Assembly: GCA_900543675.1 (NCBI GenBank)
Contig: UQRY01000002.1
Span: 17,750-81,749 of the forward strand
DNA from: an uncultured Mycoplasmatota bacterium
GTDB lineage: Bacteria > Bacillota_I > Bacilli_A > RF39 > UBA660
DNA: 64,000 nucleotides
Direction of reading: 5' to 3'
The notes under the pieces: model-generated
What the model saw: only the letters and a program-made list of their open reading frames with translations
What the model was told of the DNA's origin: nothing
The model's database searches: none
In this document: positions 1 through 64,000 of the stretch, one piece after another
Numbering within the stretch: position 1 is the stretch's first letter
Layout: each line of letters starts with the position of its first letter
Translations under genes and position numbers: made by a program

Positions 1-2
1 AA

Positions 3-659
3 TATTTACTAGTCATCAATAAAAAATCAGGTATGGTTGTTCATCCCGCACCAGGTAATTATCATGGTACTTTAGTCAATGCCTTGATTCATCGTTTTAA
101 CTGGAAAAAAGAGAATAATATTAGACCGGGAATTGTTCATCGAATCGATAAAGACACAAGTGGATTATTGGTAGTTGCTAAAACAGAGAAAGTCCATGAA
201 GAGTTAAGTGAAATGATAAAAAGACACGAAGTAGAAAGAATCTATTATGCCTTAGTAGATGGCGTAATTCCGCACAGTACTGGAACGATAGATGCCCCAA
301 TTGGAAGAGATACAGATAACCGTCAAAAGATGAAAGTAACCGATCAAAATAGTAAAGATGCTGTTACCCATTTTAAAGTATTAAAACGGTATCCTAAAAA
401 TACCTTAATCGAATGCAAGCTAGAAACTGGACGTACTCATCAAATTAGAGTACATCTTGCTTATATAGGTTATCCAATACATAATGATCCTGTCTATGGA
501 AAGACTACCAAAACAACACCGTTTGGTCAATACTTACATGCTAAAAAGATTTCGTTTATCCATCCAGTTATGAAAGAAAAATTATCGTTTGAAACCCCAT
601 TACCTGAAGAGTTTACCTCTTATTTAGCAGAGTTAGAACAAGAAAACAGAAAGGAGTAA
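3..659 (+). CDS. RluA/RluD-family pseudouridine synthase, 5' end outside the window
   Basis: Frame is open from nt 3 (YLLVINKKSGMVVHPAPGN precedes the tracked Met at 33). HRIDKDTSGLLVVAKT catalytic-Asp motif and GRTHQIRVH motif. Confidence 0.9.
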   Translation, partial: YLLVINKKSGMVVHPAPGNYHGTLVNALIHRFNWKKENNIRPGIVHRIDKDTSGLLVVAKTEKVHEELSEMIKRHEVERIYYALVDGVIPHSTGTIDAPIGRDTDNRQKMKVTDQNSKDAVTHFKVLKRYPKNTLIECKLETGRTHQIRVHLAYIGYPIHNDPVYGKTTKTTPFGQYLHAKKISFIHPVMKEKLSFETPLPEEFTSYLAELEQENRKE

Positions 660-662
660 TTT

Positions 663-1799
663 ATGGAAGATACCTTAAACCGAAAAGATAGAATCGTAAT
701 GAAATTACTACATTATTTCATTACTGAACAAAACTATAGCCCTATCATCTTACAGGGCGCAGAAGATGAAATTTGGTTAGAAAACTTAGACAAAGATTAT
801 AAAATTGTTCGTATTGTTTCTAATTACATTCATAATGATGAACAATTAAACTTCGACCTATTTAAAACTGGAAGAATTGTAAAAAAGATAAAACGAAAAA
901 CCTTTTCTTTTCATATGAATGTTCTATCGATCTATACTGATCTAGGAGATAATGCTCATTTAGATAAGATACAGAATAATGATTGTATGTTCTTATATGA
1001 TGAAAAAGATATAAAAAATTATAGTTTTATTGATAAAGCTTTTCCAGATATAAAAAACAAGTTAAAATTCACAGAAAAGGGACTACAATTATTTGTAAAA
1101 ATTACGAATGATATTAATATGAAAAATAAAAAAGAAGCAGAAAAAGCTGAAGATGTGTTTAAACCAAAAAAAACAGTCATCACACCGATTTTAATTGGAA
1201 TAAATGTTTTAGTATATTTATTAATGATGTTTGGAAATTATGATTATATCATCAATGAATTCTGTGTCTATGGACCACTTATCCGTTATGGAGAATATTA
1301 CCGACTATTAACAGGGATTTTCCTTCATGGTAGTCTTTTACATCTATTGTTTAACTGTTATGCTTTATATGTAATTGGTAGTCAAATGGAAAGCTTCATG
1401 GGTAAGGGTAAGTACTTAATCATCTATTTATTCTCTGGACTAATTGGAAGCTTAACTTCAATTGCGTTAAATGGAGATACAGCGAGTCTCGGAGCAAGTG
1501 GTGCCATCTTTGGTTTGATGGGAAGTATGCTTTACTTTGGTTATCATTATCGGGTATATCTCGGAAATGTTCTAAAAAGCCAATTAATTCCTCTAATCAT
1601 TATCAACTTAGTACTCGGTATGATTACTCCAGGTGTAGATAATTATGCTCATATCGGTGGCCTAATTGGTGGTATTTTAATTACCATTTCACTAGGTGTG
1701 AAATATAAAAGTACTACTTTTGAAAAAGTAAATGGTTGGATCGTAACCGCTTTATTTACGATATTTATGATCTATATGGGTATTTTTGCTTTTAGATAA
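663..1799 (+). CDS. Rhomboid-family intramembrane serine protease with ~170 aa cytoplasmic N-domain
   Basis: Multi-TM C-terminal core with HGSLLHLLFNCYALY, catalytic GASGAIFGLMG and HIGGLIGG motifs. Confidence 0.9.
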   Translation: MEDTLNRKDRIVMKLLHYFITEQNYSPIILQGAEDEIWLENLDKDYKIVRIVSNYIHNDEQLNFDLFKTGRIVKKIKRKTFSFHMNVLSIYTDLGDNAHLDKIQNNDCMFLYDEKDIKNYSFIDKAFPDIKNKLKFTEKGLQLFVKITNDINMKNKKEAEKAEDVFKPKKTVITPILIGINVLVYLLMMFGNYDYIINEFCVYGPLIRYGEYYRLLTGIFLHGSLLHLLFNCYALYVIGSQMESFMGKGKYLIIYLFSGLIGSLTSIALNGDTASLGASGAIFGLMGSMLYFGYHYRVYLGNVLKSQLIPLIIINLVLGMITPGVDNYAHIGGLIGGILITISLGVKYKSTTFEKVNGWIVTALFTIFMIYMGIFAFR

Positions 1800-1843
1800 T
1801 ACTATAAGATAAAGTAGAAAATGTACAAAATCTCTTTAAGCAG

Positions 1844-1872
1844 TTGAAGAAAAGAAAAATAAATGTTAGAAT
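1844..1872 (+). promoter_or_regulatory. Sigma-A-type promoter for the ireB-ruvX-DUF1292 unit
   Basis: TTGAAG (1844-1849), 17-nt spacer, TAGAAT (1867-1872), 24 nt upstream of the ireB start. Confidence 0.5.
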
Positions 1873-1895
1873 GTTTATTGTAAAGAGGTGATAAA

Positions 1896-2144
1896 ATGGA
1901 ATCAAAAACTACTCATTTATATGATATTGAAGAGTTTGATAAAGCCTTAGTAGAAGCGATTCTAACAGAAGTAAGAGATGCTTTAAAAGATAAAGGATAT
2001 GATCCGATTAATCAATTGACTGGATATTTGATGAGTGGCGATCCTGGATATATATCATCTCATCAAGATGCCAGAAAGAAGATAACCGGTATCGATAGAA
2101 GTAAAATTATCGAAGTGTTACTGAGAAAAGGTTTAGACGAATGA
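1896..2144 (+). CDS. ireB: IreB/YrzL-family (UPF0297) regulatory phosphoprotein
   Basis: KGYDPINQLTGYLMSGDPGYISSHQDARKKI matches the YrzL/IreB core. Conserved position upstream of ruvX. Confidence 0.85.
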   Translation: MESKTTHLYDIEEFDKALVEAILTEVRDALKDKGYDPINQLTGYLMSGDPGYISSHQDARKKITGIDRSKIIEVLLRKGLDE

Positions 2145-2560
2145 GATATTTAGGACTAGATTTAGGAACAAAGACTTTAGGATTAGCAATATCTGATGAA
2201 CTAGGTACAATTGCGACAAGCTACAAAATACTTCATCATCAAGAAGATTACGATAGCTTAATTTTCCAATTAGAGGAAGTAGTTAACGAAAAAAATATTA
2301 AAGCATTTGTATTAGGGTTTCCTAAGAATATGAACAATTCAGTAGGAGAACGAGGAGAAATTACCTTAAAGTTTAAAGAAAAACTAGAAAGAGAGTTTCA
2401 ACTACCTGTTTATATGGAAGATGAGCGATTAACTACTCGCCAAGCCGAAAATTTATTAATCAGTAATAATACAAGTCGAAAAAAGAGAAAAAAGGTAATA
2501 GATTGTGTAGCTGCTACCATCATATTACAGAGTTTTTTAGATAGAAGGGAAAGAAAATAA
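2141..2560 (+). CDS. ruvX: Holliday-junction-resolvase-like nuclease RuvX/YqgF
   Basis: MRYLGLDLGTKTLGLAISD N-terminus, VLGFPKNMNNSVGE and AATIILQSFLD. Start overlaps the ireB stop (ATGA). Confidence 0.9.
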   Translation: MRYLGLDLGTKTLGLAISDELGTIATSYKILHHQEDYDSLIFQLEEVVNEKNIKAFVLGFPKNMNNSVGERGEITLKFKEKLEREFQLPVYMEDERLTTRQAENLLISNNTSRKKRKKVIDCVAATIILQSFLDRRERK

Positions 2561-2874
2561 TGAAAGAAAATACGTTTAAAATGGTTACAGAAGATGGAAA
2601 AGAAATTATATGTAATGTTTTGTTTACCTTTGATAGTGAAGAAACAAAAAAGAGTTATATTGCCTATACAGACAATACTTATGAACCGGATGGTAGCATC
2701 AAAGCTTATGCCGCCGTATATCATCCAGAAAATTTAAATGCAGGATTCGAACCCATCGAAACAGAAAAAGAATGGAAAGTCGTAGAAACTATTCTAGAAG
2801 CCATCCAAGAAGAAGTACGAAATAAAATTCAACAACAAGGTGAGACAGCTCCTGTTAGTCCTAACGAGCAATAA
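2560..2874 (+). CDS. DUF1292 (YrzB-like) protein
   Basis: Small acidic protein (VLFTFDSEETKKSYIAYTD). Conserved position between ruvX and mltG, as in Bacillus yrzB. Confidence 0.75.
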   Translation: MKENTFKMVTEDGKEIICNVLFTFDSEETKKSYIAYTDNTYEPDGSIKAYAAVYHPENLNAGFEPIETEKEWKVVETILEAIQEEVRNKIQQQGETAPVSPNEQ

Positions 2875-2918
2875 ATTTTTGCTCGTTATTTCATAAGAAA
2901 AAAACTGAGGAGAAAAGT

Positions 2919-3998
2919 ATGAAGAAGTTTAGAAATATTGCTTTAGGCATTTTAATTGCCTCTGTCATTATTATTGTTGGATGTTTAGGATTTTATCGTT
3001 TGATGATAAGTGCACCATCTGGTGATAAAACAACAAAAGAAGTGGAAATTCCAGCCAACTCTAGTAGTAAACAGATCGCAAGTATTTTAAAAGAACAAGA
3101 ATTAATTCGTGATGATAGAGTCTTTTTGATTTATTTAAAACTAAATAATGTTAATGATTTAAAAGCAGGATATTATGATCTTTCCCCAAGCATGGGAGTA
3201 GAAAAGATTGTAGCTACTTTACGAGAAGGTAGTACCAAAAATCCTAATGAGATTCAAATTACTTTTCAAGAAGGATTAAACATCAGAGAAATTGCGACAA
3301 TTATTAGTGATAATACAAGTAATAGTTACGAAGAAGTAATTGCGAAAGCGAATGATGAGGAATATATTAACCAATTGATGGAAAAGTATTGGTTTATCGA
3401 TGAAAGTGTAAAACAAGAAGGGATTTATTATGATTTAGAAGGGTATCTTTTCCCAGATACCTATAAATTGACAAATCGCGACGTCGATGTCGAGTATATT
3501 TTTAATAGGATGTTAGAAGAGATGGATCGTGTTTTAACTCCTCATAAAGAGGCAATTGAAGCTAGTGGGTTTACTCCTCATGAAATATTAACTCTTGCCT
3601 CGATGGTAGAAGAAGAAAGTGCTAATAAACAAGATCGGAATAAAGTAGCTAGTGTGTTTTTGAATCGTTTAAAGATTAGTATGCCACTAGGAAGTGACGT
3701 AACAACACGTTATGCCAATCAAATCGATAATAAAGGTCAAGCATTAACGGCCGCACAATATGCCTTACAAAATCCTTATAATACTCGCTTGACTAATGGA
3801 ACGATGGATGGAAAACTACCAATTGGACCGATTTGCTCTCCATCAGAAGAAGCAATTGAAGCAGCACTTTATCCAGATAGTCATAATTATTTGTATTTTA
3901 TTGCGAATATTCAAACATTAGAGACTTTCTTCTACGAAGATTATGCATCTTTTCTAGCTAAAAAGAATGAATTAGCTGCAGTAAATGGAGGACTCTAG
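2919..3998 (+). CDS. mltG: Endolytic murein transglycosylase MltG (YceG family)
   Basis: N-terminal TM anchor, LysM-like segment, and YceG core (LTLASMVEEES, VFLNRL, LGSDVTTRY, YNTR, LPIGPICSPS). Confidence 0.9.
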   Translation: MKKFRNIALGILIASVIIIVGCLGFYRLMISAPSGDKTTKEVEIPANSSSKQIASILKEQELIRDDRVFLIYLKLNNVNDLKAGYYDLSPSMGVEKIVATLREGSTKNPNEIQITFQEGLNIREIATIISDNTSNSYEEVIAKANDEEYINQLMEKYWFIDESVKQEGIYYDLEGYLFPDTYKLTNRDVDVEYIFNRMLEEMDRVLTPHKEAIEASGFTPHEILTLASMVEEESANKQDRNKVASVFLNRLKISMPLGSDVTTRYANQIDNKGQALTAAQYALQNPYNTRLTNGTMDGKLPIGPICSPSEEAIEAALYPDSHNYLYFIANIQTLETFFYEDYASFLAKKNELAAVNGGL

Positions 3999-4007
3999 GA
4001 GGAAAAA

Positions 4008-4607
4008 ATGGCAAATACAAGTATATATGCAGAAATAAGAGAAATCAAAAAATATGCCTTAGATAATAAGATTCCCATCATGGTCGATGAAGGAATTGAC
4101 TTTCTAACGACGTTTATCATTAAAAACCAAACCACCAATATTTTAGAAATTGGTAGTGCGATAGGGTATTCCGCTATCATGATGGCACTCGCCAATCCTA
4201 ACGTGAAAATTACGACAATAGAACGTGATCATGAACGTTATCTAGAAGCAGTTAAGAATGTAAAAAAATTAGGATTAGAAGATAGAATTACGCTAATTTT
4301 TAACGACGCCTTAGAAACAACGATAGAAGGTAAATTCGATTTGGTTTTTATCGATGCGGCAAAAGGACAAAATATTCGTTTCTTTGAAAAATTCGAACCC
4401 AATTTAACGGATCATGGTGTAATCATTACCGATAATATTGATTTTCATGGTCTAGTTCAAAAAGATGTAGAAAGTATTCAAAGTAGAAATCTAAGAGGAT
4501 TGATTAGAAAGATTAGAGAGTATATCGATTATTTAAAAAACAATCCCAAATACGATGTTGAATTTCTAAAAGTAGGAGACGGTATCGCTGTTGCTCGTAA
4601 GAAATAA
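4008..4607 (+). CDS. trmR: SAM-dependent O-methyltransferase, YrrM/TrmR type (tRNA 5-hydroxyuridine methyltransferase)
   Basis: Near full-length collinearity with B. subtilis YrrM as recalled from memory (ILEIGSAIGYSAIMMA, VFIDAAKGQ, GVIITDN, VGDGIAVARKK). Synteny after mltG. Confidence 0.85.
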   Translation: MANTSIYAEIREIKKYALDNKIPIMVDEGIDFLTTFIIKNQTTNILEIGSAIGYSAIMMALANPNVKITTIERDHERYLEAVKNVKKLGLEDRITLIFNDALETTIEGKFDLVFIDAAKGQNIRFFEKFEPNLTDHGVIITDNIDFHGLVQKDVESIQSRNLRGLIRKIREYIDYLKNNPKYDVEFLKVGDGIAVARKK

Positions 4608-4650
4608 CCTATAAAACTTCAAAAACTGAAGGTTTTATAGGCTTTTTTTA
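4608..4650 (+). terminator. Rho-independent terminator after trmR
   Basis: 13-14 bp stem CCTATAAAACTTC / GAAGGTTTTATAGG with a 7-nt loop, followed by CTTTTTTTA. Confidence 0.85.
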
Positions 4651-4680
4651 TTGCCAAGCTGCGAATTTTGTCGATATAAT
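4651..4680 (+). promoter_or_regulatory. Sigma-A-type promoter of the four-paralog array
   Basis: TTGCCA (4651-4656), 18-nt spacer, TATAAT (4675-4680), immediately after the trmR terminator. Confidence 0.55.
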
Positions 4681-4688
4681 AAAAATAA

Positions 4689-4713
4689 ATGAAATTTTAG
4701 AGAAAAATTTCAT
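4689..4713. promoter_or_regulatory. 10-bp perfect inverted repeat at the predicted transcription start (operator or 5' stem-loop)
   Basis: ATGAAATTTT agaga AAAATTTCAT, starting 9 nt downstream of the -10 box. Confidence 0.4.
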
Positions 4714-4818
4714 AATAGTAAGATAGGCGGCGCACGATGATAAAAAAGAAAACAACAGAAAAATACAGTGATGAATACCCGATTAATAAACATTTAAATA
4801 GAAGAGTAGGAGGACAAA

Positions 4819-6477
4819 ATGGATAGAGAAAAATTATATTTAATTCGAAATATTGTAATAGATGCTGATAGGCACGATTATTACTTGCCTGATGATGTGG
4901 TTTCTTGTTTATATCAAGAAAATACATCCTTATTAAAAAAAATAATTGATTTTGATCAATCGACTTTAAAAAAAGAAAAACAATTTTTGTTTAATTTTGT
5001 TTTTCAATCAGAACTCCCTTCAGTAGAAAAAGAACAGATTTTAGATCATTTGATGGATTACGCCATTTCCAATCCGGCTGGATTAGTAAATAACTATACA
5101 ACAATGCTTACTACGGTTTCCAATCTTCATCCAACAAGTAAAGAGATGAACGGGATAATCAAGTCTTTAAAGAAGGATAACAATTTATCTGCGGTAATTA
5201 CTCCATTTGTCCAGGTATTAAGGATGAAACTAAATGCCAAAGAGATTTTAGAAGTACTAAGACCTATTTCTGAAGAAAAAGATTGGGATAGTCAATCTAT
5301 TTATATTATACCAAGGATCTTTTTTGACATGTGTCCGTACTTAGATGAACGTCTAATTTCTCATGATACCTTTTTACAATATTTATCTTGGGGATTAAAA
5401 GAACCAGCTATTTCTTATGCTTTAAGTTCTAAAGAAATGCTTTCTCTTGTTAGAAATAAAAAGATGACTGAAGAAGACTTAAAACAAATCATGACTTGGA
5501 TTTATCAAGAAGAAATAAAAAACAGAGTGGAAATGATCTTTACTAGTCTCAATTTTAGACGTTTAGTAGACAAAGAAAGTATAAGTGTAAAAGATGTACT
5601 TAATTTTATCGAAAAGCATTTAGAAGAAAAAGACAGCTATTCTATTTCTATTTTGACGGATATTCTTCTCCGGGTAGAAGATCAATATCTAACTAAAGAT
5701 GGCGTTCAAAAGGTAGATCATCTAGCTTTAACCGAAAAGATATCCTCTATTGGTAAGAAGTCAGAAGCAACAATCTATCCTAATCCTATCCTTTATTCCT
5801 TTTTAAAAAATGATTATAGTGAGGAAGCACTACTTCAAATAGTAAAATTTTTAAATAGTTTGAGAGAAGAACAACGATATGCTTGTAGAAATCTGTTGCA
5901 GCAGCTTCCTCAAGATATCAATCTTTCAACTATCCAAGAATTACTAGAACAGTTTGTTAAACTAGATCCAGTTGCTACATCAATGTTCACGGATATGTTT
6001 AGCATGAATAATAATAGATTATATATGATATTAAGGAAAAATAAAGAGTATTATTCTATAATTTTCTATTTATTTGATCACCTTTCTAATCCAGTAACTG
6101 AAGAAGAATTGGATAAGCTCTTCACGGTAGGGAACATCTTAACTACGATTCCTGATTTAGCTTGCGTTGGTGAAAAAGAATGTCAAAAAGTTTTTGAAGA
6201 CATAAATAATAGTCGTCATATTATCGATTTAGTCTTCTCAACGACTGAAGAGTGGCAAAGAAGAAATATGGTATCAGCCGCAAAAGAAAATTTTCACTAT
6301 AAAAATATCGCAGTAGATAGCTATTTAGCCTTTATTGAATATGCATCTATTTATCCACCATGTGAAGAAAAGATAGAAAAATTTAACCGGTATTCTAAAC
6401 AGATCGAAGAAATAGATCAATTATTGAGGGCAAAAGAAGAGAACAATTCAAAAATTAAAGCTTTAAACCATCAGTAA
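4819..6477 (+). CDS. Hypothetical protein, paralog 1 of 4 (tandem family, function unknown)
   Basis: 552 aa ORF with SD GGAGGA. Shares collinear motifs with the next three ORFs (EKLYLIRNIVIDAD..LPDDVV, FLQYLSW, VLNFIEKHLEEKD, IIDLVFSTTEEWQRRN). Confidence 0.85.
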   Translation: MDREKLYLIRNIVIDADRHDYYLPDDVVSCLYQENTSLLKKIIDFDQSTLKKEKQFLFNFVFQSELPSVEKEQILDHLMDYAISNPAGLVNNYTTMLTTVSNLHPTSKEMNGIIKSLKKDNNLSAVITPFVQVLRMKLNAKEILEVLRPISEEKDWDSQSIYIIPRIFFDMCPYLDERLISHDTFLQYLSWGLKEPAISYALSSKEMLSLVRNKKMTEEDLKQIMTWIYQEEIKNRVEMIFTSLNFRRLVDKESISVKDVLNFIEKHLEEKDSYSISILTDILLRVEDQYLTKDGVQKVDHLALTEKISSIGKKSEATIYPNPILYSFLKNDYSEEALLQIVKFLNSLREEQRYACRNLLQQLPQDINLSTIQELLEQFVKLDPVATSMFTDMFSMNNNRLYMILRKNKEYYSIIFYLFDHLSNPVTEEELDKLFTVGNILTTIPDLACVGEKECQKVFEDINNSRHIIDLVFSTTEEWQRRNMVSAAKENFHYKNIAVDSYLAFIEYASIYPPCEEKIEKFNRYSKQIEEIDQLLRAKEENNSKIKALNHQ

Positions 6478-6497
6478 AATACAAGGAGCATCAAGAC

Positions 6498-8144
6498 ATG
6501 AAAGAAAAATTACTATGCATTAAAAACATCCTAATAGAAGCAGATAAGGAAAATTGGAGTCTACCAGATGATGTAGTGTCACGGTTAATGAAAGAAGAAC
6601 TATTTATATTAGAAATTTTTAGTAGAGAAGAGCTAATCAATAAATCAACTCATCTTGAGTTTTTACTAAATACTCCTCATTTAGAGAAAGAAATCAAAAA
6701 ACAGTTGCTGATTAAATTAATCAAAATAGGGCAAGAAATGCGACTAGTGTGTAAGCAAGAAGCGTTCCATCGATATGTAGTTTCTATAATTGCGTTTTCT
6801 AACCTAGAACCATCCAAGGAACAATTAGAAAAATTTGTCGATGCAACGCGTAATCGAGCGGATCATGAGTACTTTACTGATATCATAACCGTATTAGGAA
6901 AAATAGGAATAGAAAAAAAAGAAATTCTAACCGTCTTGGATGGTATTCCGATAGAAAAGCCAGAAACAAATTCTTTCGCTACCTATAATATAGTCCGAAT
7001 TATTGATCTAAGGTCTACTTATGAATGGATCAAGAAAAATAAAATTTCTCGCGAGGACTTTTTAGAATATTTATCTTCAAGTATAAAAAATGAAAAGTTA
7101 TCCCAGTTATTACTAGAGAATGAGTTCAAAAAACTAGAATTAAATACACAAGACTTTAAGATGATTATGAATGATTTTAAAGAACAACAAGAATCATTCA
7201 CAGAACTAGAATATGAAATATTAAATAGTTACTATTTTTTAGAACAAGTGAATGAAAAAAGAATGACTGTTTCTCGCCTTTTAAACTTTATTCAAGAACA
7301 AAAATCAAAAGAAGATATTCTACCTATCCAAATATTTAACGATTTATTACCTGGAGAGTGGGGTAGGAAAGTAGACATCATCAAACTTAGTAAACAAATT
7401 GCGACAATTATTCATCAAGAAAAGAAGGGGTATTCCGAAGAGATAAGTCGATTACTAAATGATTCCAGTATTCCATCACGATTTAGTGAAAAAAATATGG
7501 AAGAAAGAAAAACACAATTTCTCAGTTTACTTACCTATTTATTACAATTAGATACTACTCAGTTTCCTTATTTTATGCGAATAGTAAACAGTGGAATCTT
7601 AAAAAGCGAAAAAGGTATTCAAGATATTACCGATTATCTAAAACAATTTGAAAAGCTATCTCCTCGTTTATTATCTACATTTAGCGAAGCGATAGCTAGC
7701 TATTCTGTTAGAACTACTACGTATGATTCGGCTTATTATGATTTGTATCCTTATCTAATTCAAAAACTATCGGATAGAGTTACTCAAGAAGAGAAAGAAA
7801 AATTAGAAACTGCGCTTTCTATTTTAGGTAATGAGAAAAGTGAAGCAAACTGTACCAATAATATAAGAAACATTCAAGAAATTATCGATCTTCTTTTTGA
7901 AACTAAGTACGATTGGCAACGTAAAAATATTCAAGAAGTAGCTTTAGATAAATATCCAGCCGACATAAAAAATAATACTTATTTAATGATCATTAAATAT
8001 ATGGCAGAAATGAAACAAAGAGATAAAAAAGAATTACCACCAAAACCACCAACTTCGCGTTATCGACATTTTCAAGCGCAGATAGACGAAGTAAATGCGA
8101 TGTTAGAAGAATTAGAACCACCAAAAACAAAACTTAAAAAATAG
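6498..8144 (+). CDS. Hypothetical protein, paralog 2 of 4
   Basis: 548 aa, SD AAGGAG, 20 nt after paralog 1. Motifs EKLLCIKNILIEAD..LPDDVV, ISREDFLEYLS, LLNFIQEQKSKED, IIDLLFETKYDWQRKNI. Confidence 0.85.
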   Translation: MKEKLLCIKNILIEADKENWSLPDDVVSRLMKEELFILEIFSREELINKSTHLEFLLNTPHLEKEIKKQLLIKLIKIGQEMRLVCKQEAFHRYVVSIIAFSNLEPSKEQLEKFVDATRNRADHEYFTDIITVLGKIGIEKKEILTVLDGIPIEKPETNSFATYNIVRIIDLRSTYEWIKKNKISREDFLEYLSSSIKNEKLSQLLLENEFKKLELNTQDFKMIMNDFKEQQESFTELEYEILNSYYFLEQVNEKRMTVSRLLNFIQEQKSKEDILPIQIFNDLLPGEWGRKVDIIKLSKQIATIIHQEKKGYSEEISRLLNDSSIPSRFSEKNMEERKTQFLSLLTYLLQLDTTQFPYFMRIVNSGILKSEKGIQDITDYLKQFEKLSPRLLSTFSEAIASYSVRTTTYDSAYYDLYPYLIQKLSDRVTQEEKEKLETALSILGNEKSEANCTNNIRNIQEIIDLLFETKYDWQRKNIQEVALDKYPADIKNNTYLMIIKYMAEMKQRDKKELPPKPPTSRYRHFQAQIDEVNAMLEELEPPKTKLKK

Positions 8145-8156
8145 GAGAATAGAATT

Positions 8157-9863
8157 ATGGATAAAGAAAAATTACTATTAATCAAAGAAATCTTGATTTA
8201 TGCCGACGAGGAGAAAATAAAATTATTACCGGCCGATGTAGTTCCTAAACTATTAAAAGAAAGTATCGATATTTTACAGACTTTAAAAAATGATGAGTCT
8301 ACACATAAACCACTTTACTTAGAATTTGTTGTGAAGGCAGATATCGAGGATAAAGAGTTGAAAAAACAATTATTAGAGGAAATCATGGAAATAGGAAAGA
8401 CTATTCCTTCTTATGATGAAGATAAAACAAAAAATTTTAATCAATATGTTACTTCAATTATGAAATTTAATACTCTTGGTCCAACCAAAGAACAACTACT
8501 TAGTTGGGCGAAAAAAACAAAAAATAGAGGAAAAGATAGTCAGTCAAGGATGAATAAAATCATTGATGAATTCCAGACACATGAATTTTCTAATCAGGAA
8601 ATTTTATCCGTGTGTCAGTCCTATCTTTCTAGTGATGTTGGTATAACCGATGCTGACATAACTTTACTCAATATTCATTTTATTTTAAGTAATGAAGATA
8701 TATATCAGTGGCTAAAAGAAAAAGAAATTTCTCGCGAAAATTTCTTGAAATACTTATCTTGGGCGATGGAAAAAAGTGAAATTGCCTCTTTACTAGATGA
8801 AGATAAATTCTTTTCGCTAGAGATTAATGCCGAAGAGGTTGATCAACTACTAACAAAAATGAAAAACCAGAAATCACCAAATTTAGATTTAGAAGAAATA
8901 TTACTAAACGACAATTTTCAAAGTTTAGTATGCTGTCAAAATATCAATATATCTTCTTTCCTTGAATTTCTTCAAGAGATAGAAGAAAAAGAGGATCATT
9001 TGTCCTTAGAAGTGTTTAATGCGCTTATTTCAGAATATTGGAATGAAATTTATGAAGAAACAAACTTACACGATAACTCTTGGCCAATCATTGAACTAAG
9101 TCAAAAACTTGCCTCTATAATTAGAAAAGTACCAGAAAAGTATCCAGAGAACTTAATCACTATAATAGACGACGAAAATTTCGTCCAATTATTGGGACGA
9201 GAGGAAGACCTAAAGAACAGTCAAACTCAACTCATCCATTTATGTGAATTTTTATCTCAACAGGATGAAATGAATCTCGATCTTCTGATAAAAATTTTAG
9301 AATATAGTAATATTTCGGGAAGTATGAATTCTATCTCTGATCTTATTTCCTTCTTCAAACAATTCGTACAACTGGATTATTCCCTTATAGAGTCACTTCA
9401 TCAATCGATAACCAGTTCAAATGTAAAGTACATTTCTTATAATAATGAACAAATTTATCAAGTGTATCCTTATCTAATAGGAAAGTTATCTGATCCTGTA
9501 ACTAAATTAGAAGAGAAGCAACTAGAAACGGCTCTTTCTGTTTTAGATCATGCAAAGTATGGAGAAACTGATACGTTAAACATCTATCGTGGAGTTATCG
9601 ATCTTATTTTCGAAACAAGATACAACTGGCAACGCCAAAATATTATTGATGTTGCGTCAGAAGATTATCCATCGAATTTAAATAAAGATGCTTATTTAAG
9701 TACTATCTTCTATATGTCTAAAATGAAAGAAAGAGATGAAAAAGAAATTCCACCAGAATTTTTTGCTCCTTCATACGAGCTTTACCAAAAACAAATCGAT
9801 GAAGTGGATAACTTGTTAAAACGATTGGAACAAAATAATCCTAAAATATTACAGAAAAAATAG
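8157..9863 (+). CDS. Hypothetical protein, paralog 3 of 4
   Basis: 568 aa, SD TAGGAGA, 12 nt after paralog 2. Motifs EKLLLIKEILIYAD, ISRENFLKYLSW, FLEFLQEIEEKED, VIDLIFETRYNWQRQNI. Closest to paralog 2. Confidence 0.85.
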   Translation: MDKEKLLLIKEILIYADEEKIKLLPADVVPKLLKESIDILQTLKNDESTHKPLYLEFVVKADIEDKELKKQLLEEIMEIGKTIPSYDEDKTKNFNQYVTSIMKFNTLGPTKEQLLSWAKKTKNRGKDSQSRMNKIIDEFQTHEFSNQEILSVCQSYLSSDVGITDADITLLNIHFILSNEDIYQWLKEKEISRENFLKYLSWAMEKSEIASLLDEDKFFSLEINAEEVDQLLTKMKNQKSPNLDLEEILLNDNFQSLVCCQNINISSFLEFLQEIEEKEDHLSLEVFNALISEYWNEIYEETNLHDNSWPIIELSQKLASIIRKVPEKYPENLITIIDDENFVQLLGREEDLKNSQTQLIHLCEFLSQQDEMNLDLLIKILEYSNISGSMNSISDLISFFKQFVQLDYSLIESLHQSITSSNVKYISYNNEQIYQVYPYLIGKLSDPVTKLEEKQLETALSVLDHAKYGETDTLNIYRGVIDLIFETRYNWQRQNIIDVASEDYPSNLNKDAYLSTIFYMSKMKERDEKEIPPEFFAPSYELYQKQIDEVDNLLKRLEQNNPKILQKK

Positions 9864-9874
9864 GAGATAAAAAC

Positions 9875-11578
9875 ATGAATATAGAAAAATTAAATAGTAT
9901 AAAAGAAATTCTGATTAAGATGGAAGAATATCAAGTAGAACTAATTAATCCTGAAGAATCTTTTCAAAAATTATTAAATGAAGAAGAAGAAACTTTACAG
10001 TTATTAGCAGAATTACCGCTTCTTCCTAATCAAGAAGCCAAAGAATTATATGAATTTTATCTATCTTTAAATAATACTAGGCATAAATATAGAATATTAC
10101 GTTATTTACTAAAAGATGAAACTAATCCTAAGAATTCGTTAAATGTAAATGTACTTGATGCCTTTTATCGCTTAAATCCAAGTGAAAAAAATCTATTTGG
10201 ATTTATAAAAAATATGGAACAAGTACCTGGAGTAGAAGAGAATTTTTTATTTATCACCTCGTATTTTCAAAAGGGACTAGGGGGATTTTCTAAACTAAGT
10301 AATCAGGAACTTCTTACTTTTCTAAAACCTTTTTATATAGACCGCCGGAGTTTTCTTTCAGGGTGGAGATTAAAAGAAGTGGCTGAATATTTAAGTAAAC
10401 TACAGGAAGAGAACAAGTTATTGACTAAGCAATATCTAACACAAGAAGAAATGTTAGAGTTATTATCCAAAAGTATAGATAATACCAATATTATTTCTAT
10501 TTTATCGTCTTCTAGTTTACTCAATATGTTAGAAAATAAACAGATAACACGAAAAGAGTATCAAACGATAATTCAACTGATTCTAAAAGAAAAAGAGGAT
10601 TATCAATCTGTGAAAATAACGGGATTCTTCACAGAGCCTAATTTAGAACGATTGATTACGGCATCTAATCTCTCAATGGAAGAAGTAATTCGTTTTGTTC
10701 AAGAACGTCAAAAATATCCGCTTAAAGAGAATATAGTAGCGTTAAGGATGTTTGAACAATTACTTTCTGATGAATGGTGTGACTATTGTTTAGCTACTCA
10801 TGAAAATCCACTTGTCTTAAGTCAAAAATTCGCTAGCTGGTTACAGATGCCTGCAGAATACTCTGGAAGTTTTATTAGTCATTTAGATAACCACAAAACC
10901 GACATCATTAGAATTCTAGAAAATGGGAAGAACCAACAAGAAAATTTTCAAGAAATGGAAGAACTAATTAACTTTATTAAAAATCTTCTTCCATATACGA
11001 GGATAATGACACTAAATTTGTTGGATAAAACCTGTCTTTCTTCTGTTACTTCTTTTCAAGAAGCCTTAACGAAGTTAAAACCATTAGAAGATAAGAGAGT
11101 AGATTTACCGTTATTAAATACAGTATCCTCATTAATCGATAATGACTGTTTTGAAGAAATGATAGCCACTAATCCAGATAGAAAAGAAGTTCTTTCCTAC
11201 TTAGTCATGAAAGAAATCAATACTAATGATCCTTTATATGTAGAAAAATTAAATACAGTTACTCGTATTTTAACCTCACGTCATTTTCTTTATCATGTGA
11301 ATCAGGTAGTAGAAAATGAACAATTATTTCAATTGATCAATATGATTTTTACTTGTGATAAAGAGTGGCAATTAACGAATCTTTATCAAATATCTACCGA
11401 AGAATATAGAGAAATATCTCCAGATACTTATTTACTACTCCTTCATTACATGAAAGAAAATCAGTGTCGCGATCAAATAACGGATAAAGACGAGTCTATA
11501 TATAGAAAGTATATTCGTCAAATTGATACGATGATAGAAAGTAAAAACAATAAAGTATATAAGAAAAGGAAAAAATAA
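9875..11578 (+). CDS. Hypothetical protein, paralog 4 of 4 (most diverged)
   Basis: 567 aa, SD TAGGAGA, 11 nt after paralog 3. Weaker versions of the same motifs (EKLNSIKEILIKME, MLELLSKSI, VIRFVQERQ, LINMIFTCDKEWQLTN, YLLLLHYM). Confidence 0.8.
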   Translation: MNIEKLNSIKEILIKMEEYQVELINPEESFQKLLNEEEETLQLLAELPLLPNQEAKELYEFYLSLNNTRHKYRILRYLLKDETNPKNSLNVNVLDAFYRLNPSEKNLFGFIKNMEQVPGVEENFLFITSYFQKGLGGFSKLSNQELLTFLKPFYIDRRSFLSGWRLKEVAEYLSKLQEENKLLTKQYLTQEEMLELLSKSIDNTNIISILSSSSLLNMLENKQITRKEYQTIIQLILKEKEDYQSVKITGFFTEPNLERLITASNLSMEEVIRFVQERQKYPLKENIVALRMFEQLLSDEWCDYCLATHENPLVLSQKFASWLQMPAEYSGSFISHLDNHKTDIIRILENGKNQQENFQEMEELINFIKNLLPYTRIMTLNLLDKTCLSSVTSFQEALTKLKPLEDKRVDLPLLNTVSSLIDNDCFEEMIATNPDRKEVLSYLVMKEINTNDPLYVEKLNTVTRILTSRHFLYHVNQVVENEQLFQLINMIFTCDKEWQLTNLYQISTEEYREISPDTYLLLLHYMKENQCRDQITDKDESIYRKYIRQIDTMIESKNNKVYKKRKK

Positions 11579-11635
11579 CTTTTCTTTTTCTTTGTTCTAT
11601 GATTAAATATAATCGAAAGAGGAAGAGGGAATAAT

Positions 11636-12520
11636 ATGCAGTATATCGTCGTTCCACAAAATAAACAAGAAATAAAAACCTATCAGGAAAAAGGAGTCAA
11701 TCTCTTTTTATTCGGATTAAAAAATTATAGTGTTCATTACCCAGAATTATCGCTAGAAGAGATCGAGGAACTTTCTAAGAAAAGTGAGCTTTTTATTGCG
11801 ATGAATAAAAATATTTTTAATGAAGAATTAGAAGAAGTAGAAAGATTACTAATCGAGTTAGAAAAAACAAATATCAAAGGGATTTTCTTCTATGATTTAG
11901 CCATCTTAAGTATCGTAAGAAGAAAACAGTTAAACTTAAATCTAGTCTGGAATCAAACCCATATGGTAACTAACTACAATACTTGTAATTATTACTTTGA
12001 AAAAGGAGTTAAATATGGGTTGGTCGCTAATGAGATTACTCTAGAGGAAATCATTGAGATGAAGAAAAAGACGAAGATGCAGTTGATGGTTCAAATCATG
12101 GGATACCCGAGTATGTCTCATTCTAGAAGAATGTTAATTTCTAACTATTTTAAAAGTATGGGAAAAGAGAAACAGAAAAATAGATATACCTTACAAGATC
12201 ATGCTAACCATGAGAATGATTATTTAATTACAGAAGATAAAACTGGAACTAGTCTTTTCTTTGGAAAGATCATTAACGGGACTAGAGCTTTGCCTGAATT
12301 AATTAGAAATCATCTTGATTATGGACTTCTAGACACTAGTTTTATTTCTAGGGATACTTCTTTACAAGTACTAGAATTATTTAACGAAATCAAAGAAAAA
12401 GTAGAAATAGGAGATAATATCGATTTAGATAACTATCTTGAAAAGACAGCTTCTTTGATTGGAGATAGTACCAATTTCTTCTATCAAAAAACCATTTACA
12501 AAGTGAAGAAAGGGAAGTGA
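11636..12520 (+). CDS. trhP1: Peptidase-U32-family protein, YrrN type (Cys-poor partner subunit of tRNA ho5U hydroxylation)
   Basis: U32-like TIM-barrel region lacking the Cys signature (QIMGYPSMSHSRRMLISNYF). Start of the next U32 gene overlaps its stop. Position equivalent to B. subtilis yrrN. Confidence 0.7.
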   Translation: MQYIVVPQNKQEIKTYQEKGVNLFLFGLKNYSVHYPELSLEEIEELSKKSELFIAMNKNIFNEELEEVERLLIELEKTNIKGIFFYDLAILSIVRRKQLNLNLVWNQTHMVTNYNTCNYYFEKGVKYGLVANEITLEEIIEMKKKTKMQLMVQIMGYPSMSHSRRMLISNYFKSMGKEKQKNRYTLQDHANHENDYLITEDKTGTSLFFGKIINGTRALPELIRNHLDYGLLDTSFISRDTSLQVLELFNEIKEKVEIGDNIDLDNYLEKTASLIGDSTNFFYQKTIYKVKKGK

Positions 12521-13710
12521 ACAACATGAAGAAAATAGAATTGCTTTCTCCTGCAGGAGATTTAGAACGATTAAAACTTGCCCTTCTATATGGGGCTGAT
12601 GCGGTCTATATCGGAGGTCAAGAATATAGTCTTCGGGCAAATGCCACCAATTTTAGTATCGAAGAAATTAAAGAAGCCTGTACCTTTGCCCATGAAAGAA
12701 ATAAAAAAGTATATTTAACTGCCAATATTGTTTTCCATAACGAAGATATTAGTGGAGTTGAAGATTATTTACGACAAGTAGCGAATGCCGGAATCGATGC
12801 CTTTATCGTGAGTGATCCGTTTATCATTCAATATATTCGTAAAAACTTCCCTGATGTAGAAGTTCACGTCAGTACCCAAGGATCAACAACCAATGTTGAA
12901 GCCGTTAACTACTGGAAGGGCGAGGGAGTAAAACGAGTCGTACTTGCCCGTGAACTATCGATGGAAGAGATTCAAACCATTATCGAAAAAACAGGAGTGG
13001 ATATCGAAGTATTCATTCATGGCGCCATGTGTACCTTCTATAGTGGACGTTGTACCTTATCAAATTATTTCACGAATCGTGATTCTAATCGTGGGGGCTG
13101 TAGTCAAGTATGTCGCTTTGCCTTTGATTTAGAAAGTGAAGATAGTCAAAAATTCACAATGGCAACCAAAGACTTAAACTTAGCTGACCAAATAGAAAAT
13201 ATGATTAAAATTGGCGTTACCAGTCTGAAAGTAGAGGGAAGAATGCGTTCTCACTACTACCTAGCGACCGTAATTTCTTCTTATCGTAAATTAATCGATC
13301 TTTGTTACCAAGATAAATTGACCAAGGAAGCTCTAGAAGAAGAAAAGAAAATATTAGCCCGTGTTGCGAATCGCGAAACGAGTTCTCATTATTTTACTCA
13401 TCAAGCGGATGAAACTGATCAATACTATACCGGTAGACAAGAATTATCCAATCAAGATTATCTCGCTTATGTGTTAGACTATGATCAAGAAAAACAGATG
13501 ATTACCATTTCCGAACGTAATTACTTTGAGCCAAATACTTTAGTAGAAATCTTTATGCCTAGTGGAAAGAGAATTTCCTTTACTATCGATACAATCTATG
13601 ATCAAGAATTAAATCCACTTGAAAAGGCTTGCCATCCTGAAGAAATTTTAAAAATAAGAGTTCCTGAAGAAGTAGAGGCAAACTCTATGATGAGAATAAA
13701 AGTAAATTAA
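12517..13710 (+). CDS. trhP2: Peptidase-U32-family protein, YrrO type (tRNA ho5U hydroxylation)
   Basis: Canonical U32 signature EVFIHGAMCTFYSGRCTLSNYF..RDSNRGGCSQVCR, plus LKVEGRMRS. Confidence 0.8.
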   Translation: MNNMKKIELLSPAGDLERLKLALLYGADAVYIGGQEYSLRANATNFSIEEIKEACTFAHERNKKVYLTANIVFHNEDISGVEDYLRQVANAGIDAFIVSDPFIIQYIRKNFPDVEVHVSTQGSTTNVEAVNYWKGEGVKRVVLARELSMEEIQTIIEKTGVDIEVFIHGAMCTFYSGRCTLSNYFTNRDSNRGGCSQVCRFAFDLESEDSQKFTMATKDLNLADQIENMIKIGVTSLKVEGRMRSHYYLATVISSYRKLIDLCYQDKLTKEALEEEKKILARVANRETSSHYFTHQADETDQYYTGRQELSNQDYLAYVLDYDQEKQMITISERNYFEPNTLVEIFMPSGKRISFTIDTIYDQELNPLEKACHPEEILKIRVPEEVEANSMMRIKVN

Positions 13711-13735
13711 AGAAAAAAATAAGGGAGTGGTCCTA

Positions 13736-15007
13736 ATGAATAGTTCAACAATATATTTAGGTAGCAAAGAAAGCGGAAGACGAGAATTTTTAATTATTCA
13801 ATCCATTTTAAAGTTACATGGTTTCGAGGCAATAGAAGTAAGAGAAGAACAGGATAGAAGTAGCCCAGAATTAGAAAACCCAACTATTTATTTACCGAAA
13901 AGTGATAACCCAAGCCCAGTCTTTTCATTTCCCTATGCCGACTTATCTAAAAGAAAACAGGTAGAAGATATTTTAGAGAGAAGAATATTCCCCCATAATA
14001 TGAGTCAAGAAGAAGAAAAATGGTGGCAGAAGCTATGTTCATCCTCAATTTTTTCCTATTTATATACAATAGATTATCTTTATGCGAATAAATTTCGTCA
14101 TTATAACGACACATCATTATTAAGAAAGGGAATATATAATACTAGTACTATCTTACTGGACCTAGAAACAACTTTAACTGAAGCGAAAAACTTTTCATGG
14201 CAACTTTATTATGCCTATTGTTATCTTGTTGAATACGTAAATAGTGGAATGAAAAGATTAAGAAGTTTTACGTTTCGCGATTATAAAGAAATATTACCAT
14301 ATCTCAACCAAATAGATAGGTTAAGTGCGAAACAAAGAGAGGAAGAAACTATTGCTTTATTAAAAGCCAACCTTCTAAATAGCCAATATTATCTCCCGTC
14401 AAAAGATGCGTATTCCGCTTATAATGCTCTAAAAGATTCCAACAACGATGCCATTCGATATACCAGTAATTATATACTAGGTACCTGTAAACAATTATCC
14501 CTAGAGCAAAATCATTGGGAACAATTAAGTGAAACAGAAAAAGCAGCAAAAATGCATCAAATTGCCATCCCACATTATCTAAAATGTCGAGAAATCCTTC
14601 CTCAAAAAGTTCAAATATTGTATAAATTAGCATTCCAAAAAGAAAGAAGAGAGGGCTATCAAAATTCTAATATATGGTTAGAGGCACGCGAATTATACTC
14701 TTTACTCATCTCCATAATAGAAAAAATTCCTGCTAGCGAAAGATATCCCGTTGAATTCCAATATTTATATCAAAGTTATCGCCGCTTGGAGTATATCGAA
14801 GAATTACTAGGAAATAATAAAGAAGCAATTAAATTAATAAATCATGCTGAAAATTGTTGGCAAGAAGCAGATGACTCCCTTTCCAGTTGGGTATATCAAA
14901 AAGAAAATGTCGCTTATCGCATATTAGATAACGAGTATAAAAATAGAGATCATTACTATGCGATAGCTAGAAAAAGAGTTAAAAGTAAAGAATATCGTCC
15001 GTATTAG
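13736..15007 (+). CDS. Hypothetical protein (helical, function unknown)
   Basis: Long ORF. ATG at 13736 sits 8 nt after SD AAGGGAG, so it is preferred over the tracked GTG at 13727. No recognisable motif. Confidence 0.6.
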   Translation: MNSSTIYLGSKESGRREFLIIQSILKLHGFEAIEVREEQDRSSPELENPTIYLPKSDNPSPVFSFPYADLSKRKQVEDILERRIFPHNMSQEEEKWWQKLCSSSIFSYLYTIDYLYANKFRHYNDTSLLRKGIYNTSTILLDLETTLTEAKNFSWQLYYAYCYLVEYVNSGMKRLRSFTFRDYKEILPYLNQIDRLSAKQREEETIALLKANLLNSQYYLPSKDAYSAYNALKDSNNDAIRYTSNYILGTCKQLSLEQNHWEQLSETEKAAKMHQIAIPHYLKCREILPQKVQILYKLAFQKERREGYQNSNIWLEARELYSLLISIIEKIPASERYPVEFQYLYQSYRRLEYIEELLGNNKEAIKLINHAENCWQEADDSLSSWVYQKENVAYRILDNEYKNRDHYYAIARKRVKSKEYRPY

Positions 15008-15542
15008 TAATTATTTTCCGTAAATAACCACTGATTTCTTCTTCGCTTTCCTTCATACCTCTTAAAAACCATTCATTGATTACCGCAAATACACCACTAA
15101 CATAATAACTAGAAATATAGAAACTAGGAATATCCACTTGACCTAGTCTCTTTTCTACATCTTCGATAAACATATCATAAAGTAGATCAGTACAGATTGT
15201 ATTTCCTTCACTAGAGAGAATCGACCGGTAAAACTGTTGATTCTTTTTGATATTAGACATGTAAATTTTAGCCAAGTTACAATAATAATCCAGTAAATTA
15301 TCTTCAGAAGAAGTGTCCAATTTTGTTAACATTTCTTTCTGAATGAGAGTAATCGTATATTTTAATAAATCATATTTATCCGTAAAATGATGATAAAAAG
15401 TCGTCTTATGAACGAGAGCTTCTTCGCAGATTTCATTTAATCTAATCTCCGCAAATGGCTTTTCCTGTAGTAGTTTGATTAATGCCTCTGCTAGTAATTT
15501 ATACGTCTTCTGAATCCGTAAATCTTTCTTCTCTTTCATCAT
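14979..15542 (-). CDS. TetR/AcrR-family transcriptional regulator
   Basis: N-terminal HTH (FAEIRLNEICEEALVHKTTFYHHFTDKYDLL). Divergent from the MMPL transporter gene. Confidence 0.9.
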   Translation of the reverse strand: MMKEKKDLRIQKTYKLLAEALIKLLQEKPFAEIRLNEICEEALVHKTTFYHHFTDKYDLLKYTITLIQKEMLTKLDTSSEDNLLDYYCNLAKIYMSNIKKNQQFYRSILSSEGNTICTDLLYDMFIEDVEKRLGQVDIPSFYISSYYVSGVFAVINEWFLRGMKESEEEISGYLRKIITNTDDILYF

Positions 15543-15703
15543 AACAACACCTCGAATAGTATTATTATATACAAAAATATACTAAAGTAGAATAACTAAA
15601 AATAATACTTTTTATGAAAAAAGTAGAGTAATTAGAAAAAATACAAAAAAAGTAAGTGCTTTTTCTTGGGAAAAAGCGATAATCTAATACTGGAAGGTGA
15701 AAT

Positions 15704-17932
15704 ATGAAAAAGAAAAAATCATTGTTAATAAAAATAGGCGACTTTATTGTCGATTTTCGATATCTATTTTTGTGCATTTTTATTTTACTAGGGATTATTT
15801 CGTTAGTAAATTTGAATAATGTAGAAATAGAATATGATATTACTTCTTATTTGAGTGATGAAACAGAAACCAAAGCTGGGCTCGAATTAATGGAAAAAGA
15901 GTTTGGCTCACTTAATGAACTTCAAGTAATGATTGAAGAAATTCCATTTCAAGAAGCTTTAGAATTAAAAGCAGAATTAGCATCAATTGATCATGTCGCA
16001 AGTATTTCTTTTGAAGATAATAAAAACTATTATAAGGATGACAAGGCTCTATTTGTCATCGAATTAGACCAAGTAACAGAAGAAGAAAAGGACACAGTCA
16101 TTACACAAATCGAAGACCAAGTTCAAGATGAAAAATACTTCTTATATGTAGAAAATGGGGAAGACCAGGTAGAAGGAATGAACATCATTTTAGGACTCGC
16201 AATCTTAACGATTATCGTTGTATTATTACTAACTACCGAATCTTACTTTGAAATTGTACTTGCTTTCTTGGTATTTGGTGTTTCTATTCTTCTCAATATG
16301 GGTAGTAACTTCTTATTTGGTAAGATTTCTTACATTACAGAAGCTATCGCCATTGTTTTACAACTAGGCTTATCCTTAGACTATTTCATTATTTTTATGA
16401 ATCATTATATGAAGGAAAGAAGCGATACTCCTAACCTAGAATTAGCGGTCAAGAAAACCGTTTCTAAATCCATCCCAGAAATACTAGCTAGTTCCTTAAC
16501 TACCATCGCAGGCTTAATTGCGTTAGTATTCATGCAGTTAAAAATTGGTGAAGATATCGGTTTAGTCTTATCTAAAGGTATCTTATGTAGCTTACTTACC
16601 GTAATTTTCTTGTTACCATTACTACTTATGGTATTTTCTAAGATCGTCGATAAGACAAAACATAAAGTGCATATTCCCAACATCAACAAGTTAGCTAACT
16701 TTATTGTAAGTTCTAGAAAAGTACTACTTCCGATCTTTATCCTTGTCTTAGTTCTCGCTATTTGTATTCTACCTAACTATGAATATGTCTATAATATTTA
16801 TTCAGTTAGTTCGTTAAACAAGAGTGATAACCAAATCGCGTTAGAGAAAATTAATGATACTTTCAGAAATACAAATCGTTTAGTCGTTCTCATGAAGAAT
16901 GAAGAAAAAGACTATACAAAAGAATTAGAATTAGCTAATCGTTTATTAGAAAATGATAAGATTAGTAAAGTGACGAGTATCGGAAATTATCGAGTAGGAG
17001 AGAATGTCTATCTAGGAAGCAAAGTTCAGTATCAAGAATTTGCCGTCATGTTTAATATTCCAGAAGAAATGAGTAGAAATTTATTTAGCTTATATATGAA
17101 TAGTCATCAAATAACACAAGAGGTTTCTACTTATCGAATAAATCTCGTGGATTTACTATACTTCTTAGATGAACAAAAAGAAAATCTACCATTATCAGAA
17201 GAGATGTTACTACAAATAGAAGGCTATAAGCAAGAATTAGAAAGCTCTATCTCGCTATTAGAAAGTCCAGAATATTCTCGAATGATTTTAGAGTTAAAAG
17301 TTCCTTCAGAAGGAGAAGAAACATTCTCCTTGTTAGATAGGATTAAAGAAGAAGTAGAAAAAGAGTATAGTGAAGTAAAACTAGTTGGTGAAAGTGTAAG
17401 TGCGACAGACTTAAGTGATTCTTTTTCTAGAGATAATACATTAATTACTGCGGTTACCATTTTATTTATCGCCATCATTCTCTTAGGTACTTTCCGTTCT
17501 CTTGGCGCAACGATTCTGTTGATTGTCGCTATCGAAGGAAGTATTCTAATTAACTTTTCACTCGCTACATTAATGGGAGAAAAGATATTCTTTATCAGTT
17601 ATATCATTGTTTCTGCGATTCAAATGGGCGCAACGATCGATTATGCGATTGTGATGACGAACCGTTATCTTACTTTACGAGAAAAACAAGATAAGAAACA
17701 AGCCTTAATCGGTGCCATTAAAAATTCCTTCCCAACTATCGCAACGAGTGGATTAATCTTAATGATTGCGGGATTCTTAATTGGCTTAATTTCTAGTTCT
17801 GGTGTTGTTTCATCCATTGGTTTATTCTTAGCTACCGGAACACTAATCTCTGTCTTGATTACCATCTTTATTTTACCAGCTTTATTATATGGTTTAGATG
17901 CTTTTATTCGTAAAACAACTTGGAAAAAATAG
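15704..17932 (+). CDS. MMPL/RND-superfamily membrane transporter
   Basis: 742 aa with two blocks of ~5-6 TM helices, each preceded by a large extracytoplasmic domain (YdfJ/MMPL architecture). SD GGAAGGTG. Confidence 0.8.
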   Translation: MKKKKSLLIKIGDFIVDFRYLFLCIFILLGIISLVNLNNVEIEYDITSYLSDETETKAGLELMEKEFGSLNELQVMIEEIPFQEALELKAELASIDHVASISFEDNKNYYKDDKALFVIELDQVTEEEKDTVITQIEDQVQDEKYFLYVENGEDQVEGMNIILGLAILTIIVVLLLTTESYFEIVLAFLVFGVSILLNMGSNFLFGKISYITEAIAIVLQLGLSLDYFIIFMNHYMKERSDTPNLELAVKKTVSKSIPEILASSLTTIAGLIALVFMQLKIGEDIGLVLSKGILCSLLTVIFLLPLLLMVFSKIVDKTKHKVHIPNINKLANFIVSSRKVLLPIFILVLVLAICILPNYEYVYNIYSVSSLNKSDNQIALEKINDTFRNTNRLVVLMKNEEKDYTKELELANRLLENDKISKVTSIGNYRVGENVYLGSKVQYQEFAVMFNIPEEMSRNLFSLYMNSHQITQEVSTYRINLVDLLYFLDEQKENLPLSEEMLLQIEGYKQELESSISLLESPEYSRMILELKVPSEGEETFSLLDRIKEEVEKEYSEVKLVGESVSATDLSDSFSRDNTLITAVTILFIAIILLGTFRSLGATILLIVAIEGSILINFSLATLMGEKIFFISYIIVSAIQMGATIDYAIVMTNRYLTLREKQDKKQALIGAIKNSFPTIATSGLILMIAGFLIGLISSSGVVSSIGLFLATGTLISVLITIFILPALLYGLDAFIRKTTWKK

Positions 17933-17966
17933 TAAGTAAAGATAAACAAAATAAATAATGAAATAC

Positions 17967-18022
17967 AAAAACAATACTTGTAGATCAATAATCTATATAG
18001 GTATTGTTTTTTTTTTTTTTTT
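17967..18022 (+). terminator. Terminator after the MMPL gene, with a 16-nt T tract
   Basis: AAAAACAATAC ... GTATTGTTTTT stem with an inner TAGAT/ATCTA stem. T16 run at 18007-18022. Confidence 0.65.
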
Positions 18023-18092
18023 AAGAATTCTTTTTCTTTAGTAAAAAAATAAGGTATAATGAAAGAGTAAAACAGAATAGGAGAGAAATAGT

Positions 18093-18971
18093 ATGAGAGA
18101 TTATTTTAATTACAAAGATAAAATCTGTATCGTAACCGGAGCATCTAGTGGGATGGGGTATGAAACAGCAAAAATGTTAGTGGATTTAGGCGCCAAAGTA
18201 TATGCCTTAGATATTAAGGAATGTAATATTGAAAATTTGGCTGGCTTTTATTCCTGTAATCTATCTGATAAAAAGAATATTGATGAAGTATTTAACAAAC
18301 TTCCAGAAAAAATCGATTGTTTCTTTGGTGTAGCTGGATTATCTGGTAGTAAAACGGATTATATCACCACATTTAATTGTGACTTTACAGCAAACAAATA
18401 TATTACTTTAACTTATTTAATCAAACGAATGAATAAGGGTGGAAGTATTACTTATGTTACCTCAACTGCTGGTAAGTATTGGCAACAACATAGGAAAGAA
18501 CAAAATCCAGTTGTCCATGCCCCTACTTGGGAAGAAACTGAAAAATCAATTCAAAAAATTGCTAAAGTAGCACACCCAACATTTGCCTATATCTTTGCCA
18601 AACGTTGTCTATCTCAGTTTTCTTGTGAACAAGCAATCGAATTTAGTAAGCTAAATGTCAGAGTCAACAACATAATGCCAGGAGCTACCGATACCGGAAT
18701 GAAAGATGAATTTGAACAGATGGCAGGTGGAGAAGAATCTTTAAAAAGTTCAAATGGCTTGATGGGAAGATTAGCTACTTCAGAAGAAATGGCCCAACCT
18801 ATCGTTTTTATCGGCTCAGATATGGCCTCTTTCATCTCGGGAATTGACTTAATCATCGATGCTACAAATACGAGTTTAATTACGTTGAAAAAGAAAAAAG
18901 ATCCTAGCAACGTATCGGCAACCAATACGTTGATTCTAAAATTAGCGAAAAAAGCCATGACTAAGAAATAA
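18093..18971 (+). CDS. Short-chain dehydrogenase/reductase (SDR) family oxidoreductase
   Basis: TGASSGMGYETA Rossmann motif, YIFAKRC (YxxxK), NNIMPGATDT. Confidence 0.85.
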   Translation: MRDYFNYKDKICIVTGASSGMGYETAKMLVDLGAKVYALDIKECNIENLAGFYSCNLSDKKNIDEVFNKLPEKIDCFFGVAGLSGSKTDYITTFNCDFTANKYITLTYLIKRMNKGGSITYVTSTAGKYWQQHRKEQNPVVHAPTWEETEKSIQKIAKVAHPTFAYIFAKRCLSQFSCEQAIEFSKLNVRVNNIMPGATDTGMKDEFEQMAGGEESLKSSNGLMGRLATSEEMAQPIVFIGSDMASFISGIDLIIDATNTSLITLKKKKDPSNVSATNTLILKLAKKAMTKK

Positions 18972-18977
18972 GAAAAC

Positions 18978-19020
18978 AAAAGAACTAAAACTTTGTTCCC
19001 GTAACAGTTTTAGTTCTTTT
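18978..19020. terminator. Bidirectional terminator between the SDR and Fic genes
   Basis: 15-bp perfect stem AAAAGAACTAAAACT / AGTTTTAGTTCTTTT, flanked by A and T runs. Confidence 0.8.
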
Positions 19021-19047
19021 TATTTAGAAAGAGACATCCTTTTAAAA

Positions 19048-19806
19048 TTATTTTTCTTCTATTTCAAAATCTAATAATTTTTTACATATCTCTTCATATA
19101 AATCTTGCTCATGTCGTATAGTATCAATCAAAAACATTTTATCGCGTTCGTATTCTTTTAACCCTCTTATATAATATGGTTTATCTTCATCCAATACAAT
19201 GAATGGCATAATATTATTCTTTAAGCACTCTTTAAACATAATCATTCTACCGACTCTTCCATTCCCGTCACCAAAGGGATGGATTTTTTCAAATCGATAA
19301 TGAAAATCAATAATATCCTCTAAAGTAATCGTTCTTTTCGTGTTATATTCGAACAATAATTGATCAATCTCTTTTTCTACATTTTCAGGCTCAGTAGTAT
19401 GAATAACATTAACTAACCCGATTATATTAGGGACTATTTTAAATCCACCAACATTATATCGGGGATTTTCTTCGTCACTAGTATTTCTTTTTAAAATTCT
19501 ATTCATTTCTAGAATCATTTCTTTAGATAAAGCTTTATCTACATTATCCAATGCATAATCAAATAATTTAAAATGATTCTTAGATTCGATCAAATCATCT
19601 AATTGAATTAAATCATCACTTTTAGGGATAAAAGAAGCAGTGTCAAAGATTGCTTCTGTCTGTTCACTAGTTAATTTGCTACCTTCAATTTTGTTTGAAT
19701 TGTAAGAAAAATTCACCTGAGAATAATGATAAATATTTCCTTTAAATTTTGATTCTTTTTGTTTGATTAATTCCTGTTTGATTTTCGCTATATCCATTTT
19801 TATCAC
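19048..19806 (-). CDS. Fic-family protein (AMPylase-type), class II with N-terminal inhibitory motif
   Basis: Fic motif HPFGDGNGRVGR. SNKIEG fits the [ST]xxxE[GN] auto-inhibitory helix upstream in the same chain. Confidence 0.9.
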   Translation of the reverse strand: MIKMDIAKIKQELIKQKESKFKGNIYHYSQVNFSYNSNKIEGSKLTSEQTEAIFDTASFIPKSDDLIQLDDLIESKNHFKLFDYALDNVDKALSKEMILEMNRILKRNTSDEENPRYNVGGFKIVPNIIGLVNVIHTTEPENVEKEIDQLLFEYNTKRTITLEDIIDFHYRFEKIHPFGDGNGRVGRMIMFKECLKNNIMPFIVLDEDKPYYIRGLKEYERDKMFLIDTIRHEQDLYEEICKKLLDFEIEEK

Positions 19807-19862
19807 CTACTACTAAATTATATCATACAAAACGTCTCACTCTATAGAAAGATGATGTTGTC

Positions 19863-21959
19863 TCAATTATCCTTTGTATTTCTCTTTTGTTTTTCGAGGC
19901 CGTAAGAGGAATTCAATTGATCTAAATCAAAATAGAATCCATATTCTAAATAAATTTCTTCTCCAATTTTGGCATTCTTCGTTTCTAAACATTTTCCTCC
20001 TAGTTTTTCATAGAAGTTAATCGCATGTTGATTATCCGCAAGACACCAAACAATCATATTGTGTCGATCTTGGGCAATTAGTTCTTTCACTACTTCTTTA
20101 AATAGACTACTACCAATTCCTTTGCCACCAGCTTTCTTTTTTAAATATAAACTAACTAGTTCAGAATCATATTTTTCTTTCTTATCATAAGGCTTAAAAC
20201 AAGCATATCCCAATACTTCATCATCTTTAACCGCAACGAAAACGAGATCTTTATATTCGTCAAAACTTTGTATATATCGCTTAGTCTGTTCTTCCACATT
20301 TAAAGAATTTAAATATTTTGAGGCAATGATCTTATCATAAGCATTCTGCCAACCTTCTACTTTAATTTGGGCCATCTGTCTTTGGTCTTGGTACTCATTT
20401 TTACGAATCACATAGTCTTCTTTGGCTTCTAGAGTAAGTAGGGCTTCTCGCATTTTGTCAAAAGCAGAAATTAAAACATTATCTTCTAAGGCAAAGCTAA
20501 TTCGTCCGACTAATTCCTTTGGATAAGGCCAAGAAATTGATTGGCCAACTAAAAAACGAATTCTTGCGTGACGATAGAAAAAGGTAAGTAGATCTCTTTC
20601 TGTGGTGATTAAGTGTCCTTGATCTTTCATCCCTTTGATTGCGGTGAAGTCTAAAATTGCGAAGAAACCTGCTTCAGGTTCTAAATTTTTAGGAAAATCT
20701 ACATAAGGTAGACCAGACTGAAGAAGAGCTTCTGCTTTTTCTTTTCCGATAGTGGCTTCTACCTTGTTTTTAATCAGCTGTTGTTTAGAAATAGGTACTT
20801 GATCTAGTCCCTGAACCATAGCTTTTAATAGATGATATTTATCGACATAGATTTGTCGTAGTCCTTGAAAATATTCTTCGTAGACTTGTTTTCTTCTTTC
20901 ACTCATATTAAAAGCGCCAGCCAAAGCTTGTCCGACTAAATCAGGAGCAGAGTCCATACTTTGAAAAATTCGATTAATCACTTCTCGAATCACGATTTCA
21001 TCGGCAACGACGAATCCAGCTCGTAAACTAGCTAACCCATAACTTTTGGAAAGACCGAATAGGGAAATGGTATTTCGAAACATTCCAGGTATGGTCGCAA
21101 TTGGTTTAGCTAGATGATTAGGATCAAAACTGATATCTCGGTAAACCAAATCATCGATGATAAATACTCCTCGATCTAAACATACTTGTCCGATTTCCGT
21201 TAATAATTCTGTTTCACTTTCTCCCATCACTTTTCCAGTAGGATTATTAGGATTCGCATTTAAAAAGGCAACTACTCTTGGTACATATCCTTTTCGTCTA
21301 TTGTATACTTTCTGTAAGCTTTCATTGATCTCATCGATCTTATTCGCAAGCTTCTTAGGATTTACTAAGAAGTGATCTTCCTTTTCTAGATTTAAAATCT
21401 CTACTTCCGCACCAGCTCGTTCTGCACGAATCGTGAATAAGCCATAATTAGGTCCTGTTACCAAAATTACATCCCCAGGTTTAGAAATCATTTCCACGAT
21501 AATATTAAAAATAATCGAAGTAGATGGCATGAAAGTCAAATTATGTACCGATAACCCTTTATCATCAACATCAGGATAAGAGTAGGGGGTTGTATTAATA
21601 AACCCTAGTTCCTCCACATAATCGAGTAATACTTTTCTGATTCTGTCATCTCCTTCAGTATATGGATATTTATACATCTCCGTGGTATCTAGTGCTTTGT
21701 GCATCGCTTCTATTGACAGTGGGAATGGCGGATAATTAACGGGATTACCAGTACCGAGATCAGTATCTGGCATTGTCGTAATTTTATCATCACGGACTTC
21801 ATATCCGTAAAAGTCAATCGCATCGGCAATTTTTTGTACTGTAGGATTAAATTCTTCATGATCATCTCGTCCACCAATAAATGGTAAACCAAATCGTCTT
21901 TCTCCTAAATTTGGATTTTCTCTTAACAATCTATCGATTGCGTTTGATTTAATTAGCAT
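19863..21959 (-). CDS. Class I/II PLP-dependent aminotransferase fused to a C-terminal GNAT acetyltransferase
   Basis: NPNNPTG and LFGLSKSYGLASLRAG (PLP-Lys) in residues ~100-510. GNAT core (GGKGIGSSLFKEVV, AINFYEKLGG) in the last ~170 aa. Confidence 0.8.
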   Translation of the reverse strand: MLIKSNAIDRLLRENPNLGERRFGLPFIGGRDDHEEFNPTVQKIADAIDFYGYEVRDDKITTMPDTDLGTGNPVNYPPFPLSIEAMHKALDTTEMYKYPYTEGDDRIRKVLLDYVEELGFINTTPYSYPDVDDKGLSVHNLTFMPSTSIIFNIIVEMISKPGDVILVTGPNYGLFTIRAERAGAEVEILNLEKEDHFLVNPKKLANKIDEINESLQKVYNRRKGYVPRVVAFLNANPNNPTGKVMGESETELLTEIGQVCLDRGVFIIDDLVYRDISFDPNHLAKPIATIPGMFRNTISLFGLSKSYGLASLRAGFVVADEIVIREVINRIFQSMDSAPDLVGQALAGAFNMSERRKQVYEEYFQGLRQIYVDKYHLLKAMVQGLDQVPISKQQLIKNKVEATIGKEKAEALLQSGLPYVDFPKNLEPEAGFFAILDFTAIKGMKDQGHLITTERDLLTFFYRHARIRFLVGQSISWPYPKELVGRISFALEDNVLISAFDKMREALLTLEAKEDYVIRKNEYQDQRQMAQIKVEGWQNAYDKIIASKYLNSLNVEEQTKRYIQSFDEYKDLVFVAVKDDEVLGYACFKPYDKKEKYDSELVSLYLKKKAGGKGIGSSLFKEVVKELIAQDRHNMIVWCLADNQHAINFYEKLGGKCLETKNAKIGEEIYLEYGFYFDLDQLNSSYGLEKQKRNTKDN

Positions 21960-22135
21960 AATATCCCTCCATCATCATTATAACAAAATAACCTTCAAAA
22001 AATAATCACTTGCCTAACTTTTTAATGTTTTCTATAATGAATATGGAAAATGCAACCGAGAATTGACAAAAAACAACCAAAAATCGGTAGAGTCGCAACC
22101 GGGTTTTGGGTTAAGATGACTTCGAGGTGAAAGAA

Positions 22136-23758
22136 ATGAAGTTTAGTGAAAAACTCCAAAAATTAAGAAAAGAAAATAAACTATCCCAAGAACAATTAGC
22201 GGATATGCTAGATGTCTCTCGTCAAGCAGTATCGAAATGGGAATCGGGTCAAACTTATCCGGAAATGGATAAGCTACTAGCCCTATGTAAAATATTTAAA
22301 TGTAGTCTTGATGATTTGACTAATGACGAAGTAAAGGAAATCAAAAATACGGAAAAAACAAAATTAACCGCTAGTAATTTCATCGATGAAATAATGGATA
22401 TCATTAACCGTAGTATTCAGATGTTTCAGAAGATGAATGCCCAAGAAATCTTAAAATGTATTATCGGTATGTTGATTATCGCCTTCATCTTGCGTTTCTT
22501 GAAATTCCCTGTTGATTATATTTATAGCCTAGGTCACGATATCTTTATCAGCTTTGGTACTCAAGTATCTAATATACTAAGTCCAATATGGAATTTTCTA
22601 CTTTCCGTATCCTATCTGATTCTAGCGATTATTTGCTTCTTTTATTTATATAAATTATTATTCTTAGAAAAATGGGAAAAAGAGCAACAGTTAACTAAAC
22701 AACAAGGAAAAATAAAAGAAGTAGATATAGACATGGATACGAATGATCAAACAGAATCATCAGATGAAAAAAGTGGGGAAGAGAAAAAAGAAAAACAAGA
22801 AAAAGTGATCTATGCCCCACGACGTGAACGCTCAACATCATTAATTACCAAAATACTAGGTACTCTATTTACCTTTTTTGTGAAATTCTGCTTAGCTTGT
22901 ATTCTAATTCCATTTTTAATCTCCTTTGTTTGTCTTGTCTTTTTCATTGTCATCGGAATCGTACTTATCTTCCAAGGTATTCCTTATATCGGAATTCTTC
23001 TCCTTCTTCTTAGCTGTTTACTCCTTAACTATTGTATAGTTAGTCTTGTCTTACATTGGCTATTGAATCAAGCCCCAAAAGGTAAACTCGCTATTTTTCT
23101 CTTTATTCTCTCCCTAGTAGGAATCGGTATTTCTGGTGCGATTAGCGCTATTGAAATTTCTAATACTACTTATTATGACCGTTTACCTAAACAGGTAGAG
23201 ATGAAAACAATGCAAGAGGAATATTCAATGACGCCAGAACTTTTTGTCAAAGCGTATGCTTATGCCGAAATCAATTATCATGAAGATAACTCATTAGCAG
23301 ATAAGGTTCGAGTAGAGATAGAATATGCAGATGCTTATAACGATATTGAAATGAATCTAGAAAATAACGTAATCTATATTAATCAAGATTTTAGCCTTAC
23401 TGAGAATAGGGTTAAAGAATGGAAGAAAAAGTTACTTTCTAATTTAAAAGAAAGAACCATTTATAATTATGGCTTATTAGAAAAGATAACCGTAAATATT
23501 ACCGCATCTAAAGAAAATATAGAACGTATTCAGCAAAATGAACAAGAGTATCATCTTCGTCAAGAAGAGGAGATGCGACAAGAAGAAATCAATAGCCTAG
23601 AGGCAACCATCAATGATCTAGAACTACAGATCGAATCTAAACAACAAGAAATTGATGAGTTAAGAACGAATAATGAAGAAAAAGATGCAGAAATTATGGA
23701 GTATCAGACAAAACTAGAAGAGTATAAGAATCAACTACGAGAATTATTAGCCGAATAA
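22136..23758 (+). CDS. Membrane-tethered XRE-family HTH protein with C-terminal coiled coil
   Basis: HTH (LSQEQLADMLDVSRQAVSKWESGQTYP), several TM segments, and a heptad-rich acidic tail. ATG at 22136 after SD GAGGTG is preferred over the tracked GTG at 22127. Confidence 0.8.
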   Translation: MKFSEKLQKLRKENKLSQEQLADMLDVSRQAVSKWESGQTYPEMDKLLALCKIFKCSLDDLTNDEVKEIKNTEKTKLTASNFIDEIMDIINRSIQMFQKMNAQEILKCIIGMLIIAFILRFLKFPVDYIYSLGHDIFISFGTQVSNILSPIWNFLLSVSYLILAIICFFYLYKLLFLEKWEKEQQLTKQQGKIKEVDIDMDTNDQTESSDEKSGEEKKEKQEKVIYAPRRERSTSLITKILGTLFTFFVKFCLACILIPFLISFVCLVFFIVIGIVLIFQGIPYIGILLLLLSCLLLNYCIVSLVLHWLLNQAPKGKLAIFLFILSLVGIGISGAISAIEISNTTYYDRLPKQVEMKTMQEEYSMTPELFVKAYAYAEINYHEDNSLADKVRVEIEYADAYNDIEMNLENNVIYINQDFSLTENRVKEWKKKLLSNLKERTIYNYGLLEKITVNITASKENIERIQQNEQEYHLRQEEEMRQEEINSLEATINDLELQIESKQQEIDELRTNNEEKDAEIMEYQTKLEEYKNQLRELLAE

Positions 23759-23782
23759 AAAGCAGGTGATAAGCCTGCTTTT
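23758..23782. terminator. Bidirectional terminator
   Basis: AAAAGCAGG tgataag CCTGCTTTT between convergent genes. Confidence 0.75.
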
Positions 23783-23789
23783 ATGCATT

Positions 23790-24740
23790 TTACTTTTTAA
23801 ACACAATCCCATTCTCACAGCGGTTTCCCCAAGCGTCGATTAACTCTTTATTTTTTCTAACGCAGATAATTTCACAGTGATTAGGACACTTATTACATTC
23901 GATACCTTTTGTTTCAAAGTGATCATCTAGAATAGAAAAACTAAATTTTTTCTCTAATGGTTTTTTCTTTGAGAGAATAGCTACTCCTAAGGCACCCATC
24001 AAATGGCCGTTCTCATCGACGATAACATCCATACCAAGCTCTTCTTCAAAAGCTTTTTTTACCCCGATGTTTTTACTGACTCCTCCTTGAAAAATAACTG
24101 GTCCTTTGATCTTTTTCCCTTTTCCAACATTATTCAAATAATTTTGAGCAACACTCTTACAAAGCCCCGCAATGATGTCTTCCTTAGAGTAACCAATTTG
24201 CATTTTATGAACCAAGTCACTTTCTGCAAATACCGTACATCGTGCCGCGATTTTGGTTGGCTTTTTGGCTTTTAAAGCGATACTTCCAAAGTCTTCTACC
24301 GCAACCCCTAAACGTTCTGCCTGACTAGATAAAAAGGAACCTGTTCCCGCTGCGCAAAGGGTATTCATCGCATAATCAACCACAATCCCATCTTCTAATA
24401 GAATAATTTTTGAATCTTGCCCACCAATTTCCAAAATCGTCTTTACATCAGGATGAAGAGATAAAGTTCCTACCGCATGCGCAGTAATTTCATTCTTTAC
24501 AACACTCGCACCAAGCATCGCCCCAATTAATTTTCTGGCACTTCCGGTTGTACCGATTCCTAAAATAGTAATCTCTTGTTTTTCTACCTGTTTTTCTAAC
24601 TGAGAGACGAGCGCCTTAACCGCATCGATCGGATTTCCTTTCGTCCATAAATAGCTACTAGCTAAAATATGATTCTCCTCATCAATAATTACCCCTTTAG
24701 TCGAAATTGAGCCGATGTCGACTCCCATATATGCATTCAT
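23790..24740 (-). CDS. BcrAD/BadFG-family ATPase (2-hydroxyacyl-CoA-dehydratase activase-like) with C-terminal Cys cluster
   Basis: ASKHA-fold motifs MGVDIGSISTKGV, IGTTGSAR, EIGGQDSK, CAAGTGSF. C-terminal CNKCPNHCEIIC...C. Confidence 0.85.
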   Translation of the reverse strand: MNAYMGVDIGSISTKGVIIDEENHILASSYLWTKGNPIDAVKALVSQLEKQVEKQEITILGIGTTGSARKLIGAMLGASVVKNEITAHAVGTLSLHPDVKTILEIGGQDSKIILLEDGIVVDYAMNTLCAAGTGSFLSSQAERLGVAVEDFGSIALKAKKPTKIAARCTVFAESDLVHKMQIGYSKEDIIAGLCKSVAQNYLNNVGKGKKIKGPVIFQGGVSKNIGVKKAFEEELGMDVIVDENGHLMGALGVAILSKKKPLEKKFSFSILDDHFETKGIECNKCPNHCEIICVRKNKELIDAWGNRCENGIVFKK

Positions 24741-25810
24741 TTTTGATTCTTCCTTTCGTTTAACATATCATAAAAAGCTTCTAATCTTGTCTTTACTCCC
24801 GTATCACTTGTCGCCTGATCGAAAGAAAAAAAGATAATCGGCATATGATAATCCCTACAAACATGTTGAATAATAGGAATTGCCCCAATTTCTGGTGTAC
24901 ACCCAAATGGTTTAATATGAATCAAGCCATCATAGCCTTCTTCACTTAGATATTTTGCTCGCCAAACATTATCTAAGCCATCTGCTCCAATCGTATAACG
25001 ACAATATTTTTCTGCTTCTCGCAACATACGCTTAGTATGAAATTTTTTCTCATAGAGTAGGTAACTAACATTAGTAAAGCGCTTTACTTCGATTTTCATC
25101 TTGGCTAGTTCTTTTTCCAAAAAGTAACTAGAAAATGGTTCCATCGACGTATAGAGTTCACCGATTACGCCCACTTTCATACAATCATCTGGTTTATCAA
25201 TTTCTAGATATTGAAACTTCTTGCGATAGCGAAAATATCGTCTAGTTAAAGAGAAAAAGCCCTTCGCTTCTAAAAATGAATTGTGCATCTCTTTTTCTAA
25301 TCGTTCAAAACTACCAGGCTCTGTTTCAAATCCAATATGAAGCCTAATATAGTCATCCATCTTATCCATAAATCTAATCATTAATATCGTAAGGAGAGTG
25401 TAGTAAGCAAACTTAAAAAAAGATAGTTTAGGATTCAAGTTTCTAAAGATCTGAAATAATTTCTTTACCGTAAAATGATCACTATCTACTAAGGTATAAA
25501 ACTCAAATTCATACCCAAGATCTCTTAAAATCTTTTCTTGAACTTCAGCGTAATACCCATACCGACAACCGCCTCCTGCTTGGATTAACACATTAGCCCC
25601 GTTTTCTAGTGCTTCAATGAAATTTCCTAAATTATATTTAAAGGGAACACAGACAAAATCAGGAGCGTATTTACTGCCTAATTCGATCGTTTTTTTGGTA
25701 ATTGGTGGAGCTGGTACAATTTTACAAGTTGTTGTTTTCTTAAGTAGGTAAGTAATCGGTAAATAGTAATTTGCTAAGTGAGGAAAACTAATCACTTTTT
25801 CATTCGTCAA
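24737..25810 (-). CDS. Acyl-CoA dehydratase activase-related protein (DUF2229-type)
   Basis: FVCVPFK, GGGCRYGYY and KPFGCTPE motifs typical of the non-ATPase modules of the large CoA-substrate-specific enzyme activase proteins. ATGA overlaps with both neighbours. Confidence 0.65.
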   Translation of the reverse strand: MTNEKVISFPHLANYYLPITYLLKKTTTCKIVPAPPITKKTIELGSKYAPDFVCVPFKYNLGNFIEALENGANVLIQAGGGCRYGYYAEVQEKILRDLGYEFEFYTLVDSDHFTVKKLFQIFRNLNPKLSFFKFAYYTLLTILMIRFMDKMDDYIRLHIGFETEPGSFERLEKEMHNSFLEAKGFFSLTRRYFRYRKKFQYLEIDKPDDCMKVGVIGELYTSMEPFSSYFLEKELAKMKIEVKRFTNVSYLLYEKKFHTKRMLREAEKYCRYTIGADGLDNVWRAKYLSEEGYDGLIHIKPFGCTPEIGAIPIIQHVCRDYHMPIIFFSFDQATSDTGVKTRLEAFYDMLNERKNQK

Positions 25811-26721
25811 GCTTGATGTCTCCTTTCTTCTAAAATATCAAGAAAACTCTCAATTCTAGTAATAATTCCTGCATTACCACTTTCATCATCAATAATAATC
25901 GGAATAATCGGAATATCTACCTTTCGTAAAATCATCTCATTACTTAACGAATCAGGGCCACATGGAAATACCGTAAGTAAAATCACGCCATCTACACTAT
26001 CTAAATAATGCTCAACAGAAGCGATAATTTCTTTATTGTACGTCCAATAGTTATGAGGACTAATCTTTTTTACTTCGTTCTCCAAATATTTCGTATCATA
26101 ACAATCAGAATAGATCACCTCGACATCATTTTCTTCTAACATTTTACTAATCGGTTTACCAATAAATTCATCCCGTAAATTATAGGCATGCCCAGCTAGA
26201 AGAATTTTTATCTTTTTGGTTGAGGCAACGATAGCTTTCTGTTTACTTATTTTGCGCGTTTTTATAGCCATTTGTTTTTCTTTCGCTTTCCGGTAACTTT
26301 TTACAATGTCACGATATTTAAATCCTAATTCTAATCCCATAGTGACAAAAGCATAGAATTCATCTTCTTTTTTCGCAACATCAATATTATAATGAACAAT
26401 TTTCTTATCAAATGTATTTCTAACTAAATCATACAAAGCCGAGAAATTTGTACATAACTTTTCTTTCTTTTTTAAACAGATAATTCGTGGTACTAGAATA
26501 TAATCACACTTATCTAATAAGTAATAGACATGTCCCATATAAATTTTCATCGCTAGACATGCTTCATCGACACTAAAACGTGTTCCCCATTCAACCATCT
26601 CTCGTGTCGTATTACAACTGACGATAATATCACAACCTAATTCCTCAAAAAAAGAAGTCCAAAGATCTCCATAGTGATAAAAAAGTAAAGCTTTGGGAAT
26701 ACCGATTTTCATATTTTTCAT
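25807..26721 (-). CDS. Acyl-CoA dehydratase activase-related protein (second DUF2229-like subunit)
   Basis: Conserved Cys positions (DEACLAMK, VFPCGPDS). Translationally coupled to the next gene. SD AAAGGAAC. Confidence 0.6.
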   Translation of the reverse strand: MKNMKIGIPKALLFYHYGDLWTSFFEELGCDIIVSCNTTREMVEWGTRFSVDEACLAMKIYMGHVYYLLDKCDYILVPRIICLKKKEKLCTNFSALYDLVRNTFDKKIVHYNIDVAKKEDEFYAFVTMGLELGFKYRDIVKSYRKAKEKQMAIKTRKISKQKAIVASTKKIKILLAGHAYNLRDEFIGKPISKMLEENDVEVIYSDCYDTKYLENEVKKISPHNYWTYNKEIIASVEHYLDSVDGVILLTVFPCGPDSLSNEMILRKVDIPIIPIIIDDESGNAGIITRIESFLDILEERRHQA

Positions 26722-26875
26722 CGCTTTTGTTCCTTTCTATCGCTATTGTATTCACGACAAAGAAGAAATAGAAGTAAAAGATAAGAAGATAGTACTAGAT
26801 GTAAATAGTTGTCAAAAACAAGAAAAGCCCTTAAAAGGAAAAAAGAAATATTATATAATGGTAATAGGGGATTTT

Positions 26876-27622
26876 ATGAAAATAATACGTGAGAAATGTT
26901 TACAAGGTCTAAAAAAAGAAGACAAAATTTTATTAAGTAATATCTTAGATAAATACGAACGTTACCTAAAAACAGGACATAGTAGTACGACCAATTTTCT
27001 CGATAAACGAAAAAAAGAGTTAATTAAAACTCGTTTATCGTTCATTTTTCCAGTATGTACTTTTTATTCTATCGATGAGATTTGTGAAAAGTGTATTTTA
27101 TGTATAGGAGAAAGTGAGAAAGAAATTACGCTTTATTATTCACAAAGTCCTAATATGAAACATAATGAAATATTAGCTACTTTATTTCAACTTGGTTTTG
27201 AACCGGATACAATTGGAGATATTTGGGTTGAACAAGATGGCTTTTATCTAACGAACTTGACTCGGTTAAATACGTATTTAGAAGATAATTTCGTTCTAGT
27301 TAGAGGTAAGCTAGTTCATTTGGAACAAGTAGCAAAGTTGGAATTAAAGGAGGAACATTTCTCAGATCAACAAGTGATTTTATCTAGTTTACGTCTAGAT
27401 AATTTAATCAGTAAATTGACCCCTACCAGTCGAAGAGAAGCATTACGATTACTAGAAACGGAAAAAGTACTCTATAATTATGAAGTAGCCACTTCTCCGT
27501 TCATATTAGTCAAAGAACAAGATGTTCTCTCGATTAGACATGTTGGCAAATTTATCGTCACAGAAATTGCGGGTACGACTAAGAAAAACAAATTAATTGT
27601 AAAGTTAAGAAAGTATAAATAG
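26876..27622 (+). CDS. YlmH-like S4-domain RNA-binding protein
   Basis: Same architecture as B. subtilis YlmH. S4 domain SSLRLDNLISKL...VLSIRHVGKF...GTTKKNK. ATG at 26876 after SD AGGGG. The tracked 26693 start is an upstream extension that overlaps the divergent gene. Confidence 0.75.
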   Translation: MKIIREKCLQGLKKEDKILLSNILDKYERYLKTGHSSTTNFLDKRKKELIKTRLSFIFPVCTFYSIDEICEKCILCIGESEKEITLYYSQSPNMKHNEILATLFQLGFEPDTIGDIWVEQDGFYLTNLTRLNTYLEDNFVLVRGKLVHLEQVAKLELKEEHFSDQQVILSSLRLDNLISKLTPTSRREALRLLETEKVLYNYEVATSPFILVKEQDVLSIRHVGKFIVTEIAGTTKKNKLIVKLRKYK

Positions 27623-27633
27623 AGGTGTGTAGT

Positions 27634-28296
27634 ATGAAGAAGTATATAGGATTCTTATTTTGTTTGATGATGATACCTTCCCTTGTTTTTGCGGGCGAGA
27701 CAGAAATTGTCACCTTAGATAAATGTGTAGATGGTGATACCGCTAATTTTAAAACGAGTACTGGTACGGTTTATAAAACGAGATTTTTAGCGGTAGATAC
27801 GCCAGAAACTGTTCATCCGACGAAGGAAGTAGAGGCATATGGAAAAGAGGCAAGTAACTATACTTGTGAGACATTGACCAATGCTAAAGAAATTAAACTA
27901 GAGTATGATGATAACAGTGATAGAGAAGATAAATACGGAAGAACTTTGGCTTGGGTATGGGTAGATGGCGTTTTACTTCAACAATCTTTAATCGAAAAAG
28001 GACTTGCGGAAGTAGCATACTTATACGATGATTATCAATACACTTCACTTTTACAGGATGCTGAAGCTGTCGCAAAAGCGAATAAAGTTGGACAGTGGAG
28101 TGGTGAAACACCAACTAGCGAAGAAGACAGTTCTAAAGAAAGTGAAAAAGAAACAACGAAAGAGGAAAAGAAAGAGAAAAAAGATAAAGAAAAGAACGTA
28201 ATTCAAGAGTTCTTTGATAATCTTCTTGGAAAAATATTCGATTTAATCGACAAATTTCTAGAAAATATCGTCAATTGGATAGAAAGTATGTTATAA
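27634..28296 (+). CDS. Secreted thermonuclease (staphylococcal-nuclease fold)
   Basis: Signal peptide, DGDTANF, RFLAVDTPET, GKEASNY, RTLAWVW, GLAEVAY motifs. Lys/Glu-rich tail. Confidence 0.9.
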   Translation: MKKYIGFLFCLMMIPSLVFAGETEIVTLDKCVDGDTANFKTSTGTVYKTRFLAVDTPETVHPTKEVEAYGKEASNYTCETLTNAKEIKLEYDDNSDREDKYGRTLAWVWVDGVLLQQSLIEKGLAEVAYLYDDYQYTSLLQDAEAVAKANKVGQWSGETPTSEEDSSKESEKETTKEEKKEKKDKEKNVIQEFFDNLLGKIFDLIDKFLENIVNWIESML

Positions 28297-28327
28297 TAGG
28301 CAAGAAAGCAAAAAATAGGAGGTAAAT

Positions 28328-28897
28328 ATGACAAAAGTAAATCAAGATAAAGCAAAGAATATAGCAATAGTGGTACTAGGTGTTATCGTCTTTTTATTCG
28401 CTGGATACTTTGTTTCCGAAAATACGGGAGATCGTTCTAACGATAAAACACCAGTTGATGCAGCAAGTGGTGGAACAACAGACGAAACAGCATCAAATCC
28501 ATTGCTAGAAAGTGGAGAAGTTCTTCCGGAAGGAGAAACAAGAGAAATCCCATCGATCACGTATAGTGAGATGAAAGAAGCAATGGAAAATAATGAAAAG
28601 AGAATTATTTTCTTAGGAAGTGCAACTTGTGGTTGGTGTAATTATCAACGTCCAATACTAGAGTATGTTCTTTATCAATATCCTGATGTTAACGTATATT
28701 ACTTAGATGTTAATGCGTTAACCAATGATGAATACAGCGATCTAACTTCATTGCATGAGAGTCTAGCTGGATTCGGAACACCAACATTTATCGTGTTCGA
28801 AAATGGCGAAGTTACTAGTGTCGATCAAGGTGCTCGTGGTATAAGTGGCCTTATTTCATTGCTAACAGAATATGGCTTTATTAGTGAAAGTGAATAA
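28328..28897 (+). CDS. Membrane-anchored thioredoxin-like protein
   Basis: N-terminal TM helix, then CGWC active site in FLGSATCGWCNYQRP and GTPTF (cis-Pro loop). Confidence 0.8.
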   Translation: MTKVNQDKAKNIAIVVLGVIVFLFAGYFVSENTGDRSNDKTPVDAASGGTTDETASNPLLESGEVLPEGETREIPSITYSEMKEAMENNEKRIIFLGSATCGWCNYQRPILEYVLYQYPDVNVYYLDVNALTNDEYSDLTSLHESLAGFGTPTFIVFENGEVTSVDQGARGISGLISLLTEYGFISESE

Positions 28898-28913
28898 GTA
28901 AAGGAGTGAGAAA

Positions 28914-29360
28914 ATGGAATCTGGAAATATCTACGAAAAAGCAAAAGCGTTTAAGAAAAAGTATCCTATGACAATTGCGTGGCGGTTAAAGAAAAATGCT
29001 AAAATCATTGAAAAGTATTTGCGCCCTAACGAAGAGGTGCTTTATGTATTCGTTGCGCAAAAGAATAATAATCCATTCGATATTTTCACTACCGCTGTTT
29101 TAGCCTTAACAAGTGAAAGATTGATTATTGGTAGAAAAAGAGTTGTATTTGGCTATTTCTTCGATTCCATTACTCCTGATCTATTTAATGATCTAAAAGT
29201 ATTATCCGGCATCATCTGGGGAAAAATTCATATCGATACCGTCAAAGAATATATTACTTTGTCTAATCTCGATAAAGCTGCTCTTCCCGAAATAGAAAAG
29301 ATGATCGGAACTTACATGAGCGAACAAAAAAAAGTACTAAATTCTCAAGAATCAATTTGA
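28914..29360 (+). CDS. Bacterial PH-domain (YokE/bPH-like) protein, tentative
   Basis: EEVLYVF...TAVLALTSERLIIGRK pattern typical of bPH domains. No other motif. Confidence 0.45.
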   Translation: MESGNIYEKAKAFKKKYPMTIAWRLKKNAKIIEKYLRPNEEVLYVFVAQKNNNPFDIFTTAVLALTSERLIIGRKRVVFGYFFDSITPDLFNDLKVLSGIIWGKIHIDTVKEYITLSNLDKAALPEIEKMIGTYMSEQKKVLNSQESI

Positions 29361-29453
29361 GATTAGTACTTTTTTCTATTTTAAGATGAGTTCAAAAAAT
29401 TTCTTGGTGAAAATCCTATTTTGAGATATAATAAAAATAGGAAGGTGTATGAA

Positions 29454-30710
29454 GTGAAACGAGCAATATCTGTTTGTATCTTACTGCTTTTATTATTTTT
29501 TATCGCTCAGTATGCGATTGTTTATTTTAAACAAGATCATGAAGCAAACTATCAGATTAGTAAAGATGAACTTACTTTTGATATTCAAGAGTTCTACAAT
29601 AAAAGCAACAATGACACATATTATATCAACATTACAACAGGAGATTATCAGTTTGGATATACAATAAAAAATAATTTTAATAAAAGAAAACAAATTATTG
29701 AAGATATCGAATTAATTAATCGTGATGGAACGATGTGTATTTTCCCAGTATTTAGTAAAGAAGATAATGATCACAATATCGAATGTAGTAGTGGAGGAGT
29801 CCTATATTCTTATGAAGCACAAAAGACTAATCCTGTAGCGCAAGAATTAGTAAATACATTAAAAGAAAAAGGGTATCAGAATCCATCTTGGCAAGAATCA
29901 ACCGCTACCGGAGAGAAGACAACAACCTCTACTATCTATAAAGATAATTTGTTAGATAATGATTATATTACGATTTGGAATTACCAAAATCTAGAGATAA
30001 TCAAAAAAGATAGTGCATTAGAACAAAGCTTATCTTCTTATGAAAAATACGAAAATACTCATGGTGCTTTAGTTGGTAAATATTATATTATACCTGTCTA
30101 TTATAATCAAAATGTATTTGATTTTCAGGAATTAGTAATTTACGATATCGTCGAAAATAAAACAGATCGTCTTAATTTAGAGCGAACAATGTCACAGGAT
30201 ACCTATATTAATGGTATCGTAGATGGTAAACTTTACTATATGGATAAAGATAACCTAGTACAATTAGAAATCAATCCTGAGAAAAAACAATATCGAGTAA
30301 TTGGAAATACAGATTTAAATGGTCAAATGTATAATGGTAGTTGGGAGACCGTCAATATTTATGACTTAGTCGATGAGAAAAAATTTCAAAAGGATTATAG
30401 TGATATTCCTGAAATTGCTTCCAAAAATCCAGTCATGACTTATGAAAATGAAACCGATTATTATTACTATACAGCAGATGGTAATTTCTACCGTTTAAGT
30501 AAACGAGATTTAAGTCTACCGATTTTACTATTTCAACAACTAGATACAAAAGAAGTAATCTTTAATCAGGATACATTCTATTTCCTAATTGACAATAGCC
30601 TTTATTACTATAACGAGAATTATGGAAAAAGATTAATTCTTCAAAACGATGAATTAAGATATAACGATAATAATCGTATCGCTGTATATAAAGTGTCTTC
30701 AGAAAAATAA
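29454..30710 (+). CDS. Signal-anchored extracytoplasmic protein, function unknown
   Basis: GTG at 29454 follows SD AGGAAGG and gives MKRAISVCILLLLLFFIA. Tyr/Asn-rich, beta-rich body. Confidence 0.6.
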   Translation: MKRAISVCILLLLLFFIAQYAIVYFKQDHEANYQISKDELTFDIQEFYNKSNNDTYYINITTGDYQFGYTIKNNFNKRKQIIEDIELINRDGTMCIFPVFSKEDNDHNIECSSGGVLYSYEAQKTNPVAQELVNTLKEKGYQNPSWQESTATGEKTTTSTIYKDNLLDNDYITIWNYQNLEIIKKDSALEQSLSSYEKYENTHGALVGKYYIIPVYYNQNVFDFQELVIYDIVENKTDRLNLERTMSQDTYINGIVDGKLYYMDKDNLVQLEINPEKKQYRVIGNTDLNGQMYNGSWETVNIYDLVDEKKFQKDYSDIPEIASKNPVMTYENETDYYYYTADGNFYRLSKRDLSLPILLFQQLDTKEVIFNQDTFYFLIDNSLYYYNENYGKRLILQNDELRYNDNNRIAVYKVSSEK

Positions 30711-30727
30711 ATTTCTAATCAAAAAAT

Positions 30728-30768
30728 AAACACTCAAGTTCACACTTAAACTTAGAGTGTTTTTCTTT
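30728..30768 (+). terminator. Rho-independent terminator
   Basis: AAACACTC...GAGTGTTT stem followed by TTTTCTTT. Confidence 0.6.
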
Positions 30769-30801
30769 ACCTCCTTGAATATATTAATATAGGAGGTAAA
30801 G
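30765..30801 (+). promoter_or_regulatory. SD-sequestering hairpin upstream of the LysM gene
   Basis: 11-bp perfect stem CTTTACCTCCT (30765-30775) / AGGAGGTAAAG (30791-30801) with a 15-nt AT loop. The 3' arm is the ribosome-binding site and ends 2 nt before the ATG at 30804. Confidence 0.5.
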
Positions 30802-30803
30802 AA

Positions 30804-31292
30804 ATGGAGACATATATCGTAAAAGAAGGAGACAACATCGCAACGATTGCGAAGAAATATAATATTAGTATCGTTGACTTGATTAATCAGAATAATTTAG
30901 AAAATGTCTATTATCTAGAACCAGGTTTGGAGTTAATCATTCCTGAGGAGAAGGCACCACTTGGCTTTACTCATTATACTGTTAAAAAAGGAGATAATCT
31001 CTATGAGATAGCGAAACGCTACAATATCAGTGTAAAAGATCTCTCAGAATTAAACGGTTTAGAAATCAATGAATATATTTACCCAGAACAACGGTTGTTA
31101 GTGCCAGAAGAAGGGGTACAGGTTTATATTACGAAAGATGGCGATACGATTCAAACCATTATCGATAAGTTAGGTACCAATCGAGAAGAAATTTTTGTCT
31201 ATAACCCTAAAATCTATCTTTTACCAGAACAGTTGATTGCCTATCGAAAAAGAAACGAACCAAAGGATCCAGAAAAGGGACTAAACAGTTAA
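30804..31292 (+). CDS. Protein with three LysM peptidoglycan-binding repeats
   Basis: Three copies of Y.VKxGDxxxxIAKxYNISxxDLxxxN...L.PGQxLxxP-like units. Confidence 0.9.
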   Translation: METYIVKEGDNIATIAKKYNISIVDLINQNNLENVYYLEPGLELIIPEEKAPLGFTHYTVKKGDNLYEIAKRYNISVKDLSELNGLEINEYIYPEQRLLVPEEGVQVYITKDGDTIQTIIDKLGTNREEIFVYNPKIYLLPEQLIAYRKRNEPKDPEKGLNS

Positions 31293-32269
31293 TGACTGTT
31301 TTTTTCTTGGCTATCTTCAGTAAGAGTAAAAACCGCTTGTTTAAAAAACTTTACAGGATATAAGAATTTTAACTGTCTTACTAACCGAAAGAGTGCTTCA
31401 TCTTTTCCTTTACACTCTAACATAATATCCACGTCATAGGGATATTTTTTTATGACTTCCAAAAATTGGACAAAAGATTTATAGTCGAGATAAAAACTAT
31501 GGGCACGTTTTTCTTGTTTACTTTTGGGAGAAGAAAAATGAACTTTAGGAGGATAACCACTTTCTTTCCAAGTCGCTAAAATACGTGATAGAAAGTGATC
31601 TAAGTTATATTGAGTATGGTTACAACGATAATGATGATAATCAAGAACCATTTGTAGATGTAATTCTTCACATAAAGCTAGCGTATCTTCGATTGTATAG
31701 ATCTTATCGTCATTTTCTAATAAAATCATCTGTTGAAGAGGTAAGGGAAGTTGAAAAAAGTTTTTCTTAAAGCGTTCAATACTTTCTTTTTTCCCCATCA
31801 CTGAACTACCGATATGAAGAACGACTTTCCCATTATCGATTCCTAGTGCCTGATAAATGGCATAGATAAATTCTAGTATTTTTATACTACTAGTAACGAC
31901 TTCTTGACGATGACTATTTAATACACAAAATTGATCGGGGTGAAAATCGACTCGGATTTGATGTTGTTTAATCCATTGGCCAATTCTTTTCCATTTCGTA
32001 AGAAAAGGAGTAATATAGTCAAAATCAACTTCAGGATGTGTCGCAAGGGGAATCATATTCTGACTCAATCGATAAAAATAAATGCCATTTTTCACATTAT
32101 AGCGAAGAATATTTTCTAATACTATAAGATTATCGAGGATGATTTCGGTTAATTTTACATTAGCTTTTTCTGTTCCTAATTTTTGATACTGACTAAAAGA
32201 GAGCGTTTTATAATGAATATAATCATTTAGGGTAAGAGAAATCGCGACATAACCTAATCTAATTTTCAT
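31289..32269 (-). CDS. uvsE: UV DNA damage endonuclease UvsE/UVDE
   Basis: Collinear with B. subtilis UvsE as recalled from memory (RLGYVAISL, YRLSQNMIPLATHPEV, HPDQF, LENDDKIYT, DYHH, KVHFSSPKS, ECKGKDEALFRL). Confidence 0.9.
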   Translation of the reverse strand: MKIRLGYVAISLTLNDYIHYKTLSFSQYQKLGTEKANVKLTEIILDNLIVLENILRYNVKNGIYFYRLSQNMIPLATHPEVDFDYITPFLTKWKRIGQWIKQHQIRVDFHPDQFCVLNSHRQEVVTSSIKILEFIYAIYQALGIDNGKVVLHIGSSVMGKKESIERFKKNFFQLPLPLQQMILLENDDKIYTIEDTLALCEELHLQMVLDYHHYRCNHTQYNLDHFLSRILATWKESGYPPKVHFSSPKSKQEKRAHSFYLDYKSFVQFLEVIKKYPYDVDIMLECKGKDEALFRLVRQLKFLYPVKFFKQAVFTLTEDSQEKNSH

Positions 32270-32343
32270 GATGAATCACCAATCCTAGTATACCCAAAAA
32301 CTTAACCTTTCATAGAAAAAAACTAAATCATAGACATATCTAA

Positions 32344-32379
32344 TTGACAAATGTTATATACTGTTATATACTGTATAAC
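32344..32379 (+). promoter_or_regulatory. Promoter with embedded GT-N-AC direct repeats (likely GntR autoregulatory operator)
   Basis: TTGACA (32344-32349), 17-nt spacer, TATACT (32367-32372). TGTTATATAC occurs twice in tandem (32352-32371), followed by TGTATAAC. Confidence 0.6.
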
Positions 32380-32397
32380 ATGAAAGGGACGATAACG

Positions 32398-32775
32398 ATG
32401 AAAATCATTATTAGTAATAGTAGCTCTATTCCGATTTACGAACAGATTAAACAGGCAATTATTGAACAGATCCTAAATAATGAGCTTCAAGAAGATGAAG
32501 CCCTGCCATCGATTAGAAATTTGGCTCAAGATATTAAAATCAGTGTCATGACAATAAAAAAAGCATACGATGAGCTAGAAAATGAAGGCTATATTGTATC
32601 TCGTCAAGGCAAGGGAACCTTTGTAGCGCCCAAAAATACAGAACTAGCCAAAGAACAAGCCCAAAAAGAAATCGAGAGTTATATGGGAAAAATTGTCGAT
32701 ATTGCGGAGAAGTTTCAAATTAAACAGGAAGAGATTATCGAATTAGTAAAAATATTCTATGGGAGTGATGAATAA
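32398..32775 (+). CDS. GntR-family (YtrA-like) transcriptional repressor
   Basis: PIYEQIKQAI...LPSIRNLAQDIKISVMTIKKAYDELENEGYIVSRQGKGTFV. The ATG at 32398 lies downstream of the promoter, whereas the tracked 32344 start lies in the -35 box. Confidence 0.9.
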   Translation: MKIIISNSSSIPIYEQIKQAIIEQILNNELQEDEALPSIRNLAQDIKISVMTIKKAYDELENEGYIVSRQGKGTFVAPKNTELAKEQAQKEIESYMGKIVDIAEKFQIKQEEIIELVKIFYGSDE

Positions 32776-33627
32776 ATGAATGCGATCGAAATAAAAGGTT
32801 TAGTCAAAAAATATGATGAGAAGTTTCAACTCGGAAAGTTAGATTTAACTGTTCCTAAAGGCGTAATCGTTGGCTTAATCGGCGAAAATGGAGCGGGGAA
32901 AACAACTCTCTTAAAAGCCATTTTAAATATTATTCAAACGGATGAGGGAACCATAAAAATTAACGGTAGAGATAATCATGAGGAAAAGACAAAAGAAAAC
33001 ATCGGTGTGGTTTTAGATAACATGTTTTTTCCAGAACTTCTTACTGCCAAAGATATCGAACTAGCGATGAGAGGAATAGCTAAAAACTGGGATACTGAAT
33101 TATACTACAATTACTTGAAAGAATTTTCTCTACCAGTAGATAAACCATTAAAAGCACTATCTAAAGGAATGAGAAAAAAATTAGAAATTGCTACTGCCTT
33201 ATCTCATCATCCAGATATTTTAATTCTAGATGAAGCAACGAGCGGACTAGATCCAGTCATTAGAAATGAAATCTTAGATATCTTTTTAAATTTTATCCAG
33301 AATGAAAACCACACCATTATCTTATCTACGCATATTACAAGTGATTTAGAACATGTCGCCGATAAGATTGTCTTCATTGACCAAGGAAAAATTGTTTTAG
33401 ATAAAGCTCGTGACGAATTAATTGATCACTATGGAATCTTAAAATGTGATCCTGATAAAATGGATCAAGTAAAAAAAGAAGATTATATCTGTTATAAGAA
33501 AAATAAATACGATGTAGAATTCTTAGTCGCAGATAGAGATAAAATGAGAAAGAAATATTCTGATTTTGTGGTTGATAAAATGACTTTAGAAGAATTAATG
33601 TTATTAATGATTAAGGGGGGAAAGTAA
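32776..33627 (+). CDS. ABC transporter ATP-binding protein
   Basis: Walker A GENGAGKTT, signature LSKGMRKK, Walker B ILILDEATSGLD. Confidence 0.95.
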   Translation: MNAIEIKGLVKKYDEKFQLGKLDLTVPKGVIVGLIGENGAGKTTLLKAILNIIQTDEGTIKINGRDNHEEKTKENIGVVLDNMFFPELLTAKDIELAMRGIAKNWDTELYYNYLKEFSLPVDKPLKALSKGMRKKLEIATALSHHPDILILDEATSGLDPVIRNEILDIFLNFIQNENHTIILSTHITSDLEHVADKIVFIDQGKIVLDKARDELIDHYGILKCDPDKMDQVKKEDYICYKKNKYDVEFLVADRDKMRKKYSDFVVDKMTLEELMLLMIKGGK

Positions 33628-33628
33628 C

Positions 33629-34258
33629 ATGAAAGGATTAATTGTCAAAGATTTATTGTTGATCAAAGAAAATATAAAACAACTCGTTCTATTTGTTTTG
33701 GTTTTTGTCTTTATTGGACTACAAGGTAATCAAATACTTGTCTTTGTGCCAGCTTTTCTATCCATGATGATGTTTCTAAGTACCTTTAGTTACGATGATT
33801 ATAATAAGTGGAACAGTTATGCGGTAACCCTTCCTAATGGTAGAAAAAATATCGTAAAAGCGAAATATATAGCGAGTATTTTCTTATCGTTAGTCGCTAT
33901 TCTACTTACTTATCTCTTGGTTATTCTATTTGGCGTAGCTAACCATAATTTAAACTTAGAAGAAACTACCACTACATTATTAGGATGTTGGAGTGCGATT
34001 ATTCTTCTTCAATCTATTATGTACCCGTTAATCTTTAAATTAGGAATAGAGAAGGGAAGAATATTTCTACTTGTTCTTGTCTTTGGAATTAGTGCGTTAA
34101 TCGGTCTATTATTTCAGAATATAAAAATTTCTCTATCCACTGAAGCTATTCACTTTCTCGAGAATTATCTATTGATTATTTTGCCATTCCTTATGGTAAT
34201 TATCTTGTATATATCTTATAAAATATCTGAAAAAATCGTTCAAAAAAAGGAATTTTAA
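33629..34258 (+). CDS. ABC-2-type transporter permease
   Basis: Six predicted TM helices, directly after the ATPase gene (YtrB/YtrC-like operon). Confidence 0.8.
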   Translation: MKGLIVKDLLLIKENIKQLVLFVLVFVFIGLQGNQILVFVPAFLSMMMFLSTFSYDDYNKWNSYAVTLPNGRKNIVKAKYIASIFLSLVAILLTYLLVILFGVANHNLNLEETTTTLLGCWSAIILLQSIMYPLIFKLGIEKGRIFLLVLVFGISALIGLLFQNIKISLSTEAIHFLENYLLIILPFLMVIILYISYKISEKIVQKKEF

Positions 34259-34262
34259 CTGG

Positions 34263-34290
34263 CATCTGAATAAACTTCAGATGTTTTTCT
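34263..34290 (+). terminator. Rho-independent terminator
   Basis: CATCTGAA taaac TTCAGATG followed by TTTTTCTTT. Confidence 0.75.
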
Positions 34291-34333
34291 TTACAGAAAA
34301 AGGATAACTAAGTAAAATAAAAGAGTGATAAGT

Positions 34334-35020
34334 ATGAATCAAGAATTAATAAAGTTAACGAAGAAATACGAGAAATTACAGAAAAAATATGGGGCGAAAG
34401 AATTGGATTCGATTTATTTTGGAGGATACAGTAAAAATCCAGATATTTGTTTTGTATTCATGAATCCAACAGGTAGAAATATTGCCTCGCAAAAATCGTG
34501 GCACGGTTTAAAGGCACCTTGGATTGGGACAAAGAATGTATGGGATTTATTTTATGATTTAGATTTAGTCGATGAAGAAATTTATCAAAAAATAAAGACA
34601 CTAAAGGGATGCGAGTGGACGGAAGAGTTCGCAATAGAAGTGTATCAAGAGGTGGAAAAACATCAGTATTTTATTACCAATCTAGCTAAATGCACCCAAG
34701 TCGATGCGAGAGAACTACCAGACGAAGTCTTTAAACAGTATCTTCATCTATTAGAACAAGAAATATCTCTTATTCATCCTAAAGTGATTATCTTATTTGG
34801 TAATCAAGTAAGCTCTATCGTTTTAAAGGAAAAAATATCTGTATCGAAAGTAAGAAGACAATGTTTCACTAAAGAAATCAACAATCAAGCCTATAAGTTT
34901 TACGCTGTCTATTATCCGGTCGGAAATGGTCGCTTTAATATCGATAAGGCAATTGAAGATATTCGATATATAATGAAAGAGGAACAAATAAAAAAGATAA
35001 GTGATCAATTTCAAAAATAG
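34334..35020 (+). CDS. Uracil-DNA glycosylase superfamily protein (family 4/5-like), tentative
   Basis: FVFMNPTGRN (motif-A position), ITNLAKC, VIILFGNQVS, YYPVGNG. Size and order of blocks fit the UDG fold. ATG at 34334 is preferred. Confidence 0.55.
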   Translation: MNQELIKLTKKYEKLQKKYGAKELDSIYFGGYSKNPDICFVFMNPTGRNIASQKSWHGLKAPWIGTKNVWDLFYDLDLVDEEIYQKIKTLKGCEWTEEFAIEVYQEVEKHQYFITNLAKCTQVDARELPDEVFKQYLHLLEQEISLIHPKVIILFGNQVSSIVLKEKISVSKVRRQCFTKEINNQAYKFYAVYYPVGNGRFNIDKAIEDIRYIMKEEQIKKISDQFQK

Positions 35021-35055
35021 ATAATAAGAAAATATAAAAAATAGGAGTTTTTTTC

Positions 35056-35610
35056 CTATTTTTCGTTTATCTGTTTAATTACTCGACAAGGGTTTCCTAC
35101 CGCAACTACATTATCAGGAATATCCTTAGTAACAACACTTCCTGCCCCAATTACTACATTATTTCCAATAGTAACTCCAGCTAGAATAACCACATTTCCT
35201 CCAATCCAAACATCGTTGCCAATTTTTATCGAGAGATCGATTTCAATCTGATTTCTTCTTTTTTCCTTATCTAAGGGATGCTTAGGGGTAAACAAAGAAA
35301 CATTAGGTCCCATCATCACATGATTACCAATCGTTACTTGATTCCCATCTAAAATACAGAGATTATAATTGGCATAAAAATAATCCCCAATCTGAGTATT
35401 ATAGCCATAATCACAATATAGTGGAGACTCAATTGTACAAGATTTACCTACCTTTTTAAATAGACTATCTATAATTTTGTCTTTGTCCTCTTTATTTTGA
35501 CAGTGATTAAACTGATTTACTAAATTTCTAGCTTGTTCTCTATCCTTTAATAGTTCTTTATCGATACAACAAAATTCTAAACCCGCTAACATTTTTTCTT
35601 TCTCGCTCAT
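35056..35610 (-). CDS. maa: Maltose/galactoside O-acetyltransferase (left-handed beta-helix)
   Basis: N-terminal Mac domain (MLAGLEF...ARNLVNQFN) and hexapeptide repeats (IGNDVWIGGNVVILAGVTIGNNVVIGAGSVV). ATG at 35610 after SD GGAGGAAG. Confidence 0.85.
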   Translation of the reverse strand: MSEKEKMLAGLEFCCIDKELLKDREQARNLVNQFNHCQNKEDKDKIIDSLFKKVGKSCTIESPLYCDYGYNTQIGDYFYANYNLCILDGNQVTIGNHVMMGPNVSLFTPKHPLDKEKRRNQIEIDLSIKIGNDVWIGGNVVILAGVTIGNNVVIGAGSVVTKDIPDNVVAVGNPCRVIKQINEK

Positions 35611-35728
35611 ATACTTCCTCCGGTAATATTTCCTTATCATTTATCTGAATTTATTATAACATAGGGGAGGAAAAAAATTCTAGCTGTGGTATACTTATTC
35701 ATGGTAAAAAAATAGAAAGGATTAAAAA

Positions 35729-36640
35729 ATGAAAGTACTTAGTTTAACAGAACCATATGCGACCTTAATTAAAGAAGGAAATAAAAAGATAGAAACAAGA
35801 AGTTGGATGACAAGCTACCGAGGAGAAGTTTATATTCACGCTAGTAAAACGAAAATTCCGAAAGTCACTTTAGAAAACAAAGAATTAATGGCTCTATGCG
35901 CTAATCATCCCCTTAATTTTGGAAAGATTATCTGTAAGGCAGAATTAGTAGACTGTATTTGGATGAGCAAAGAATATGTTTTGGATATGAAACAAAATTA
36001 TCCGCAAGAATATCTCTGTGGTGATTATCAAGAGGGAAGATATGCTTTTGTATTAGAAAACATTGTTCCCTTAAAAAATCCAATTGAAGTAAAAGGGAAA
36101 CTAGGACTTTGGGATTATTATAGTGAAGAAGAAATTATGAAAGTGATGTCTGAAATAGAATATGGATGGGTCGATAAAAATAAGAATTTTCATAAGGAAT
36201 TAGGAGAAGATTTCGAAGAAAATTATCAACTACAAAGTCCTAGCGAACTATTAAAAAGTAAAGTTGGTGTTTGTTATGATCAGGTAGAATTAGAACGTTA
36301 CTATTTTAGTAGTCATATCGAAAAAGTAATGACGTACTGTATTATATATGAAGCTCATGATCATCACAAAACAAGAACTCACACCTTTTTAGTTTACGAA
36401 AAGAATGGGAAGTATTATTGGTTTGAACATGCTTGGGAAAAATTTCAAGGAATTCATGAATACCCAAGTTTGATGGATTTATTTTTCGATGTGAAGGAAA
36501 AATTTATTCCTGATCAAGTAAAAGAAGAGGTAGAAGAAAATACCATTTATTTCTTTGAGTATCAAAAACCAAGTAGACACTTATCTGCCCAAGAATTCTT
36601 TGAGCATATTATTCATGGCAAAGAAAGAGCTTGTCTATAA
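35729..36640 (+). CDS. ASCH-domain protein fused to a transglutaminase/papain-like C-terminal domain
   Basis: N-terminal ASCH pattern (LSLTEPYATLIKEGNKKIETRSW...YIHAS). C-terminal half has KVGVCYDQVELERYYF ... HTFLVYE ... WFEHAW (Cys/His arrangement). Confidence 0.6.
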   Translation: MKVLSLTEPYATLIKEGNKKIETRSWMTSYRGEVYIHASKTKIPKVTLENKELMALCANHPLNFGKIICKAELVDCIWMSKEYVLDMKQNYPQEYLCGDYQEGRYAFVLENIVPLKNPIEVKGKLGLWDYYSEEEIMKVMSEIEYGWVDKNKNFHKELGEDFEENYQLQSPSELLKSKVGVCYDQVELERYYFSSHIEKVMTYCIIYEAHDHHKTRTHTFLVYEKNGKYYWFEHAWEKFQGIHEYPSLMDLFFDVKEKFIPDQVKEEVEENTIYFFEYQKPSRHLSAQEFFEHIIHGKERACL

Positions 36641-36698
36641 AAAAATTGACTAAGTTCTTTTTTTCTTGTACAATAAGTCACCGAAATGAGGCAGAATT

Positions 36699-38000
36699 AT
36701 GGAAGAAAAAATGAAAAGTATTCTTTTTGACGAACTTTATTTTCAAATTAATCAAAAAGAATTACCCAATAGAACAAAAAATAATCGTGATCATGAATTA
36801 AAAACGATCTATGAACAAAAAACAGGAAAAAGTGTTTTGATAATGACAAAAACCAAGCGAATCCAATTATACGAATGGCTAAAAAAAGAAGTTAGATATC
36901 CACTACTGAATGATTTAATCAAAAGTGAAATAGGGCTATTAGTAGATCCGTATTTTGCATTAAAACTTACTGATGAACATCAAGAAGATCAATTTATTAA
37001 CACCAATCTTTCCTCATTATTAGAAATCATCAGGATGCAGGCGGCGGATTCTATATTCTTAGTTTTACAAGACAATACCACTAGTTTAAGTAAAATTACG
37101 ATAAAAGAAAGAGAGGACATCATCTCTCAAATTCTTTTAGAAATAGATCCAAGTGGTAAATGGTTAATGATCTATTATGAAGCTAAAGAACAAGGAAGAA
37201 TCATCAATGTAAAGGAATGTTCTTCTAAAGAAAAAGAAATATTGTGTAAAAAATTGGAATTATCCGAAGATAGTCTATCTGAAAATGCTTGTATAAGAAA
37301 TAAAATAAATCACGAGACTTATCTTTTATTAACTTTAGTAGGAACTACTGAAGATATTTTAACCATTATGCATGAATTTGGTCATTATTTATTCTATTAT
37401 TATAATTTAGAAGAAGAGCCTAATATATTATTAAAAGAGTTTTATCCGACATTGTTAGAGTTACTAGCAGAAAAGTATTTAAAAAAGCAGAGAATTTCAG
37501 AAGAGGAATGTAACCGTTCTCGGATAGAAAATACCGCTTATTTAGGCCAATATTACATGGTTACTTATGATTATATAGATAAATATTTAACAGACGGAAT
37601 AATTAAAGAAGAAGAAGATATTCAAGAGCAAGCTGCAATCATGAATAACCATAAAGGAATATTAGAGGAGATATTTAAAGAACAAGCAGACTTATTTTCC
37701 CCTCAGACTATTGCCTATCAAAACTGTGATAGTTGTATAGAAAAAATCATTTCGAATCCGCTAGAATTAAGACAAAGTTTTTCTTATATCCTAGGTCACT
37801 ACTTAGCTAAACAAGGCGTAAACAGAATAATTCAAGATAGGCAGGTACTAGATGTATTAAGAGAGTATATTGAACATGGCTTAGATCTTGATTTATATGA
37901 CTTATTTAGACTAGTAGGTTGTGATGTAGATAAGTTGAATTTAAAGCCAGCAGTAGAACCTGTTAATATAAAAAATAAAGAAAAGAGTTTAAGAAAGTAA
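36699..38000 (+). CDS. Putative zinc metallopeptidase (HExxH, M3/PepF-like core)
   Basis: TIMHEFGHYLFYY zincin motif in a helical 433 aa protein. No signal peptide. Confidence 0.5.
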   Translation: MEEKMKSILFDELYFQINQKELPNRTKNNRDHELKTIYEQKTGKSVLIMTKTKRIQLYEWLKKEVRYPLLNDLIKSEIGLLVDPYFALKLTDEHQEDQFINTNLSSLLEIIRMQAADSIFLVLQDNTTSLSKITIKEREDIISQILLEIDPSGKWLMIYYEAKEQGRIINVKECSSKEKEILCKKLELSEDSLSENACIRNKINHETYLLLTLVGTTEDILTIMHEFGHYLFYYYNLEEEPNILLKEFYPTLLELLAEKYLKKQRISEEECNRSRIENTAYLGQYYMVTYDYIDKYLTDGIIKEEEDIQEQAAIMNNHKGILEEIFKEQADLFSPQTIAYQNCDSCIEKIISNPLELRQSFSYILGHYLAKQGVNRIIQDRQVLDVLREYIEHGLDLDLYDLFRLVGCDVDKLNLKPAVEPVNIKNKEKSLRK

Positions 38001-38062
38001 AATTTTCTGTTTTTCTGTTTTTAATTATGTTATGCTAAGTGTAAAAGAAAGGATGCCAAAAT

Positions 38063-38887
38063 ATGGAACAAAATACGACAACTAAAATAGTGATGTTAGG
38101 AACTGGTAGTGGGGGTGTTTTACAGTTATACAATACTTGTTTTGTTATTCAAAAAGATAAGAAAGTATTCTTAGTAGATACTGGTGGTAGTATCGAAATT
38201 GTCCAACGCCTAAAACAAATCAATATTCCTTTAGAGGCAGTAAAAGATATTTTTGTTTCCCACGCTCATACTGATCATATTCTAGGATTAATTTGGCTAC
38301 TTAAAAAACTAGGTAGTCTAGTAAAATGGGGATTAATTAAAGAAAAAATTAATGTTTATGGCAATGATACTGTACTAGAAGCAATCAAGGGTGTATCTCA
38401 GTATATTTTATCTCCTAGTACGATAGAAACAGTAAATCAAGTAATTAATTATATTTGTTTAAGTGATAATGAAAATATACAAATTAATGGCATAGAATAC
38501 CAATTCTTTGATATTCAAGCAAAAGGAACTAAGCAATACGGTTTTGAATGTTTACTAGAAGGGAATCGTTTTATCTTTTTAGGAGATGAAACCTTAAATC
38601 CTAAATTATATAATCGAGTAAGAAATGCTGACTATGTTGCCCATGAAGCTTATTGCCTAAATCAAGAAGAAGAGCGTTTTCATGCTTATGAAAAAAATCA
38701 TTCAACAGTACTTAGCGCATCTCAAGTAATGGAAAATTTACAGGTAAAAAATCTTATTCTTTATCATACTGAGGAATCTCATGGAGCAAGTAGAAAAGAA
38801 TTATTTCAAGAAGAAGCTAAAACTGTTTTTTCGGGTAATGTTATAGTTCCTGATGATTTGGAAGAAATTAAAATTTTAAAGAAATAA
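38063..38887 (+). CDS. Metallo-beta-lactamase-fold hydrolase
   Basis: VSHAHTDHILGL (HxHxDH), later GDE and YHTE metal-ligand blocks. Confidence 0.85.
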   Translation: MEQNTTTKIVMLGTGSGGVLQLYNTCFVIQKDKKVFLVDTGGSIEIVQRLKQINIPLEAVKDIFVSHAHTDHILGLIWLLKKLGSLVKWGLIKEKINVYGNDTVLEAIKGVSQYILSPSTIETVNQVINYICLSDNENIQINGIEYQFFDIQAKGTKQYGFECLLEGNRFIFLGDETLNPKLYNRVRNADYVAHEAYCLNQEEERFHAYEKNHSTVLSASQVMENLQVKNLILYHTEESHGASRKELFQEEAKTVFSGNVIVPDDLEEIKILKK

Positions 38888-38910
38888 AAATAGGAAAGAG
38901 AGGAGGAAAA

Positions 38911-48271: not shown

Positions 48272-49147
48272 ATGGAAAAAGCAAAAGTATATTTTACAAG
48301 TGAAGTATCACCAGAAAGTGTTGTAAAAATCTATGAAGCATTAGGAGTAGAATTACCTGGTAAGGTAGCTGTTAAATTACATTCCGGAGAACAGGGCAAT
48401 CGAAATTATTTACGTCCTGAATTTGTTCAAAAAATGGTGGAAAGAGTAAATGGAACGGTTGTAGAGTGTAATACGGCTTATGAAGGAGCTAGAAATACAA
48501 CAGAGAAGCATAAGAAATTGATGGAAGAACATGAGTGGTCAAAATATTTCAATGTCGATATCATGGATGAAGAAGGACCAGATATGGAATTAGAAATCCC
48601 AAATGGTATTCAAATTAAGAAAAACTATGTTGGTAAACATATGGCTAATTATGATTCAATGTTGGTATTATCCCATTTTAAAGGTCATGCGATGGGAGGC
48701 TTTGGTGGAGCTTTAAAACAATTATCGATCGGTTGTGCATCTTCTTATGGAAAAGCATATATTCATGGCGCAGGGGAAGCTAAAGAAAATATATTTGGGA
48801 CTGATCAAGTAAAATTTGTTACATCGATGGGAGATGCTGCAAGTAGTGTTCACAAATATTTTAATGGTAATATTGCCTACATTAATGCGATGGTAAATAT
48901 TTCTATTGATTGTGATTGTGATGGAAATGCTTCTGCCCCTTGTATGAAGAATATTGGAATTTTAGCAAGCACTGATCCAGTTGCGATTGATCAAGCATGT
49001 ATTGATATTGTCTATAATAGTACTGATCCGGGTAAGGATAAACTAATTCATAGAATCGAAGAGAAAAAAGGATTATATATCATCGATACAGCTGAAAAGT
49101 TAAAGACTGGTACTAAAGAATACGAATTAATTAATATTGACAAATAA
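48272..49147 (+). CDS. DUF362-family protein (uncharacterised Fe-S-centre protein family)
   Basis: VAVKLHSGEQGN, ECNTAY, LSHFKGHAMGGFGGALKQLSIG and a C-terminal Cys cluster DCDCDG...C. ATG at 48272 sits 6 nt after SD AAGGAGAG. Confidence 0.7.
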   Translation: MEKAKVYFTSEVSPESVVKIYEALGVELPGKVAVKLHSGEQGNRNYLRPEFVQKMVERVNGTVVECNTAYEGARNTTEKHKKLMEEHEWSKYFNVDIMDEEGPDMELEIPNGIQIKKNYVGKHMANYDSMLVLSHFKGHAMGGFGGALKQLSIGCASSYGKAYIHGAGEAKENIFGTDQVKFVTSMGDAASSVHKYFNGNIAYINAMVNISIDCDCDGNASAPCMKNIGILASTDPVAIDQACIDIVYNSTDPGKDKLIHRIEEKKGLYIIDTAEKLKTGTKEYELINIDK

Positions 49148-49154
49148 AATAACA

Positions 49155-49185
49155 AAAAGAGAAAGCCTAAGAAACTTTCTCTTTT
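49155..49185 (+). terminator. Rho-independent terminator
   Basis: 11-bp stem AAAAGAGAAAG / CTTTCTCTTTT. Confidence 0.75.
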
Positions 49186-49240
49186 CCTATACAAACCAAA
49201 TTGTCTTAATATTCATATTTTATATTAGGTGATAAACAAT

Positions 49241-49888
49241 ATGAAAAAATTCTATCCGAGTAACTGTTTTATACTAGGACCAACTGGGCCGACAGGGCCT
49301 ACTGGGCCTAGTAATGGCATTATTGGTCCCACCGGTCCAATGGGAATGACGGGTCCAACAGGTCCCACCGGTCCAATGGGAATGACGGGTCCAACAGGTC
49401 CCACCGGTCCAACGGGAATGACGGGTCCAACAGGCCCCACCGGGCCAATCGGAATGACGGGTTCAACGGGCCCAACGGGTCCAGAAATAAATAATAATTA
49501 TGCTTTATTCCAAAATCAAGATACAGATATTACTTCTGGGACATTGATTCCCCTTTCTACGCAGTTTAGTGGCGGAAGTCCAACGATTACAGTAAGTGGC
49601 TCAACCATTACTTTACCTAGTCCAGGCACATATTACGTTTCCTTTAGTTTAACAGGCAGATTAGGCACTACTCAAAATGGAACCATAATTCCAATTATTG
49701 GTGGCGCAATCCAAGATCGTTATACTACCATCAATAATACCAATACTACTAATCCTGATATCACAATAGAAGATGGAGTTTTAGTTCAAGCACCTAGTAC
49801 TACTACTATCCAATTCTTCTACAGCGGAAGTACAGATATGTCTAGGGCTAACTTCTTTGTTTCTGTATTTAAAGTTTCCAACCAATAA
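49241..49888 (+). CDS. Collagen-like (G-X-Y) repeat protein with BclA-like globular C-terminal domain
   Basis: 23 G-X-Y triplets (GPT/GPM/GMT) with one register break, then a ~135 aa Thr/Ser/Gly-rich beta-type domain. ATG at 49241 after SD AGGTGA. Confidence 0.85.
49277..49483 (+). repeat. Tandem 9/36-bp coding repeats ([12 protein letters not shown] units)
   Basis: Near-identical units ggtccaacaggtcccaccggtccaatgggaatgacg repeated. Locally GC-rich compared with its surroundings. Confidence 0.9.
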
Positions 49889-49963
49889 AGTATATTCTAT
49901 TAAGCATGTACAAACAAAATAATATTTGCTAAAATAATGATAATAATGTAGGAGGCAAAGGTA

Positions 49964-50173
49964 ATGAAAAGAATTGAATTTATAACTATACAATCTAAAG
50001 TAAATGGTTATGGTTTGGGTAAAGGGGTAAAATATATTTTTGAAAATTATCGAGATATCATCAAAGAAAAACTAGAACAGGGTTATGAGTATAAAGGATT
50101 TCTTCCTGTTGAAATAAGGGGAACAGGAGAAATAGAAAAAATAGATTTAATTTTTGAGAGTGTAGAAAGATAA
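49964..50173 (+). CDS. Small DUF4177-like protein, tentative
   Basis: 69 aa. QGYEYKGFLPVEIRGTGEIEKIDLIFE resembles the DUF4177 C-terminal pattern. SD GGAGG. Confidence 0.45.
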   Translation: MKRIEFITIQSKVNGYGLGKGVKYIFENYRDIIKEKLEQGYEYKGFLPVEIRGTGEIEKIDLIFESVER

Positions 50174-50198
50174 CAACTAAATAACAAGGAGTAATTGT

Positions 50199-51065
50199 AT
50201 GAAAATTAAATTTATATCTAAAAAACACATTTTTTCGTTAATTAGTAACTTCGTTTTGGTTTTTTCTTTACTTTCGTTTTTATTAATAATCAGGAGAGAA
50301 ACGCCAAGTGTAATTTCTGCCAGCGATTTTACCCAATACATGAAAGAACAAGGCTGTGATATTATTGATGTTCAAGAACAAGCTAACTATCCTGGAGTAG
50401 ATACTTATTTAAACGTTTCCCAGTCGTGTCCATATTTAGCTAGTTATCTTGTTTTTCATGATGAAGCACAACAAGAGATGTTCTTCTCCACTTTAAAGAA
50501 AGAAGTATTATCTGCACCCAGCTTTCAATTTTTCACATACACAGAAATTCGTTTTCCTAGTTATCAAGAGTATTCAATAACAAGTAACCAATACAAAATG
50601 ATAACCCAAAATCAAAATTCCATTTTATTTGCTTTCGGTGATATCGAGGATAAGACTACTATTTTATCATTATTTCAACAATTCAATTATCATTATACCG
50701 GTAATATTTTCTATTTACTGGGAATTTTTATCCTCACTTTTCTTTTGATTTTTCTAGTTAGCTTTTGGAAAATCGAAAAGAAAATAAGAGATAAAGGCTG
50801 GATTGTTCTAATTCCATTTTATAATATTGGGTGCTTAACTAAAGACATATTCGGTTCAACTTGGCATGTACTTTTCCTATTTATTCCAATCATAAATATA
50901 TTCTTTATTTTAACTTTTCTCTATAAACTAGGAAAGGTGTTTAATAAGAGTAGTTATTATTGTATTGGACTTATGCTCTTACCAACAATTTTCTTACCAT
51001 TACTTGCTTTTGATGATTCAAAGTACAATATAGATAGAGGTCAAAATGAAACCAAATACAATTGA
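50199..51065 (+). CDS. Membrane protein with C-terminal DUF5684-like module
   Basis: N-terminal TM, ~150 aa extracytoplasmic region, then GWIVLIPFYNIG...LFLFIPIINIF...LLPTIFLPLLAF. Confidence 0.6.
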   Translation: MKIKFISKKHIFSLISNFVLVFSLLSFLLIIRRETPSVISASDFTQYMKEQGCDIIDVQEQANYPGVDTYLNVSQSCPYLASYLVFHDEAQQEMFFSTLKKEVLSAPSFQFFTYTEIRFPSYQEYSITSNQYKMITQNQNSILFAFGDIEDKTTILSLFQQFNYHYTGNIFYLLGIFILTFLLIFLVSFWKIEKKIRDKGWIVLIPFYNIGCLTKDIFGSTWHVLFLFIPIINIFFILTFLYKLGKVFNKSSYYCIGLMLLPTIFLPLLAFDDSKYNIDRGQNETKYN

Positions 51066-51163
51066 TGAATATATCGCATTAGCTAAAGCGGACATTTATT
51101 GACAGTAATCATATTTTTCATTCTTTTATATATTGGTTACCAAGTAAACTGGTATTATATTGT

Positions 51164-51568
51164 ATGGGGAGATATCTTGTATTGTTAAGAACTATTGAGA
51201 GAATATATGTATATTTTAGCTTGAAAAAAATAAAAAAATATCTGATAGAAAATTGTTTGTTAGATAAATTAGGTAGTATTGACTTTTGGAATGAACATCA
51301 TTATTTTTTAACCGCTAATTACATGATTATTATTAAAAAGGAAATCGTCTATGCCTTTCCTTATTCAGAAATAGAAAAAATAGATAAGAAAAGTAATGTT
51401 CATTTACATGGTTCGAATAGTAGAGTAGAAGAATATTTATATATAACAACAAAGATCAATGAATTTAAAGTATTAATATCAACAACATTATTAGTGGGGG
51501 AAGAGTATAGAGATATTAGTGATTATCTTTTAAATAAGAACCCTAATATCAAAGTAAATTCTATTTAG
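51164..51568 (+). CDS. Hypothetical protein
   Basis: 134 aa ORF with no motif and no convincing SD. The upstream in-frame reading MNISH is closed by TAG at 51077-51079 and TAA at 51107-51109, so it may be a damaged gene. Confidence 0.35.
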   Translation: MGRYLVLLRTIERIYVYFSLKKIKKYLIENCLLDKLGSIDFWNEHHYFLTANYMIIIKKEIVYAFPYSEIEKIDKKSNVHLHGSNSRVEEYLYITTKINEFKVLISTTLLVGEEYRDISDYLLNKNPNIKVNSI

Positions 51569-51716
51569 AAAACAAGATATGAGTTAAACAATAATGAGAA
51601 AATAACGCTAGTGATTATTGGATTAGTTCTAGTTTTTGCATCTTCTTTCTTTTCCTTCATATAAAGGGAGAAAAAACTCGATATCAAATAATAATTTAGA
51701 AAGGATGGAAGAAAAA

Positions 51717-52082
51717 ATGAATAAAGAAAAATTAACACTTTATTTAATGATTGGAGAAATAAAATTTAGTGCTACTTTAGAAAATAACGAAACGACAAAA
51801 GAATTACTCCAACGCTTACCTTTAGAAATAGAAATGAAAGAATTAAATGGTAATGAAAAATATTATTATTTTGATGAGCACTTACCTAGGAATGCCTCTT
51901 TAGTAAATAAAATTAATGTAGGCGATATCATGCTATTTGGTGATAATTGCCTAGTCATTTTCTATCAGTCTTTTGTAACTTCTTATTCTTATACAAAACT
52001 TGGAAAAATAGATAATCCCGATTCATTAGCAGAAGTCCTAGGCTCTGGTAATATTAAAGTAAAAATAATGAAAGGAAACTGA
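51717..52082 (+). CDS. Cyclophilin-like-fold protein (Cyclophil_like type)
   Basis: IKFSATLENNETTKELLQRLPLEIEMKELNGNEKYYY...VGDIMLFGDNCLVIFY...LGKI. ATG at 51717 after SD AAAGGATGG. Confidence 0.7.
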   Translation: MNKEKLTLYLMIGEIKFSATLENNETTKELLQRLPLEIEMKELNGNEKYYYFDEHLPRNASLVNKINVGDIMLFGDNCLVIFYQSFVTSYSYTKLGKIDNPDSLAEVLGSGNIKVKIMKGN

Positions 52083-52094
52083 AAGAAAGGAACA

Positions 52095-52688
52095 ATGAAC
52101 AAAAATAGAATTAGATATTGTCAACGGGATTTTCATTTGGCAGAAATAGAAGAACAACAATTAGACTGGAACTTAGAAAAATATGGTTGTGGTCCAACTT
52201 CAATTGCGAATATTTTAATCAATTATGGCTATTCCTTTAATCCTGTAGATATTGCCAAGAAAATACTATTTGATCGAGAAGGAAAGTTTGATCCTACTTA
52301 TCTAAGAAATAAAGGAATCCATCCCGAAGGATTAATTTATTGCTTAAAGCGGTTAATCATAGAAGATAAACTAAATATTTCTTACTGGATTATCCATATC
52401 GATTTCTCGCATCCTGACAAACAAAAGAATCAAATAATCAAATGGGTAAAAGAAGGGAATATGGCAATTATCCATGTCGGCCCTTCGGAAGGAAGTCCAC
52501 TAACTTTTTCCCAACATGGTCATTACTTAGTGGTTAGTGATGTCGATGACGAAGAAAATTTATATGTCATTAATTCTAATGAGATAGGGGATAATCAATT
52601 GGGTGTTCCTTTTAGATTCTCCTTGGTAATCGATAATATGCTAGGAAGAAAAGACTCCTTTCAATTTCTATTCATAAAAAATAACTAA
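52095..52688 (+). CDS. Peptidase_C39-like (papain-fold) cysteine peptidase domain protein
   Basis: YCQRD (oxyanion Gln), YGCGPTSIANIL (nucleophile Cys), HGHYLVVSDVD (His), VINSNE. No signal peptide. 12 nt after the previous gene. Confidence 0.7.
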   Translation: MNKNRIRYCQRDFHLAEIEEQQLDWNLEKYGCGPTSIANILINYGYSFNPVDIAKKILFDREGKFDPTYLRNKGIHPEGLIYCLKRLIIEDKLNISYWIIHIDFSHPDKQKNQIIKWVKEGNMAIIHVGPSEGSPLTFSQHGHYLVVSDVDDEENLYVINSNEIGDNQLGVPFRFSLVIDNMLGRKDSFQFLFIKNN

Positions 52689-52763
52689 AAAGTGAATATT
52701 TTTGCCAAGTGTTATAAAGTATTATATAATAAGTGACATGTCAAAAAAGAAAGAAGTGTCACG

Positions 52764-54242
52764 ATGAAGAAAAATAATGAGGAAAAGTTTGAAAAGCAAT
52801 TAGAAGAAATTTTTACTAAAGGGAATCAGTATTACTCTGATCAAGAAATTATCGAAAGAACGGAAGTAGCCACTAAATATTTAGATAAACGAAGAGAGTA
52901 TGAATTAAAAAGAAAGATAAAAATATTTTGCGCTTTAACACTTAAAGATTTTAACTTAAAAATTAAGTGGATAAGAGAATCTTTTTTTAAAACGAAAAAC
53001 AATACCTTAGTTTATGATTGGCTATCCTTAACTACTATATTAAAAGCTTCCTCTTTAGAAATACAGGAAATCCTACTAAATAGCCTTCTGTTCAATCATG
53101 TCTTTGAAAGAAAACAGGAATCTCTTCCAATCTCTAACTTTCCTCGTTATGGAGTGGAACTAGAATATTGTTCTTTACAATTTGAAATGATCAGGACATT
53201 AGCTACTACCGATCAATTACTAGCCAAGATGATGTATGCTATGAAAATACCTGAAGAATTAGTTAGTCAAATTACTAATTGCTTAGTCTTCGAGAAAAAG
53301 AACGTTACAACAAAATGGAACCTATCTAAAGAATGTGGCAATGATTGGACTCCTGAAATATCTTCACCCATTATGACAAATTCCTTAAATGACTTAAATC
53401 AATTAAAAGCAGTTTGCATGTTGTTTAAAGAACTAGGCGCTATGACGGATGAAGCAACAGGACTACATATTAATATCGATGCTAATTATTTTGAGGGTAA
53501 TATTACGGCGTTAAAAAACTTGTTAATCATTTGGGGAGAATGTGAAGAACTATTCTACAAGCTAGCAAGTGGGGATCATAAAAGAATCAGAACTGTGGCC
53601 AAACGTTTTTGTTCTCCAATTAAAGATAATATTCAAAAAACATTCCAAGAAAATCCTACGTTAAAATTAGAAACGAAAGAAGATTTTTATTCTTTTATTT
53701 ATACTATTCAAGTGCGAAATCGCCTAGAAACGGTATTACGATTAAAGGGAGTAAATTTAAAAGCTTATGATGATATAGAAACACTTACTGAGTTAGAAAA
53801 ATATAATCTATTTAAGAAGTCCTTTTCTAAAACAGACTTTTATCATTACGGAGTACGCTATACGAGCCTTAATTTTAGTCAGATGAAATGGTATAAAAAA
53901 GATAAAGGTAGAATTGAGTTTCGGATATTTGATAATAGCTTATCTTATCAAGTGGTTATTGAAAACTTATTATTGATTGCGAGGCTTTGTGAAGTTAGTT
54001 TGAATCTTACAAAATCAAATCAAAGACAAAGTCAATTTTTCTTACTCCAAGAACATGAAGTAAGTGAAGAGGAGAAATTAAACCGACTACTAGATTTATT
54101 ATTTGATGAAAAACAGATAAAAGAAGTCTTTAAACAACGGTGGCAGAGAGTAAAAGACGACTCTTTCTACCAACAATTTACAGGTGAAATAGCTACTTTC
54201 TCTCATCGTGAATCATCCCATTACTTATCGAAACACTTATAA
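52764..54242 (+). CDS. Amidoligase_2-family (GS/GCS-fold COOH-NH2 ligase) protein with ~115 aa N-terminal extension
   Basis: Ordered family motifs GVELEY, TPEISSPIM, TGLHINID, YTSLNF, GRIEFRIFDNSL. Confidence 0.75.
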   Translation: MKKNNEEKFEKQLEEIFTKGNQYYSDQEIIERTEVATKYLDKRREYELKRKIKIFCALTLKDFNLKIKWIRESFFKTKNNTLVYDWLSLTTILKASSLEIQEILLNSLLFNHVFERKQESLPISNFPRYGVELEYCSLQFEMIRTLATTDQLLAKMMYAMKIPEELVSQITNCLVFEKKNVTTKWNLSKECGNDWTPEISSPIMTNSLNDLNQLKAVCMLFKELGAMTDEATGLHINIDANYFEGNITALKNLLIIWGECEELFYKLASGDHKRIRTVAKRFCSPIKDNIQKTFQENPTLKLETKEDFYSFIYTIQVRNRLETVLRLKGVNLKAYDDIETLTELEKYNLFKKSFSKTDFYHYGVRYTSLNFSQMKWYKKDKGRIEFRIFDNSLSYQVVIENLLLIARLCEVSLNLTKSNQRQSQFFLLQEHEVSEEEKLNRLLDLLFDEKQIKEVFKQRWQRVKDDSFYQQFTGEIATFSHRESSHYLSKHL

Positions 54243-54287
54243 AGTTTCCTATGAATAATTCAAAAAAGACAGAGCTTCTTTAAGTAT

Positions 54288-55361
54288 CTATCTTTTTTTT
54301 GCCAATGATTTATATAAAGGGCTACCTAATTGATCTTTATCCATATTCTGCATATGTCCTTGATAATGGATAGTATCTTCTCCTTCAGGAGTTAAATAAT
54401 AAACTTGACAGCATTTAATGTCTTTAGTTAGTAAAATTGGTTTTACTGCCCGTATTCCCATATGCCAATATCCTTGATAACCAATAGAACCCATGCCTGC
54501 TGAACAGTGTACATGAAGACCAATTCTCCCTAATGAACTTCTACCACTTACCATCGGAATTAAATGATAAGTTTCTGTCCATTCATTCGTTCTTCCTAAA
54601 TAGATTTCATCGGGATAAAGCCATATTCCTTTATCTCCAATTGGAATTTTTTCAATAGTATTTTCTTTTTTCATATCTAAGATAGGATCAGTATAAATTC
54701 CAACGGTATCATGTAAAGTCAAGTTGACGGAATTAGGATTAATTAAAATTTTATCCTGAGGGCTAATGAAAATATCTGGATCACTTTTTTGCATTCTATT
54801 CTTGATTTCTTCGCCACTTAACATTCCCGATGAATAGATACCACAAGATTTTTCTTCATCAATCTTTCTTGTTTCATTAGATTTTTCTAAGCTAGGGAAA
54901 AAGGTTAAATTCGCAATCTTGATATCCGGATAAATAATGGTTGGTTTGGTTGCGATAATGCTTAAAAATAAGTGTCCATCAAAATTATCAGTTTTATAGC
55001 CATTTGTTAACTCGATACTAACCCCTAAAAGAGATAGTGTTGCTTTCCCATTCATCACAGGAACAAAACCATGAGTGGTTACTTTTTCTATCGTTTTGGC
55101 TAAATATACTTTATGAGGTTGTAAGAGTAATCCTTCTTCTGGAATTACTACTTTTCTTAAATTGACTGGCTGATCGTTTAATACTTCATGTAGATAATTA
55201 CGACTATTTTTGGTATCGATAATATCATAGTCAAAGACATATAAAGTATTTCCTAATCTTAAATCACAACTATTTGGTTTATTTAAAGCATCTCCTTGTA
55301 AGTTTTCAATTACAATATTGCCTAATTCCATCTGTCTTTTTATCTCTTTACTTGTTAACAT
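54288..55361 (-). CDS. Tandem double dCTP-deaminase/dUTPase-fold protein (both domains catalytically incomplete)
   Basis: The N-domain has NGKATLSLLGVSIEL...LFLSI, with the RSS motif, Arg and Glu all replaced. The C-domain has SGRSSLGRIGLHVHCSAG...WHMGI, with RSS and Arg kept and the catalytic Glu position Gly. Confidence 0.75.
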   Translation of the reverse strand: MLTSKEIKRQMELGNIVIENLQGDALNKPNSCDLRLGNTLYVFDYDIIDTKNSRNYLHEVLNDQPVNLRKVVIPEEGLLLQPHKVYLAKTIEKVTTHGFVPVMNGKATLSLLGVSIELTNGYKTDNFDGHLFLSIIATKPTIIYPDIKIANLTFFPSLEKSNETRKIDEEKSCGIYSSGMLSGEEIKNRMQKSDPDIFISPQDKILINPNSVNLTLHDTVGIYTDPILDMKKENTIEKIPIGDKGIWLYPDEIYLGRTNEWTETYHLIPMVSGRSSLGRIGLHVHCSAGMGSIGYQGYWHMGIRAVKPILLTKDIKCCQVYYLTPEGEDTIHYQGHMQNMDKDQLGSPLYKSLAKKR

Positions 55362-55902
55362 CTGACTTCACCAATACTTTCTGTTTCTGTTCATACTCGG
55401 TATAGAGCCTAGAAGCTGTTGGCTCCACTTGCCCAAAATATTTTCCACGATATTTATTCTTATCATCACCAATTAATGGATAATAATAAACTCGCCCAAT
55501 TGGCATATTTTTATATACTCTAGTTGGATTATTACAGACAATCTCTAATGTCCAAGTGCCTTCGAATCCATTATCTCCAAACCCAGCAGTGACATGAATT
55601 TCCATACCTACTGCAGCTAACTCTTCTGTTCCCGCTAAAAGAGGAACAAATCCATATGTCTTGGTAAACTCTAAAGTTCTACCAATATAAAGTTCATTTG
55701 GCTTTAAGATTAACCCTTCATCAGGAATTATAATTTCTTTGGTAGGTGTAGAATTAGTAATACTTAAAAATGGTGCATCATAGACTTTGACAGAGTCACC
55801 AAGTGTTACTTCAATAAAATTCTCTTCTAAATGATCATTACTATTATCTACATATATACTTTTTCTAGTTATTTCTTCTTTAATTGCTTCTTTACTTAAC
55901 AT
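55348..55902 (-). CDS. Single-domain dCTP-deaminase-fold protein (Glu retained, Ser/Arg motif lost)
   Basis: AGTEELAAVGMEIHVTAGFGDNGFEGTWTLEI aligns with Dcd [32 protein letters not shown]. ATG at 55902 after SD GGAGGAGG. Its 3' end overlaps the next gene by 14 nt. Confidence 0.75.
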   Translation of the reverse strand: MLSKEAIKEEITRKSIYVDNSNDHLEENFIEVTLGDSVKVYDAPFLSITNSTPTKEIIIPDEGLILKPNELYIGRTLEFTKTYGFVPLLAGTEELAAVGMEIHVTAGFGDNGFEGTWTLEIVCNNPTRVYKNMPIGRVYYYPLIGDDKNKYRGKYFGQVEPTASRLYTEYEQKQKVLVKSDVNK

Positions 55903-56131
55903 ATAAACCTCCTCCAAAAATTTTAACAAAGATCATATCAAATAACAATCGAAATTAAGAAAATTATTTAACAATATGAGTATTAAAGGTTACTGCTCAG
56001 CCATAAATAGAAAATTTTATATCCCAAAAGTAAAAAAATATGACTTTCTAAGTTTTTACAAATGTTTTTTTGTAAGAGCTAAAGACTTTTTGTTAGGAAT
56101 TTGATACAATCCTTTTTAGGGGGGAGAAATT

Positions 56132-57748
56132 ATGGTGGAATATGAAAAGTTTAGTGAAGAGACTAAAAAGTTCTTTCAAAAAGCAATGGATATCTACGCA
56201 AATATCGAACCATTAGAAATTCAAAAAGTAGTAGAAAAGATTGGGGGTGATAAACAACAATATACGTTATCAAGATTAGACAAAAAAGTATTTTCCATGT
56301 TTATCGCAAGTTTTACTACGGATATCCACCTACAATCTCTCTTAGGAGAATATGATGATATTAAAAAAGAAGATTTATTTTCTTTTATTGGGATTAAAGA
56401 AGAAGAGATTAAACCATTAGAAAGTTCTTATTTAACGTATTATAATACGAAATTTAAATTAGATTTATTCAATATGGTAGAAGAAGACTTAGATACTTAT
56501 TCTATTTTAGAAATTACTCCAGAATTTATTTACTATTTGTTAAGAAAAAACGTAGCTGGATCAGACGTAGTTGCTTATTTTATGGACTCAATGAAAGAAC
56601 ATTTAAATTATTCAGGATTTACTCATCTTAATCATCCTAGTTTTAAAACAGTCAATAATTATCTAGTATTGAATCATATGATACAGTATAAAAATTCTAC
56701 TACTAAAAAGAATTCTCTATTTTTAACTGAAGAGGATGATTTAACTTTAGAACAGAAAAGACAAAATTTATTTACGAAAAGTCAACAAGAATTATGGACT
56801 CTTTTGGAAGAAATAAAGAAAAAGTTTATTGGTCAAGAAAGACTAGTAGAAGATTTATTTTATACGATGATTTATAACCAAGATTTAGCTTCTAATAAAA
56901 GATTAACGGATGGGGAGAGAGCAATTCTATTTATAGATGGACCAACGGGAACAGGAAAAACTGCAATTACCCGAGAAATTTGCCGTAAACTAACTATTCC
57001 CGTTGCTTTTGCTTCATCTGTCAATTATTCTTCAACCGGATATGAAGGAGCGAATATCACGGATTTGTTAGCACAATTATATCAAGCATCTGGAAACAAT
57101 TTACAACTAGCAGAACGGGGAATTATTCTATTAGACGAATTTGATAAATTAGCTTACACATCGGATGATGGAATCAAAATGAAAAAAGCCGTTCAACAAC
57201 AACTTCTTGATTTTCTTGGTGGTGGAGTATATCCCGTAAATATTGGAAATAAATTTTTAAAAACAGAACAAGTAGAATTTGATACGTCAAAGTTAACCTT
57301 TATTCTTCTAGGCGCTTTATCAGAACTAAGAAATAAAAAAATAGTAGATAGTGATATCTATTCTATTGTGCCAGAAGATTTAATTGCCCATGGCTTAGAA
57401 CGTGAACTAGTAGGAAGAATCAATACTTATTTACACACTGATGAATATACCAAAGAAGATTTACTTAGAATTTTAAAAGAATCTTCTATCAGTCCAATAC
57501 TGAGTTTAAAAAAGGGAGTATCTTTATATGGAAAAGAGTTAATCATCGATGAAGAGATCTATGAAGATATCGTAAATGCAGCTTACGATTTGCACAGTGG
57601 CGCAAGAGGACTACAAACGATTATTAATAATATTCGAACATCTTTTCTTAAAGAAATACTAAGAGGAGAAGAACAAACCATTTATTTAGGAAAAGAAAGA
57701 GTAAAAGAAGATATTGAAAAAATATTTGTAAGAAGGATAAACCGTTAA
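56132..57748 (+). CDS. ClpX-like AAA+ ATPase paralog without Zn-finger and IGF loop, with a ~260 aa novel (Clp_N-like?) N-terminal region
   Basis: FIGQERLVEDL, Walker A GPTGTGKT, pore-loop position GYEG (ClpX has GYVG), Walker B ILLDEFDK, VPEDLIAHGLERELVGRI, sensor-2 GARGLQ. Confidence 0.8.
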   Translation: MVEYEKFSEETKKFFQKAMDIYANIEPLEIQKVVEKIGGDKQQYTLSRLDKKVFSMFIASFTTDIHLQSLLGEYDDIKKEDLFSFIGIKEEEIKPLESSYLTYYNTKFKLDLFNMVEEDLDTYSILEITPEFIYYLLRKNVAGSDVVAYFMDSMKEHLNYSGFTHLNHPSFKTVNNYLVLNHMIQYKNSTTKKNSLFLTEEDDLTLEQKRQNLFTKSQQELWTLLEEIKKKFIGQERLVEDLFYTMIYNQDLASNKRLTDGERAILFIDGPTGTGKTAITREICRKLTIPVAFASSVNYSSTGYEGANITDLLAQLYQASGNNLQLAERGIILLDEFDKLAYTSDDGIKMKKAVQQQLLDFLGGGVYPVNIGNKFLKTEQVEFDTSKLTFILLGALSELRNKKIVDSDIYSIVPEDLIAHGLERELVGRINTYLHTDEYTKEDLLRILKESSISPILSLKKGVSLYGKELIIDEEIYEDIVNAAYDLHSGARGLQTIINNIRTSFLKEILRGEEQTIYLGKERVKEDIEKIFVRRINR

Positions 57749-57749
57749 G

Positions 57750-58103
57750 ATGAAGTATCAATATAATGGCCATTTACTAGAAGAAGAAAGAATAGAACTA
57801 GTCGCCACGGAAATCATGATGAAATACCCAGAGATCAATCGTAGAGATGCTGAAAAAATAGCTGCCCTAGAAGGAAGTATTTCTACTAACTGTAATTTCG
57901 ATATGATATTTACCCGATTATATCATATTATGCTAATCATGAATCAGGACAAGAAAATAGTTAGGAAAGTATATAAAGATCTTCTTTTCTATTTAAAGGA
58001 AAATCAATCGACAGATAAAATAGATGTTTATGAACAAACGATAATAGAAATATATCGATTTTTAATGAATGAAAGAGAATTCCCTTTATTAGAAGAATAT
58101 TAA
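57750..58103 (+). CDS. Small hypothetical protein translationally coupled to the ClpX-like ATPase
   Basis: ATG lies 1 nt after the upstream TAA. 117 aa, helical, no motif. Confidence 0.6.
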   Translation: MKYQYNGHLLEEERIELVATEIMMKYPEINRRDAEKIAALEGSISTNCNFDMIFTRLYHIMLIMNQDKKIVRKVYKDLLFYLKENQSTDKIDVYEQTIIEIYRFLMNEREFPLLEEY

Positions 58104-58237
58104 GTACAAATGATTGGGTCTTTTAGTACCAAAAATATTTATAGTAAAAAAATTTACTAATAACTAAAAAAAGATAAGGAATGGTAGATGTACTTTCCTT
58201 TTTTGTTTGGTATAATACTAGTAAAGAAGGAGGATTT

Positions 58238-59011
58238 ATGAAAAAGTGGAAAATTTATAGTATCATAATCACAATAATACTTGTCTTAGTAATTATTGGA
58301 GTATGTGTATATGCTTTTGTTATTCGTGAAACATTTACTGAGGAAGAAGCTAAAAATATTGCCTTAGAATATGCAAATGTGGTGGAAGATAATGTCACCT
58401 TTTTATCAGTTAAGAAAGACCATGGAGATAGAGAGTTTGAGATCAAATTTTATGATGATTTGTATGAATATGAACTCGATGTTAATTATCATAATGGCAA
58501 AGTAGCTAATTTTGAAAAAGATATTAGAGATAATGTCAATATTAAAGACGATCAGACAGTTTCCATGACCGAAGAAGAAGCTAAAAATATTGCGCTACAA
58601 AGAGTAGGAAAAACAGATGATGAAGTAACCTTTACTAAAGTAAGAACGGATAGAGAAAACGGAATTACGGTCTATGAAGTTGACTTTTATGATACAGAAA
58701 AAGAATATGAGTTAAGTATAGATGTGGATACCAAAGAAGTAATTAGTTATAAAGAAGATGAACTACATACTCATAATGATAATTCTAATACGACCCCTAC
58801 CAATAACTATATTGGAACTAAAAGAGCGAAAGAAATAGTTTTAGACCATGCCAAATTAAGTAGTAGTGAAGTAACCTTTCGTAAAGTAGAATTGGATGTT
58901 GATTACCAAATTGCGACTTATGAAATAGAATTTGATTATCAGTATTTTGAATATGAATATGAACTAAACGCAGTAACTGGTGAAATCCTAAAGTACGAAA
59001 GAGATAGGTAA
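58238..59011 (+). CDS. Membrane-anchored protein with three PepSY repeats
   Basis: TM helix, then three EEAKNIAL..V....VTF.KV....D....YE(I/V)(K/D)FY....EYE..(V/I)D....G.V units. ATG at 58238 after AGGAGG. Confidence 0.85.
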   Translation: MKKWKIYSIIITIILVLVIIGVCVYAFVIRETFTEEEAKNIALEYANVVEDNVTFLSVKKDHGDREFEIKFYDDLYEYELDVNYHNGKVANFEKDIRDNVNIKDDQTVSMTEEEAKNIALQRVGKTDDEVTFTKVRTDRENGITVYEVDFYDTEKEYELSIDVDTKEVISYKEDELHTHNDNSNTTPTNNYIGTKRAKEIVLDHAKLSSSEVTFRKVELDVDYQIATYEIEFDYQYFEYEYELNAVTGEILKYERDR

Positions 59012-59070
59012 AACCCAATCAGATAATATAGATAATAATAAAATAATTGAAAAGAAAAAGGTGTAAAAAA

Positions 59071-59652
59071 ATGAAAGATTTAGATGAATACCAAGAAAAA
59101 GAAATAAAAGTCTTAGAAGTAGATATAGCGAGTTTAACTAAAAAATTAGAAGAAATCGGGGCAAAAAAAGTATACGATGATACTAGAGAAATTATTGTTT
59201 TAGATACAAAAGATAGACAATTTTTAAAACAACAGGATAAATTAGTTAGAGTAACCGATGAAGGAAGTATCAAAGTAACGATGCATATTCATCAAAGTGA
59301 TCCAACTAAGAAAAGACAAATCAAATTTAAAGCAAGCCGATTAAAAGAAACTCTAGATTTTTTTCATGAAATGGGCTTAGATCCAATTAGTAGAGTAAAA
59401 GCACCTAGGATTTCTTATGAATTAGGAAAAATAGATTTCGATATCGATAGTTTTCCACTCATTCCACCATTCTTAGAAATTGATATTGAACATATCAGAG
59501 AAGAAGGATATACTGTAGAAAGTTTATTGAAAAAATTAGGATTAGAAAATAACATAGTAGTAGAAATGGGAACTGAAGATATCCATAAACTCTATCACAT
59601 TGATTATTTTGAGGCTTATCAAGTCGTGGAAGAAAAGAAATCAGTAAAGTAG
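59071..59652 (+). CDS. CYTH-domain protein (class IV adenylate cyclase / triphosphate tunnel metalloenzyme)
   Basis: N-terminal EKEIKVLEV (ExExK), later RVTDEG...KVTMH, RISYEL, FDIDSF...FLEIDIE beta-barrel pattern. Confidence 0.75.
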   Translation: MKDLDEYQEKEIKVLEVDIASLTKKLEEIGAKKVYDDTREIIVLDTKDRQFLKQQDKLVRVTDEGSIKVTMHIHQSDPTKKRQIKFKASRLKETLDFFHEMGLDPISRVKAPRISYELGKIDFDIDSFPLIPPFLEIDIEHIREEGYTVESLLKKLGLENNIVVEMGTEDIHKLYHIDYFEAYQVVEEKKSVK

Positions 59653-59704
59653 GAAAAAGATAAATTACAAGTGATAGGGGTTATAAATAATAAAAGGGGT
59701 TCGT

Positions 59705-60193
59705 ATGATAGAGTTTAAAAAGATAAGTGAGTTTCCAAAAGGTACATTATATAATCAGTTAGTAGATGCCTATTCATTTAATGTTAATTGTCAAAAAACT
59801 TGGGACCAAATGTGGCAGGAGTATGACAATTTTTTCTATTCTAATTTGGACTCTATTGCGGATAAATATGGTTTTATTACTGTAGTAGATGGTATTGCAG
59901 TTGGTCATATATCTTGGGATCCACGAAATAGACCTAACGAGGTAACCATAGGACATAACTGTATCTTATCTAGTTTCAAAGGTAGAGGGTATGGTAAACT
60001 TCAATTAGAAGAAGCAATTAATCGAATTAAAGAATATGATGTAAAGAAAATTGTTGTTACGACGAATGAAATCTTATTACCTGCTCAGAAGAATTATGAA
60101 AGTGTAGGGTTTATCAAAGTGGCCGAAAGAAAAAATACTGAAACTCCGTTTGCTGGTAATTATATAGATTATGAAATGATAATAAAACAATAA
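59705..60193 (+). CDS. GNAT-family N-acetyltransferase
   Basis: FKGRGYGKLQLEEAINRIKE (Q/RxxGxG/A) and NYESVGF. Confidence 0.85.
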   Translation: MIEFKKISEFPKGTLYNQLVDAYSFNVNCQKTWDQMWQEYDNFFYSNLDSIADKYGFITVVDGIAVGHISWDPRNRPNEVTIGHNCILSSFKGRGYGKLQLEEAINRIKEYDVKKIVVTTNEILLPAQKNYESVGFIKVAERKNTETPFAGNYIDYEMIIKQ

Positions 60194-60334
60194 TAGTAAT
60201 TGGAAGAAAAACAAAAAATTAAATGATTACACGAGAAAAAACTAAAAGATTTTAATAAAGAAGATATATGAATTAAAAACTTTGAAAATAGTTTAATAAT
60301 TAACATATCAATAATAATTTATGGAGGAATTAAG

Positions 60335-60708
60335 ATGGGAAAATTCTCTCAATTAGGAGCTATAAATAATAAAATTGAAAATAATAACAAATTATGTTTT
60401 GCGAAAGAAAACTTATCAGTAGAACAATTTGATAAGTTATATAAGTCGTATAGGCAATTATTTTGGTTTCAAATTGCTCCAGTTATCGTGTTTATAGTGA
60501 TAATTATTTTTATGTTGATTTTCATTCCATCAGATTATTCCAATTTAAAATCAGGAATTATACTATTGGGAATTGCGTTCTTTGTAGTCCCTTTTTTCCT
60601 ATCTGGTTAATCATATCGCAATTTACTGCTGGAAAATTGTGGCACAAGTATTCTAAATGGTATAAAAAAGAAGGAAGTATGAACGAATTGTATGAATTGC
60701 TTAAATAA
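60335..60708 (+). pseudogene. Small two-TM membrane protein gene split by a frameshift at a T6 run
   Basis: ORF 60335-60610 ends ...FFVVPFFLSG*. The -1 frame continues PFFPIWLIISQFTAGKLWHKYSKWYKKEG... to 60708. The switch point is T6 at 60592-60597. Confidence 0.5.
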
Positions 60709-60729
60709 ATGGATTTGTATGGAGGATAT

Positions 60730-60927
60730 ATGAATAAAGGAAAAACAGGAATATTGATGATAATACTAGGAAACGTATTATATTTAACTCATACTTTTTT
60801 TGCAAGTAATGAAATAACGCCATTTGGCGAGTTTACTTCGGGAATACTACTAGGTTTATCAGTAGGAATTAATTTAATAGGAGTAATATTGTTAGCACAA
60901 TATATTTCAAAAAACGAGAAAGTATAG
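60730..60927 (+). CDS. Small two-TM membrane protein
   Basis: 65 aa with two hydrophobic helices. SD GGAGGA. Confidence 0.5.
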   Translation: MNKGKTGILMIILGNVLYLTHTFFASNEITPFGEFTSGILLGLSVGINLIGVILLAQYISKNEKV

Positions 60928-61160
60928 AATGTATAAAACTTAGAAGAAAAAGTCAATGAAATGTCTTTAATCGAAAATAAAGATAATTTTAAATGTTAAC
61001 CAATAATACAGAATAGTAAAGTACCGTAAATAAGAAAAATATATTATCCAATGTATTGTATAATTAGAAATGTTAAAACTCTTTGACAAACTTCCAAAGT
61101 ACTTCTATAGATTTGTTAACCACTTATTATCTATAATGGTCAGTGAAAGGAGAAATAGAA

Positions 61161-61511
61161 ATGAAATTAGGTGAAAACATTTTAAAGTTAAGAAAACAAA
61201 ATGGATTATCACAAGAACAACTAGGTGAACAAATTGGAGTTACTAGACAGACAATTTCTAATTGGGAACTAAATGAAACAACACCCAATCCAGAACAATT
61301 AAAGGCTTTATCTAAAGTATTAAGTGTTAGCCTTGATGAATTATTAGATAATGAAGTTGAAGGAGTTTTGATGAAGAAAGTTAGCAATACTGAGCAATTA
61401 GCAGGAACAATTAATAAAGGATTAAGAATTCTTGGTAAAGGTTTTCTGATATATATTGTATTAGTAATAGTCGCTCTAATTGGTTTGGCTATATATGCAT
61501 TAGTTAAATAA
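61161..61511 (+). CDS. XRE-family HTH protein with C-terminal TM helix
   Basis: LSQEQLGEQIGVTRQTISNWELNETTPN, then LIYIVLVIVALIGLAIYALV. ATG at 61161 after SD AAAGGAG. Confidence 0.85.
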   Translation: MKLGENILKLRKQNGLSQEQLGEQIGVTRQTISNWELNETTPNPEQLKALSKVLSVSLDELLDNEVEGVLMKKVSNTEQLAGTINKGLRILGKGFLIYIVLVIVALIGLAIYALVK

Positions 61512-61528
61512 GTTAAATTACTATTTAT

Positions 61529-61567
61529 AAAGTAAATCACTAATATAGGAGATTTACTTTATTTTAT
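61529..61567 (+). terminator. Rho-independent terminator
   Basis: AAAGTAAATC / GATTTACTTT stem followed by ATTTTAT. Confidence 0.65.
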
Positions 61568-61774
61568 ATAATTTAATATCAATAAAGTTACAAATAGAAT
61601 TTGATATTGAAGTGAGAGAAATAGAAGAAGTAATAAAAAATACGACTGAAGAAAAAGAATTAAATAGATAAATAATAAATGATCAATTCGTTGACTATTT
61701 GTGTACCCTTGAAATGTTTCCTGTTAAAAATAACTTTTACATTATAGAATATTAGTGTGAAAGGAGCAAAAAAT

Positions 61775-62485
61775 ATGAATCAAGAAAAGATTGGAAAATT
61801 CATTGCTGAATGTAGAAAAACGAAAAATATGACGCAACAAGAATTGGCAGAAAAATTGAACGTATCAGACCGTACTGTTGGAAATTGGGAAAATGGAAGA
61901 AATATGCCTGACTTATCCTTGTTTAAACCTTTGTGTAATGAACTAAATATTTCTTTAAATGATTTGATGAGTGGCGAAAAGGTAAAAGAAAGAGAATACC
62001 AAGAAAAATTAGAAGAGAATACAATCAATATAATAGATTATACGAATAAAAAAATCGAAAATCGAAATCATTTTATAGGTCTGATATTCATCACGTTTGG
62101 AGTTTTAATTTCAATTACTGCCATTGCCATATTTCCTAGTGAAAGTAGCTGGGGATCTATTTACTCGGTTTTGGGAGCGATAATTTCTTTAATTGGTGTC
62201 AGCAGATTTACAAAGCGATTAAGCTATCCGAAAAGATTAATAAGTAATTTTGGCTATTTTTTTATATTTATATCCGTACTGATGACAATAGATTATATCG
62301 GTGTCGTTAATATTCACCAAGCCCCAAGATTTTCATTAGTAAAAGTGTCAGGAGAAAATATTATATATTATGATACACTATTTTATGACGTAGTTAGATG
62401 CAATGTAAATAGAGATAACGAAACATTTAAAGTAATAAAAAATCAAAAATACGATCGAGATAACATAGATAATTTTTGTAAATAA
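61775..62485 (+). CDS. XRE-family HTH protein with three TM segments and a C-terminal extracytoplasmic domain
   Basis: MTQQELAEKLNVSDRTVGNWENGRNMPD and three hydrophobic segments. ATG at 61775 after SD AAAGGAG. Confidence 0.85.
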   Translation: MNQEKIGKFIAECRKTKNMTQQELAEKLNVSDRTVGNWENGRNMPDLSLFKPLCNELNISLNDLMSGEKVKEREYQEKLEENTINIIDYTNKKIENRNHFIGLIFITFGVLISITAIAIFPSESSWGSIYSVLGAIISLIGVSRFTKRLSYPKRLISNFGYFFIFISVLMTIDYIGVVNIHQAPRFSLVKVSGENIIYYDTLFYDVVRCNVNRDNETFKVIKNQKYDRDNIDNFCK

Positions 62486-62651
62486 TAAAAATGACAATTG
62501 ATGAAATGGATATTTTGTGACTTTTCATAGTGTCATTTATACAACAGTTAAATAATCTAAATAATCATATAGTGTAAAATCGCTCTGTTTTATAGTTAAA
62601 AATAAAGAAAAGATGATATAATGATTTACGGAAGTATAGGAGGTATTACAA

Positions 62652-63515
62652 GTGAAAAAAAATAAAAATTTATTCATCCAACCCTTTTTGAAATGGGCAG
62701 GTGGAAAAAGGCAGCTAATACCCCAAATGGAAAAATATCTTAAAAAAGTAAAATATACAAATTATTACGAACCTTTTATTGGAGGCGGATCCATCTTATT
62801 TTATTTACAGCCTACCAAAGCAGTAGTTAATGATTATAATAAAGATTTAATTGAATGCTATAAATGTATTAAAGATAATTATGAGGAATTAATTACTAAA
62901 TTAGAAGAATATGAAAACAAGAATAATGCCGATGATTATTATAAAATTAGAGAGTTAGATCGAAAAGAAGAATATAAAACTTGGTCATCTGTTGAAAAAT
63001 CAGCAAGATTGATTTACTTAAACAGAACCTGTTATAACGGACTTTTTAGATTAAATAGTTCTGGGCATTTTAATACTCCATTTGGTAAATATAAAAATCC
63101 GAATATTTGTAATAAACCAGTTTTGAATGCTCTTCATGAATATTTTACCCAAAATGATATTGAATTTAGAAATGGAGACTTTGAAGAATGTTGTAAAGAT
63201 GTTCCTAAAGGATCATTAGTATATTTTGATCCTCCATATGATCAGTTCGATGATCAAGTTAATTTTGTTGGATACACAGAGAATGGTTTTACTAGAGAAG
63301 ACCAAGAAAGATTAAAAAAACTCTGTGATAGATTAATTGATAATGGTTGTACAGTAATCATTAGTAACTCCTCAACACCATTCATAAAAAAATTATATAG
63401 TGATAAAACTAGATATAAAATTCATACTTTAATGGCAAAGAGAAATATTAACTCTGATGCGAAAAAAAGAGGACAAATTCAGGAGGTGTTGATCGTTGGC
63501 ACAAGGAAAGAATGA
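62652..63515 (+). CDS. Dam-class (D12) N6-adenine DNA methyltransferase
   Basis: FLKWAGGKRQL, YYEPFIGGGS (SAM motif I), NRTCYNGLFR, VYFDPPY (motif IV). GTG start after AGGAGG. Confidence 0.9.
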   Translation: MKKNKNLFIQPFLKWAGGKRQLIPQMEKYLKKVKYTNYYEPFIGGGSILFYLQPTKAVVNDYNKDLIECYKCIKDNYEELITKLEEYENKNNADDYYKIRELDRKEEYKTWSSVEKSARLIYLNRTCYNGLFRLNSSGHFNTPFGKYKNPNICNKPVLNALHEYFTQNDIEFRNGDFEECCKDVPKGSLVYFDPPYDQFDDQVNFVGYTENGFTREDQERLKKLCDRLIDNGCTVIISNSSTPFIKKLYSDKTRYKIHTLMAKRNINSDAKKRGQIQEVLIVGTRKE

Positions 63516-64000
63516 TACTGCTTGGGAAGAAATCTTTGAACAATATAACATCTTAGACGAAATAAAGAAAAATGGTTATTTTACTATTAGTGCCACGCAA
63601 ATAAAAAAACTTAGAGAACCACGATTGATGACTAAGTTTGATAGTAAAATTGATCTGCCAGATATCTTTAATCGTCATCATCTAGCAATTTTACCAACCA
63701 AAAGAGGAGAATATTTAATAGGTAAGTTTAAAAACTATCAAGAGGTAAATTTGGATAACTCTATTGTGATTGAAACAAAGTATTTACCTGATTATATAAC
63801 TACAATTGATAGTAAAAATATATCTAGTGAAGCCATATCTTTATCTTCTGCTTTTATTTCTGGAATGTTAGAAGATTTAATTGGCGAAAAGGTAGTTCCA
63901 ACAATTCAAGGAAGAATGGGTACAGGAAATTTTGAATATATTATTAAAACAGAAGAAAATGAGGATTTTCATATTCAAGTAGAAAACTCACAAATGGAAA
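63496..64000 (+). CDS. Putative cognate type II restriction endonuclease, 3' end outside the window
   Basis: Frame is open from TTG at 63496 (9 nt after AGGAGG) to the window edge (168 codons). It overlaps the methyltransferase 3' end by 20 nt. No motif recognised by eye. Confidence 0.5.
   Translation, partial: MAQGKNDTAWEEIFEQYNILDEIKKNGYFTISATQIKKLREPRLMTKFDSKIDLPDIFNRHHLAILPTKRGEYLIGKFKNYQEVNLDNSIVIETKYLPDYITTIDSKNISSEAISLSSAFISGMLEDLIGEKVVPTIQGRMGTGNFEYIIKTEENEDFHIQVENSQME

Follow-up and report, generated by a model that had tools for sequence, protein, structure and literature searches.

A tandem array of fast-evolving orphan proteins between trmR and trhP2 that may behave like a string of immunity genes

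The array, its boundaries and its neighbours

The window analysed here, a 64,000-nucleotide stretch of DNA, carries four consecutive paralogous ORFs of 552, 548, 568 and 567 codons on the + strand (4819-11578), bounded on the left by a trmR-like gene and on the right by two U32-family genes. The features of the locus are as follows.

4008..4607, + strand: trmR-like (YrrM) O-methyltransferase gene, left flank (Pfam Methyltransf_3, E = 7e-26)
4608..4649, + strand: intrinsic terminator of trmR (14-bp stem and U-tract, from RNA fold), left boundary of the module
4651..4680, + strand: sigma-70-type promoter TTGCCA-18-TATAAT (11/12 positions match)
4689..4713, + strand: palindrome ATGAAATTTT-N5-AAAATTTCAT with 10-bp arms, directly 3' of the -10 element
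4737..4826, + strand: 29-codon leader ORF whose last 8 nt lie within gene 1; among the called genes of L009 and L035
4819..6477, + strand: paralog 1 (lineage A), 552 aa, pI 5.2
6498..8144, + strand: paralog 2 (lineage B), 548 aa, pI 5.8
8157..9863, + strand: paralog 3 (lineage C), 568 aa, pI 4.65; AlphaFold2 model
9864..9907, + strand: recombination scar (spacer and first ~11 codons of gene 4, lineage-E derived, from the match to L011)
9875..11578, + strand: paralog 4 (lineage D, with a chimeric E/D 5' end), 567 aa, pI 5.2
11579..11635, + strand: right boundary, spacer of 58 nt ahead of trhP2 containing a -10-like element and a hairpin in which the ribosome-binding site is masked
11636..12520, + strand: trhP2-like gene (YrrN-type, U32 domain only), right flank (Pfam Peptidase_U32, E = 3e-27)
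12517..13710, + strand: trhP1-like gene (YrrO-type, U32 and U32_C domains), right flank (Peptidase_U32, E = 1.7e-80; Peptidase_U32_C, E = 4e-22)

The layout is that described by an earlier sequence-only reading of this DNA: the paralogs are separated by spacers of only 20, 12 and 11 nt. Every spacer includes a ribosome-binding site of the GGAG type; where genes 2 and 3 end, their TAG stop codons belong to the TAGGAG of the following gene. The four ORFs form one operon, coding for members of an orphan family of one genus. Homology among the four proteins (22-36% identical) is far above chance. In all-vs-all BLASTP, paralogs 2 and 3 share 36% identity (E = 1e-91 to 1e-94), paralog 1 shares 26-27% with either of them (E = 1e-33 to 1e-36), and paralog 4 shares 22-23% with the other three (E = 1e-11 to 1e-14); therefore paralogs 2 and 3 are the closest pair and paralog 4 is the outlier, the ranking originally proposed. 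The ordered short motifs noticed at the same time are real and coincide with the blocks of highest conservation (residues 1-40 and 481-560 in the numbering of paralog 3).

The strong trmR terminator, separate promoter and palindrome near the transcription start that had been proposed ahead of the block are all borne out. The terminator hairpin (4608-4641, followed by the U-tract) has a folding energy of -13.6 kcal/mol (z = -5.06), and none of 200 shuffled sequences folds as well. The promoter is the joint best in the 12 kb scanned; it is kept within the species only, and in the sister species the promoter-like site is another one, TAGACT-16-TATAAT. The palindrome (-6.5 kcal/mol, z = -4.4) could serve as an operator or 5' hairpin; L002, L006 and L008 have not kept it, so any role is species-specific or absent. 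The leader ORF is also absent from the sister species. At the other end, a scan for intrinsic terminators found none downstream of paralog 4, as had been claimed; the spacer before trhP2 folds at -14.5 kcal/mol (z = -2.65) and is 85-92% conserved in L002 and L006, where a relic of a D-type 3' end accompanies it. The 4651 promoter may drive the trhP genes, as the sequence-only reading proposed, but this conserved spacer has a -10-like element of its own.

The trmR of the window is 95% identical to its ortholog in Ca. Alloscybalousia intestinigallinarum, and a YceG/MltG gene (Pfam) is also among the flanking genes. Because yrrN is trhP2 and yrrO is trhP1 (Sakai et al. 2019, PMC6599085), the U32-only gene next to the array is trhP2-like and the following one trhP1-like; the array does lie between trmR and two U32 tRNA-hydroxylase genes, in an order opposite to the trhP1-trhP2 order first given. 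In the nearest sister lineage, represented by four independent contigs and with a TrmR that is 72% identical, the U32 gene directly follows trmR and there is no array; more distant relatives carry unrelated cargo, including membrane proteins, at the trmR-trhP2 junction, which is therefore a general insertion hotspot. The idea of a module placed inside this locus holds insofar as the array is lineage-specific in an otherwise contiguous trmR-trhP locus; it is not a recent insertion, and was in place before at least three species of the genus diverged. The array is an old, syntenic part of the chromosome and does not lie on a mobile island.

Distribution and evolution of the family

No match for the paralogs was found in Pfam, NCBIfam, PADLOC, PHROGs or PDB sequences. 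A profile search of 1.84 billion (1.84e9) representative proteins returned 19 matches, every one of which came from a single genus-level lineage of gut Bacilli (Ca. Alloscybalousia); one species representative with the family was found in GTDB, and none of the phage, plasmid or IMG/VR collections contained it. These searches point to an orphan protein family limited to one genus-level lineage. The restriction to one genus, the variation in copy number even within the window's species, and a dN 5-20 times that of the flanks make the block accessory-like and not housekeeping; therefore neither of the findings named beforehand as telling against the sequence-only reading, a confident profile match to a characterised family or universal conservation at low divergence, was obtained.

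Arrays contain 4 to 7 copies, with pseudogenes, and one has IS605 remnants. At least ten paralog lineages fall in three deep clades, of which each array examined retains at least one intact member, and all genomes examined keep at least four intact copies. The order A-B-C-F-E-(G/D) is conserved and the duplications are older than speciation. This is birth-and-death evolution, in which an ancestral array of at least seven genes has been differentially retained, pseudogenised and deleted; the array is now mostly eroding and reshuffling. Pseudogenes arise at homopolymer tracts, and internal-deletion relics are also present.

A conspecific strain of the window species has six array genes. The first 32 nt of gene 4 match exactly the start of the E gene in the conspecific strain L011, and from nt 34 on the gene follows the D gene of L011 and of L010, a comparison contig that is possibly a chimeric metagenome assembly. 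This paralog 4 haplotype was seen on seven contigs, one of them from an NCBI assembly. Gene 4 is an E/D chimera left by deletion, and the four genes present in the window are a deletion derivative of an A-B-C-F-E-D array of six or more genes. Exact matches of at least 20 nt between different lineages are found at gene ends only, and the 3' end of paralog 3 (C) has exact tracts of 22-24 nt in common with lineage F genes. The array is also reshuffled when adjacent paralogs undergo homologous recombination at their conserved 5' and 3' blocks; the likeness of the conserved ends could reflect gene conversion rather than function.

Between species, flanking genes are 91-97% identical and array genes 39-83% identical at similar dS, with dN/dS of 0.27-0.48 (0.16-0.48 at the widest) in the array compared with 0.02-0.09 in the flanks. 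The sister-species orthologs of paralogs 1, 2 and 3 are 66%, 83% and 56-57% identical, with dN/dS of 0.27, 0.37 and 0.40, respectively. The persistence of intact ORFs of ~550 codons in DNA of ~30% GC, together with these ratios, indicates that the array ORFs are real genes under selection. A McDonald-Kreitman test detected no significant positive selection (neutrality index 0.85, p = 0.21), and local dN/dS exceeded 1 in only three sliding windows, one in gene 3 compared with L010 (the possibly chimeric contig) and two in gene 2 compared with L002, each on 2-6 synonymous differences. Relaxed constraint on redundant paralogs accounts for the rates equally well.

Two systems of tandem paralogs offer close comparisons, and the same mechanism of recombination is documented in both. 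In the esaG/DUF600 and tipC strings of type VII secretion system (T7SS) immunity genes of Firmicutes, adjacent paralogs recombine, so that genes are deleted, expanded or fused (Garrett et al. 2022, PMC9484751). The array resembles these strings in that its paralogs lie in tandem on one strand and share homology blocks at both gene ends, in the deletion, expansion and fusion of its genes by recombination, and in copy number that differs between strains. Unlike them, it has no T7SS or toxin gene nearby, and its proteins have no sequence or Pfam relationship to EsaG or TipC. The latter are proteins of roughly 160-200 aa, compared with ~550 aa in the array. The lpl cluster of S. aureus consists of tandem lipoprotein-like paralogs diversified by homologous recombination (Tsuru and Kobayashi 2008, PMC2568036); in both systems recombination occurs at conserved blocks and the units of evolution cross gene boundaries, but lpl genes encode lipoproteins with a central conserved block, whereas the array proteins have no signal peptide and their conserved blocks are terminal.

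Predicted architecture of the proteins

The sequence-only reading saw no signal peptide, transmembrane helix, Walker A motif or catalytic signature, and the same result was obtained here: signal peptides and lipoboxes are absent, the highest Kyte-Doolittle score over 19 residues is at most 1.5 with no transmembrane-like segment, and neither a Walker A nor an HExxH motif occurs in the paralogs. Every member is acidic, with a pI of 4.65-5.8 and a net charge of -7 to -40. AlphaFold2 models of paralog 3 (pLDDT 80, about 35 helices) and paralog 4 (pLDDT 76-80 in 5/5 models, pTM 0.63) are all-alpha, and each ~550-aa protein is predicted to be a soluble, acidic, all-alpha solenoid of about 35 helices. 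The DSSP secondary-structure strings suggest about a dozen three-helix units of ~40 residues, and hhalign self-alignment detects a weak internal repeat at an offset of 72-82 residues (P = 1.5e-5). Recurrent S/T-x-x-E helix-capping motifs can be read in the sequences. An N-terminal cap (~40 aa) and a C-terminal module (~90 aa) are conserved in the alignment and its block conservation profile, and the repeat region between them is fast-evolving. The C-terminal module contains a conserved K-x-R-D-x-x-E-I-P-P segment, predicted to be disordered, followed by a Lys-rich tail; in both models this segment lies in the sole internal region with pLDDT <50.

For two independent paralog models, the top Foldseek match in the PDB is the TAL effector dHax3 (E = 3e-4 and 2e-3; PDB 3v6t, 4osv), a long solenoid of helix-turn-helix units; designed helical repeats are also among the top matches, and MTERF1 appears at E = 0.24. 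TM-scores of 0.14-0.21 (0.14-0.20 for TAL effectors) and rmsd of 23-27 A indicate that these matches reflect solenoid shape and not homology, and with all TM-scores <0.22 even the term solenoid therefore rests on predicted models. Unlike TAL effectors, the array proteins are acidic, have irregular repeats barely detectable in sequence, and have no RVD-type positions and no Pfam TAL match; neither regular near-identical repeats of 33-35 aa nor DNA-level tandem repeats were found. The all-alpha repeats, ~40-residue three-helix units, fast-evolving repeat region and lack of a catalytic motif also recall generic alpha-solenoid scaffolds (ARM, HEAT, TPR, Sel1) and the repeat sensor arms of STAND/Avs defence proteins. 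However, the array proteins match no repeat family in sequence, and, unlike STAND/Avs proteins, they have no fused or adjacent NTPase or effector domain and no PADLOC match.

Possible roles of the array

The array is tentatively read as a repertoire of non-enzymatic binding proteins, comparable in behaviour to an immunity or sensor array; this proposal leads the alternatives and may well be wrong. The paralogs would be binding modules without enzymatic activity, with the variable solenoid as the recognition surface; the conserved ends would dock to a partner shared by all of them or bring the paralogs together in an assembly. As a set they would make up a cytoplasmic repertoire against variable ligands such as incoming toxins or proteins of phage or mobile elements, in the manner of the non-identical immunity genes strung together in Firmicutes. 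The likeness to immunity or sensor arrays, raised by the sequence-only reading, fits the evolutionary behaviour; it finds no link to a toxin, phage or defence system, with no toxin, secretion-system, phage or known defence gene adjoining the array in Pfam and PADLOC searches, and the McDonald-Kreitman result lends it no significant support. Typical immunity proteins are smaller than the array paralogs by a factor of 3-5.

A less likely but still serious alternative is that these are lineage-specific structural or scaffold proteins under relaxed constraint, in which three non-redundant classes from ancient duplications form a hetero-oligomer with an ordinary cellular role and redundancy within classes permits drift and loss without an arms race. 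The tightly spaced single operon, the ancient duplications in conserved order, the retention of all three deep clades in every array examined, omega <1 nearly everywhere, the lack of significance in the McDonald-Kreitman test, and the absence of ties to mobile elements in the phage, plasmid and IMG/VR collections all agree with it. It sits poorly with whole genes present or absent between conspecific strains, chimeric genes, recurrent pseudogenes in natural populations, the elevated dN, and a sister genus that keeps the conserved neighbourhood and does without the family.

Sequence-specific nucleic-acid binding of the TALE, MTERF or PPR type, with a different DNA or RNA target for each paralog (possibly tRNA or mRNA, given the neighbourhood), is improbable. 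The dHax3 and MTERF1 matches, capping motifs resembling the starts of TALE repeats, and the Lys-rich tail speak for it; against these stand the acidity of all members, the poor superpositions, the irregular repeats, the lack of any Pfam TAL, MTERF or PPR match, and the unrelated cargo at the same junction in other lineages. Lower still in probability is export without a Sec signal, by a T7SS-like or other route, of proteins that target hosts or competitors and whose variation provides antigenic or target diversity. Some exported multigene families are typically all-helical, with a variable core between conserved termini, and recombination and homopolymer frameshifts occur in the array, but no LXG or WXG domain (Pfam) accompanies the missing signal peptide, lipobox and transmembrane segment, and a Pfam scan of 19 window ORFs, covering part of the 64 kb, found no secretion-system gene.

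Decay of an old expansion into remnants without present function, drifting toward loss, has a smaller chance again: several pseudogenes, deletion relics, an IS insertion and dN/dS that is high relative to the flanks point that way, but stop triplets make up an estimated ~8% of random codons at 30% GC, too many for ORFs of 550 codons to survive by chance, omega lies at 0.16-0.48 and not ~1, and intact copies remain in all genomes examined. The least probable reading, disfavoured here, gives the paralogs an accessory part in the mo5U tRNA-modification pathway, with expression shared with trmR and trhP. Its sole supports are their place between these genes and a possible read-through from gene 4 to trhP2 (since no terminator follows gene 4), against variable copy number, pseudogenes, unrelated membrane proteins at the same junction elsewhere, and the presence of the pathway genes without the family in the sister lineage, B. 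subtilis and most relatives; the operon has no demonstrable tie to tRNA modification.

A further parallel comes from gut Bacteroidales, whose acquired interbacterial defence (orphan immunity) clusters (bioRxiv 10.1101/471110; PMC12247911) are described as mobile and made up of unrelated immunity families directed against T6SS toxins. Both are fast-evolving gene arrays of gut bacteria that vary between strains and have no cognate toxin alongside, whereas the array is a single family, chromosomal and syntenic, in a Gram-positive lineage. The copies of this family, known from one genus only, are gained, lost and fused by recombination, as bacterial immunity-gene strings are.

The array and its neighbourhood

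Four plus-strand open reading frames (ORFs) of 552, 548, 568 and 567 amino acids, encoding the paralogs P1 to P4 of lineages A, B, C and D, lie between a trmR-like gene and two U32 tRNA-hydroxylase genes, at the places given for them in a sequence-only reading of this DNA. A GGAG ribosome-binding site is present in each of the spacers between them (20, 12 and 11 nt); genes 2 and 3 end in a TAG codon that belongs to the TAGGAG of the following gene. The upstream signals that had been proposed (a trmR terminator, a promoter and a palindrome) were all found, and there is no terminator on the 3' side of gene 4.

Features of the array and its borders
4608-4649: terminator of the trmR-like gene (-13.6 kcal/mol, z = -5.1)
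4651-4680: promoter, TTGCCA-18-TATAAT
4689-4713: palindrome
4737-4826: leader ORF of 29 codons, overlapping the start of gene 1 by 8 nt
4819-6477, plus strand: gene 1 (P1)
6498-8144, plus strand: gene 2 (P2)
8157-9863, plus strand: gene 3 (P3)
9875-11578, plus strand: gene 4 (P4)
11579-11635: 58-nt spacer before the trhP2-like gene
13727-15007: orphan ORF of 426 amino acids, just 3' of the trhP1-like gene

All-against-all BLASTP bore out the proposed relationships: P2 and P3 are the closest pair (36% identity, E about 1e-91), P1 is 26-27% identical to either of them (E about 1e-33 to 1e-36), and P4 is the outlier, with 22-23% identity to the other three (E about 1e-11 to 1e-14). By these alignments, the paralogy of the four genes is real but deep. 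The short motifs noted earlier map to residues 1-40 and 481-560 (numbered as in P3), the two blocks with the highest conservation. No TM-like segment was found in any of the four proteins, in agreement with the earlier description, and neither a Walker A motif nor HExxH is present. All are acidic proteins (pI 4.65-5.8, net charge of -7 to -40).

The flanking genes have Pfam matches to YceG/MltG, Methyltransf_3 (TrmR-type), U32 alone, and U32 plus U32_C, the last three in the same order as in the yrrM-yrrN-yrrO operon of B. subtilis described by Sakai et al. 2019 (PMC6599085). Because yrrN is trhP2 and yrrO is trhP1 in that description, the trhP1 and trhP2 labels of the sequence-only reading had been swapped: the U32-only gene adjacent to the array corresponds to yrrN (trhP2), and the next gene to yrrO (trhP1). 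Beyond trhP1 there is an orphan ORF, followed by TetR and MMPL genes, and a Pfam scan of 19 ORFs of the window identified no toxin or secretion-system gene near the array. The orphan ORF, which has only a weak TPR_14 hint, occurs in the species of the window (metagenome loci L009, L010 and L035), and its place is taken in the sister species, Ca. Alloscybalousia intestinigallinarum, by HTH-Peptidase_M78 and DUF3368 genes; it marks a second variable spot of the locus. It was rejected as a fifth paralog (BLASTP E >= 0.17, not homologous).

The promoter and palindrome are kept within the species only. In the sister species the leader is longer and unrelated, and it includes a promoter-like site of its own; the palindrome was rejected as a conserved operator for lack of conservation between species. 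The 29-codon leader ORF was annotated as a gene in L009 and L035 and is not kept in the sister species. No Rfam element was identified in the array leader when the leader and the whole window were scanned. The spacer before trhP2 is 85-92% conserved in three species, irrespective of which paralog precedes it, and contains the -10-like elements TGaTTAAAT and TATAAT as well as a hairpin (-14.5 kcal/mol, z = -2.65) in which the pyrimidine tract CUUUUCUUUUUCUUU pairs with the purine-rich ribosome-binding region. A possible role for this spacer is the control of trhP2 translation or transcription.

Two other regions of the window were noted in passing. One has RNA domains of a group II intron and, after them, an ORF of 515 amino acids without a Pfam match at 1e-5; the other is a gene cluster, possibly a defence or mobile island, that includes an orphan ORF of 1018 amino acids.

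Features elsewhere in the window
41486-43850: group II intron RNA domains, Rfam RF02005 (41486-41721) and RF00029 (42203-42315)
44890-57748: gene cluster, possibly a defence or mobile island, with the next three genes
52764-54242: Amidoligase_2 protein
54288-55361, minus strand: dCTP-deaminase-like protein, 357 aa
56132-57748: ClpB-like AAA protein

Searches of Pfam and NCBIfam with the paralogs returned nothing above noise. The best match of PADLOC-DB models to all 16 family members was E = 0.015, for one member only; PHROGs gave no match below 1e-3; a profile search of PDB sequences gave only a chance match at E = 0.23; the Pfam profiles of repeat families (TPR, Sel1, HEAT, ARM, PPR, MTERF, ANK) gave E >= 0.025, below gathering cut-offs; and there was no Pfam or NCBIfam match to polymorphic-toxin immunity profiles (Imm*, SUKH, DUF600 and others). 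Phage and plasmid collections contained no homolog by tblastn, and a scan of IMG/VR viral contigs for the family was negative. A word-indexed search of 5.8 billion proteins matched 11 clusters, and when 1.84 billion representatives were searched exhaustively by HMM, only 19 proteins matched, 11 of them longer than 500 aa and the remainder shorter or fragments. Only one source has a name, a MAG from chicken gut, 'Candidatus Scybalousia (now Alloscybalousia) intestinigallinarum' (Bacilli incertae sedis); the NCBI gut MAG GCA_902460995.1 matches the window. Within the 64 kb, the family HMM, run on six-frame translations, found only these four copies. The protein family is new and uncharacterised.

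Insertion site, gene content and recombination

Metagenome contigs were searched with the TrmR protein of the window, and the loci returned were annotated. The proposal that the array was inserted into the trmR/trhP locus was supported by the nearest sister lineage (L012-L015, four contigs), in which trmR is followed by the U32 gene after 77 nt; its TrmR is 72% identical to that of the window, and its gene order is the B. subtilis arrangement. Lineages with TrmR 59-68% identical have unrelated genes at the trmR|U32 junction, encoding Cys-rich membrane proteins or a prepilin-like protein, none of which matches the family HMM. Since the sister lineage is contiguous and the cargo elsewhere is unrelated, the array is, by these comparisons, a lineage-specific occupant of an insertion hotspot.

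The junction contains one to three membrane proteins in five loci (L017, 4139-5750; L019, 10608-12222; L018, 1510-3152; L021, 10582-13253; L026, 10531-11774), one type of which starts with the Cys-rich N-terminus M..L.CSE.L..CC.DYGL followed by a TM segment; the prepilin-like protein is at the junction instead in L016 (3255-4436). A single-copy ancestor of the array was sought in the 1.2-2 kb trmR-U32 gaps of distant lineages and rejected: the genes in these gaps, membrane or pilin-like, are unrelated (family HMM E >0.01). The two U32 genes overlap in the window, and in the sister lineage they are separated by a lipoprotein-like ORF of 162 amino acids (L012, 11546-12034).

The family sits at the same trmR|trhP2 junction in every genome of the lineage that was read, and its content differs.

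Array content (paralog lineages A to J, in gene order)
Window, L009 and L035: A-B-C-D (4 genes)
L011, conspecific with the window: A-B-C-F-E-D (6 genes)
Ca. A. intestinigallinarum (L001-L005, L008): A-B-C-F-E-G and an internally deleted relic
L006, a third species: H, IS605 TnpB remnants, two degraded copies, then E, I, J and a D-type 3' relic

In a neighbour-joining tree the paralogs fall into ten lineages, which group as three deep clades, (J, D, E), (I, A) and (H, F, B, G, C), each with at least one intact member in every array examined. Gene 4 of the window and gene 5 of L002 (sister species) were considered as orthologs and rejected, because D and E are both present in L010 and L011 and are thus distinct lineages. 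Between the last intact paralog and trhP2, L002 (17068-17374) has a J-type 5' relic, 89% identical over 57 nt, and a D-type 3' end, and L006 (16035-16250) has its D-type 3' end relic. Frameshifted copies are broken at homopolymer tracts, one of them recurrently in four independent samples. The array undergoes birth-and-death evolution, with recombination at gene termini.

L011 has 100% identical TrmR and 99% nucleotide identity over window positions 4001-9871, and relative to it the window lacks F and E. At the junction, gene 3 of the window has the 3' end common to C and F (...ATATTACAGAAAAAATAGGAG), the spacer and nt 1-32 of gene 4 match the 5' end of the L011 E gene exactly, and gene 4 matches D of L011 and L010 from nt 34 onward, which makes gene 4 an E/D chimera. 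It is not an assembly artefact, because the same haplotype was seen on 7 contigs. Across all genomes, exact matches of at least 20 nt between different lineages are confined to nt 1-62 and roughly the last 210 nt, so the conservation of the termini may reflect gene conversion as well as function.

Rates of evolution and predicted architecture

Window compared with other loci (dN, dS and dN/dS by the Nei-Gojobori method)
Protein identity, versus sister species: flanks 91.5-97.5%; true orthologs A, B and C 57-83%
dS, versus sister species: flanks 0.31-1.27; A, B and C 0.24-0.77
dN/dS, versus sister species: flanks 0.02-0.09; A, B and C 0.27-0.40
dN/dS, within species (versus L009): flanks 0.04-0.16; array genes 0.16-0.25

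The non-orthologous pair of window D and L002 E is 41% identical, with dS 1.09 and dN/dS 0.48. Gene 3 and the C-type allele of L010 form a mosaic, in which dS is 0.06-0.26 over codons 1-120 and 0.5-2.1 over codons 150-450, against only 0.06 in the U32 genes of the same two contigs; this pattern suggests that old divergent alleles were swapped by recombination, L010 being a single and possibly chimeric metagenome contig. When the window species was compared with the sister species in a McDonald-Kreitman test, the N/S ratio of the array genes was 1.83 for fixed differences and 1.55 for polymorphisms, versus about 0.24 for both in the flanks. The neutrality index of 0.85 was not significant (p = 0.21), and therefore positive selection is not demonstrated. 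The idea was dropped; sliding-window omega exceeds 1 in only three small stretches with few synonymous differences.

AlphaFold2 modelled P4 (18 sequences) at pLDDT 76-80 for all five models with pTM 0.63, and P3 (10 sequences) at pLDDT 80 for the best model and 54-62 for the other four. Both proteins are modelled with about 35 helices and zero strands, the helices starting in groups of three, every 36-47 residues, from roughly residue 190 on. Counting from DSSP strings, the models suggest about a dozen three-helix units of ~40 residues each. Self-comparison with hhalign detected an internal repeat at an offset of 72-82 residues, about two such units (residues 110-400 versus 192-484, P = 1.5e-5, probability 80%), which is weak at 16% identity.

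Foldseek against the PDB ranked the TAL effector dHax3 top for both models (E = 3e-4 and 2e-3). These matches have a probability of 0.93-1.0 but TM 0.14-0.20 and rmsd 23-27 A. Designed helical-repeat proteins followed for both models, MTERF1 was matched by the P3 model only (E = 0.24), and TM-scores overall were just 0.14-0.22. Against BFVD, only generic long-helix proteins such as tape-measure proteins were found. These matches are evidence for a predicted elongated helix-turn-helix solenoid shape, not for homology. The conserved C-terminal motif YM..MK.RD..EIPP lies in the sole internal segment with pLDDT <50 in both models; conserved and predicted to be disordered, it would be typical of a short docking motif.

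Possible functions of the array

The array is an operon of four members of an orphan solenoid family in an insertion hotspot, and its proteins evolve fast, with purifying selection on them real but weakened. Immunity strings characteristically consist of non-identical paralogs in tandem, whose set differs between strains through recombination among them; the same mechanism has been described for those of esaG and tipC (PMC9484751), and an akin one for the lpl cluster of S. aureus (PMC2568036). The array shares this feature in its four versus six copies, its E/D chimera and its tracts of homology at gene ends. By this analogy the array may behave most like a string of non-identical immunity genes, a reading that we hold tentatively, at somewhat less than even confidence.

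The rate data agree with continuous diversifying pressure or, alternatively, with relaxed constraint, and under the latter the products could be structural or hetero-oligomeric proteins, which is rather unlikely. Nucleic-acid binders resembling TALEs, to which the dHax3 matches might point, are improbable: TALEs consist of tandem near-identical repeats of 33-35 aa, whereas the array proteins have only the weak repeat at the longer offset, and TRF found no DNA tandem repeats inside the array genes; TALEs also have a characteristic profile and a charge suited to nucleic acids, whereas the array proteins have no Pfam TAL_effector match and are all acidic. Export of the proteins by a non-classical route is a little less probable again. 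That the genes are decaying, functionless remnants is slightly less credible still; they are under selection, with omega well below 1, and ORFs of 550 codons could not persist by chance at 30% GC. A role as tRNA-modification accessory factors, for all their position, is very improbable, given the lineage-specific occupancy of the hotspot.

On the preferred reading, the array proteins would be binding proteins without enzymatic activity, the variable repeat core would recognise diverse ligands, and the conserved ends would provide common docking or assembly. A more specific version, which we consider unlikely as a whole, is an unrecognised self-protection repertoire, in which large cytoplasmic alpha-solenoids without an enzymatic domain use a hypervariable repeat surface to bind and neutralise, or sense, different variable invader proteins (interbacterial toxins or phage proteins), rely on the terminal modules that they share for signalling or assembly, and gain new specificities by inter-paralog recombination.

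A recombining string of tandem paralogs is an evolutionary pattern already known; the locus is well documented and unusual, in a narrow taxonomic range of an uncultured gut lineage. Whatever its function, the array is a clean natural case of how the conserved ends of genes in a tandem family, here within a housekeeping operon, lead to deletions, fusions and changes of copy number. For this group of Bacilli it identifies the boundary between trmR and trhP2 as a hotspot of repeated insertion, and its family is a set of natural, highly diverged helical-repeat scaffolds. If the array does serve in biological conflict, it would represent a new protein family in an uncultured lineage of the human and animal gut, perhaps one that provides immunity or sensing in a new way, by solenoid binding, and would widen the catalogue of defence and immunity beyond model organisms.

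What the first reader, a model, noticed from the sequence alone, without database searches (positions are those of the whole stretch)
51717..54242. Cyclophilin-like / C39-like cysteine peptidase / Amidoligase_2 gene trio
Seen: three same-strand genes with gaps of 12 and 75 nt.
- A 121 aa cyclophilin-like-fold protein.
- A cytoplasmic papain-fold peptidase with Gln/Cys/His/Asn in C39-like order (CQRD, GCGPTS, GHYLVV, NSNE).
- A 492 aa protein with the full Amidoligase_2 motif series (GVELEY, EISSPIM, GLHINID, IEFRIF) plus an extra N-terminal helical region.

Established: Amidoligase_2 proteins have the glutamine-synthetase / gamma-glutamylcysteine-ligase fold. Comparative genomics predicts that they form amide (isopeptide-like) bonds on peptides or small molecules, often next to peptidases on mobile elements. 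None is biochemically well defined.

Inference: a ligase plus peptidase pair could add and remove a peptide or amino-acid tag, or build and trim a small peptide metabolite, with the cyclophilin-like protein as a binding partner. The DUF4177, DUF5684 and unknown genes just upstream may or may not belong to it.
Basis: partly seen in the sequence, partly recalled or inferred. Interest (0 to 1): 0.65.

Follow-up and report, generated by a model that had tools for sequence, protein, structure and literature searches.

The report
Three neighbour genes, not one system
The three genes are real and correctly named, but comparison with dozens of related genomes shows they are separately inherited neighbours in a strain-variable stretch of an uncultured gut bacterium, not a conserved ligase-peptidase machine.

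Summary
Three same-strand ORFs sit at 51717-54242 with gaps of 12 and 75 nt. Each passes Pfam's curated cut-off: Cyclophil_like2, Peptidase_C39_2 and Amidoligase_2. All quoted motifs are present.

The interpretation as a functional ligase/peptidase/binding-partner trio is not supported.
- **Rarity:** the trio occurs in only 2 of about 30 amidoligase lineages examined.
- **Syntenic relatives:** at the same chromosomal site, including same-species strains, the slot before the amidoligase is empty or holds a cadherin-like surface protein.
- **Own promoter:** the amidoligase has a conserved promoter-like 5' region whatever lies upstream.
- **Separate histories:** the CypL2-C39 pair is younger than the adjacent amidoligase (dS 0.26-0.35 against 0.81).
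- **Different usual contexts:** close C39-like homologues (~70% identity, >300 clusters) mostly sit next to a SAM methyltransferase. CypL2 relatives are mostly secreted or lipoproteins in unrelated contexts.
- **Lost signal peptide:** in this species, frameshifts have cut the signal peptide off CypL2.

The whole block ~49.9-56.1 kb is a divergent haplotype inside an otherwise near-identical species background.

The amidoligase belongs to a small, uncharacterised Firmicutes subfamily with the YbdK / glutamine-synthetase / PafA fold. In Clostridia it pairs with a different 133-aa gene.

Ordinary to modest interest.

The parts
51594..51716 (+). Decayed 5' end of the CypL2 gene. It holds remnants of a signal/TM-anchor coding region (MRK / ITLVIIGLVLV / FFLFLHI) spread over three reading frames.
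   Evidence: Alignment with the intact L013 ORF (MRKIMLIVIELVLVSGVLFLFLHV...) shows three 1-nt deletions in the window. The window-species assemblies L046-L053, L057 and L058 match the window in this stretch; L014 lacks the first deletion but still runs into a stop.
51717..52082 (+). Cyclophilin-like-fold protein (PF18050), 121 aa and leaderless. Alternative starts are 51705 (125 aa) and 51636 (148 aa).
   Evidence: Pfam E 7.8e-33. 915 homologue clusters were found, and most aligned relatives have an N-terminal signal or lipobox. Within-species piN/piS is 0.17.
52095..52688 (+). Cytoplasmic papain-fold enzyme of the Peptidase_C39_2 family, 197 aa.
   Evidence: Pfam 39.2 bits against GA 24. Q10, C32, H143 and N160 are invariant. 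The AF2 model (pLDDT 73) matches phytochelatin-synthase-like Alr0975, the ComA C39 domain, CtaG and papain-like toxins. More than 300 clusters share ~70% identity.
52702..52730 (+). Sigma-70-type promoter-like element (TTGCCA-17-TATAAT) in the 75-nt gap, just upstream of the amidoligase.
   Evidence: It is the best match (11 of 12) in the 8.4-kb region scanned. The -10 box and the surrounding ~70 nt are conserved in window, L013, L010, L001 and L022, whatever the upstream gene. This is a consensus match only.
52733..52762 (+). Conserved inverted repeat GTGACA...TGTCAC. It brackets the purine-rich ribosome-binding region immediately before the amidoligase ATG.
   Evidence: Read directly from the sequence. 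It is conserved across five loci. Its function was not tested.
52764..54242 (+). Amidoligase_2 / carboxylate-amine ligase, 492 aa. It has an all-helical N-terminal region (1-~125), a catalytic core (~128-390) and a C-terminal helical bundle (~395-472).
   Evidence: Pfam, phrog_2443 and an AF2 model with pLDDT 88 and pTM 0.87. Foldseek matches YbdK, GS, Dop/PafA and GCL and phage amidoligases. The family alignment shows an invariant motif set.
49890..56100 (.). Divergent haplotype block that contains the trio. It runs DUF4177, DUF5684, a 134-aa unknown, CypL2, C39 and the amidoligase, then two dCTP-deaminase-like genes on the - strand.
   Evidence: Same-species contigs L010/L011 are 95-98% identical in the flanks (dS 0.03-0.05). 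Inside the block dS is 0.6-1.4 and gene content differs.

Best explanation
The 'trio' is a lineage-specific juxtaposition of separately inherited genes. They lie in a recombining, strain-variable chromosomal block of an uncultured, low-GC gut Bacilli species.

**(1) The amidoligase is the resident gene of the site.**
- It has its own conserved promoter-like 5' region and stands alone in most relatives.
- Most likely it is a cytoplasmic ATP-dependent carboxylate-amine ligase. The inferred mechanism is Mg-ATP activation of a carboxylate to an acyl-phosphate, followed by attack by an amine.
- The invariant Glu, Asn and Arg residues, with the nearly invariant His235, would form the glutamine-synthetase / YbdK-type active site.
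- The poorly conserved helical N- and C-terminal modules probably choose the substrate. I guess a peptide or protein side chain rather than a bulk metabolite.

**(2) The C39-like protein is a widely distributed, highly conserved cytoplasmic papain-fold enzyme.** It has an intact Gln/Cys/His/Asn set. It entered this site together with CypL2 and has a different usual partner elsewhere, a SAM methyltransferase.

**(3) CypL2 derives from a secreted or membrane-anchored family.** In this species it has lost its leader and survives as a leaderless ORF under purifying selection.

**What is shown:** the family and fold assignments, the lack of conserved co-occurrence, the separate divergence depths, the conserved 5' region and the frameshifts.

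**What is inferred:** the chemistry, the substrate class, and promoter use.
For: **Co-occurrence**
- Syntenic relatives carry DUF362-collagen-DUF5684-amidoligase-DCD-DCD with nothing before the amidoligase (L001, 57% identity) or a cadherin-like gene there (L010 63%, L022).
- More distant relatives stand alone or follow an unrelated 133-aa gene, c1, in 17 of 17 Clostridia-type loci.
- A profile scan of all 68 loci finds the trio only in the window's lineage and in L013.
- C39-like homologues sit in other contexts, as do CypL2 homologues.

**Own promoter and 5' region**.

**Separate histories**
- Window vs L013: dS is 0.26 for CypL2 and 0.35 for C39, against 0.81 for the amidoligase and 0.61 for DCD357.
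- Window vs same-species L010/L011: dS is 0.03-0.05 in the flanks against 0.6-1.4 in the block.
- Amidoligase alleles are mosaic.

**Dispensability**
- C39 carries a nonsense allele in L050.
- The amidoligase ORF is split in L020, L022, L037 and L065.

**CypL2 leader loss**.

**Fold and active site**.
Against: - The three genes are tightly spaced on one strand, and no terminator-like site lies between them, so read-through co-transcription is possible.
- The arrangement is stable across more than ten independent assemblies of the species and in L013.
- All three genes show purifying selection within the species (piN/piS 0.17-0.19), so none is simply decaying.
- A ligase next to a clan-CA thiol enzyme is a theme predicted for other amidoligases. 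This rests on my recollection of Iyer et al. 2009, which could not be read here.
- The promoter is only a consensus match.
- No expression data could be obtained.
Confidence: 0.7

Rival explanations
1. A recently assembled but genuine ligase-peptidase module. In this lineage the C39-like thiol enzyme removes or trims, or as a transferase passes on, the amide-linked group that the amidoligase installs. Leaderless CypL2 has been co-opted as a cytoplasmic adaptor.
For: - Same strand, with gaps of 12 and 75 nt.
- The trio is retained in two allelic lineages and in many samples.
- All three genes are under purifying selection.
- The CypL2 domain acquired an ATG where L013 has GTG.
- The structural neighbours of the C39-like protein include enzymes that act on gamma-glutamyl peptides or form amide bonds: Alr0975 and CtaG.
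Against: - There is no co-occurrence in about 30 other amidoligase lineages, nor in 7 C39 loci and 3 CypL2 loci.
- The amidoligase has its own conserved 5' region.
- The pair and the ligase have different divergence depths.
- One strain carries a C39 nonsense allele with an intact ligase.
- Same-species strains lack the pair altogether.
Confidence: 0.15
2. CypL2 and C39 form a two-gene unit of their own, with a shared function unrelated to the amidoligase. The unit moved into this slot as a piece.
For: - The gap is 12 nt in the window and 18 nt in L013.
- Their dS values between window and L013 are similar (0.26 and 0.35) and are distinct from the neighbouring genes.
- Both are absent together from L001, L010 and L022.
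Against: - Neither family is found next to the other outside this clade: 0 of 7 C39 loci and 0 of 3 CypL2 loci.
- One protein is ancestrally extracytoplasmic and the other cytoplasmic.
- The samples are small.
Confidence: 0.3
3. The amidoligase subfamily is a conflict or defence gene, for example one that modifies a phage or competitor protein. This would explain its patchy, strain-variable distribution.
For: - It lies in a block with inter-species-level divergence between conspecific strains, and its alleles are mosaic.
- It has scattered chromosomal contexts, some next to serine recombinases or a relaxase.
- Split ORFs are frequent.
- The N-terminal helical repeat arrays vary in length, and family members range from 350 to 855 aa.
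- The fold is closest to phage amidoligases.
Against: - There is no PADLOC hit.
- It is not found on phage or plasmid records.
- dN/dS is 0.16-0.22, so there is no overall signal of positive selection, and the block's divergence is explained by recombination.
- No toxin or effector partner was identified.
Confidence: 0.2

Closest known systems
Amidoligase_2 (PF12224): phage/prophage 'amidoligase enzyme' (phrog_2443) of the GCS2/YbdK - glutamine synthetase - PafA carboxylate-amine ligase superfamily
   Same: - The Pfam and PHROG profile matches.
- The invariant GxExE, E..ExS, N and GRxExR motifs, with the His of GLHINI nearly invariant.
- The fold matches to YbdK 1r8g/1tt4, GS, Dop/PafA and GCL and to many phage amidoligases.
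   Different: - It is chromosomal in gut Firmicutes and is absent from IMG/VR, INPHARED and PLSDB.
- It has an extra ~125-aa helical N-terminus, an insertion at ~300-365 and a conserved C-terminal helical bundle (EEKLNxLLxLLFD...RW...TF).
- It has no glutamine-amidotransferase or gamma-glutamyl-cyclotransferase neighbour of the kind annotated beside prophage amidoligases (PMC11318856).
- No biochemistry is known for any member.
Pup ligase PafA / depupylase Dop (ligase plus de-ligase acting on a protein tag)
   Same: It shares the carboxylate-amine ligase fold superfamily.
   Different: - There is no Pup-like tag gene.
- The candidate 'remover' is a papain-fold thiol enzyme, not a Dop paralogue.
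- The pairing is not conserved.
- Foldseek TM-scores are only ~0.27-0.29.
Peptidase family C39 (bacteriocin-processing domains of ABC transporters such as ComA and PCAT1) and phytochelatin-synthase-like Alr0975
   Same: The papain fold with the Gln/Cys/His/Asn order. The structural matches have TM ~0.5-0.58.
   Different: - It is a stand-alone 197-aa cytoplasmic protein.
- There is no ABC transporter and no double-glycine precursor nearby.
- Sequence identity to solved structures is 12-16%.
- Its usual neighbour elsewhere is a SAM methyltransferase.
Cyclophil_like2 (PF18050) proteins of Firmicutes and Bacteroidota
   Same: A strong profile match. The conserved NGNEKY...GD(I/L)ML(F/Y)G...FY...SY.YT core is present.
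   Different: The N-terminal signal or lipoprotein leader that most aligned relatives carry has been severed by frameshifts in this species.

Membership tests
Amidoligase_2 (PF12224) | Profile score above Pfam's gathering cut-off | tested here: met
   35.9 bits against 22, residues 128-370. phrog_2443 gives E 5.7e-15.
Amidoligase_2 (PF12224) | Conserved acidic/His/Arg motif series of the GS/GCS2-type active site | tested here: met
   G130, E132, E134, E190, E198, S200, N237, R383, E385 and R387 are invariant in 23 sequences; H235 is conserved in at least 90%.
Amidoligase_2 (PF12224) | Glutamine-synthetase / gamma-glutamylcysteine-ligase fold | tested here: met
   The AF2 model has pLDDT 88. 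The top PDB hits are YbdK, GS, Dop/PafA and GCL, with probability up to 1.00 but TM only 0.3-0.4. The BFVD hits are phage amidoligases, with E down to 1.5e-9.
Amidoligase_2 (PF12224) | ATP-dependent amide-bond formation | not testable with these tools
   This needs an enzyme assay. No characterised member was found in the literature searched.
Peptidase_C39_2 (PF13529) | Profile score above the gathering cut-off, with catalytic Gln/Cys/His/Asn in papain order | tested here: met
   39.2 bits against 24. Q10, C32, H143 and N160 are invariant in 17 homologues.
Peptidase_C39_2 (PF13529) | Papain-like (clan CA) fold | tested here: met
   The AF2 model has pLDDT 73 and pTM 0.76. Foldseek matches Alr0975, the ComA/PCAT1 C39 domains, CtaG and staphopain with probability 1.00 and TM 0.5-0.58.
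True C39 bacteriocin-processing peptidase | Fusion to or adjacency with an ABC exporter, and a double-glycine leader substrate | tested here: not met
   It is a stand-alone 197-aa ORF. No ABC transporter or precursor gene lies at 49-56 kb or in homologous loci.
Cyclophil_like2 (PF18050) | Profile score above the gathering cut-off | tested here: met
   113.4 bits against 22.7.
Cyclophil_like2 (PF18050) | N-terminal signal or lipoprotein leader. This is typical of relatives but is not a formal Pfam criterion. | tested here: not met
   14 of the 16 aligned relatives carry a hydrophobic leader. In the window the leader is cut off by three 1-nt deletions.
   The trio is found only in the window's lineage and L013. 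It is absent from about 30 other amidoligase lineages and from 7 C39 and 3 CypL2 loci.
   A strong, conserved promoter-like element lies before the amidoligase. No terminator-like site lies between the genes. RNA data are unavailable.
   No multimer prediction is offered. No conserved small ORF was seen.
Known anti-phage defence systems (PADLOC-DB v2) | A profile match for any of the three proteins | tested here: not met
   There are no hits for the trio or its immediate neighbours.

The most novel reading that the evidence does not exclude
The amidoligase itself, not the trio, may represent an undescribed accessory system of gut Firmicutes. It would be a protein- or peptide-modifying carboxylate-amine ligase.
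- Variable helical-repeat N-termini would choose its targets.
- It is exchanged between strains as divergent alleles.
- In Clostridia it works with a dedicated 133-aa partner (c1), and sometimes with a ~150-aa c2 as well.
- Its role could be defence or inter-strain conflict.
Probability: 0.2. Interest if true: 0.6.

Novelty: new member of a known kind. Interest (0 to 1): 0.3.

Why it matters
**If the trio were a real system.** It would give a handle on the unknown chemistry of Amidoligase_2 enzymes. The evidence says it is not, so effort should not go into trio-based models.

**What remains useful.**
- There is a defined, uncharacterised Amidoligase_2 subfamily in animal and human gut Firmicutes: about 25 clusters in the close family, and about 500 representatives at E<1e-10 in the wider one. 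It has a confident structural model and, in Clostridia, a strictly conserved small partner gene. That partner is a better starting point for finding the substrate than the C39/CypL2 neighbours.
- The locus is a clean example of a divergent haplotype block inside one species.

Tried and rejected
- **NCBIfam and PADLOC scans of the trio and its neighbours:** nothing for the three proteins.
- **Sequence search of PDB:** the amidoligase profile finds only a chance hit. CypL2 gives nothing significant. C39 gives only a 40-residue local match to 8yl2, a 'GTP-binding protein'.
- **c1 as a relative of window proteins:** I tested whether c1, the conserved Clostridia partner, is related to the window's 134-aa unknown, to CypL2 or to the amidoligase N-terminus. 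hhalign probabilities were below 1%, so this was rejected.
- **Mobile-element carriage:** none was found in IMG/VR, PLSDB or INPHARED.
- **Accelerated or positive selection as the cause of amidoligase divergence:** rejected as the main cause. dS is also very high and dN/dS is 0.16-0.22.
- **C39 calls of 183 aa in other assemblies:** I checked whether these reflect a truncated gene. They do not; the 197-aa ORF is identical and only the caller's start differs.
- **N-terminal repeat:** the window's N-terminus does not match the strict ~29-residue repeat motif seen in the 823-aa relative. Only a weak pairwise similarity exists (27% over 131 aa, E 0.002).
- **Unavailable resources:** Iyer et al. 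2009 could not be read.
Full report
**1. Observation**

- 51717-52082
- 52095-52688
- 52764-54242

The gaps are exactly 12 and 75 nt. Each protein passes the curated Pfam cut-off:
- Cyclophil_like2 PF18050: 113 bits against a cut-off of 22.7.
- Peptidase_C39_2 PF13529: 39.2 bits against 24.
- Amidoligase_2 PF12224: 35.9 bits against 22.

All quoted motifs are present. NCBIfam and PADLOC return nothing for the three proteins. The neighbours are as described:
- DUF362
- a collagen/BclA-like protein
- DUF4177
- DUF5684
- a 134-aa protein with no family
- two convergent dCTP-deaminase-like genes downstream

The window is low-GC (~30%). The closest genome records are MAGs labelled uncultured Bacilli from animal and human gut samples.

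**2. The amidoligase**

It belongs to a small, well-conserved family. A word-indexed search of 5.8 billion proteins found 25 clusters. A profile search of 1.84 billion representatives found 62 at E<1e-30, 511 at E<1e-10 and 1113 at E<1e-3, with lengths from about 350 to 855 aa.

The 23-sequence alignment has these invariant residues: G130, E132, E134, E190, E198, S200, N237, R383, E385 and R387. H235 is conserved in at least 90% of the sequences. It also has a conserved IWGECEELFYK motif and a conserved C-terminal helical signature.

The AlphaFold2 model is confident (pLDDT 88, pTM 0.87). It shows an all-helical N-terminal region, a mixed core and a C-terminal helical bundle.

Foldseek results:
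- Against PDB, only carboxylate-amine ligases score at the top: YbdK 1r8g/1tt4, glutamine synthetases, Dop/PafA and glutamate-cysteine ligases. Probabilities are high but TM-scores are low, at 0.3-0.4.
- Against BFVD, the top hits are dozens of phage proteins annotated as amidoligases, with E down to 1.5e-9.

Membership of Amidoligase_2 and of the GS/GCS2 fold superfamily is therefore supported by sequence, motifs and structure. The chemistry is inference from that superfamily: ATP-dependent acyl-phosphate formation followed by attack by an amine. I found no biochemically characterised PF12224 member in the literature available. The founding comparative paper (Iyer et al. 2009) could not be read.

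**3. Is the trio conserved? No.**

I fetched 68 loci and scanned them all with profiles of the amidoligase, CypL2, C39 and a partner gene found along the way.

The trio occurs in only two places:
- The window's own species, where amidoligases are ~99% identical. It was seen in more than ten independent assemblies: L014-L016, L046-L053, L057 and L058.
- One sister lineage, L013, with an amidoligase at 69% identity.

At the same syntenic position (DUF362 - collagen-like - DUF5684 - [slot] - amidoligase - DCD - DCD), the slot differs:
- It is empty in L001/L018 (57% identity).
- It holds a 364-aa cadherin-like, membrane-anchored protein in L010-L012 and L022.

All more distant relatives lack both neighbours within 6-8 kb.

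The ~439-aa Clostridia-type relatives are instead preceded in 17 of 17 loci by a conserved 133-aa gene I call c1, placed immediately upstream. In the most distant group a ~150-aa c2 gene is also present. c1 has no Pfam or PHROG family. It is unrelated to the window's 134-aa protein, to CypL2 or to the amidoligase N-terminus.

**4. The partners live elsewhere**

*C39-like protein.* It has more than 300 homologue clusters of ~200 aa at 67-72% identity. One exact sequence is indexed in 905 blocks of the collection. In six such loci it follows a SAM-dependent methyltransferase in variable neighbourhoods. In a seventh it follows a metallophosphatase. It is never found with a CypL2 or an amidoligase.

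*CypL2.* It has 915 homologue clusters. Of 16 aligned relatives, 14 carry an N-terminal hydrophobic leader, several with a lipobox-like Cys. The loci examined lie in a MerR-flavodoxin-hydrolase-cupin cluster or next to an MMPL transporter.

None of the three window proteins has a relative in PLSDB or INPHARED. The amidoligase has none in IMG/VR.

**5. Signs of independent units inside the window**

(a) *A promoter-like element before the amidoligase.*
- The best sigma-70-type match in the 8.4 kb scanned lies in the 75-nt gap, directly before the amidoligase: TTGCCA-17-TATAAT, 11 of 12, at 52702-52730.
- The ~70 nt before the start codon are conserved in window, L013, L010, L001 and L022, whether the upstream gene is C39, the cadherin-like gene or DUF5684. 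This stretch includes the TATAAT and a GTGACA...TGTCAC inverted repeat around the ribosome-binding region.
- DNA homology between the window and L010 starts at 52703.
- This is a consensus-level argument, not proof. No terminator-like site separates the genes.

(b) *Different divergence depths.* Between the window and L013, synonymous divergence (dS) is:

| Gene | dS |
|---|---|
| CypL2 | 0.26 |
| C39 | 0.35 |
| Amidoligase | 0.81 |
| DCD357 | 0.61 |

The pair therefore shares a younger ancestor than the genes beside it.

(c) *Loss of the CypL2 leader.* In L013 the CypL2 ORF is continuous with a hydrophobic leader (MRKIMLIVIELVLVSG...). In the window, three 1-nt deletions between 51594 and 51680 sever the leader. 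The ten other window-species assemblies checked (L046-L053, L057, L058) match the window in this stretch. L014 lacks the first deletion but still runs into a stop.

(d) *Dispensability.* One strain (L050) carries a nonsense codon in C39 beside an intact amidoligase. In several other lineages the amidoligase is split into two or three ORFs: L020, L022, L037 and L065. These could be pseudogenes or assembly errors.

**6. The block around the trio**

Contigs L010/L011 share 95-98% DNA identity with the window at 47432-49889 and 56102-59754. In those flanks dS is 0.03-0.05.

Between ~49.9 and ~56.1 kb the picture changes:
- dS rises to 0.99 (DUF5684), 1.42 (amidoligase) and 0.6-0.7 (the two DCD genes). 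That is as deep as between species; the window-to-L001 DUF362 dS is 0.82.
- Gene content differs.
- Amidoligase alleles are mosaic. For example, P0002 and P0003 are 86-90% identical over the first 180 alignment columns but 52-75% in most of the C-terminal half.

This is best read as import of divergent haplotypes by recombination, not as runaway protein evolution. Amidoligase dN/dS is 0.16-0.22, which is relaxed compared with the DCD genes (0.05-0.09) but clearly purifying.

Within the window's species all three trio genes have piN/piS of 0.17-0.19. The counts are small: CypL2 has only 7 segregating sites. The leaderless CypL2 is therefore probably still expressed and useful, and none of the three is simply dead.

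**7. The C39-like enzyme**

Q10, C32, H143 and N160 are invariant. The model is of moderate confidence (pLDDT 73). Its neighbours in PDB are:
- the phytochelatin-synthase-like Alr0975 (glutathione acyl-enzyme)
- the ComA/PCAT1 C39 domains
- the amide-forming CtaG
- papain-like CDI toxins
- Josephin-type clippases

So it is a clan-CA thiol enzyme. It is not a bacteriocin-processing C39 in the strict sense, because there is no ABC exporter and no precursor. Whether it hydrolyses or transfers cannot be told from sequence.

**8. Verdict**

The proposed three-part system is not supported, and its stated refutation criterion (no co-occurrence elsewhere) is essentially met.

My best explanation (confidence ~0.7) has three parts:
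- The amidoligase is an autonomous, self-promoted carboxylate-amine ligase resident at this site.
- The CypL2-C39 pair is a later passenger insertion into a recombining, variable block.
- CypL2 is a leaderless derivative of an extracytoplasmic family.

A recently assembled functional pairing in this one lineage cannot be excluded (~0.15).

The most novel reading still open (~0.2) concerns the amidoligase subfamily itself. It could be an undescribed accessory or conflict system, given:
- its variable helical N-termini, with arrays of a ~29-residue repeat in an 823-aa relative;
- its scattered contexts, some next to recombinases or a relaxase;
- its dedicated c1 partner in Clostridia.

Against this, there is no PADLOC match, no phage or plasmid carriage, and no signal of positive selection.

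Novelty: a new member, and an uncharacterised subfamily, of a known kind. Interest: 0.3.

Noticed in passing
window 49890-56100 (compared with L010, L011): A ~6-kb block has inter-species-level synonymous divergence (dS 0.6-1.4) and different gene content. It is embedded in flanks that are near-identical between conspecific strains (dS 0.03-0.05). The pattern points to a recombination-imported haplotype.
   Followed up: yes
L024-L031, L033-L035, L038, L062-L064, L067, L068 (immediately upstream of the amidoligase homologue): A conserved 133-150 aa gene ('c1') precedes every Clostridia-type amidoligase, placed immediately upstream (17 of 17 loci). Its invariant residues include SLCKI and K..NYI..N. 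It has no Pfam or PHROG family. A further ~150-aa gene ('c2') precedes it in L035 and L038, and sits upstream of the amidoligase without a c1 in L036 and L037.
   Followed up: partly
window 41486-42315: Rfam finds group II intron domains: D1-D4 at 41486-41721 and domains V/VI at 42203-42315. No reverse-transcriptase ORF lies between them. The next ORF (42303-43850) matches camelysin/Peptidase_M73, and a DDE transposase fragment follows at 43875-44273.
   Followed up: no
window 49229-49888: The collagen-like (GPT repeat) protein has a BclA-C-like tail. Its length varies between strains of the species (206, 218, 219, 230, 251 and 254 aa), which suggests repeat-number variation.
   Followed up: no
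window 54288-55929 (- strand): A 357-aa protein made of two dCTP-deaminase-like domains overlaps by 14 nt a 193-aa single-domain paralogue. The pair is conserved at 91-94% aa across the genus. There is no PADLOC hit.
   Followed up: partly
window 52733-52762: An inverted repeat GTGACA...TGTCAC (with an inner TGACATGTCA palindrome) brackets the ribosome-binding region of the amidoligase. It is conserved in five loci and could be an operator or a translational hairpin.
   Followed up: partly
L050 7001-7606; L020, L022, L037, L065 (amidoligase): One strain has a premature stop (R62*) in the C39-like gene. In four other lineages the amidoligase reading frame is split into two or three pieces. These are either pseudogenes or assembly errors.
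   Followed up: partly
window 52269-52388 (C39 residues 59-98): A 40-residue stretch (KFDPTYLRNKGIHPEGLIYCLK...NISYW) matches PDB 8yl2, annotated 'GTP-binding protein', at E 2.8e-5. No other similarity between the proteins was reported.
   Followed up: no
window 44890-47946: A 1018-aa ORF has no Pfam, NCBIfam, PADLOC or PHROG match. It is present in some strains (L048). In others (L046, L049-L052) only its last ~170 codons are called, next to an AAA_11 helicase gene and a 293-aa ORF. An IS110 transposase gene lies nearby in L047.
   Followed up: no
window 4819-11578: Four tandem same-strand ORFs have similar size (552, 548, 568 and 567 aa). They look like a paralogous array but were not examined.
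   Followed up: no
L010 10436-12762; L047-L053 downstream of the DCD pair: The slot between the DCD pair and the AAA+ gene is also strain-variable. It is empty in the window. L010/L011 hold LysR, a cytidylyltransferase-like gene and a metallo-beta-lactamase (Apyc1-like) gene there. Other strains hold a 390-aa protein, a HipA_C kinase and an MFS gene.
   Followed up: no

Follow-up and report, generated by a model that had tools for sequence, protein, structure and literature searches.

Organization of the S/L Locus

The window, i.e., the whole stretch of 64,000 nucleotides that was analysed, carries on its minus strand two adjacent genes, referred to below as S and L, which encode one and two domains of the dCTP deaminase (Dcd) fold, respectively. 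The features of the locus are the following:

55348-55902, minus strand: gene S, 184 aa, one Dcd domain
54288-55361, minus strand: gene L, 357 aa, ATG start, two Dcd domains (LN and LC)
54867-55361, minus strand: LN domain, L residues ~1-165
54288-54830, minus strand: LC domain, L residues ~178-357
55348-55361, minus strand: S/L overlap of 14 nt, with the stop codon of S (55348-55350) and the start of L (55361); translational coupling
6 nt before the ATG of L, minus strand: GGTGA
55908-55915, minus strand: Shine-Dalgarno sequence GGAGGAGG, 5 nt upstream of the ATG of S
55920-55948, minus strand: promoter-like sequence (TTGTTA-17-TAAAAT, -10 extended by TG; consensus match only)

The coupled arrangement and the 14-nt overlap described in the initial annotation are found as such; only the start of S had to be moved from 55929 to 55902. 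The open reading frame encoding S extends upstream to a TTG at 55929; the ATG at 55902 is likely the start used, because GGAGGAGG is found 5 nt upstream of it and because the homologues begin with MLxK at this position. Overlaps of 1-26 nt are found in the homologous S/L pairs elsewhere. The G+C content of the S/L region is in line with that of the adjoining sequence.

Domain Assignment and Family Membership

The Pfam profile PF22769 (DCD) matches one stretch of S (E 6.8e-22, 78.6 bits, cut-off 27) and two stretches of L (E 1.1e-51, 175.3 bits, same cut-off). The pair therefore encodes three Dcd-fold domains, far beyond chance and as first proposed, and the match to PHROG 1663 "dCTP deaminase" agrees with this assignment. 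Both proteins thus carry the Dcd (dUTPase-like jelly-roll) domain that defines the dCTP deaminase/Dcd-Dut family (PF22769). With the NCBIfam dCTP-deaminase profile TIGR02274 (cut-off 92.8), S scores 65.7, below the cut-off, and L scores 119.1, above it, this latter value being summed over two domains. NCBI names S "dCTP deaminase" and L "hypothetical protein". Members of the dCTP deaminase family have the catalytic Ser, Arg and Glu in each subunit; none of the three domains of S and L has them all. In the same way, the sequence precludes the three equivalent inter-subunit sites of a homotrimer. This corrects a problem of annotation, as neither S nor L is predicted to be active alone.

Partition of the Catalytic Residues between Three Domains

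The motif strings quoted in the initial annotation are exact, and its residue assignments, made by eye, were upheld by HMMER/MAFFT alignment to solved Dcd enzymes. In this alignment, the segment AGTEELAAVGM...TWTLEI of S corresponds to EGKSSLGRLGL...HITLEL of the Mycobacterium tuberculosis enzyme. S has kept motif III (HVTAGFGDNGFEGTWTLEI), with Asp110 (55573-55575) and Glu120 (55543-55545), as well as the C-terminal lid (Y151-R165, YRGKYFGQVEPTASR), and has lost the Ser and Arg of motif II (GTEELAA) and the Gln of motif IV (IGR). Its motif III, in which 17 of the 19 positions are conserved at 95% or more (118 homologues), is almost the same as in the intact single-domain relatives.

The LC domain shows the reverse partition. 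Its motif I (NPNSVNLTL), motif II (GRSSLGR) and motif IV Gln319 (54405-54407) are invariant, and the motif II residues Ser275 (54537-54539) and Arg279 (54525-54527) are retained. Its segment SGRSSLGRIGL...YWHMGI aligns to GRSSLGRVFL...KITLEI of Methanocaldococcus jannaschii. Motif III is altered to a conserved non-catalytic form, HCSAGMGSIGYxGYWHMG, the Asp being replaced by Ser292 and the Glu by Gly302; this glycine aligns with the residue that is substituted in 2hxd and 3gf0 (E145A/E145Q).

In the LN domain (NGKATLSLLGV...LFLSI), the alignment reveals neither the catalytic Ser and Arg nor the Glu, so that no canonical catalytic residue is kept. Motif III of LN is variable, while little or no variation is seen in the KPNS motif, G105, S110, G113 and Asn151, the last at the place of the motif IV Gln. 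An origin of LN from a different Dcd subfamily, suggested by the "PNSxDLRLG"-type motif I and the inserted helix that LN keeps, was also considered and dropped, because its best single-domain relatives are also those of S and LC and show a variable motif I.

Homologues, Natural Fusions and Origin

L has 128 homologues of the same two-domain architecture. Natural single-chain S-LN-LC fusions also occur (P0076, 532 aa; P0113, 549 aa; P0115, 550 aa), along with two N-truncated ones (P0026 and P0112); P0115 and P0076 were verified on their contigs. In all 20 bacterial loci examined, which span about eight lineages with identities down to 45%, S is either directly upstream of L and overlapping it, or fused to it. 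The scan of genome contigs with one protein query gave four close relatives.

S, LN and LC are 26-33% identical to one another, and each of them is closer to single-domain relatives found on viral contigs (38-48% identity to each of the three). These relatives have all motifs in one chain (NPNSVNLTL, GRSSIGR, HVTAGFGD.GF.G.WTLEI, the motif IV Gln and GKYQ).

A Putative Composite Active Site

Within the dUTPase superfamily, the catalytic pocket is formed by one subunit's motif III together with the neighbour's motifs I, II and IV (PMC12524310). Furthermore, Dcd:dut and Dut enzymes have the core of the trimer in common, and their sites lie in the clefts between monomers (PMC5519681). That Ser/Arg and Glu would come from different subunits in Dcd itself is taken from this homology with the dUTPase superfamily. 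S provides only the Glu, LC only the Ser and Arg, and LN none of them. Since motif III meets motifs I, II and IV of the neighbour, S (motif III and lid) and LC (motifs I, II and IV) can rebuild exactly one canonical site and no other combination of domains can, in agreement with the earlier proposal of at most one competent site.

The residues of this single composite site are invariant in 107-118 homologues. Compared with whole-domain means of 0.69-0.74, conservation at interface 1 reaches 0.98 for motif III of S and 0.90 for motifs I, II and IV of LC. The corresponding values at interface 2 are 0.88 (motif III of LC) and 0.78 (motifs I, II and IV of LN), and those at interface 3 are 0.66 (motif III of LN) and 0.71 (motifs I, II and IV of S). 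Judged from these alignments, the conservation of the interfaces is paired as the pseudo-trimer model predicts. The same conservation suggests that Glu120 of S contacts Ser275 and Arg279 of LC, which would set the handedness of the ring.

The interface between motif III of LC and motifs I, II and IV of LN, non-catalytic and strongly conserved, may be regulatory. Its conserved features comprise a Lys/Arg at the phosphate-binding position, the HCSAGMGSIGYxGYWHMG hairpin and an invariant Asn that stands in for the Gln of motif IV. These features raise the tentative idea, which we regard as rather doubtful, of a split between catalysis and regulation in which this interface would serve solely to bind an allosteric nucleotide, e.g., dTTP. 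If true, the homotropic cooperativity between the three sites of ordinary Dcd enzymes would give way to a division of labour between catalysis and regulation; no report of such a division was found for the dUTPase superfamily.

Structure Models

AlphaFold2 models were obtained for the natural fusion P0076 (pLDDT 86, pTM 0.88) and for S and L of the window, artificially concatenated into one chain (pLDDT 89, pTM 0.89). In the latter, only the tail of S and the linker are disordered. The input alignments comprised fusions and L homologues only. In a joint alignment with S homologues, these were consistently drawn onto the LC domain by MAFFT; they were therefore left out, and the S part of the input is only about five sequences deep. 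Foldseek matches the model to Dcd and Dcd-Dut structures, the top one being the two-domain DCD 2R9Q. The three domains are packed confidently and compactly in these models, which indicate a three-domain pseudo-trimer, AlphaFold2 being biased to pack homologous Dcd domains like the known trimer.

Proposed Assembly and Function

Taken together, these data lead us to propose, with a probability of about 65%, that S and L form a 1:1 pseudo-trimer with three unequal interfaces and one canonical site, which would be the housekeeping dCTP deaminase of the clade and would possibly form dUMP. The two proteins would be co-translated and would then assemble into a ring of three Dcd jelly-roll domains mimicking the dCTP deaminase homotrimer. 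The fusions, the constant adjacency or overlap of the genes and the confident AlphaFold2 packing all speak for the 2+1 pseudo-heterotrimer put forward in the initial annotation. An ancestral single-domain gene would have been triplicated and its copies subfunctionalised, leading to the three unequal interfaces.

At interface 1, motif III of S (the base/sugar hairpin that bears Asp110 and Glu120, the deaminase residue) and the lid of S would face motifs I, II and IV of LC (Ser275, Arg279 and Gln319), giving a complete canonical site. At interface 2, motif III of LC, with its Asp to Ser and Glu to Gly replacements, would face motifs I, II and IV of LN and would be incapable of deamination; as it is nevertheless strongly conserved, it probably has a structural role or forms a pocket for nucleotide binding or regulation without catalysis. 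Interface 3, where motif III of LN would face motifs I, II and IV of S, appears decayed. The enzyme would most likely convert dCTP to dUTP. It may continue to dUMP, because the motif IV Gln and the motif III Asp are kept, as in the bifunctional enzymes of M. tuberculosis and M. jannaschii. This dUMP would feed thymidylate synthesis, a housekeeping function in this clade of spore-forming uncultured gut Bacilli.

Genomic Context and Alternative Explanations

The absence of a full catalytic set from any single chain, and the position of the pair beside a slot that varies between strains, would fit a protein that senses nucleotides or regulates without catalysis, or an anti-phage effector that depletes nucleotides and works with the divergent ClpX-like ATPase, in place of a housekeeping enzyme as the initial annotation supposed. 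The slot holds the gene of this ClpX-like AAA+ protein or, in other strains, a HipA-like gene, and the ClpX-like protein has weak PADLOC matches (DolB, 2.6e-6; IetA, 6e-5). However, PADLOC gives no match for S or L. The ClpX-like gene is limited to some strains of the species of the window and to one sister species, a HipA-like gene replaces it in strains whose L protein is 100% identical, and across the roughly eight lineages the variable slot is found only in the species of the window. In other lineages the neighbours vary and are mostly housekeeping (tRNA synthetases, HU, Der, Lon, Spo0A, SpoIVA, ABC transporters), with no conserved third partner in about eight lineages. In the dCTP deaminase known from phage defence, a zinc-dependent cytidine-deaminase domain is joined to an N-terminal kinase domain (bioRxiv 10.1101/2021.04.26.441389), whereas Pfam detects neither domain in S or L, where only DCD is matched; neither the domain architecture of the anti-phage enzymes (Tal et al.) nor their recurrent adjacency to defence systems is found here. 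Furthermore, no two-domain L-type gene occurs among the 32 viral-contig matches, and the full invariance of one composite canonical site would be hard to explain without catalysis. A phage-defence role was thus rejected, given the PADLOC result, the strain-variable ClpX-like gene and the housekeeping neighbours, and a sensor or effector of this kind is considered very improbable as a whole.

It could also be argued that no joint ring exists, S being a homotrimer and L functioning by itself, either in the manner of the monomeric herpesvirus dUTPases or as an oligomer with swapped domains, with an adjacency that would reflect only a shared pathway. Homotrimerisation is indeed normal for Dcd domains; the best structural match, 2R9Q, is a two-domain DCD with no known third partner, and the two-domain protein P0361, which also has complementary losses, seems self-sufficient. 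This explanation seems highly unlikely for S and L, however, as Ser and Arg of motif II would be missing from every site of an S homotrimer, and L alone would leave motifs I, II and IV of LC without a competent partner, because motif III of LN is degenerate and variable. The natural fusions fix a 1:1:1 stoichiometry of the domains, AlphaFold2 packs the three of them (pTM 0.88-0.89), and the invariance of both motif III of S and motif II of LC makes sense only if the two meet. The pseudo-trimer could also form with a changed chemistry, as a dUTPase only, as an enzyme of another or modified pyrimidine nucleotide, or as a dead dNTP-binding regulator. The non-canonical form in which the motif III variant of LC and the facing side of LN are conserved suggests a novel ligand site, S falls under the NCBIfam equivalog cut-off and L carries no functional name at NCBI. 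A changed chemistry is nevertheless rather unlikely, since invariance extends beyond the phosphate-binding residues to the deaminase-specific Glu at the end of motif III and to the Ser and Arg of motif II, and since motif III of S hardly differs from that of the intact single-domain relatives.

Comparison with Known Enzymes

The fold and all the motifs of S and L are common to the homotrimeric Dcd and bifunctional Dcd-dUTPases (Escherichia coli 1XS1; M. tuberculosis 2QXX/2QLP; M. jannaschii 1OGH; Bacillus halodurans 4XJC) and to the single-domain phage Dcd of PHROG 1663, and the composite S and LC site would use the same Ser, Arg, Glu, Asp, Gln and lid residues. Ordinary dCTP deaminases have three identical subunits and three equivalent sites, with a cooperative control by dTTP via the central channel (PMC4827122). 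In contrast, the two genes S and L encode three domains that are not equivalent, and of their interfaces one is a canonical site, one is conserved but non-catalytic and one has decayed.

The two-domain DCDs, named "2'-deoxycytidine 5'-triphosphate deaminase" (PF06559 DCD_N plus DCD; NF005734; Agrobacterium 2R9Q), resemble L as tandem Dcd-fold proteins of about 350 aa, and 2R9Q is the best structural match of the model (Foldseek E 1e-14, TMt 0.72). However, L scores below the cut-offs of both PF06559 (17.7 against 21.4) and NF005734 (13.3 against 283), and a family profile gives no sequence match to 2R9Q, even at E≤1. Membership in the PF06559/2R9Q family was rejected on these scores, the similarity being seen only in the fold. 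2R9Q is a structural-genomics entry, and we know of no published functional study of it.

The monomeric dUTPases of herpesviruses also divide their motifs in this manner (PMC12524310). By the evolutionary logic proposed here for S and L, these enzymes (Epstein-Barr virus 2BSY; PRV 8ZWQ) result from duplication and fusion and retain a single set of motifs. They are, however, two-domain single chains from eukaryotic viruses, are dUTPases only and have neither a third domain nor deaminase chemistry, whereas S and L are bacterial, would build a full pseudo-threefold ring from three domains on two chains and keep the Dcd-specific Glu, Ser and Arg. The single two-domain chain with the motif order III-I-II-IV-V that marks the herpesvirus type is not found in S and L, its exclusive dUTPase function would not be shared by them, and Foldseek gives only a weak match (TMt ~0.33). 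Trimer-like bodies made of fewer than three chains are also known from the pseudo-heterotrimeric dUTPase of Drosophila virilis and from engineered covalent human dUTPase trimers (PMC12524310; PMC4827122). The three repeats of the D. virilis enzyme share ~88% identity and keep every site intact, while the domains of S and L share 26-33% identity and their sites are differentiated.

The literature searched gave no description of a heteromeric, tandem or pseudo-trimeric dCTP deaminase. S and L would offer a clean natural case of a homo-oligomer subfunctionalised into an obligate hetero-oligomer, with a single-chain fusion form that is also natural, and a ready natural analogue of the asymmetric dUTPase trimers that were engineered for studies of communication between sites. 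They also bear on the supply of dUMP and dTTP in poorly known uncultured gut Bacilli. Compared with all these enzymes, the two-gene, three-domain pseudo-trimer is most likely a previously undescribed quaternary form of a familiar enzyme type.

Genes and domain identity

The pair consists of two overlapping genes, S and L, whose products carry one Dcd domain and two Dcd domains (N-terminal LN and C-terminal LC), respectively:

54288-55361, minus strand: L, 357 aa (ORF call)
ATG start at 55902, minus strand: S, 184 aa, overlapping L by 14 nt

The Pfam family DCD (PF22769) has one match in S (E 6.8e-22) and two in L (E 1.1e-51), and NCBIfam TIGR02274 and PHROG 1663 concur with the Dcd assignment. 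Alignment to solved Dcd enzymes pairs 'AGTEELAAVGM...TWTLEI' of S with 'EGKSSLGRLGL...HITLEL' of M. tuberculosis and 'SGRSSLGRIGL...YWHMGI' of LC with 'GRSSLGRVFL...KITLEI' of M. jannaschii. Gly302 of LC occupies the E145 position of the latter enzyme, and domain alignment shows that LN lacks all three catalytic residues. These matches and alignments uphold the initial annotation, which had described two genes, three Dcd domains and the same motif assignments. The gene extents proposed there, two minus-strand genes with a 14-nt overlap, also stand except for the start of S: the TTG first called at 55929 is replaced by the ATG at 55902, which sits 5 nt after GGAGGAGG and agrees with homologue N-termini (MLxK...).

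Motif partition and unequal interfaces

Active-site motifs were analysed by domain alignment and by family alignments (118 sequences for S, 107 for L). Motif III of S is essentially invariant (H-TAGFGDNGF-GTWTLEI, with Asp110 and the deaminase Glu120) and the C-terminal lid (Y.GKY..Q...T.S) is retained; Ser/Arg of motif II and Gln of motif IV are lost. In LC, motif I (NPNS.NL), motif II (GRSS.GR) and Gln319 of motif IV are invariant, and motif III is altered (Asp to Ser/Ala, Glu to Gly/Ala/Ser). Dcd:dut and Dut enzymes have a trimer core in common, with sites in inter-monomer clefts (PMC5519681). Since the sites of this superfamily span neighbouring subunits, and since herpesvirus monomeric dUTPases keep just this kind of split motif set (PMC12524310), the complementary losses would not mean functional loss. 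They suggest instead that one interface of three is retained, between S (motif III and lid) and LC (motifs I, II and IV).

Mean conservation of the candidate interfaces (whole-domain means 0.69-0.74)
S motif III, 0.98; LC motifs I+II+IV, 0.90
LC motif III, 0.88; LN motifs I+II+IV, 0.78
LN motif III, 0.66; S motifs I+II+IV, 0.71

The values match in pairs only if motif III of S faces LC, that of LC faces LN and that of LN faces S, which argues for this handedness of the ring; with the opposite one, invariant catalytic residues would face degenerate partners. Of the three interfaces in such a ring, one would be catalytic, one decayed and the third non-catalytic yet strongly conserved. This third interface is made up of the LC hairpin HCSAGMGSIGYxGYWHMG and three LN elements: KPNS, G(K/R)xxLSLLG and, in the place of motif IV, an Asn that is invariant. 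Its role may be structural alone, or it may serve as a regulatory nucleotide pocket.

Pairing, fusions and predicted structure

L has 128 homologues (E<=1e-5), nearly all of 340-360 aa; S has 513 matches, 120 of which are listed, each at least 55% identical. Five long single-chain matches of L have the domain order S-LN-LC: P0076 (532 aa), P0113 (549 aa), P0115 (550 aa) and the N-terminally truncated P0026 and P0112. The fusion reading frames of P0115 and P0076 are intact on their contigs. All 20 bacterial loci retrieved, covering about 8 lineages with identity down to 45%, have an S-type ORF either directly upstream of an overlapping L-type ORF or fused to it. The presence of Spo0A, SpoIVA, YabP and YutH beside the pair indicates that the host organisms are spore-formers. 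In a scan of 1.84 billion representatives, the L architecture amounts to a handful of 50%-identity clusters, the other ~2,000 matches being mostly single-domain Dcd proteins.

AlphaFold2 models were obtained for the natural fusion P0076 (alignment A2; mean pLDDT 86, pTM 0.88), with disorder only in the S-LN linker, and for S and L of the window, an artificial end-to-end concatenation (A3; pLDDT 89.1, pTM 0.89), with disorder confined to S residues ~161-183; the S region of the alignments is ~5 sequences deep. Such pTM values (0.88-0.89) require the three predicted domains to be confidently placed relative to one another. In Foldseek searches against the PDB, the top match was 2R9Q, a two-domain DCD from Agrobacterium (TMt 0.72); single-domain Dcd and Dcd-Dut enzymes ranked next, and EBV dUTPase matched weakly. 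The BFVD match is a single-domain phage 'dCTP deaminase dUTPase' (44% identity). The pseudo-heterotrimer with a single site put forward earlier is therefore supported by the S/LC motif split, the S-LN-LC fusions, the constant adjacency and AlphaFold2.

Ancestry

Single-domain relatives of ~172 aa occur on viral contigs and carry all motifs in each chain (NPNSVNLTL, GRSSIGRLG, HVTAGFGD.GF.G.WTLEI, (G/C)Q, GKYQ); the two-domain form was found in 0 of 32 matches on viral contigs. S, LN and LC are each 38-48% identical to intact single-domain proteins and only 26-33% identical to one another, which suggests triplication of a Dcd gene followed by asymmetric divergence of the copies.

Core or defence function

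A sensor or defence role had been favoured at first. PADLOC gave no match for S or L. Defensive dCTP deaminase joins a zinc cytidine-deaminase domain to a kinase domain (10.1101/2021.04.26.441389), and neither of these was found in the S and L proteins. Within the window's species, only some strains carry the ClpX-like ATPase (56132-57748) with its 117-aa partner; one sister species also has them, and no other lineage examined does. Strains with a 100% identical L have a HipA-like kinase and a 390-aa protein instead. Elsewhere, the neighbours of the pair are ValRS, ArgRS, CysRS, HU, Der, Lon, Spo0A, SpoIVA, PGK/TIM and ABC transporters, and its G+C content (~31%) is that of the surrounding sequence. 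Given this strain-variable slot, the differing neighbours and the matching G+C, S/L behaves like a core gene pair, flanked by a variable slot in the window's species, and the sensor or defence reading is not sustained.

The slot itself (56132-58103, plus strand) encodes a 538-aa protein whose N-terminal ~210 aa are unassigned and which also has a ClpX-like AAA+ module (132 bits with NCBIfam ClpX, far under the cut-off of 359), followed by the 117-aa ORF, without family match. It has weak PADLOC matches (DolB, IetA) and a PHROG 4339 match; in other strains it is filled by the HipA_C kinase and the 390-aa protein. It is possibly an accessory or defence module separate from the dcd pair.

Other features of the window

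4819-11578, plus strand: four successive ORFs of 548-568 aa, no Pfam match at 1e-5
41486-42315, plus strand: group II intron domains (Rfam), D1-D4 (RF02005, 92 bits, 41486-41721) and D5/D6 (RF00029, 52.8 bits, 42203-42315)
42303-43850: camelysin-like/DUF6273 ORF
43875-44273, plus strand: DDE transposase fragment, 132 aa
44890-47946, plus strand: 1018-aa ORF without Pfam or PHROG match
49229-49888: collagen-repeat/BclA-like protein
51636-54242, plus strand, convergent with L: cyclophilin-like protein (PF18050), C39-like peptidase (PF13529) and 492-aa amidoligase_2 (PF12224; PHROG 2443 'amidoligase enzyme')

The four ORFs, which may be tandem paralogues, are surrounded by housekeeping genes (RuvX, YceG, O-methyltransferase, U32 peptidases). 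Since D1-D6 span only ~830 nt, the element looks like a group II intron without an ORF, and its end coincides with the start of the camelysin-like ORF. The stretch with the DDE fragment and the 1018-aa ORF has a low G+C content (25-26%), and the 42-54 kb part looks accessory. The cluster of 51636-54242 is kept beside the pair within the window's species; in two close relatives, L012 and L013 (57-72% identity), an amidoligase homologue, without the other two genes, can also be detected beside the pair.

Likely activity and comparison with known systems

The deaminase-specific residues, Glu120 of S and Ser275/Arg279 of LC, are invariant. Monofunctional E. coli Dcd has Ala at the motif IV Gln position. 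S/L retains the Asp of motif III and the Gln of motif IV, both present in the M. tuberculosis and M. jannaschii bifunctional enzymes, which makes a dUMP-forming, bifunctional activity plausible.

P0361 (347 aa), a representative-library match, is a different two-domain Dcd protein with complementary losses in the opposite order: its N-domain keeps GRSSTGR and has a degenerate motif III, and its C-domain, in which motif II is lost, retains '...HWVLEI' together with the GRYQNQ lid. Tandem Dcd proteins with subfunctionalised domains appear to have originated on more than one occasion. Another match, P0384, fuses Dcd to a classical Dut. Small CTP_transf_like proteins directly adjoin dcd genes in two distant lineages, at the locus of fusion P0115 (L047, 7582-8007, 141 aa), where the ORF overlaps the fusion-gene start on the same strand, and at that of pair P0034 (L051, 8962-9342, 126 aa); the arrangement may be fortuitous or may reflect a connection with cytidine nucleotide metabolism.

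By family-profile scores and a sequence-profile search, S/L does not belong to the PF06559/2R9Q two-domain family at the sequence level, and the literature searched yielded no description of a dCTP deaminase that is heteromeric or pseudo-trimeric. Judging from its residues, S/L would work like a Dcd or Dcd-Dut enzyme, but it fails the structural definition of that family, whose subunits are identical and each bear a full catalytic set. Its three-domain ring recalls the pseudo-heterotrimeric dUTPase of D. virilis, in which, however, all three sites are intact (PMC12524310), and its evolutionary logic is the same as that of the herpesvirus monomeric dUTPases.
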